The notes: a model not told the origin generated them from the letters alone. Positions 1 to 40,132 are shown, counted from the first letter of the stretch. The stretch: 40,132 nt of DNA from Anthoceros angustus (GCA_010909165.1 VJWM01000360.1:1-40132), one strand, 5' to 3'. Numbers and translations are program-made.

Positions 1-1116
1 TAAATAAATCATATATGGAAGTACTCACTCTTGGTGTGAAGTCATCATTCTAAATATATTTGCTGCACAGCAATGCATACATATATAGATCCAAAGTGAC
101 TCTTTTATCGATATCTACCTCATATTTTGTATTTATCTCGATATTATGTGAAAAATTATATGAAGAAGGCGTTAGTCGATTATATTGACATTTGATTTTT
201 TCCACGATATGATATTGCCAGTGTAAAAACTTCTTGTTACTTACTTGTTGTATGCCCATTCTTCTCCTATAGAACTCTTCCTCAATGTAAGAGATTCAAG
301 CATTTGCTACTCTAGTGGATAGAAGGTTTTAAGGCCAATGGCCTCCTAGATTAGATGAATAGTCTCACTACCGGACTATACAAGATAGACTCTATTGTGC
401 TTATGACAGACGTGCCTAGATAGCTTATAGGTAGCTTTGCTAGTGTCCAGGGTGTCATGTATAATCTCTTTATAGTAGAATATAAGAATACCCTAATTCT
501 AGGTATATCTTGATATTCTAACACTTAAGACTTAAAGCGGCTTGCAACAAGCCCGGCTATGGTAGGCCTAGCTAACTGTGCTCGACATCGCCTTGGGTCT
601 TGCCATTTCACTCCGAGCTCAAGGGAAGTGGAACCTCACAATGCTTTATTTTTCTCAACATGCCCTTTGGTCTTGTCAATCCACTGTAGAGCCGATAACG
701 ATCTCTTCCTCTCAACACTGCATAGGCTCCAAGCACTCGCCGTCCTTGACAACTCGCAGCCACCTCGATGAGATGCTACTCTTATTTACAACGAGTAGAA
801 GCCTAATGCTAGCCATCCATGCTGGCTATGGCAACAAGACTCCACACAAAACCATTTCTAGCTCTCCCATCCAAGCGCCAAGCCCCGCTTGTCAAACTTC
901 CACCCCAAGCTCCAAAGCGGCGCTTCATCCCAGAGAAACCCTATGCGGTGCTTACTTTGGTAGTACACAATAGATATACCTTATTATTTTATTTAATAAA
1001 TCAATAACATCGAATCAGATTTTATATATTTCTATAAAATCCCTCCTTGCTTTGTCAGAGGGGTGGGTGGACTCGTCTCTGCTCTAAACGCACAAAATCC
1101 ATGCCTCATAAATTGC
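1..1116. repeat. Partial array unit (module A, R1, start of B)
   Basis: Colinear with 2720-3828 and with the A-R1 part of all later units. Confidence 0.9.
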
Positions 1117-2600
1117 TTGAAATGTACTTGCACTTCTTCACTGTCCTTACAATCATCTTTATCTACCTAGGGCATTAAGTAGTTAGTTAGTTGCTCTAGG
1201 TAGTTAGTGGTTAGGGTAGTTATAACACTTGATGGTTACAACTACTTATGGTTGTAACCACCTCCCTCCTAACCACCTTGCCTATAAATAGGCTTTGTAT
1301 TTTGTATTAAATCAATTGTCATAAGAATCTCTTCTCAAGAGCCTAGTGTATGATTTTCATCAGGTATCGAGCACAGCCCTTGTGGAGCACCTTGCTTGCT
1401 TTTTCCTCAAGGCCCTCTCTCCTCAATGCATGCATCTTTAGCTTTTCCAAATAGATCATGGAGCATGGAGACCTGCTTGAATAGCAACCAACTTGAGTGG
1501 AGCACACACGTTAATGATGCACTTGTGATTCACTTTGTTTGCCCTCCATGGATTGTATCAATCCCACAAAACAAGAGTAGAGAAAGATCAAGGCAAGAAT
1601 AAGAGACAACAACAACCGGACTATTTGCAATTCGAGGAAAACTTTGATCTCACGCCTAAATTGATGTTGAGGCACTGTCGCCTCATGAAGCCCTTGTTTC
1701 TAAGTCTGAGATAGAGTAGGTAACATAAATCACGCTAAAGATCTCTAACTTTTGACCTTTTGCAATCTAGCCATTGAGTCATTTATTTTAAGTACATTAA
1801 GCATAGGCCAAAGGTCTCACTCCCTAAGATCATACGTGATCTCTTGACTCTGGATTAATTCTTCATGCTACTAATAGATTGAATTATCTAACTGATCAAT
1901 TACATTCAATCATCGCGGTCTTCATGAACCGCCCTCCCAAGAGCCAATAGATCCAACTCACTTGTAAGCCCACAGATTTTGATGACTATGCATGATTCCC
2001 TTGAAGAAATGCTATAATTGCTCACGCTTCCTCTCCGCTAATACAAGGGAAGTCGTGGTCAAGCAGGCGCATCAATAAACACACCCAATGTTGGGTGGTA
2101 GACTTCTTGACGAGAAAGAAATTGCAGAAGGCAAGATATATTGAAGCCTGTATTTTATGGCTCAAGAAGAGCGAGAAATGGCAAGATGAACTTGAAAAGT
2201 TAAGAGAAGAAGAAGCAAGAATCAAAGCCCACTTTGTTTCAAGCACACAACTTCATGGAGAAAGATAGATTCAATGGAAGAGGATATGATGGCAAGACCG
2301 AGCAAGAGTGTACGTAGTCATGGCCTATGGAATATTGTCGAGGAACCGAGACCGAAAATTTTGGGACGAAGATAAACATGAAGAATGGGACGCTAAGGAC
2401 TTAAGGCCAGATATCCTTCTTCAAGGTCTTAATTCATACGCCAAGTTTGAGCCGCACATCTCATAACACGTGGGAGCGCCTAGCTCAATTATATGCCTCT
2501 AAAGACGGATGAGCTTATTGATCGCCACTCATATCTCCAACTGAAAATGAAGGAGAAATTCCATTGATCATCATATCAGCTTCCGTGTTGCTAAGAATAA
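1117..2600 (+). mobile_element. Truncated duplicate of the copia 5' end (LTR, PBS, leader, gag start)
   Basis: LTR ends '...tgattttcatca' at 1362, followed by a PBS remnant. 1373-2600 is colinear with 4086-~5393. It breaks off at 'gttgctaagaataa|tatcatagaaaaac' back into module A. The LTR left boundary is garbled and approximate. Confidence 0.9.
1363..1372 (+). promoter_or_regulatory. PBS remnant (tRNA-iMet type) of the truncated copy
   Basis: 'ggtatcgagc' directly after the LTR-terminal CA; the canonical site is TGGTATCAGAGC. Confidence 0.8.
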
Positions 2601-3828
2601 TATCATAGAAAAACTAATATGAATGAATTCAAATACATATGGAAGTACTCACATGTACCCAAAGCATAGTATACATGAAACAAAAAAGAAAAAATAGAAA
2701 AATTACACAAAATCTAATCTAAATAAATCATATATGGAAGTACTCACTCTTGGTGTGAAGTCATCATTCCCAAATATATTTGCTGCACAGCAATGCATAC
2801 ATATATAGATCCAAAGTGACTCTTTTATCGATATCTACCCTCATATTTTGTATTTATCTCGATATTATGTGAAAAATTATATGAAGAAGACGTTAGTCGT
2901 ATTATATTGACATTTGATTTTTTCCCGATATGATATTGCCAGAGTGTAAAAACTTCTTGTTACTTACTTGTTGTATGCCCATTCTTCTATAGAACTCTTC
3001 CTCAATGTAAGAGATTCAAGCATTTGCTACTCTAGTGGATAGAAGGCTCTCGAAGGCCAATGGCCTCCTAGATTAGATGAATAGTCTCACCACCGGACTA
3101 TACAAGATAGACTCTATTGTGCTTATGACATAGACGCAGCCTAGATAGCTTATAGGTAGCTTTGCTAGTGTCCAGTCATGTATAATCTCTTTATAGTAGA
3201 ATATAAGAATACCCTAATTCTAGGTATATCTTGATATTCTAACACTTAAGACTTAAAGCGTTAGCTTGCAACAAGCACGGCTATGGTAGGCCTAGCTAAC
3301 TGTGCTCGACATCGCCTTGGTCTTGCCATTTCACTCCCGAGCTCAAGGGAAGTGGAACCTCACAATGCTTTATTTTTCTCAACATGCCCTTTGGTCTTGT
3401 CAATCCACTCAGAGCGATAACGATCTCTTCCTCTCAACACTGCATAGGCTCCAAGCAGTCCTTGACAACTCGCAGCCACCGATGAGATGCTACTCTTTAT
3501 TTACAACGGAGTAGAAGCCGAATGCTAGCCATCCATGCCGCTGGCTATGGCAACAAGACTCCACACAAAACCATTTCTAGCTCTCCATCCAAGCGCCAAG
3601 CCCCGCTTGTCAAACTTCCACAAGCTCCAAAGCGAAGCGCTCATCCCACGACGAAACCCTATGCTCGTCACTTTGGTAGTACACAATAGATATACCTTAT
3701 TATTTTATTTAATAAATCAATAACATCGAATCGATTTTATATATTTCTATAAAATCCTCCCTTGCTCGGCCAGGGTCGTGGGTGGACTCGTCTCGCTCTA
3801 AACGCAAAATCCATGCTCATGCATTTGC

Positions 3829-4074
3829 TGCCATAAAAAATATTAGGCTTAGCACTATTCACTAGGGTACTAATTTAATCATTTTATCTACCTAGGCACA
3901 AAACTTTTCCTAGGTAGTTAGTTGGTTAGGTAGTTAACTTGATGGTTACAACTACTTATGGTTGTAACCACCTAACCTCCTAACCACCTTGCCTATAAAT
4001 AGCTTTGTATTTTGTATTAAATCAATTGTCATATAAGAATCTCTTCTCAAGAGCCTAGTGTATGATTTTCATCA
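3829..4074 (+). repeat. 5' LTR
   Basis: Starts TG and ends 'ttttcatca'. Colinear with 10965-11232, including the hairpin and 'cctataaata'. Confidence 0.85.
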
Positions 4075-4085
4075 TGGTATCGAGC
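4075..4085 (+). promoter_or_regulatory. Primer-binding site, tRNA-iMet type
   Basis: 'tggtatcgagc' immediately after the LTR, one base short of TGGTATCAGAGC. Confidence 0.9.
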
Positions 4086-5029
4086 ACAGCTCCTTGTGCT
4101 TGAGCACCTTGCTTGCTTTTTCTCAAGGCTCCTCTCTCCTCAATGCATCTGCATCTTTAGCTTTTCCAACAAGATCATGGAGCATGGAGACCTCGCTTTG
4201 AATAGCAACCAACTTGAGGGAGCACAACACGTTAATGATGCACTGATTCACCTCTGTTTGCCCTCCATGGATTGTATCAATCCCAGAAACAAGAGTATAG
4301 AGAAAGATCAAGGCTTCAAGAATAAGAGACAACAACAACCTGACTATTTGCAATTCAGAGGAAAACTTTGATCTCAACGCCCCGAAATTGATGTTGTTGA
4401 AGCACAAGTGTCGCTCATAGAAGCCCTTGTTTCTAAGTCTGAGATAGAGTAGGTAACATAAATCACGCAAAAGATCTCCTAACTTCCTTTGACCTTTTGC
4501 AATCTAGCGCCATTGAGTCGCCTATTTTAAGTACATTAAGCATAGGCCAAAGGTCTTCACTCCTAACCCGGATCATCCGCAGCGATCTCTTGACTCCATT
4601 AGAGCGTAATTCTTCATATTGCTACTAATGATAGATTGAATTATCTAACCGATCAATTACATTCAATCATCGACGCCTTCATGAACCGCCTCCCAAGAGC
4701 CAATAGATCCAACTCACTTGTAAGCCCACAGATTTTGATGACTATGCATGATTCCCTTGAAGAAATGCTATAATTGCTCACGCTTCCTCTCCGCTAATAC
4801 AAGCGGAAGTCGTCGTGTCAAGTACATGCATCTGCATCAATAAACACACCGAATGTCTCACCGTAGACTTCTTCGAAAGAAAGAAATTGCGAAGAGCAAG
4901 ATATATTGAAGCCTGGAATGTATGGCTCAAGAAGAGCAGCCAATGGCAAGATGAACTTGAAAAGTTCAAAAGAGAAGGAGAAGAAGAAGTTGCACCGAAT
5001 CAAAGCCCACCACTTTGTTTCAAGCACAC

Positions 5030-5770
5030 AACTTCATGGAGAAAGATAGATTCAATGGAAGAGGATATGATGTAGGCAAGACCGAGAAGGAGTGTGAAGT
5101 CATGGCCTATGGAATATTGTCGAGGAACCGAGACCGACACCTTTGGGACGAAGATAAACATGAAGAATGGGACGCTAAGGACTTAAGGGCCCAGATATCC
5201 TTCTTCAAGGTCTTACCAATTCATGGTACGCCAAGTTTCGTGGAGCCGCACATCTCAATACGTGGAGCGCTAGCTCAATTATATGCCTCTAAAGACGGAT
5301 GAGCTTATTGATCGCCCGTCATCTCCACAACCCGAAAATGAAGGAGAATGATTCCATTGATCATCATATCACGCTTTCCGTGTTGCTAAGAATAATCAAG
5401 CATCATCCGACGAGAAACTTCATCGAGAAAGCAGCTTTTATTGCTCTCCTTGCCTCCTTACCACCCTCCTATAGGTCCTTTGTGACAACACAAAATGCGT
5501 CCTTAGAGCCGCATGAGAAAGACGAATCGGCTCACCGGATATCGATGGAATTAATTGAGCCATTATAGCTGAGGATGCACCGTCGACAAGAGAATCGCGA
5601 TCTACGTGATGTTTACGCGAGGCGGTGGGAAGAGGGCGGGGGCCGAGGCGGAAGACCCTTTCCTCCTAGGCCAAATCCCATAGAACCGCTTCTTCCACTC
5701 AAGAGGTAAGAAGAAGGCTGGAGTTATTGTAATTGGTGCAAATCAATCACATGGAGAAGGATCACAAGAA
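5030..5770 (+). pseudogene. gag: copia gag (UBN2/Retrotran_gag_2-like core plus degenerate CCHC knuckle)
   Basis: Motifs across frames: FMEKDRFNGRGYDV, EEWDAKD, LAQLYASKD, KMKENDSIDHHIT, ALLASLPPSYRSFVTT, and CNWCK..H.EKD at ~5728-5765. Confidence 0.85.
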
Positions 5771-5878
5771 GAAGAAAAGAGCCCAAGAAGGAGGCACCGA
5801 GCAAATGTTGCAAGAAAAGAGCTCAGAAAATCAAGCATTCACCTGATGCTTGGCATCATCCAAGCCCTCAACCAATAT

Positions 5879-6200
5879 TGGTATTTAGACAACGTTACAT
5901 CTCATATCTGTCACAACTTAAACTCTTTTGAGTCTTACTCGATATGGACATCAAAGATCGGCGATGATCATAACCTCACATGTAGGTTCGTTCTCGATGC
6001 TCTTGTGCCAAGTTCTCTCTCTCTCATGTCCTCCATGTACCATCCATGTGTAAAAACCTAGTGTCACCGCTAGTTTGTGTTGAACATAGCATGCAAATTC
6101 TCCTCCAAGGATATTTGTCTTCTTTCTTATCTATCAAGTAAGTCGCACACCATCGCTTACACTAGAAGATGGACTATACAAACTCTCGGTCAAGTGGGTC
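5879..6200 (+). pseudogene. pol: copia aspartic protease remnant
   Basis: WYLDNVTSHIC at 5879 corresponds to WYLDSGA(T/S)xHM. The 3' boundary is approximate. Confidence 0.8.
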
Positions 6201-6254
6201 CCTCACATCTCATCAATGTAGCTTCCCAAAATTCTCACCTCCTCCCATACTATG

Positions 6255-6990
6255 CTTTGGCGCCGTTTAGGTCATCCTAATAGCCGATCCAAATGTCTAA
6301 GGGAAATTTTTATCACCTCCTCTCCAAGATAGAACCCCTCTTGGTGTGAAGCTTGTTGTCACCAAAGCACCAAGCTCCTTTTCATAACCCATCTCCACAG
6401 TGCTAAGGCACCTCTTGAGTTGGTTCATCGACATTTGTGGTCCCATTTCGCCTTCATTTAGTGGTTGCGATACTTTTTAACCTTCATTGATGATTACTCT
6501 CGTTTTGTCCTCACCTATATCCCGAGACACAAAAGCCCCTTTCTTTTCAAGGATTACATGATGTGAAGCGACTACGGATAAGAAACTCAAAACATTGCGT
6601 TCGAAAATGGTGGCGAGTTTACATCCAATAATTTTGCTGATTTTTGCCGAGCTGAAGGAATAGCTCGGAACTCAACTGTACACACTCCTCAAAATGGCGT
6701 CAGAGAATAAGAATTTACACCTACAAGAGATCCGTTGCTTGCTCACCAAGCCCAACTATCCAAGAGTTATTGAGGCCATTATGACAAACGTATCTCCTCA
6801 ATCGGCCCACCTCTGCGGTCAAGGTATGACACCTTATGAAGCTTTCCGTCAAGCCTCCATTGACCATCTTGATTTTGGATCACTGCGTATGTTTTATACC
6901 CAAAGTACAACGCAAGAAGTTAGACCTGCAGCCAAGTATACTTTCATTGGCTATCTAAGGCATCAAAGGATATAAGTTATTCCACCTTCC
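6255..6990 (+). pseudogene. pol: GAG-pre-integrase and integrase core
   Basis: LW(H)RRLGHPN, CEAC, PLELVH(S)DICGP, RYFLTFIDDYSRF, KTLRS(D)NGGEFTS..F..FC..EGI and TP(Q)QNGV, with 1-3 nt deletions. Confidence 0.9.
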
Positions 6991-7589
6991 ACAAATTATC
7001 TATGCCGAGCGTGACTTTTCATGAGTCCCCTTTACTTTCCCCTTGTGGGAGCTCACCACTCTCGATGTTCCTTCGATGCAACGGGTCCTCATCTTTTGAT
7101 GATGATGAATATGTCACCTTCATCCGCTCCATTTTGCGTTCCTTTTGTTGAACCTACTGCGGGAGGAGGAGGCTGATAGAACATATTCCACGTCGACCTA
7201 CTACACATCCGCACACAAGAACCTCTCCACTTGAGGATGACTATCATCTCGGGGCGATTTCATTATCCAGAATGAGCAATTGTGCATGATGACGAGATTG
7301 GAAGACGAAGATGAGTCGACTCACCAACACAAGAGCCACTCATGAGGAAGTCGACATTGAAGAAAATATTCCACAACAACACGCGAGGTACAACCGAGAA
7401 CTAGACCTAACATTCCAGACTGCAGATGGAAGGAACCACCCCTTGGATACCTTGCTACCATAGATGATCCCTCCTTTTCACCTTATCATCAAGGCTCAAA
7501 GCCCACAGTTGATCCGCCGCTTACCTTAAAACAAGCATTTTCCTCCCGAGAAAGACTTGTGGAAATAGTAATAGATTAGTCTCATTAGT

Positions 7590-8520
7590 CAAGAATTCTA
7601 CATGGAATTAGTGAAACCACCTAAGGGAAGAAAGATAGTGACTAGCAAGTGGGTATTCAAAATAAAAAGAAAGGCGATGGTTCCATAGAAAGATATAAGG
7701 CACGCTTAGTGGCAAGAGGGTTTACCAGTTATGGTTTAGATTACACAGGCCACCTATGCACCGGTTGCCAAGTTTGCCTCCCTAAGAATGATCTTTGCCT
7801 TGCACAATATGACCTACACCTCCATATGATGGGCGTCAAAGATACCTTCATGGGCGTGCAGAAGAAATTATATGAAACAGCCGAGGGCTATGAGGTCAAG
7901 GGAAAGGAAGACTTGGTATGCAAACTCATTAAATGCCTTTATAACAATCGAGCAAAGAATGGAACGTCATACATGTCAAGCTAGTTAACCGAGGCTTTCG
8001 ACAAAGCAAGCGGATGCTAGCATGTACATATTGAAATCGTAGTGATTTTCTATATCTCCGCTCTATGTTGAGACTTATTTATGGCCTCATCCTCACTCTC
8101 TCTCTTAAATGAAACCAAGGCATGGTTAAAGTCATTTTGAAATGACCGATTTAGGAGAGATGACTTATGCCCTTGGGGTTAATATTATAAGGGATAGAGG
8201 CAACAAAACTTTAAGCTTAGTACAAACTAAGTATATAAAAGAAAGCTTAGCCAAGTTTGGACTTGAAGATGCTAAGCCATCCACTACACCATTTGCAAGT
8301 GGCATTCGGCTCACTAAAGCTATGAGCCCTCAAACAGATGCGGAAAAACAAGAGATGTTAGCAGTCCCTTATAGACATGTGGTGGGTACCTTGATTTATT
8401 TAAGCAATTTTACAAGACCCGACATCTCCTTCGAAGTTAGTGCATGTTCCCAATTTCTTGAAAACCCTGGAAGAGAACATTGGGCATCATCAACGAATAT
8501 TTAGATATCTCAAAGGCACT
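7590..8520 (+). pseudogene. pol: Reverse transcriptase (RVT_2, copia type)
   Basis: NSTWELVKPPKGRKIVTSKWVFKIK, DGSIERYKARLVARGF, degenerate LYV(D)DLF at ~8061, and the open stretch 8142-8504 (TDLGEMTYALGVNIIRDR...PYRHVVGTLIYLSNFTRPDISF...PGREHW). Confidence 0.95.
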
Positions 8521-8579
8521 ATGCACCTGGATTAATGTTTAGCATCGACCCGGCATCCCGGTTAATTCTAGCATTTGCG

Positions 8580-9023
8580 ATGATTATGCGCGATCCTGAT
8601 ACAAGTCCGTGATCGTTACATATTATTACCGGAGGAGCACCCATATCATGGTCAAGTAAGAAACAACCAACCATTGCCCTCCTGGCACGAGTCCGAATAT
8701 AGAGTCCTAACCTCGGTTTCCAAGGATATTGTCAAGCAGTTAGCTTTAAGTGAACTTGGTCATCCTCGAATGATCCCACTCCTCTATTTAGTGATAGCAG
8801 GGAGCCATAGCCTTAGCTAGAAACCCCATCTTTCACTCTCGGACCAAGCATATAGCCGTTGAATATCACTACATTCGAGAAATGCTAGAAAATAAGACAA
8901 TAAACATAAGTTATGTCCAAACCCATGAGAACCCAAATTGATATCCTAACTAAGTCTTTAGGACAAGATTTACAAAACAAACACATGAGAAGTTTAGGCA
9001 TAGTGTATGTTAAATCACCCTAA
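8580..9023 (+). pseudogene. pol: RNase H; pol stop at 9021-9023
   Basis: ISWSSKKQPTIAL, GAIALARNPIFHSRTKHIAVEYHYIRE, DILTKSL...LGIVYVKSP*. Confidence 0.9.
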
Positions 9024-9712
9024 CCTTGGTTGATTAAGAAGAAAAACTTTATTGGGCATTAAAAATAGATCTCCTAAAGGTCAAGTATTTTGTCCAATTC
9101 ATTAAGTTCTTCTCTATCTCTACACAGTCCTCATTGTATTCTCTATCCTCCTCTGAGTTTCCAAAATGAACCTAGTACATATAAGTAATCAGTTTTAATA
9201 ATTTATAATAATTAGATTTTGCACTAATTAAATGCGGTTAATTGTGGCACTTAGGGCACTCACAATAGATGTGTTTTGTGTGCCCCTCATATTCCTCACA
9301 TGGCTTACAGCCTAGCCACCATATGAATGCCTTTGTTGGCATGTATACTCTGGGCTTCGATTTCAATATCCCGGGACATATTAAATACACATTTTGGCTA
9401 GATCAGCTTTAGGCAATAGAGAATCGGATCTCATATGTATTCCTTTTCCCACTTTCACCGGGAGCCACCTTTATACCTCCAGTCCCAATACATTTGTCTA
9501 AACCTAAAAAGAAATACAATTTAGTTTTAGGTTAATAAACCAACCATATAAATAGGATAATATAGTAGGAGTTTTTTGTTTTAGTTTTACTAAACGCTCT
9601 TACATATTTTCTTTTCTCCTATTTCGTTTCCCTATTTTGGTCCACTTTTCCTATCGCAATCCTCACTTCCTTAAGAATTTCTTCATATCCTGTCAATACG
9701 AGGAAATGTCGG

Positions 9713-10195
9713 TCATTTATGTTGCGGTGAAATTTCAATCGAGCTACTTACTGAGGCGGCTTTGAAGCTTTCAGCGTGCTCAGGATGAAGAAATTTTTCC
9801 CGACGCACTGCACGTGACCTCCATGAGGGACTTCCTTCAGCAACAGGCTCCTCTGCGACAGGCTGCTCAACAATTGGTGACTTTGCAAGTTTGTGGGCAG
9901 CACCGCTGGACACCTCCATCTCCTCCGAATCAATTTGGAATTTGTCATCTTCATATGCTGGATCATCTTCCGAATCCGTCGATATGCAAACAATTGGTGG
10001 AGGCTTGAACAATGAAGCTAGATCTGGTGGCCGTTTTGCTCTCTCAGTGTCCTCACTTCTGCTATGGGAGGCAGTGGAGGAAGGGCTATGTCCCCTTAAC
10101 ACCCTTTTACCTGCACAGGAGAAGAACAACATTAAGGCAACACAGGCATCAAAATTTACAGCTACTGGATGCGGGATCTTGACCTCGGCACTCAC
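9713..10195 (-). CDS. Antisense ORF in the copia 3' region; S/E/D/P-rich hypothetical protein, 160 aa
   Basis: Longest ORF in the window, in a GC-richer island. Contains the acidic tract STDSEDDPAYEDDKFQIDSEEMEV. GTG start only, no recognised domain. Confidence 0.35.
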   Translation of the reverse strand: MSAEVKIPHPVAVNFDACVALMLFFSCAGKRVLRGHSPSSTASHSRSEDTERAKRPPDLASLFKPPPIVCISTDSEDDPAYEDDKFQIDSEEMEVSSGAAHKLAKSPIVEQPVAEEPVAEGSPSWRSRAVRREKFLHPEHAESFKAASVSSSIEISPQHK

Positions 10196-10294
10196 GGGGA
10201 GGCCCCATCGGGCCTTCCTCCTCCATCAACGTTCTCTCATTTCTTGGAGGTCTACAAGATGATTGAAGACCGAGCTTTGGCGGCAAGATGTCTG

Positions 10295-10777
10295 CTTGAT
10301 GGTTACAACTACTTATGGTTGTAACCACCTTGCCTATAAATAGGCTTTGTATTTATCTCGATATTATGTGAAAAATTACACAAAATCCCTCCCCTCCACA
10401 CCATGTCGTGAAGGAATTGCGGCATGGCGTGTTCGAGTTGAGCATTCACCGGCCCGGGCTTGTGGACTCGTCTCTCGTTCTAAAACGCACAAAATCCATG
10501 CTCATGCCCTCGCTCGACATCGCCTTGGGTCTTGCCATTTCACTCCGAGCTCAAGGGAAGTGGAACCTCACAATGGTATCTTCCTCTCAACACCGTGCTA
10601 GGCTCCAAGCATCGCGTGGTAGAGTTGTGGATGTGGTAGGCCTAACTCACTCCTAAGCGCAAGGGAAGTGGAACCTCACAATGGTATCTTCCTCTCAATA
10701 CATACTAGGCTCCAAGCAGCCCACCGTCCTTGACGACTTACAGCCACCTCACACCATATCTTTCGTTACTTACTTGT
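10295..10777. other. Patchwork of short fragments of the LTR and modules A, B, C, R1 and R2
   Basis: Successive ~15-60 bp pieces match other parts of the window and overlap by short microhomologies. Confidence 0.85.
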
Positions 10778-10952
10778 TTTATTAATTGGTTTAAGTTCTC
10801 TTAAAATTTGTTTAGGTTCTTAAACTTATTTCCGCTTTCTTTTCATAGCTTAAGTTTTGATTACTTTTCTTAGGCTTATAGCTTGTTATTTAGTGGGAGT
10901 CTATTGACATTTTAGGCCTCATTTTAATGGTAGTTCTCTCACCCACGTTCAT

Positions 10953-10964
10953 AGTGAGTGGGAG
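10953..10964 (+). promoter_or_regulatory. Polypurine tract
   Basis: 'agtgagtgggag' abuts the 3' LTR start. Confidence 0.8.
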
Positions 10965-11232
10965 TAATGAAATAGATTAGGTTAGGGCACTATTCACTAG
11001 GGTACCTAACTTAATCATCTTTATCTACCTAGGGCATTAAGTAGTTACTAGTTAGTTGCTCTAGGTAGTTAATGGTTAGGGTAGTTATAACTACTTGATG
11101 GTTACAACTACTTATGGTTGTAACCACCTAACCTCCTAACCACCTTGCCTATAAATAGGCTTTGTATTTTGTATTAAATCAATTGTCATATAAGAATCTC
11201 TTTCTCAAGAGCCTAGTGTATGATTTTCATCA
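10965..11232 (+). repeat. 3' LTR, 268 bp
   Basis: Begins 'taatgaaat' and ends 'attttcatca' (imperfect terminal inverted repeat, TG read as TA). It matches 3829-4074 and is followed by module B. Confidence 0.92.
11150..11157 (+). promoter_or_regulatory. LTR TATA box
   Basis: 'cctataaata' occurs in all three LTR copies, ~80 bp before the LTR end. Confidence 0.7.
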
Positions 11233-12040
11233 CTTGCACACAACAAAAATGTACTTGCGCTTCAGCTTTGTCACAAACTCCTCCACGTCAAGCATCGCGT
11301 GGTAGAGTTGTTCTTGTTACATGTTGCCCTTTCTTCTCCTACAAAACTTTTCCTAAGGACTCAAAGTACCATGCCTGGATGTGGTAGGCCTAACTACATG
11401 CATATTGGTGAGGAGCCTCCAATGTGCCGACATGGCGATGAGCGGCACTTGCTTGGAGATAGTCTAAATTCGGGGAGAGGATTCTTTGGTGAGAGGGAGG
11501 GAGCGCCACATGAGGAAGGCCCAGAGCTAAGGACGTCCCACCTCTCATGGACCCTTCTTGCAATTTGACCGATGCTCCTTCGAGAGGCACTTGCACGAGA
11601 CAATAGCATGATCAAGGCAACAGTGGAAGCGACGTGGCCTTGGCTCTTGCCGACTCACTCCTAAGCGCAAGGGAAGTGGAACCTCACAATGGTATCTTCC
11701 TCTCAATACATACTAGGCTCCAAACTCCAAGCAGCCCACCGTCCTTGACGACTTACAGCCACCTCACACCATATCTTTCGTTACAACAGAGTACAAGCTG
11801 GAATCTTAGCCATCATGCCCTCGCTCGACATCAAGACTCCACACAAAACCGTTGCTAGCTCTCTCCCATCCAAGCGCTCATCCAAAGCCAAGCACTTCAT
11901 CCCGCGGACGAGACCCTAACTTCGCTTTTGGTGCTTGTTACTTATTGGTGATACATAAAAGAGATACCTTATTTTTATTAAGTAAATCAATAACATCGAA
12001 TCAGATTTTATATGTTTGTATAAAATCCCCTCCCTTTAAG

Positions 12041-12230
12041 TGTCCGTAGGGCTGTGGGTATGGACCAGTGTCTTTGGTTCGTGAGGTACATACGGTTGTC
12101 GTAGGAATGTGGGTGTGGACTTATCTCTACTTCATAAAGATTATACGGTTGCCATAGGGCTGTGTGTATGGATTGATCCCTAGTTCATGAAGTTCACAGA
12201 GTTGCCGTAGAGTTGTGGATGTGGACTGGT
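12041..12230. repeat. Degenerate ~53-bp minisatellite x4 after R2 (representative copy; present in most units)
   Basis: The core 'tg(t/c)c(g/a)tag(g/a)..tgtg(g/t)(g/a)t(a/g)tgga' recurs at ~12046, 12101, 12154 and 12207. A single copy follows R1. Confidence 0.8.
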
Positions 12231-13045
12231 TTGTGGTTCGTCTGAAAAATCTCGATATGCGGTGAGGGAAAACGTGTTGAGGCGCATCCGTTGCTGGCGG
12301 CGCTCCTGCCCTAACTCACTCCTACAAGGGTAGCAAGAGCTCCATCCTCCTTCACTTCTCCCTAGCCTCCCCTCGTCAGATTCGAGCTCCCTCATCCTCC
12401 CCTCCACACCCCTTGCTTTCTTTGCTCTCGCTCAAGGGAACGTCTCGGATGGTCGTGAAATAACACCATAATACTATACACCGGTATATCAATTTAAACA
12501 CCTTGAAATTTTGGCTTTTTCTTTTTATGCTTTAGCTCGCTTAGCACCGTCGGGCACAAAATCATCAATTATGGGTGGCTCGATCGACTAAGATTACGAC
12601 AGACCAATTGCAAGCTAGACTTGCGGGCCTAGTCATGCATGACTAGGCCGCAATCTACTGCGACCGCCACTGAAATTGGCCGAGCCTGAGCGTGATATGA
12701 TCGTGGGGACACCGACGGGAGGTAGTTTTTGACTGGCAGAGCCTTAGCTTGGTGCATGCCAATCGAAGCTCAAGCTTCGCCCAAAAAGAAGACAAAGGAT
12801 CATTTGAATTGTCTAGAGCTGGCATCGAAATAGGTACAGCATAGTAGGGTTGCTTTTTTTCCAATTTTTAAATAAAAAAAATTATACCATATGCAAAATT
12901 ATGATGGGAACAAAACTGCCCAAAATAGTCTTAAAGAATCTCATGAGAAAAAAAAGAGATCGTCTTCTATACGTATCTAAGAAGTCTCAATTTGAGCTCT
13001 TTGAACTTAAGCTGAGGTTAAGCCGAGGTTTCTGCGCTTTACATG

Positions 13046-13456
13046 TCATGCTATACCATGTCTACGCTTGAATCCTAAGGCCCACCCATTTGAAAATATG
13101 AGAGCCCGTCTGTTCGCACTTCTTGGTAATTGCTCATAGAAAAATTTTCGCTGTTTACATATTTCAGCATCTTTTGCGGCTCCTCCCTTCTCGCCACAAA
13201 CCAATCATACAACTGTTTCTCAACTTCGGAGATGCACAAGGTCGCAAGCGTCTACGTTCTAAGTCGTGTTGTTTGACACTGGATAATCGTTCTTTCTTGA
13301 TGACTCGCTTGATGGTTGCCACCGAGACCTTCACTCGAAAATGGCTAGTGGCCCATTCACTTAGCGCCTTGTGAGTGATTAGCTTGTTAGCCTCTCGTGG
13401 GCTAAAATGTCTTTTTGTTGCATTTGCAATGTCACTCTTCTCTTGGTAGCTCTCAT
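13046..13456 (-). pseudogene. CENP-B/pogo-type double-HTH ORF, copy 1 (indels)
   Basis: ATG at 13456 and TGA at 13048-13046. Colinear with the 20409-20828 copy. Confidence 0.8.
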
Positions 13457-13466
13457 GCTTGCAAGT

Positions 13467-13912
13467 CTATTCAAAAGATTTTATTTGTAAGTACTGATTC
13501 CATAAAGAAGAAAGAAAAGAAGAATATCATAGAAAAACTAATATGAATGAATTCAAATACATATGGAAGTACTCACATGTACCCAAACTGCATAGTATAC
13601 ATGAAACAAAAAAGAAAAAATAGAAAAATTACACAAAATCTAATCTAAATAAATCATATATGGAAGTACTCACTCTTGGTGTGAAGTCATCATTCCCAAA
13701 TATATTTGCTGCACAGCAATGCATACATATATAGATCCAAAGTGACTCTTTTATCGATATCTACCCTCATATTTTGTATTTATCTCGATATTATGTGAAA
13801 AATTATATGAAGAAGGCGTTAGTCGTATTATATTGACATTTGATTTTTCCGATATGATATTGCCGAGTGTAAAAACTTCTTGTTACTTACTTGTTGTATG
13901 CCCATTCTTCTC
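13467..13912 (-). other. Predicted exon-intron block upstream of the HTH ORF (representative copy)
   Basis: Exons: 13912-13891 (22 nt), 13708-13674 (35 nt), 13587-13577 (11 nt). Introns: 13890-13709 GTAAGT..TGCAG, 13673-13588 GTGAGT..TGCAG, 13576-13467 GTGAGT..AATAG. All introns are AT-rich and two are strongly T-rich. Confidence 0.6.
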
Positions 13913-16900
13913 CTATAGAACTCTTCCTCAATGTAAGAGATTCAAGCATTTGCTACTCTAGTGGATAGAAGGCTCTCGGAAGGCCAATGGCCTCCTAGAT
14001 TAGATGAATAGTCTCACCACCGGACTATACAAGATAGACTCTATTGTGCTTATGACATAGGCAGCTAGATAGCTTATAGGTAGCTTTGCTAGTGTCATGG
14101 GTGTCATGTATAATCTCTTTATAGTAGAATATAAGAATACCCTAATTCTAGGTATATCTTGATATTCTAACACTTAAGACTTAAAGCGGTTGCAACAAGC
14201 CCGGCTATGGTAGGCCTAGCTAACTCTGAGCTCGACATCGCCTTGGGTCTTGCCATTTCACTCCTGAGCTCAAGGGAAGTGGAACCTCACAATGCTCTAT
14301 TTTTCTCAACACGCCCTTTGGTCTTGTCAATTCACTCGTAGAGCCTGATAACGATCTCTTCCTCTCAACACCGTGCTAGGCTCCAAGCAGCCCGCCGTCC
14401 TTGACAACTCGCAGGCCACCTCAGATGAGATGCTACTCTTTATTTACAACAGAGTAGAAGCCAGAATGCTAGCCATCCATGCCGTTCGCTATTGGCAACA
14501 AGACTCCACACAAAACCATTTCTAGCTCTCCCATCCAAGCGCCAAGCCTTGCTTGTCAAACTTCCACCCCAAGCTGCAAAGCGAAGCACTTCATCCCATG
14601 ACGAAACCCTATGCGGTGCTCGTCACTTTGGTAGTACACAATAGATATACCTTATTATTTTATTTAATAAATCAATAACATCGAATCAGATTTTATATAT
14701 TTCTATAAAATCCCTCCTTGTCGTCAGAGGGCTGTGTATGGATTGATCCCTAGTTCATGAAGTTCACAGAGTTGTGAGAGTTGTGGATGGTGGTTTGTGG
14801 TTCGTCGAAAAATCTCGATATGCTTGAGGGAAAGCGTGTTGAGGCGCATCCGTTGGCGGCGCTCGCCCTAACTCACTCCTACAAGGGTAGCAAGAGCTCC
14901 ATCCTCCTTCACTTCTCCCTAGCCTCCCCTCGTGTCAGTATTCGAGCTCCCTCATCCCTCCCCTCCACACCCCTTGCTTTTGCTCTCGCTCTAAAACGCA
15001 CAAAATCCATGCTCATGCTCTGCGGCTTGCACACAACAAAATGTACTTGCGCTTGACTTTGTCACAAACTCCTCCACGTCAAGCATCGCGTGGTAGAGTT
15101 GTTCTTGTTACATGTTGCCCTTTCTTCTCCTACAAAACTTTTCCTAAGGACTCAAAGTACCATGCCCGGATGTGGTAGGCCTAACTACATGCATATTGGT
15201 GAGGAGCCTCCAATGTGCCGACATGGCGATGAGCGGCACTTGCTTGGAGATAGTCTAAATTCGGGAGAGGATTCTTTGGTGAGAGGGAGGGCGCCTACAT
15301 GAGGAAGGCCCAGCTAAGGACGTCCCACCTCTCATGGACCCTTCTTGCAATTTGACACTGATGCTCCTTGCTGAGAGGCACTTGCCTGAGACAACAGCAT
15401 GATCAAGGCAACAGGTGGAAGCAGCACGTGGCCTTGGCTCTTGCCGACTCACTCCTAAGCGCAAGGGAAGTGGAACCTCACAATGGTATCTTCCTCTCAA
15501 TACATACTAGGCTCCAAACTCCAAGCAGCCCACCGTCCTTGACGACTTACAGGCCACCTCACACCATATGCTGCTCGTTACTTACAACAGAGTACAAGCT
15601 GGAATCTTAGCCATCATGCCCTCTGGCTACGACATCAAGACTCCACACAAAACCGTTGCTAGCTCTCTCCCATCCAAGCGCTCAGCCCCGCTTGTCAAAC
15701 TTCCACCCCAAGCTCCAAAGCGGCGCTTCATCCGCGGACGAGACCCTAACCCAGTTTTTGGCGGTGCTTGTTACTTATTAGTGATACATAAAGAGATACC
15801 TTATTTTATTAAGTAAATCAATAATATCGTCGAGATTTTATATGTTTGTATAAAATCCCTCCCTTTAAGTGTCCGTAGGGTGTGGGTATGGACCGTGTCT
15901 TTGGTTCGTGAGGTACATACGGTTGTCGAGGAATGTGGGTGTGGACTTATCTCTACTTCATAAAGATTATACGGTTGCCATAGGGCTGTGTATGGATTGA
16001 TCCCTAGTTCATGAAGTTCACGAGTTGTAGAGTTGTGGATGTGGGTGGTTTGTGGTTCGTCTGAAAAAATCTCGATATGCCGGTGAGGGAAAACGTGTTG
16101 AGGCGCATCCGTTGCTGGCGGCGCTCCTGCCCTAACTCACTCCTACAAGGGTAGCAAGAGCTCCATCCTCCTTCACTTCTCCCCTAGCCTCCCTCGCTGT
16201 CTGTATTCGAGCTCCCCTCATCCCCCCCTCCACACCCCCTTGCTTTCTTTGCTCTCGCTCAAGGGAACGTCTCAGATGGTCTGTGAAATAACACCATAAT
16301 ACTATACAGTCTGGTATATCAATTTAAACACCTTGAAATTTTGGCTTTTTTTCTTTTTTATGCTTTAGCTCCGCTTAGCACCCGTCGGGCACAAAATCAT
16401 CAATTATGGACTGGCTCGATCGACTAAGATTACGACAGACCAATTGCAAGCTAGACTTGCAGGCCTAGTCATGCATATGACTAGGCCGCAATCTATGCGA
16501 CCGCCACTGAAATTGGCCGAGCTGGCGTGATATGATCGTGGGGACACCGACGGAGGTAGTTTTGATCGCGAGCCTTAGCTTGGTGCATGCCAATCGGAGC
16601 TCAAGCTTCGCCCAAAAGAAGACAAAGGATCATTTGAATTGTCTAGAGTCGGCATCGAAATAGGTACTGACATAGTAGGGTTGCTTTGTTTTTTCCAATT
16701 TTAAATAAAAAATTATACCATATGCAAAATTATGATGGGAACAAAACTGCCCAAAATAGTCTTAAAGAATCTCATGAGAACAAAAGAGATCGTCTTCTAT
16801 CATTATCTAAGAAGTCTCAATTTGAGCTCTTTGAACTTAAGCTGAGGTTAAGCCCGAGGTTTTCTGCGCTTTACATGTCATGCTATACCATGTCTACGCT

Positions 16901-17317
16901 TGAATCCTAAGGCCCACCCATTTGAAAATATGAGAGCCCGTTTGTTCCGCACTTCTTGGTAATTGCTCATAGAAAAATTTTCTGTTTACATATTTCAGCA
17001 TCTTTTGCGGCTCCTCCCTTCTCGCCACAAAACCAATCATACAACTGTTTCTCAACTTCGTGAGATGCGCAAGGTCGCAAGCGTCTACGTTCTAAGTCGT
17101 GTTGTTTGACACTGGATAATACGTTCTTTCTTGATGACTCGCTTGATGGTTGCCAGAGACCTTCACTCGAAAATGGCTAGTGGCCCATTCACTTAGCGCC
17201 TTGTGAGTGATTAGCTTGTTAGCCTCTGTGGGCTAAAATGTCTTTTTGTTGCATTTGCAATGTCACTCTTCTCTTGGTAGCTCTCATGCTTGCAAGTCTA
17301 TTCAAAAGATTTTATTT
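13487..17317. repeat. Array unit, 3831 bp, with an extra ~270-bp module-C piece at ~14728-14990
   Basis: After R1 the sequence jumps to minisatellite copy 3 and module C, then returns to B at 'ctctcgctc|taaaacgcac'. Confidence 0.9.
16878..17287 (-). pseudogene. CENP-B/pogo-type double-HTH ORF, copy 2 (indels)
   Basis: Colinear with the 20409-20828 copy. Confidence 0.8.
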
Positions 17318-19939
17318 GTAAGTACTCGATTCCATAAAGAAGAAAGAAAAGAAGAATATCATAGAAAAACTAATATGAATGAATTCAAATACATATGGAA
17401 GTACTCACATGTACCCAAACTGTACAGTATACATGAAACAAAAAAAGAAAAAAATAGAAAAATTACACAAAATCTAATCTAAATAAATCATATATGGAAG
17501 TACTCACTCTTGGTGTGAAGTCATCATTCCCAAATATATTTGCTGCACAGCAATGCATACATATATAGATCCAAAGTGACTCTTTTATCGATATCTACCC
17601 TCATATTTTGTATTTATCTCGATATTATGTGAAAAAATTATATGAAGAAGACGTTAGTCGTATTATATTGACATTTGATTTTTTCCCTGATATGATATTG
17701 CCGAGTGTAAAAACTTCTTGTTACTTGTTGTATGCCCATTCTTCTCCTATAGAACTCTTCCTCAATGTAAGAGATTCAAGCATTTGCTACTCTAGTGGAT
17801 AGAAGGCTCTCGAGGCCAATGGCCTCCTAGATTAGATGAATAGTCTCACTACCGGACTATACAAGATAGACTCTATTGTGCTTATGACATAGACGCAGCT
17901 AGATAGCTTATAGGTAGCTTTGCTAGTGTCTGTAGGTGTCATGTATAATCTCTTTATAGTAGAATATAAGAATACCCTAATTCTAGGTATATCTTGATAT
18001 TCTAACACTTAAGACTTAAAGCAGCAGTTGCAACAAGCCTGGCTATGGTAGGCCTAGCTAACTACAGGCTCAGCACATCGCCTTGGGTCTTGCCATTTCA
18101 CTCCTGAGCTCAAGGGAAGTGGAACCTCACAATGCTTTATTTTTCTCAACATGCCCTTTGGTCTTGTCAATCCACTCGTAGAGCCTGATAACGATCTCTT
18201 CCTCTCAACACCGTGCTAGGCTCCAAGCAGCCCACCGTCCTTGACAACTCGCAGCCACCTCGGATGAGATGCTACTCTTTTATTTACAACGGAGTAGAAG
18301 CCGGAATGCTAGCCATCCATGCTGGCTATGGCAACAAGACTCCACACAAAACCATTTCTAGCTCTCCCATCCAAGCGCCAAGCCACCTTGTCAAACTTCC
18401 ACCCCAAGCTCCAAAGCGGCGCTTCATCCCAGACGAAACCCTATGCGGTGCTCGTCACTTTGGTAGTACACAATAGATATACCTTATTATTTTATTTAAT
18501 AAATCAATAACATCGAATCAGATTTTATATATTTCTATAAAATCCCTCCCTTTAAGTGTCCGTAGGTGGGTGTGGACTCGTCTCGCTCTAAACGCACAAA
18601 ATCCATGCTCATGCTCTGCTTGCACACAACAAAATGTACTTGCGCTTGACTTTGTCACAAACTCCTCCACGTCAAGCATCGCGTGGTAGAGTTGTTCTTG
18701 TTACATGTTGCCCTTTCTTCTCCTACAAAACTTTTCCTAAGGACTCAAAGTACCATGCCTAGATGTGGTAGGCCTAACTACATGCATGTTGGTAAGGAGC
18801 CTCCAATGTGCCGACATGGCGATGAGCGGCACTTGCTTGGAGATAGTTTAAATTCGGAGAGAGGATTCTTTGGTGAGAGGGAGGGAGCGCCTACATGAGG
18901 AAGGCCTAGAGCTAAAGGACGTCCCACCTCTCATGGACCCTTCTTGCAATTTGACACTGATGCTCCTTGCTGAGAGGCACTTGCCTGAGACAACAGCATG
19001 ATCAAGGCAACAGTGGAAGCGACGTGGCCTTGGCTCTTGCCGACTCACTCCTAAGCGCAAGGGAAGTGGAACCTCACAATGGTATCTTCCTCTCAATACA
19101 TACTAGGCTCCAAACTCCAAGCAGCCCACCGTCCTTGACGACTTACAGCCACCTCACACCATATCTTTTCGTTACTTACAGCAGTACAAGTGGAATCTTA
19201 GCCATCATGCCCTCGCTACGACATCAAGACTCCACACAAAACCGTTGCTAGCTCTCTCCCATCCAAGCGCTCATCCAAAGCCAAGCACTTCATCCATGGA
19301 CGAGACCCTAACTTCGCTTTTGGCGGTGCTTGTTACTTATTGGTGATACATAAAGAGATACCTTATTTTATTAAGTAAATCAATAATATCGTCGAGATTT
19401 TATATGTTTGTATAAAATCCTCCCTTTAAGTGTCCGAGGGTGTGGGTATGGACCAGTGTCTTTGGTTCGTGAGGTACATACGGTTGTCGAGGAATGTGGG
19501 TGTGGACTTATCTCTACTTCATAAAGATTATACGGTTGCCATAGGGCTGTGTGTATGGATTGATCCCTAGTTCATGAAGTTCACGAGTTGCCGTAGAGTT
19601 GTGGATGTGGTGGTTTGTGGTTCGTCGAAAAATCTCGATATGCCGGTGAGGAAAGCGTGTTGAGGCGCATCCGTTCTTGGCGGCGCTCACGCCTAACTCA
19701 CTCCTACAAGGGTAGCAAGAGCTCCATCCTCCTTCACTTCTCCCTAGCCTCCCCTCATCCTCCCCTCATCCCTCCCCTCCACACCCCTTGCTTTCTTTGC
19801 TCTCGCTCAAGGGAACGTCTCGGATGGTCGTGAAATAACACCATAATACTATACTCTGGTATATCAATTTAAACACCTTGAAATTTTGGCTTTTTCTTTT
19901 TATGCTTTAGCTCGCTTAGCACCGTCGGGCACAAAATCA

Positions 19940-20408
19940 TCAATTATGGGTGGCTCGATCGACTAAGATTACGACAGACCAATTGCAAGCTAGACTTGCG
20001 GGCCTAGTCATGCATATGACTAGGCCGCAATCTACCTACACCGACCGAAATTGGCCGAGCTGGCGTGATATGATCGTGGGGACACCGACGGAGGTAGTTT
20101 TGATGGCGAGCCTTAGCTTGGTGCATGCCAATCGAGCTCAAGCTTCGCCCAAAAGAAGACAAAGGATCATTTGAATTGTCTAGAGTCGCATCGAAATAGG
20201 TACAAGATAGTAGGGTTGCTTTGTTTTTTCCAATTTTAAATAAAAAATTATACCATATGCAAAATTATGATGGGAACAAAACTGCCCAAAATAGTCTTAA
20301 AGAATCTCATGAGAACAAAAGAGATCGTCTTCTATCGTATCTAAGAAGTCTCAATTTGAGCTCTTTGAACTTAAGCTGAGGTTAAGCCCGAGGTTTTCGC
20401 TTTACATG
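19940..20408 (-). pseudogene. Possible eroded pogo DDE_1 catalytic remnant downstream of the HTH stop (representative copy)
   Basis: EDDLFCSHEI at ~20311 resembles DIFNxDET. VILVDRATHN at ~19960 resembles LLVDNAxSH. The two motifs are ~116 codons apart. Multiple stops and frameshifts; by-eye only. Confidence 0.4.
20001..20026. other. 11-bp perfect inverted repeat with 4-nt loop in module C (in most units)
   Basis: ggcctagtcat-gcat-atgactaggcc. Also at 16462, ~23620, ~27194 and 33208. A perfect 24-bp palindrome at 12626-12649. Confidence 0.9.
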
Positions 20409-20828
20409 TCATGCTATACCATGTCTACGCTTGAATCCTAAGGCCCACCCATTTGAAAATATGAGAGCCCGTCATTCCGCACTTCTTGGTAATTGCTCAT
20501 AGAAAATTTTCGCCTGTTTACATATTTCAGCATCTTTTGCGGCTCCTCCCTTCTCTGCCACAAACCAATCATACAACTGTTTTTCAACTTCAGGAGATGC
20601 ACAAGGTCGCAAGCGTCTACGTTCTAAGTCGTGTTGTTTGACACTCTGGATAATACGTTCTTTCTTGATGACTCGCTTGATGGTTGCCACTGAGACCTTC
20701 ACTCGAAAATGGCTAGTGGCCCATTCACTTAGCGCCTTGTGAGTGATTAGCTTGTTAGCCTCTCTGTGGGCTAAAATGTCTTTTTTTTGTTGCATTTGCA
20801 ATGTCACTCTTCTCTTGGTAGCTCTCAT
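20409..20828 (-). CDS. CENP-B/pogo (Tigger, Abp1-like) N-terminal DNA-binding region, two HTH domains, ~139 aa consensus; best copy
   Basis: MRATKRRVTLQMQQKKDILAHREANKLITHKALSEWATSHFRVKVSVATIKRVIK resembles the CENP-B_N/HTH_ABP1_N type. RLRPCASPEVEKQLYDWF...EICKQAKIFY...FSNGWALGFKRRHGIA* resembles the HTH_Tnp_Tc5 type. This copy is open for 20472-20846; the C-terminus was read from the 27615 and 34460 copies. Confidence 0.85.
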
Positions 20829-21609
20829 GCTTGCAAGTCTATTCAAAAGATTTTATTTGTAAGTACTCGATTCCATAAAGAAGAAAGAAAAGAAGAATAT
20901 CATAGAAAAACTAATATGAATGAATTCAAATACATATGGAAGTACTCACATGTACCCAAAGCATAGTATACATGAAACAAAAAGAAAAAATAGAAAAATT
21001 ACACAAAATCTAATCTAAATAAATCATATATGGAAGTACTCACTCTTGGTGTGAAGTCATCATTCCCAAATATATTTGCTGCACAGCAATGCATACATAT
21101 ATAGATCCAAAGTGACTCTTTTATCGATATCTACCCTCATATTTTGTATTTATCTCGATATTATGTGAAAAATTATATGAAGAAGGCGTTAGTCGTATTA
21201 TATTGACATTTGATTTTTCCCGATATGATATTGCCGAGTGTAAAAACTTCTTGTTACTTACTTGTTGTATGCCCATTCTTCTCCTATAGAACTCTTCCTC
21301 AATGTAAGAGATTCAAGCATTTGCTACTCTAGTGGATAGAAGGCTCTCAGGCAGAAGGCCAATGGCCTCCTAGATTAGATGAATAGTCTCACTACCGGAC
21401 TATACAAGATAGACTCTATTGTGCTTATGACATAGACGCAGCTAGATAGCTTATAGGTAGCTTTGCTAGTGTCTGTAGGTGTCATGTATAATCTCTTTAT
21501 AGTAGAATATAAGAATACCCTAATTCTAGGTATATCTTGATATTCTAACACTTAAGACTTAAAGCGGTTGCAACAAGCACGGCTATGGTAGGCCTAGCTA
21601 ACTGTGCTC

Positions 21610-22079
21610 GACATCGCCTTGGGTCTTGCCATTTCACTCCGAGCTCAAGGGAAGTGGAACCTCACAATGCTTTATTTTTCTCAACATGCCCTTTGGTCTT
21701 GTCAATCCACTCGTAGAGCGATAACGATCTCTTCCTCTCAACACTGCTAGGCTCCAAGCAGCCCACCGTCCTTGACAACTCGCAGCCACCTCGGATGAGA
21801 TGCTACTCTTTTATTTACAACGGAGTAGAAGCGGAATGCTAGCCATCCATGCTGGCTATGGCAACAAGACTCCACACAAAACCATTTCTAGCTCTCCCAT
21901 CCAAGCGCCAAGCCCCGCTTGTCAAACTTCCACCCCAAGCTCCAAGCGCTTCATCCCACAGACGAAACCCTATGCGGTGCTCGTCACTTTGGTAGTACAC
22001 AATAGATATACCTTATTATTTTATTTAATAAATCAATAACATCGAATCAGATTTTATATATTTCTATAAAATCCCCTCC
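21610..22079 (+). repeat. Sub-repeat R1 (representative copy), coding-like
   Basis: Diverged copy of R2; a 75-nt block is 62/75 identical when compared using the 14234 copy. Reads DIALGLAISL..REVEPHNALFFS and YNGVEAGMLAIHAGYGNKTPHKT. Confidence 0.85.
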
Positions 22080-22558
22080 TTGTCGGTCGCTGTAGGGCTG
22101 TGGGTGTGGACTCGTCTCTCGTTCTAAAACGCACAAAATCCATGCTCATGCTATTGCAGCTGCTTGCACACAACAAAAATGTACTTGCGCTTCAGCTTTG
22201 TCACAAACTCCTCCACGTCAAGCATCGCGTGGTAGAGTTGTTCTTGTTACATGTTGCCCTTTCTTCTCCTACAAAACTTTTCCTAAGGACTCAAAGTACC
22301 ATGCCTGGATGTGGTAGGCCTAACTACATGCATATTGGTGAGGAGCCTCCAATGTGCCGACATGGCGATGGCGGCACTTGCTTGGAGATAGTCTAAATTG
22401 GGAGAGGATTCTTTGGTGAGAGGGAGGAGCGCCTACATGAGGAAGGCCCGAGCTAAGGACGTCCCACCTCTCATGGACCCTTCTTGCAATTTGACACCGA
22501 TGCTCCTTCGAGAGGCACTTGCACGAGACAATAGCATGATCAAGGCAACAGTGGAAGC

Positions 22559-23007
22559 GACGTGGCCTTGGCTCTTGCCGACTCACTCCTAAGCGCAAGG
22601 GAAGTGGAACCTCACAATGGTATCTTCCTCTCAATACATACTAGGCTCCAAACTCCAAGCAGCCCACCGTCCTTGACGACTTACAGCCACCTCACACCAT
22701 ATCTTTTCGTTACTTACAGCCACCTCGGATGAGATGCTACTCTTTATTTACAACGGAGTAGAAGCGGAATCTTAGCCATCATGCCCTCGCTACGACATCA
22801 AGACTCCACACAAAACCGTTGCTAGCTCTCTCCCATCCAAGCGCTCAGCCCGCTCATCCAAAGCCAAGCACTTCATCCATGACGAGACCCTAACCCTTTT
22901 GGGCGGTGCTTGTTACTTATTGGTGATACATAAAGAGATACCTTATTTTTATTAAGTAAATCAATAACATCGAATCAGATTTTATATGTTTGTATAAAAT
23001 CCCTCCC
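22559..23007 (+). repeat. Sub-repeat R2 (representative copy), coding-like
   Basis: Reads DVALALADSLLSAREVEPHNGIFLS. YNRVQAGILAIMPSGYDIKTPHKT is seen in the 15.6 and 26.3 kb copies. Confidence 0.85.
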
Positions 23008-24042
23008 TTTAAGTGTCCAGGTGTGGGTATGGACCAGTGTCTTTGGTTCGTGAGGTACATACGGTTGTCGTAGGAATGTGGGTGTGGACTTATCTCTACT
23101 TCATAAAGATTATACGGTTGCCATAGGGCTGTGTGTATGGATTGATCCCTAGTTCATGAAGTTCACGAGTTCGTAGAGTTGTGGATGTGGTGGTTTGTGG
23201 TTCGTCGAAAAATCTCGATATGCGGTGAGGGAAAACGTGTTGAGGCGCATCCGTTCTTGGCGGCGCTCCCGCCTAACTCACTCCTACAAGGGTAGCAAGA
23301 GCTCCATCCTCCTTCACTTCTCCCTAGCCTCCCCTCGCTCGACATCGCCTTGGGTCTTGCCATTTCACTCCGAGCTCCCTCATCCCTCCCCTCCACACCC
23401 CTTGCTTTGCTCTCGCTCAAGGGAACGTCTCGGATGGTCTGTGAAATAACACCATAATACTATACAGTCTGGTATATCAATTTAAACACCTTGAAATTTT
23501 GGCTTTTTTTCTTTTTTATGCTTTAGCTCCGCTTAGCACCCGTCGGGCACAAAATCATCAATTATGGACTGGCTCGATCGACTAAGATTACGACAGACCA
23601 ATTGCAAGCTAGACTTGCAGGCCTAGTCATGCATATGACTAGGCCGCAATCTACCTTGCGACCTGCCAGCCTGAAATTGGCCGAGCCTGAGCGTGATATG
23701 ATCGTGGGGACACCGACGGGAGGTAGTTTTTGACTGGCAGAGCCTTAGCTTGGTGCATGCCAATCGGAGCTCAAGCTTCGCCCAAAAAGAAGACAAAGGA
23801 TCATTTGAATTGTCTAGAGTGGCATCGAAATAGGTCTGACATAGTAGGGTTGCTTTGTTTTTCCAATTTTAAATAAAAAATTATACCATATGCAAAATTA
23901 TGATGGGAACAAAACTGCCCAAAATAGTCTTAAAGAATCTCATGAGAACAAAAGAGATCGTCTTCTATCGTATCTAAGAAGTCTCAATTTGAGCTCTTTG
24001 AACTTAAGCTGGGTTAAGCCCGAGGTTTCTGCGCTTTACATG

Positions 24043-24449
24043 TCATGCTATACCATGTCTACGCTTGAATCCTAAGGCCCACCCATTTGAAAATATGAGA
24101 GCCCGTCTTCCGCACTTCTTGGGTAATTGCTCATAGAAAAATTTTCGCTTTACATATTTCAGCATCTTTGCGGCTCCTCCTTCTCGCCACAAAACCAATC
24201 ATACAACTGCTTTCTCAACTTCGGAGATGCGCAAGGTCGCAAGCGTCTACGTTCTAAGTCGTGTTGTTTGACACTGGATAATACGTTCTTTCTTGATGAC
24301 TCGCTTGATGGTTGCCAGAGACCTTCACTCGAAAATGGCTAGTGGCCCATTCACTTAGCGCCTTGTGAGTGATTAGCTTGTTAGCCTCTGTGGGCTAAAA
24401 TGTCTTTTTGTTGCATTTGCAATGTCACTCTTCTCTTGGTAGCTCTCAT
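24043..24449 (-). pseudogene. CENP-B/pogo-type double-HTH ORF, copy 4 (indels)
   Basis: Colinear with the 20409-20828 copy. Confidence 0.8.
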
Positions 24450-24479
24450 GCTTGCAAGTCTATTCAAAAGATTTTATTT

Positions 24480-27400
24480 GTAAGTACTCGATTCCATAAA
24501 GAAGAAGAAAAGAAGAATATCATAGAAAAACTAATATGAATGAATTCAAATACATATGGAAGTACTCACATGTACCCAAACTGCAAAGATACATGAAACA
24601 AAAAGAAAAAATAGAAAAATTACACAAAATCTAATCTAAATAAATCATATATGGAAGTACTCACTCTTGGTGTGAAGTCATCATTCCCAAAATATATTTG
24701 CTGCACAGCAATGCATACATATATAGATCCAAAGTGACTCTTTTATCGATATCTACCCTCATATTTTGTATTTATCTCGATATTATGTGAAAAAATTATA
24801 TGAAGAAGACGTTAGTCGTATTATATTGACATTTGATTTTTCCCGATATGATATTGCCGAGTGTAAAAACTTCTTGTTACTTACTTGTTGTATGCCCATT
24901 CTTCTCCTATAGAACTCTTCCTCAATGTAAGAGATTCAAGCATTTGCTACTCTAGTGGATAGAAGGCTCTCGGCGGAAGGCCAATGGCCTCCTAGATTAG
25001 ATGAATAGTCTCACTACCGGACTATACAAGATAGACTCTATTGTGCTTATGACATGACGCAGCTAGATAGCTTATAGGTAGCTTTGCTAGTGTCATGGGT
25101 GTCATGTATAATCTCTTTTATAGTAGAATATAAGAATACCCTAATTCTAGGTATATCTTGATATTCTAACACTTAAGACTTAAAGCGGCTTGCAACAAGC
25201 ACGGCTATGGTAGGCCTAGCTAACTCTGAGCTCGACATCGCCTTGGGTCTTGCCATTCACTCCGAGCTCAAGGGAAGTGGAACCTCACAATGCTTTATTT
25301 TTCTCAACACGCCCTTTGGTCTTGTCAATCCACTCGTAGAGCCTGATAACGATCTCTTCCTCTCAACACCGTGCTAGGCTCCAAGCAGCCCGCCGTCCTT
25401 GACAACTCGCAGGCCACCTCAGATGAGATGCTACTCTTTATTTACAACAGAGTAGAAGCCGGAATGCTAGCCATCCATGCCGTTGGCTACGGCAACAAGA
25501 CTCCACACAAAACCATTTCTAGCTCTCCCATCCAAGCGCCAAGCCCTGCTTGTCAAACTTCCACCCCAAGCTGCAAAGCGGCGCTTCATCCCTGACGAAA
25601 CCCTATGCGGTGCTCGTCACTTTGGTAGTACACAATAGATATACCTTATTATTTTATTTAATAAATCAATAACATCGAATCAGATTTTATATATTTCTAT
25701 AAAATCCCTCCTTGTCGATCAGAGGGTGGGTGTGGACTCGTCTCTCGTTCTAAAACGCACAAAATCCATGCTCATGCTATACCATGTCTACGCTTGCACA
25801 CAACAAAATGTACTTGCGCTTCAGCTTTGTCACAAACTCCTCTACGTCAAGAATCGCGTGGTAGAGTTGTTCTTGTTACATGTTGCCCTTTCTTCTCCTA
25901 CAAAACTTTTCCTAAGGACTCAAAGTACCATGCACGGATGTGGTAGGCCTAACTACATGCATATTGGTGAGGAGCCTCCAATGTGCCGACATGGCGATGG
26001 CGGCACTTGCTTGGAGATAGTCTAAATTCGGGAGAGGATTCTTTGGTGAGAGGGAGGGCGCCTACATGAGGAAGGCCCAGAGCTAAGGACGTCCCACCTC
26101 TCATGGACCCTTCTTGCAATTTGACAGATGCTCCTTCGAGAGGCACTTGCACGAGACAATAGCATGATCAAGGCAGTGGAAGCGACGTGGCCTTGGCTCT
26201 TGCCGACTCACTCCTAAGCGCAAGGGAAGTGGAACCTCACAATGGTATCTTCCTCTCAATACATACTAGGCTCCAAACTCCAAGCAGCCCACCGTCCTTG
26301 ACAACTCGCAGCCACCTCACACCATATGCTGCTCGTTACTTACAACAGAGTACAAGCTGGAATCTTAGCCATCATGCCCTCTGGCTACGACATCAAGACT
26401 CCACACAAAACCGTTGCTAGCTCTCTCCCATCCAAGCGCTCAGCCCCGCTCATCCAAAGCCAAGCACTTCATCCCGCGGACGAGACCCTAACTTCAGTTT
26501 TTGGGCGGTGCTTGTTACTTATTGGTGATACATAATAGAGATACCTTATTTTATTAAGTAAATCAATAAGATCGTCTGAGATTTTATATGTTTGTATAAA
26601 ATCCCCTCCCTTTAAGTGTCCGTAGAGTGGGTATGGACCAGTGTCTTTGGTTCGTGAGGTACATACGGTTGTCGAGGAATGTGGGTGTGGACTTATCTCT
26701 ACTTCATAAAGATTATACGGTTGCCATAGGGCTGTGTATGGATTGATCCCTAGTTCATGAAGTTCACGAGTTGCCGTAGAGTTGTGGATGTGGGTGGTTT
26801 GTGGTTCGTCTGAAAAATCTCGATATGCGGTGAGGGAAAGCGTGTTGAGGCGCATCCGTTCGCGGCGCTCCGCCTAACTCACTCCTACAAGGGTAGCAAG
26901 AGCTCCATCCTCCTTCACTTCTCCCCTAGCCTCCCCTCATGCGTATTCGAGCTCCCTCATCCCTCCCCTCCACACCCCTTGCTTTCTTTGCTCTCGCTCA
27001 AGGGAACGTCTCGGATGGTCGTGAAATAACACCATAATACTATACTGATCGGTATATCAATTTAAACACCTTGAAATTTTGGCTTTTTCTTTTTATGCTT
27101 TAGCTCCGCTTAGCACCGTCGGGCACAAAATCATCAATTATGGTGGCTCGATCGACTAAGATTACGACGGACCAATTGCAAGCTAGACTTGCGGGCCTAG
27201 TCATGCATATGACTAGGCCGCAATCTATGCGACCGCCACTGAAATTGGCCGAGCCCGAGCGTGATATGATCGTGGGGACACCGACGGAGGTAGTTTTGAT
27301 TGGCGAGCCTTAGCTTGGTGCATGCCAATCAGCTCAAGCTTCGCCCAAAAGAAGACAAAGGATCATTTGAATTGTCTAGAGCTGGCATCGAAATAGGTAC

Positions 27401-28060
27401 AGCATAGTAGGGTTGCTTTGTTTTTTTTCCAATTTTTAAATAAAAAATTATACCATATGCAAAATTATGATGGGAACAAAACTGCCCAAAATAGTCTTAA
27501 AGAATCTCATGAGAACAAAAAGAGATCGTCTTCTATACGTATCTAAGAAGTCTCAATTTGAGCTCTTTGAACTTAACTGCGGGGTTAAGCCCGAGGTTTT
27601 CTGCGCTTTACATGTCATGCTATACCATGTCTACGCTTGAATCCTAAGGCCCACCCATTTGAAAATATGAGAGCCCGTCTGTTCCGCACTTCTTCGGGTA
27701 ATTGCTCATAGAAAATTTTCGCCTGTTTACATATTTCAGCATCTTTTGCGGCTCCTCCCTTCTCGCCACAAAACCAATCATACAACTGCTTTCTCAACTT
27801 CGGAGATGCGCAAGGTCGCAAGCGTCTACGTTCTAAGTCGTGTTGTTTGACACTGGATAATACGTTCTTTCTTGATGACTCGCTTGATGGTTGCCACCGA
27901 GACCTTCACTCGAAAATGGCTAGTGGCCCATTCACTTAGCGCCTTGTGAGTGATTAGCTTGTTAGCCTCTGTGGGCTAAAATGTCTTTTTGTTGCATTTG
28001 CAATGTCACTCTTCTCTTGGTAGCTCTCATGCTTGCAAGTCTATTCAAAAGATTTTATTT
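24480..28060. repeat. Regular array unit, 3581 bp
   Basis: Complete module order. Confidence 0.92.
27615..28030 (-). pseudogene. CENP-B/pogo-type double-HTH ORF, copy 5 (C-terminal half open)
   Basis: ORF 27615-27821 reads KQLYDWF...QAKIFYEQLPEEVRNRRALIFSNGWALGFKRRHGIA*. Confidence 0.8.
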
Positions 28061-29714
28061 GTAAGTACTCGATTCCATAAAGAAGAAAGAAAAGAATAAT
28101 ATCATAGAAAAACTAATATGAATGAATTCAAATACATATGGAAGTACTCACATGTACCCAAAGTAGTATACATGAAACAAAAAGAAAAAATAGAAAAATT
28201 ACACAAAATCTAATCTAAATAAATCATATATGGAAGTACTCACTCTTGGTGTGAAGTCATCATTCCCAAAATATATTTGCTGCACAGCAATGCATACATA
28301 TATAGATCCAAAGTGACTCTTTTATCGATATCTACCCTCATATTTTGTATTTATCTCGATATTATGTGAAAAATTATATGAAGAAGGCGTTAGTCGTATT
28401 ATATTGACATTTGATTTTTCCCGATATGATATTGCCGAGTGTAAAAACTTCTTGTTACTTACTTGTTGTATGCCCATTCTTCTCCTATAGAACTCTTCCT
28501 CAATGTAAGAGATTCAAGCATTTGCTACTCTAGTGGATAGAAGGCTCTCGTGGGCTAAAATGTCTTTTTGTTGCATTTGCAATGTCACTCTTCTCTTGGT
28601 AGCTCTCATGCTTGCAAGTCTATTCAAAAGATTTTATTTGTAAGTACTCGATTCCATAAAGAAGAAAGAAAAGAATAATATCATAGAAAAACTAATATGA
28701 ATGAATTCAAATACATATGGAAGTACTCACATGTACCCAAACATTAGTATACATGAAACAAAAAGAAAAAATAGAAAAATTACACAAAATCTAATCTAAA
28801 TAAATCATATATGGAAGTACTCACTCTTGGTGTGAAGTCATCATTCCCAAAATATATTTGCTGCACAGCAATGCATACATATATAGATCCAAAGTGACTC
28901 TTTTATCGATATCTACCCTCATATTTTGTATTTATCTCGATATTATGTGAAAAATTATATGAAGAAGACGTTAGTCGTATTATATTGACATTTGATTTTT
29001 CCCGATATGATATTGCCGAGTGTAAAAACTTCTTGTTACTTACTTGTTGTATGCCCATTCTTCTCCTATAGAACTCTTCCTCAATGTAAGAGATTCAAGC
29101 ATTTGCTACTCTAGTGGATAGAAGGCTCTCGTGGGCTAAAATGTCTTTTTTTTGTTGCATTTGCAATGTCACTCTTCTCTTGGTAGCTCTCATGCTTGCA
29201 AGTCTATTCAAAAGATTTTATTTGTAAGTACTCGATTCCATAAAGAAGAAAGAAAAGAATAATATCATAGAAAAACTAATATGAATGAATTCAAATACAT
29301 ATGGAAGTACTCACATGTACCCAAACATTAGTATACATGAAACAAAAAGAAAAAATAGAAAAATTACACAAAATCTAATCTAAATAAATCATATATGAAG
29401 TACTCACTCTTGGTGTGAAGTCATCATTCCCAAATATATTTGCTGCACAGCAATGCATACATATATAGATCCAAAGTGACTCTTTTATCGATATCTACCC
29501 TCATATTTTGTATTTATCTCGATATTATGTGAAAAAATTATATGAAGAAGACGTTAGTCGTATTATATTGACATTTGATTTTTTCCCTGATATGATATTG
29601 CCAGTAGTGTAAAAAACTTCTTGTTACTTGTTGTATGCCCATTCTTCTCCTATAGAACTCTTCCTCAATGTAAGAGATTCAAGCATTTGCTACTCTAGTG
29701 GATAGAAGGCTCTC
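27971..29714. repeat. Tandem triplication of a ~580-bp segment (HTH 5' end plus left part of module A)
   Basis: 'gtgggctaaaatg' starts at 27971, 28550 and 29131. The junction is 'agaaggctctc|gtgggc'. Confidence 0.92.
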
Positions 29715-30580
29715 AGGCAGAAGGCCAATGGCCTCCTAGATTAGATGAATAGTCTCACTCGGACTATACAAGATAGACTCTATTGTGCTTATGACATAGG
29801 CAGCTAGATAGCTTATAGGTAGCTTTGCTAGTGTCAGAGGTGTCATGTATAATCTCTTTTATAGTAGAATATAAGAATACCCTAATTCTAGGTATATCTT
29901 GATATTCTAACACTTAAGACTTAAAGCGGTTGCAACAAGCCCGGCTATGGTAGGCCTAGCTAACTCTGTGCTCAAGACATCGCCTTGGGTCTTGCCATTC
30001 ACTCCCGAGCTCAAGGGAAGTGGAACCTCACAATGCTTTATTTTTCTCAACATGCCCTTTGGTCTTGTCAATCCACTCGTAGAGCCCGATAACGATCTCT
30101 TCCTCTCAACACGTGCTAGGCTCCAAGCAGCCCACCGTCCTTGACAACTCGCAGCCACCTCGGATGAGATGCTACTCTTTTATTTACAACGGAGTAGAAG
30201 CCGGAATGCTAGCCATCCATGCCGTTGGCTATGGCAACAAGACTCCACACAAAACCATTTCTAGCTCTCCCATCCAAGCGCCAAGCTTGTCAAACTTCCA
30301 CCCCAAGCTCCAAGCGCTTCATCCCTGACGAAACCCTATGCGGTGCTCGTCACTTTGGTAGTACACAATAGATATACCTTATTATTTTATTTAATAAATC
30401 AATAACATCGAATCAGATTTTATATATTTCTATAAAATCCCTCCTTGTCGAGGAATGTGGGTGTGGACTCGTCTCTCGTTCTAAAACGCACAAAATCCAT
30501 GCTCATACTCTGCATGCTTGCACACAACAAAATGTACTTGCGCTTGACTTTGTCACAAACTCCTCCACGTCAAGCATCGC

Positions 30581-30946
30581 GTGGTAGAGTTGTTCTTGTT
30601 ACATGTTGCCCTTTCTTCTCCTACAAAACTTTTCCTAAGGACTCAAAGTACCATGCCCGGATGTGGTAGGCCTAACTACATGCATATTGGTGAGGAGCCT
30701 CCAATGTGCCGACATGGCGATGAGCGGCACTTGCTTGGAGATAGTCTAAATTCGGGAGAGGATTCTTTGGTGAGAGGGAGGAGCGCCTACATGAGGAAGG
30801 CCCGAGCTAAGGACGTCCCACCTCTCATGGACCCTTCTTGCAATTTGACACCGATGCTCCTTCGAGAGGCACTTGCACGAGACAATAGCATGATCAAGGC
30901 AACAGTGGAAGCGACGTGGCCTTGGCTCTTGCCGACTCACTCCTAA
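30581..30946 (+). CDS. Module B hypothetical ORF (longest open copy, 121 aa; consensus possibly ~165 aa)
   Basis: The same frame (…VELFLLHVALSSPTKLFLRTQSTMPGCGRPNYMHIGEEPPMCRH…) is open in most B copies and extends upstream at 22100 and 25726. No recognised family. Confidence 0.3.
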   Translation: MVELFLLHVALSSPTKLFLRTQSTMPGCGRPNYMHIGEEPPMCRHGDERHLLGDSLNSGEDSLVRGRSAYMRKARAKDVPPLMDPSCNLTPMLLREALARDNSMIKATVEATWPWLLPTHS

Positions 30947-33900
30947 GCGCAAGGGAAGTGGAACCTCACAATGGTATCTTCCTCTCAATACATACTAGGC
31001 TCCAAACTCCAAGCAGCCCACCGTCCTTGACGACTTACAGCCACCTCACACCATATCGTTACTTACAACAGAGTGTTGGAATCTTAGCCATCATGCCCTC
31101 GCTCGACATCAAGACTCCACACAAAACCGTTGCTAGCTCTCTCCCATCCAAGCGCTCAGCTCATCCAAAGCCAAGCACTTCATCCATGGACGAGACCCTA
31201 ACCCAGTTTTGGTGCTTGTTACTTATTGGTGATACATAAAGAGATACCTTATTTTATTAAGTAAATCAATAATATAAAATCGAGATTTTATATGTTTGTA
31301 TAAAATCCCTCCCTTTAAGTGTCCAGTAGTGTGGGTATGGACCGGTGTCTTTGGTCTTGTCAATCCACTCGTAGAGCCCGATAACGATCTCTTCCTCTCA
31401 ACACTGCTAGGCTCCAAGCAGCCCACCGTCCTTGACAACTCGCAGCCACCTCGGATGAGATGCTACTCTTTATTTACAACGGAGTAGAAGCCGGAATGCT
31501 AGCCATCCATGCCGTTGGCTATGGCAACAAGACTCCACAAAACCATTTCTAGCTCTCCCATCCAAGCGCCAAGCCCGCTTGTCAAACTTCCACCCCAAGC
31601 TCCAAGCGCTTCATCCCTGACGAAACCCTATGCGGTGCTCGTCACTTTGGTAGTACACAATAGATATACCTTATTATTTTATTTAATAAATCAATAACAT
31701 CGAATCAGATTTTATATATTTCTATAAAATCCCTCCTTGTCGATCAGAGGGTGTGGGTGTGGACTCGTCTCTCGTTCTAAAACGCACAAAATCCATGCTC
31801 ATGCTCTGCTTGCACACAACAAAATGTACTTGCGCTTGACTTTGTCACAAACTCCTCCACGTCAAGCATCGCGTGGTAGAGTTGTTCTTGTTACATGTTG
31901 CCCTTTCTTCTCCTACAAAACTTTTCCTAAGGACTCAAAGTACCATGCCCGGATGTGGTAGGCCTAACTACATGCATATTGGTGAGGAGCCTCAATGTGC
32001 CGACATGGCGATGAGCGGCACTTGCTTGGAGATAGTCTAAATTCGGGAGAGGATTCTTTGGTGAGAGGGAGGGCGCCTACATGAGGAAGGCCCGAGCTAA
32101 GGACGTCCCACCTCTCATGGACCCTTCTTGCAATTTGACATGCTCCTTCTTTGAGAGGCACTTGCACGAGACAATAGCATGATCAAGGCAACAGTGGAAG
32201 CGACGTGGCCTTGGCTCTTGCCGACTCACTCCTAAGCGCAAGGGAAGTGGAACCTCACAATGGTATCTTCCTCTCAATACATACTAGGCTCCAAACTCCA
32301 AGCAGCCCACCGTCCTTGACGACTTACAGCCACCTCACACCATATCTTCGTTACTTACAGCAGTACAAGCTGGAATCTTAGCCATCATGCCCTCGCTACG
32401 ACATCAAGACTCCACAAAACCGTTGCTAGCTCTCCCATCCAAGCGCTCAGCTCATCCAAAGCCAAGCACTTCATCCATGGACGAGACCCTAACCCAGTTT
32501 TGGCGGTGCTTGTTACTTATTGGTGATACATAAAGAGATACCTTATTTTATTAAGTAAATCAATAATATAAAATCGAGATTTTATATGTTTGTATAAAAT
32601 CCCTCCCTTTAAGTGTCCGTAGAGTGGGTATGGACCTGTCTTTGGTTCGTGAGGTACATACGGTTGTCGAGGAATGTGGGTGTGGACTTATCTCTACTTC
32701 ATAAAGATTATACGGTTGCCATAGGGCTGTGTGTATGGATTGATCCCTAGTTCATGAAGTTCACAGAGTTGCCGTAGAGTTGTGGATGTGGACTGGTTTG
32801 TGGTTCGTCTGAAAAATCTCGATATGCCGGTGAGGGAAAACGTGTTGAGGCGCATCCGTTGCTGGCGGCGCTCCTGCCCTAACTCACTCCTACAAGGGTA
32901 GCAAGAGCTCCATCCTCCTTCACTTCTCCCCTAGCCTCCCTCGCTGTCTGTATTCGAGCTCCCCTCATCCCCTCCCCCTCCACACACCCCCCTTGCTTTC
33001 TTTGCTCTCGCTCAAGGGAACGTCTCAGATGGTGCGTGAAATAACACCATAATACTATACACCGTATATCAATTTAAACACCTTGAAATTTTGGCTTTTT
33101 CTTTTTATGCTTTAGCTCCGCTTAGCACCGTCGGGCACAAAATCATCAATTATGGAGTGGCTCGATCAACTAAGATTATGACAGACCAATTGCAAGCTAG
33201 ACTTGCAGGCCTAGTCATGTATATGACTAGGCCGCAATCTACTTTGCAGCCTGCCAGCCTGAAATTGGCCAAGCCTGAGCGTGATATGATCGTGGGGACA
33301 CCGACGGGAGGCAGTTTTTGACTGGCAGAGCCTTAGCTTGGTGCATGCCAATCGGAGCTCAAGCTTCGCCCAAAAAGAAGACAAAGGATCATTTGAATTG
33401 TCTAGAGTGGCATCGAAATAGGTCTGACATAGTAGGGTTGCTTTGTTTTTTCCAATTTTAAATAAAAAATTATACCATATGCAAAATTATGATGGGAACA
33501 AAACTGCCCAAAATAGTCTTAAAGAATCTCATGAGAACAAAAGAGATCGTCTTCTATCATTATCTAAGAAGTCTCAATTTGAGCTCTTTGAACTTAAGCT
33601 GAGGTTAAGCCCGAGGTTTCTGCTTTACATGTCATGCTATACCATGTCTACGCTTGAATCCTAAGGCCCACCCATTTGAAAATATGAGAGCCCGTCATTC
33701 CGCACTTCTTGGGTAATTGCTCATAGAAAATTTTCGCTTTGTTACATATTTCAGCATCTTTGCGGCTCCTCCTTCACTTCTCCCTAGCCTCCTCCTTCAC
33801 TTCTCCCTAGCCTCCCCTCATCCCTCCCCTCCACACCCCTTGCTTTCTTTGCTCTCGCTCAAGGGAACGCCCTATGGTCCGTGAAATAACACCATAATAC

Positions 33901-34459
33901 TATCTGCCGGTATATCAATTTTAAACACCTTGAAATTTTGGCTTTTTCTTTTTATGCTTTAGCTCGCTTAGCACCCGTCGGGCACAAAATCATCAATTAT
34001 GGGTGGCTCGATCGACTAAGATTACGACCAATTGCAAGCTAGACTTGCGGGCCTAGTCATGCATATGACTAGGCGCAACCTTTGACCGCCACTGAAATTG
34101 GCCGAGCCCGAGCGTGATATGATCGTGGGGACACCGACGGAGGTAGTTTTGGCGAGCCTTAGCTTGGTGCATGCCAATCGGAGCTCAAGCTTCGCCCAAA
34201 AGAAGACAAAGGATCATTTGAATTGTCTAGAGTGGCATCGAAATAGGTCTGACATAGTAGGGTTGCTTTGTTTTTTCCAATTTTAAATAAAAAATTATAC
34301 CATATGCAAAATTATGATGGGAACAAAACTGCCCAAAATAGTCTTAAAGAATCTCATGAGAACAAAAGAGATCGTCTTCTATACGTATCTAAGAAGTCTC
34401 AATTTGAGCTCTTTGAACTTAATCATGGGTTAAGCCCGAGGTTTTCTACGCTTTACATG

Positions 34460-34871
34460 TCATGCTATACCATGTCTACGCTTGAATCCTAAGGCCCACC
34501 CATTTGAAAATATGAGAGCCCGTCTGTTCCGCACTTCTTGGTAATTGCTCATAGAAAATTTTCGCTTTACATATTTCAGCATCTTTGCGGCTCCTCCCTT
34601 CTCGCCACAAAACCAATCATACAACTGTTTCTCAACTTCGGAGATGCGCAAGGTCGCAAGCGTCTACGTTCTAAGTCGTGTTGTTTGACACTCTGGATAA
34701 TACGTTCTTTCTTGATGACTCGCTTGATGGTTGCCACCGAGACCTTCACTCGAAAATGGCTAGTGGCCCATTCACTTAGCGCCTTGTGAGTGATTAGCTT
34801 GTTAGCCTCTCGTGGGCTAAAATGTCTTTTTGTTGCATTTGCAATGTCACTCTTCTCTTGGTAGCTCTCAT
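34460..34871 (-). pseudogene. CENP-B/pogo-type double-HTH ORF, copy 6 (indels)
   Basis: The 3' part is open (…ALIFSNGWALGFKRRHGIA*). Colinear with the other copies. Confidence 0.8.
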
Positions 34872-34900
34872 GCTTGCAAGTCTATTCAAAGATTTTATTT

Positions 34901-37900
34901 GTAAGTACTCGATTCCATAAAGAAGAAAGAAAAGAATATCATAGAAAAACTAATATGAATGAATTCAAATACATATGGAAGTACTCACATGTACCCAAAC
35001 ATAGTATACATGAAACAAAAAAGAAAAAATAGAAAAATTACACAAAATCTAATCTAAATAAATCATATATGGAAGTACTCACTCTTGGTGTGAAGTCATC
35101 ATTCCCAAAATATATTTGCTGCACAGCAATGCATACATATATAGATCCAAAGTGACTCTTTTATCGATATCTACCCTCATATTTTGTATTTATCTCGATA
35201 TTATGTGAAAAATTATATGAAGAAGGCGTTAGTCGTATTATATTGACATTTGATTTTTCCCTCATATGATATTGCCGAGTGTAAAAACTTCTTGTTACTT
35301 ACTTGTTGTATGCCCATTCTTCTCCTATAGAACTCTTCCTCAATGTAAGAGATTCAAGCATTTGCTACTCTAGTGGATAGAAGGCTCTCGGTAAGGCCAA
35401 TGGCCTCCTAGATTAGATGAATAGTCTCACTACCGGACTATACAAGATAGACTCTATTGTGCTTATGACATAGGCAGCTAGATAGCTTATAGGTAGCTTT
35501 GCTAGTGTCAGAGGTGTCATGTATAATCTCTTTATAGTAGAATATAAGAATACCCTAATTCTAGGTATATCTTGATATTCTAACACTTAAGACTTAAAGC
35601 GGCTTGCAACAAGCACGGCTATGGTAGGCCTAGCTAACTCTGAGCTCGACATCGCCTTGGGTCTTGCCATTTCACTCCGAGCTCAAGGAAGTGGAACCTC
35701 ACAATGCTTTATTTTTCTCAACATGCCCTTTGGTCTTGTCAATCCACTCGTAGAGCACGATAGCGATCTCTTCCTCTCAACACCGTGCTAGGCTCCAAGC
35801 AGCCCGTCCTTGACAACTCGCAGCCACCTCGGATGAGATGCTACTCTTTATTTACAACGGAGTAGAAGCCGGAATGCTAGCCATCCATGCCGTTGGCTAT
35901 GGCAACAAGACTCCACACAAAACCATTTCTAGCTCTCCCATCCAAGCGCCAAGCCCCTTGTCAAACTTCCACCCCAAGCTCCAAAGCGGGCGCTTCATCC
36001 CTGACGAAACCCTATGCGGTGCTCGTCACTTTGGTAGTACACAATAGATATACCTTATTATTTTATTTAATAAATCAATAACATCGAATCAGATTTTATA
36101 TATTTCTATAAAATCCCTCCTTGTCGAGGAATGTGGGTGTGGACTCGTCTCTCGTTCTAAACGCACAAAATCCATGCTCATGCTACGCACTGCTTGCACA
36201 CAACAAAATGTACTTGCGCTTGACTTTGTCACAAACTCCTCCACGTCAAGCATCGCGTGGTAGAGTTGTTCTTGTTACATGTTGCCCTTTCTTCTCCTAC
36301 AAAACTTTTCCTAAGGACTCAAAGTACCATGCCCGGATGTGGTAGGCCTAACTACATGCATATTGGTGAGGAGCCTCCAATGTGCCGACATGGCGATGAG
36401 CGGCACTTGCTTGGAGATAGTCTAAATTCGGGAGAGGATTCTTTGGTGAGAGGGAGGGCGCCTACATGAGGAAGGCCCGAGCTAAAGGACGTCCCACCTC
36501 TCATGGACCCTTCTTGCAATTTGACACCGATGCTCCTTGTCGATCATTGTAGGGCTGTGGGTGTGGACTCGTCTCTCGTTCTAAACGCACAAAATCCATG
36601 CTCATGCTCTGATTGCTTGCACACAACAAAATGTACTTGCGCTTGACTTTGTCACAAACTCCTCCACGTCAAGCATCGCGTGGTAGAGTTGTTCTTGTTA
36701 CATGTTGCCCTTTCTTCTCCTACAAAACTTTTCCTAAGGACTCAAAGTACCATGCACGGATGTGGTAGGCCTAACTACATGCATATTGGTGAGGAGCCTC
36801 CAATGTGCCGACATGGCGATGGCGGCACTTGCTTGGAGATAGTCTAAATTCGGGAGAGGATTCTTTGGTGAGAGGGAGGGCGCCTACATGAGGAAGGCCC
36901 GAGCTAAGGGCGTCCCACCTCTCATGGACCCTTCTTGCAATTTGACACCGATGCTCCTTCGAGAGGCACTTGCACGAGACAATAGCATGATCAAGGCAGT
37001 GGAAGCGACGTGGCCTTGGCTCTTGCCGACTCACTCCTAAGCGCAAGGGAAGTGGAACCTCACAATGGTATCTTCCTCTCAATACATACTAGGCTCCAAA
37101 CTCCAAGCAGCCCACCGTCCTTGACGACTTACAGCCACCTCACACCATATCTTGCTAGTTACTTACAACAGTACAAGCGGAATCTTAGCCATCATGCCCT
37201 CGCTACGACATCAAGACTCCACACAAAACCGTTGCTAGCTCTCTCCCATCCAAGCGCCAGCCCGCTCATCCAAAGCCAAGCACTTCATCCGCGGACGAGA
37301 CCCTAACTTCGCTTTTGGTGCTTGTTACTTATTGGTGATACATAAAGAGATACCTTATTTTTATTAAGTAAATCAATAATATAAATGCGAGATTTTATAT
37401 GTTTGTATAAAATCCCTCCCTTTAAGTGTCCGTAGGTGTGGGTATGGACCAGTGTCTTTGGTTCGTGAGGTACATACGGTTGTCGAGGAATGTGGGTGTG
37501 GACTTATCTCTACTTCATAAAGATTATACGGTTGCCATAGGGCTGTGGGTGTGGACTCGTCTCTCGTTCTAAACGCACAAAATCCATGCTCATGCTCTTG
37601 CTTGCACACAACAAAATGTACTTGCGCTTGACTTTGTCACAAACTCCTCCACGTCAAGCATCGCGTGGTAGAGTTGTTCTTGTTACATGTTGCCCTTTCT
37701 TCTCCTACAAAACTTTTCCTAAGGACTCAAAGTACCATGCCTGGATGTGGTAGGCCTAACTACATGCATATTGGTGAGGAGCCTCCAATGTGCCGACATG
37801 GCGATGAGCGGCACTTGCTTGGAGATAGTCTAAATTGGGAGAGGATTCTTTGGTGAGAGGGAGGGCGCCTACATGAGGAAGGCCCAGAGCTAAAGGACGT

Positions 37901-38660
37901 CCCACCTCTCATGGACCCTTCTTGCAATTTGACACCGATGCTCCTTCGAGAGGCACTTGCACGAGACAATAGCATGATCAAGGCAACAGTGGAAGCGACG
38001 TGGCCTTGGCTCTTGCCGACTCACTCCTAAGCGCAAGGAAGTGGAACCTCACAATGGTATCTTCCTCTCAATACATACTAGGCTCCAAACTCCAAGCAGC
38101 CCGTCCTTGACGACTTACAGCCACCTCACACCATATCTTTGCTTGCTAGTTACTTACAAGGAATCTTAGCCATCATGCCCTCGCTACGACATCAAGACTC
38201 CACACAAAACCGTTGCTAGCTCTCTCCCATCCAAGCGCTCCATCATCCAAAGCCAAGCACTTCATCCCGCGGACGAGACCCTAACTTCAGTTTTTGGGCG
38301 GTGCTTGTTACTTATTGGTGATACATAAAGAGATACCTTATTTTTTATTAAGTAAATCAATAATATCGTCTGAGATTTTATATGTTTGTATAAAATCCCC
38401 TCCCTTTAAGTGTCCGTAGGGCTGTGGGTATGGACCAGTGTCTTTGGTTCGTGAGGTACATACGGTTGTCGTAGGAATGTGGGTGTGGACTTATCTCTAC
38501 TTCATAAAGATTATACGGTTGCCATAGGGTGTGTATGGATTGATCCCTAGTTCATGAAGTTCACGAGTTGCCGTAGAGTTGTGGATGTGGGTGGTTTGTG
38601 GTTCGTCTGAAAAATCTCGATATGCCGGTGAGGGAAAGCGTGTTGAGGCGCATCCGTTCT
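34901..38660. repeat. Last, rearranged unit: A-R1-B(partial)-B-R2-B-R2-start of C
   Basis: The B head 'gtggactcgtctc' occurs at 36139, 36563 and 37551. Confidence 0.88.
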
Positions 38661-40132
38661 TTGGTGAGAGGGAGGAGGCAAGTGTAGCTCTCATGCTTGC
38701 ACACAAAACCGTTGCTAGCTCTCTCCCACCATATAGCGGCCACACTTATCCCACCGCCGCTTCAGACGCTGGGTTTCGTCCCATGAGACTTGTGTGAAAG
38801 TTCGAGGTCTTGTGATGCCCGATCGCTACTGCGGTGACACACTTCTCGCCTTCTAAACAAGCAAGGCACCCTCTACTCTCCCTCTTCAGTACCACTTGCT
38901 TGAAAAATCGCCAACCTCGACCCACAGCGACACAAAACAATTGCGGGTCCACCTCGTGACAAGGAGCCTACCACGGGCGCCGGGGACCCCAGTTCACACC
39001 GCGATTTCGTCCCTACTTCTAAGACCAAACTTGACCTACAGCGACACAATTCACAGTCCACCTTTCGGAGAGCCTACCACGGGCGCCGGGGACCCCAGTT
39101 CACACCGCGATTCGTCCCTACTTCTAAGACCAAACTTCTCCACTCGGGGGCGCTCGTTTACTTGCAGTTGGGATTCGTCCCTTAGGCTCACACTGTGGCC
39201 TTCCACTAACACCTACACCTCTAATCCTCTACTCATCTCCTCATCCTCTTCCTCAATGTCACTCTTCTCTTGGTAGCTCTCATGCTTGCACACAACAAAA
39301 TGTACTTGCGCTTGACTTTGTCACAAACTCCTCCACCAGCAAGTTCTTCCTTGGGCGGTTGCTATGAGTTTGACACCGATGCTCCTTCGAGAGGCACTTG
39401 CACGAGACAATAGCATGATCAAGGCAACAGTGGAAGCGACGTGGCCTTGGCTCTTGCCGACTCACTCCTAAGCGCAAGGAAGTGGAACCTCACAATGGTA
39501 TCTTCCTCCTTAGGCACTTGCACGAGACAATAGCATGATCAAGGCAACAGTGGAAGCGACGTGGCCTTGGCTCTTGCCGACTCACTCCTAAGCGCAAGGA
39601 AGTGGAAGCGACGTGGCCTTGGCTCTTGCCGACTCACTCCTACAAAACTTTTCCTAAGGACTCAAAGTACCATGCACGGATGTGGTAGGCCTAACTACAT
39701 GCATATTGGTGAGCATATATAGTGGATATCCTCTTCCTCCTCCTCTTATAGGAGGCCTTCCATACAACCTCCTTAGGTGACCCTCTGCAGGTCACCTTTT
39801 CCAATTTTCTATTATTTCCTACATGACATTTAATGGCACCTAAATCTATTATTCCTTGGTAAATTCTATTCTAGTAACTTCACCTAAGACCATCCTTGAA
39901 GGATGTCGTCTACACCACCTATCCTTCTTCCTTGGGCGGTGCTTGTTACTTACTTGTTGTATGCCCATTCTTCTCCTATAGAACTCTTCCTCTCGCTCAA
40001 GGGAAGTGGAAGCGACGTGGCCTTGGCTCTTGCCGACTCACTCCTACAAAACTTTTCCTAAGGACTCAAAGTACCATGCACGGATGTGGTAGGCCTAACT
40101 ACATGCATATTGGTGAGGAGCCTCCAATGTGC
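38660..40132. other. Array breakdown: shuffled unit fragments mixed with non-array sequence (~38730-39250, ~39715-39930)
   Basis: Fragments of B, R2, HTH 5' end and A are joined at microhomologies and loop repeatedly. Confidence 0.8.
38924..39137. repeat. Two-copy tandem repeat, period 114 bp, unrelated to the array
   Basis: 'acagcgacaca…gagcctaccacgggcgccggggaccccagttcacaccgcgat(t)tcgtccctacttctaagaccaaactt' at 38924 and 39038. Confidence 0.9.

Follow-up and report, generated by a model that had tools for sequence, protein, structure and literature searches.

A 3.6-kb tandem repeat that carries the DNA-binding part of a pogo-family transposase gene behind a leader with predicted introns

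The tandem array and its unit

The window (the whole stretch of Anthoceros angustus DNA analysed here, 40,132 nucleotides long) holds a head-to-tail array of a kilobase-scale unit, present in at least eight full or partial copies, and a Ty1/copia-type retroelement that interrupts it (Table 1). The original prediction of a 3.6-kb tandem repeat is borne out by the unit lengths and raw identities listed there, and the substitution divergence between units, measured away from indels, is 1.1-1.8%. The unit has three parts which follow one another in the order R2, X and R1 on the minus strand. Segment X, about 1.45 kb long, bears an open reading frame (ORF) for a helix-turn-helix (HTH) protein, and it lies between R1 (about 1.1 kb) and R2, which are direct copies of one another with 75-91% identity; R2 and the next R1 adjoin, with about 125 bp between them. 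Pfam searches with ten other ORFs of the unit and Rfam searches with three units gave no match, and the HTH ORF is the sole recognisable coding feature of the 3.6-kb unit.

Table 1. Positions of the features in the window. Leader coordinates were obtained by hand count on the minus-strand read-out and by motif census.
Feature	Position	Strand	Details
Tandem array of 3.55-3.8 kb unit	10500..38658	.	self-BLAST and repeat families; raw identity 94-96%
Unit starts (near)	11233, 15026, 18619, 22163, 25793, 30517, 31809, 33767, 36193
Further partial units	1-1062 and 2593-3768
Ty1/copia-type retroelement interrupting the array	3770..10400	+	gag at ~5.3 kb and RVT_2 at 7.6-8.5 kb, in separate frames
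Segment R1	11323..12433	-	diverged R2 paralogue, downstream of segment X
Segment X	12433-13885		bears the ORF
Segment R2	13885..14991	-	~1.1 kb, unclassified, upstream of the leader; internal R1/R2 repeat
TATAAAG motif	14123-14117	-	in R2, ~210 nt upstream of exon 1; motif census
Proposed exon 1, 22 nt	13891..13912	-	ATG 13905-13903; at the R2 edge; 5' end undefined
Intron-like interval 1, 182 nt	13709..13890	-	GTAAGT...TGTGCAG; 69% A+T; T content 0.31
Proposed exon 2, 35 nt	13674..13708	-
Intron-like interval 2, 86 nt	13588..13673	-	GTGAGT...CAG; 55% T; long pyrimidine tract
Proposed micro-exon, 11 nt	13577..13587	-
Intron-like interval 3, 110 nt	13467..13576	-	GTGAGT...TAG; 48% T
Proposed exon 4	starts 13466	-	ORF ATG at 13456; TGA ends at 13046
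ORF, unit A	13046..13456	-	ATG to TGA; 9 frameshifting indels
ORF, copy B	16878..17287	-	7 frameshifting indels
ORF, copy C	20409..20828	-	best preserved; 124 open codons (from 20846), one break, 20 codons, TGA
ORF, copy D	24043..24449	-	12 frameshifting indels
ORF, copy E	27615..28030	-	6 frameshifting indels; open across the site of the copy C break
ORF, copy F	34460..34871	-	6 frameshifting indels
Two extra head-to-tail copies of a 581-bp sub-module (581-584 bp)	28542..29700	-	ATGs at 28609 and 29193

The sub-module in the last line of Table 1 consists of 70 nt of upstream sequence, the entire leader and the first ~25 codons of the ORF, and it is present three times in tandem at 27956-29700. 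At its joints the ORF and the upstream region meet in a CGAGAG microhomology, which cuts the ORF at about codon 25.

Several smaller repeats accompany the array. At the left end of the window a block made of an array piece and the 5' part of the copia element is duplicated with a period of ~2.72-2.78 kb (1-2590 and 2593-5300). Two zones, at 10300-11230 and 38660-40132, are pieced together from 30-130-nt snippets of various regions of the unit (two isolated ORF-start snippets included), which meet at short common motifs such as AAGTAACAAG; a perfect 120-nt repeat of 1.8 copies lies within such a zone at 39392-39607. Some 400 nt downstream of its ORF stop, each unit also has a perfect 24-nt palindrome, GGCCTAGTCATGCATGACTAGGCC (12626-12649, and for example ~20010-20035). 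R1 is headed by two to three tandem copies of a 53-nt motif (e.g. 12090-12192 and 23059-23161), and R2 by a single copy.

Homology and truncation of the HTH reading frame

Judged by its sequence relationships, the ORF is the first ~143 residues of a pogo transposase, with both of its HTH domains. Pfam searches with the copy at 20409-20828 found PF18107 (HTH_ABP1_N) at E 0.001 and 19.1 bits (the cutoff of 22.5 bits is not reached) and PF03221 (HTH_Tnp_Tc5) in two halves that flank the break in this copy (profile positions 1-37 with 16.8 bits and 47-63 with 19.6 bits); each half alone is below the 22.2-bit cutoff, and the domain is continuous in tblastn alignments. A sequence search of the PDB matched S. 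pombe Abp1 (1iuf). A full HMMER scan of 1.84 billion representative sequences gave 45 matches, none of them below E 1e-10 and the best with 41% identity, and the best matches are full-length pogo transposases that have both HTH_Tnp_Tc5 and DDE_1. The closest relatives are from the liverworts Riccia fluitans (KAL2610444.1, 549 aa) and R. sorocarpa (KAL3690286.1, 591 aa); in local tblastn alignments their residues 11-148 are collinear with copy C (E 3e-28 and 5e-30) at 41-43% identity over ~140 residues, and the start codon of the ORF matches their own start. The AlphaFold (AF2) model based on this same copy has a pLDDT of 88 and forms a three-helix bundle for the N-terminal CENP-B-type (psq-like) HTH, and the top Foldseek match is CENP-B(1-129) on DNA (1hlv), with a weak score, as expected for two flexibly linked domains.

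How does the frame end? The full-length relatives continue after RHGI with x-x-Y-x-K/R-HGE and then the DDE domain, whereas the sequence here reads RHGIA, stop, HVKR, and the homology continues for a few codons beyond the TGA and then ceases. No DDE_1 domain (PF03184) was found in the window, and tblastn with seven full-length transposases aligned only residues up to ~150; nothing homologous to the DDE-derived core or the C-terminal dimerisation domain lies downstream of about residue 143, and both are absent. Searches around the ORF over 2 kb and 3.7 kb for inverted repeats of any sequence, as candidate terminal inverted repeats (TIRs), gave no plausible pair. The 1.84 billion representatives included no relative with an HTH-only architecture or with more than 41% identity. 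A word-indexed protein search with the 124-aa piece, whose length filter leaves out full-length transposases, gave no match, and exact 30-mers from the start of the ORF had 0 matches in metagenome contigs. Because the start is collinear with that of the relatives, the homology ends shortly after the stop and neither DDE_1 nor TIRs were found in these searches, the payload of the unit is best read as a 5' fragment of a pogo gene that specifies the DNA-binding module only. The double-HTH (pogo/CENP-B-type) assignment made in the original prediction therefore holds by Pfam, PDB search, tblastn and fold match, and its suggestion of a putative DNA-binding-only protein agrees with the domain content, the tblastn alignments placing no catalytic domain in the ORF.

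The copies of the ORF and the differences among them

As assembled, none of the six ORF copies is intact over its full length, and one (copy C) is nearly so; the breaks in the HTH frame of unit A had been understated (nine frameshifting indels, Table 1). When copies C and E are combined into a two-copy mosaic, the frame that starts at the native ATG is uninterrupted for 140 codons (in-script frame check), and relative to this mosaic the six copies have 2-14 indels each, mainly deletions, and only 1-5 mismatches. Since copy C keeps its frame for 124 codons and the mosaic is clean, the ORF may be intact in every unit. Frameshifts remain in the six-copy majority consensus, which is unfit as an accurate consensus because the errors are systematic and biased toward deletion.

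The copies clearly differ where they are assembled, but are these differences mutations in the DNA? In a 995-column module aligned for six copies there are 31 variable events, 28 of which are indels, with 20 at CG or CHG (CAG/CTG/CCG) sites and 7 at homopolymers. Up to five variants occur at one site among the six copies, the intervening sequence is identical, and plain substitutions are almost nil. In four whole units, 87 of 147 events fall at CG/CHG sites against 37.5 +/- 5.4 expected, and control trinucleotides have no excess. In nanopore sequence, 5mC motifs and homopolymers are where consensus errors are known to accumulate (PMC6591954). Five alleles at one site with none adjacent to it are unlike real mutation, and we therefore read the differences among the copies as long-read consensus noise, probably at methylated cytosines. 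It follows that neither the frameshifts nor the "missing" CAG acceptors (below) are to be trusted as seen, and that the frameshifts, their pattern being probably technical, are no argument against a gene. A practical warning attaches to this result: ORFs and splice sites inside the repeats of this assembly may be falsely broken, and such breaks should not be taken for biology.

The error pattern further suggests dense CG and CHG methylation of the array, a reading drawn from that pattern and from a CpG observed/expected ratio of 0.7 only, and to be set beside the many CG sites that have no noise. Dense methylation of both kinds is a mark of silenced plant repeats. Variable columns make up 0.25% of the leader, 2.5% of the ORF and 4-6% of the R cores, a fraction that tracks the density of C-containing motifs, not coding status. 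Conservation among units is no higher in the ORF than elsewhere in the unit, in a comparison of copies within one array, which cannot reveal constraint.

The leader and its predicted introns

Upstream of the ORF the original prediction had placed three introns of 182, 86 and 110 nt between exons of 22, 35 and 11 nt and the exon that bears the ORF, and on the minus-strand count all of these coordinates and lengths proved exact. The three intervals look like U2-type introns in having GT...AG borders, a donor that fits the consensus, a pyrimidine tract and U-richness. Every copy keeps donors 2 and 3 as well as acceptors 1 and 3; the 17.7-kb copy has lost the donor of interval 1. As assembled, three of nine copies have the CAG acceptor of the micro-exon, at 13588, 17420 and 24581 only, as the motif census confirms for the original prediction, and this site has seven variants among the nine copies; because it is one of the noisy sites, its "loss" elsewhere is probably technical.

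Could such a pattern arise by chance in AT-rich filler, in which case the leader would never be spliced and the ORF would be a dead fragment? We regard this as possible but doubtful; it concerns the leader only and is compatible with the explanation of the array that we favour (below). The 447-nt leader has three GT[AG]AGT hexamers where 0.15 are expected, and 0 of 2000 shuffled sequences reached three, so that P is below 0.001. Two of these three strong donors stem from one event: intervals 2 and 3 have their first 16 nt in common and belong to an internal duplication with 94-nt spacing (family D10), so the donors are effectively two independent ones. This counts on the side of chance, as do the exonic sides of the donors (CAA, AGA and CAT), which deviate from the AG consensus, and exon 1 with its undefined 5' end. 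Against chance, even two independent GT[AG]AGT hexamers in 447 nt have a probability of ~0.006, across the unit there are seven such hexamers on the minus (ORF) strand versus two on the plus strand, and intervals 2 and 3 are T-rich with pyrimidine tracts on the ORF strand that precede each AG at the proper distance. In their splice-site signals and T-richness the intervals resemble introns more closely than chance would give, and we treat them as predicted introns.

The reading frames of the spliced leader carry less weight. With the micro-exon included, the distance from the exon-1 ATG to the main ATG would be 15 + 35 + 11 + 10 = 71 nt, which gives a 24-codon uORF (ATG 13905) whose TGA overlaps the main ATG (as ATGA), next to a frame in HTH phase that has no ATG; the two-frame claim of the original prediction is reproduced by this arithmetic. 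With the micro-exon skipped, which the original prediction had not considered, the distance would be 60 nt, and the exon-1 ATG would then be in frame with the HTH ORF and add a 20-codon extension. Neither the openness of frames across ~24 codons nor the ATGA overlap exceeds what chance would produce, and neither is significant by itself. The three upstream exons amount to 7, 11 and 3 codons, a length below what protein searches can use.

It had also been proposed that the locus is a host-exon/transposase fusion or an intron-rich 5' leader. Exon 1 lies in R2, the non-pogo segment, which makes the leader a composite of R2 and X sequence; this fits the proposal but is no sign that the leader is used. 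The paralogous site in R1 lacks both the exon-1 ATG and the GTAAGT donor. Upstream coding exons are not supported: the in-phase exons lack an ATG, and the relatives, whose proteins begin at the position of the main ATG, have nothing that corresponds to them. These exons would be leader rather than coding sequence.

Discussion

What kind of locus is this? The tandem unit holds a recognisable transposon segment, as transposon-derived satellites do, and the reading we favour, with a probability of roughly 0.55, is a transposon-derived macrosatellite with an HTH-only pogo remnant, the array being young, homogenised and probably methylated and silent. Segment X carries the 5' part of a pogo-family DNA transposon gene, with the native start codon and both HTH domains, in which a stop inside the old transposase frame cuts the protein at about residue 143 of ~550, the DDE domain and the TIRs having been lost. 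The composite unit of ~3.6 kb (R1 - X - R2) would then have been amplified head to tail, probably by unequal exchange, and later remodelled by microhomology-mediated sub-duplications and by insertion of the copia element. The AT-rich leader is possibly an old spliced 5' UTR that arose where X adjoins R2, and one exon-plus-intron module, once duplicated, may account for part of it. In appearance the array is heterochromatin, silent and with methylated cytosines. Long-read consensus errors at CG/CHG sites and homopolymers would explain most of the apparent frameshifts and absent CAG acceptors. The units themselves would then probably be close to identical, and an intact 140-codon ORF may be present in all of them; youth and homogenisation, not demonstrated selection, would have preserved it, and the remnant is probably without function.

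A less favoured reading, which we consider unlikely, makes the units (or a subset of them, for example an edge unit) a working multi-copy gene that is transcribed from R2, has its leader spliced with or without the micro-exon, and specifies a double-HTH protein of ~140-160 aa. Having no catalytic domain, such a protein would attach to pogo ends or to the array itself and either repress pogo transposition or serve as a satellite-binding factor. The clean mosaic ORF from the native ATG and the 124 codons of copy C are consistent with this, as is a stop that falls at a domain boundary, the end of the second HTH domain, of a protein with a confident AF2 model and CENP-B(1-129) as its top structural match; the non-random donors, the T-rich intervals, the TATA-like motif upstream and the exon-1 ATG that micro-exon skipping would place in the HTH frame point the same way. 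However, a young transposon fragment retains its ORF without any selection, conservation of the ORF does not exceed that of its flanks, rearrangements of the unit destroy the ORF, the error pattern suggests CG and CHG methylation, and the databases searched gave no HTH-only relative or close homologue. A silent remnant accounts at least as well as a gene for the homology beyond the stop, the lack of plausible TIRs, the inserted copia element, the interruption of the ORF by sub-repeats and the probable methylation, and overall the host-exon/transposase gene interpretation is partly supported. In its boldest form, in which every unit would be an intact spliced gene for a DNA-binding-only pogo-derived protein that binds pogo ends or the array, with the 11-nt micro-exon switching between a uORF-controlled and an N-terminally extended form, the gene reading seems quite improbable; if true, the array would encode its own satellite-binding factor, or a transposon repressor amplified in tandem, for which no plant counterpart has been described.

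That R2-X-R1 is a mobile composite, a non-autonomous element with LTR-like long direct terminal repeats that captured a pogo 5' fragment and formed the array by nested or tandem insertion or by LTR-LTR recombination, is very unlikely: X does lie between two direct ~1.1-kb copies, with transcription signals in the upstream one, but R1 and R2 are only 75-91% alike where whole units are ~98-99% alike, inspection by eye of the R/X borders revealed neither a primer-binding site nor TG...CA ends, R2 and the next R1 adjoin and are not one common repeat, and no gag/pol or other protein domain lies within the unit.

A 2020 survey of the superfamily recorded plant pogo elements only from Selaginella and some dicots (PMC7325037), and the present result documents a pogo lineage in a bryophyte-like genome. 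On the favoured macrosatellite reading the ORF is probably silent; if it were expressed, this would be a case of a plant macrosatellite with a gene for its own DNA-binding protein, and of a shortened bryophyte transposase that works as a repressor or a chromatin factor, with implications for the co-evolution of satellites and the proteins that bind them.

Comparison with known systems

The Riccia transposases of the pogo/Tigger family (Tc1/mariner superfamily) share with the present ORF the N-terminal CENP-B-type HTH and the HTH_Tnp_Tc5 domain, collinear from the start codon. They differ in that the frame here stops at about residue 143, has no DDE_1 and no TIRs, and sits inside a tandem unit and not in a discrete element. 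Satellite DNAs derived from transposons have been reviewed (PMC6947457), and the array resembles them in that a piece of a mobile element lies within a head-to-tail repeated unit. Unlike them, it has an unusually long unit (3.6 kb), a possibly intact start-to-stop ORF for a complete DNA-binding module, and a gene-like leader. Mammalian CENP-B and the S. pombe proteins Abp1, Cbh1 and Cbh2 are likewise pogo-derived double-HTH proteins, but they keep the DDE-derived core and the dimerisation domain and are single-copy conserved host genes, whereas the ORF here is HTH-only and multi-copy.

Among bryophytes, the Y-chromosome repeats of Marchantia polymorpha contain multi-copy ORF162, a RING-finger gene with male-specific expression. 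They are a bryophyte precedent for a small gene amplified inside a kilobase-scale repeat unit, with a RING finger there and a double HTH here. The human D4Z4 macrosatellite has a 3.3-kb unit, each with a DUX4 ORF, in an array that is normally methylated and silent; DUX4 is a double-homeodomain protein of retrogene origin whose expression and function are proven. The likeness lies in the kilobase-scale unit (3.3 kb there, 3.6 kb here), an ORF, possibly intact here, in each copy, two domains of helix-turn-helix type and probably the methylation and silence of the array, and the difference in that the ORF here is a transposase fragment with a putative product. The Drosophila P element has a repressor, KP, which is a shortened transposase reduced to its DNA-binding part. 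It comes from another transposon superfamily, with a THAP domain, and arises by internal deletion in a mobile element that still has its ends, with no tandem amplification. By analogy, then, D4Z4/DUX4 would be the nearest known system in architecture and the KP repressor the nearest in mechanism, and a KP-like occupation of transposase binding sites is how any expressed product of the array would most plausibly act.
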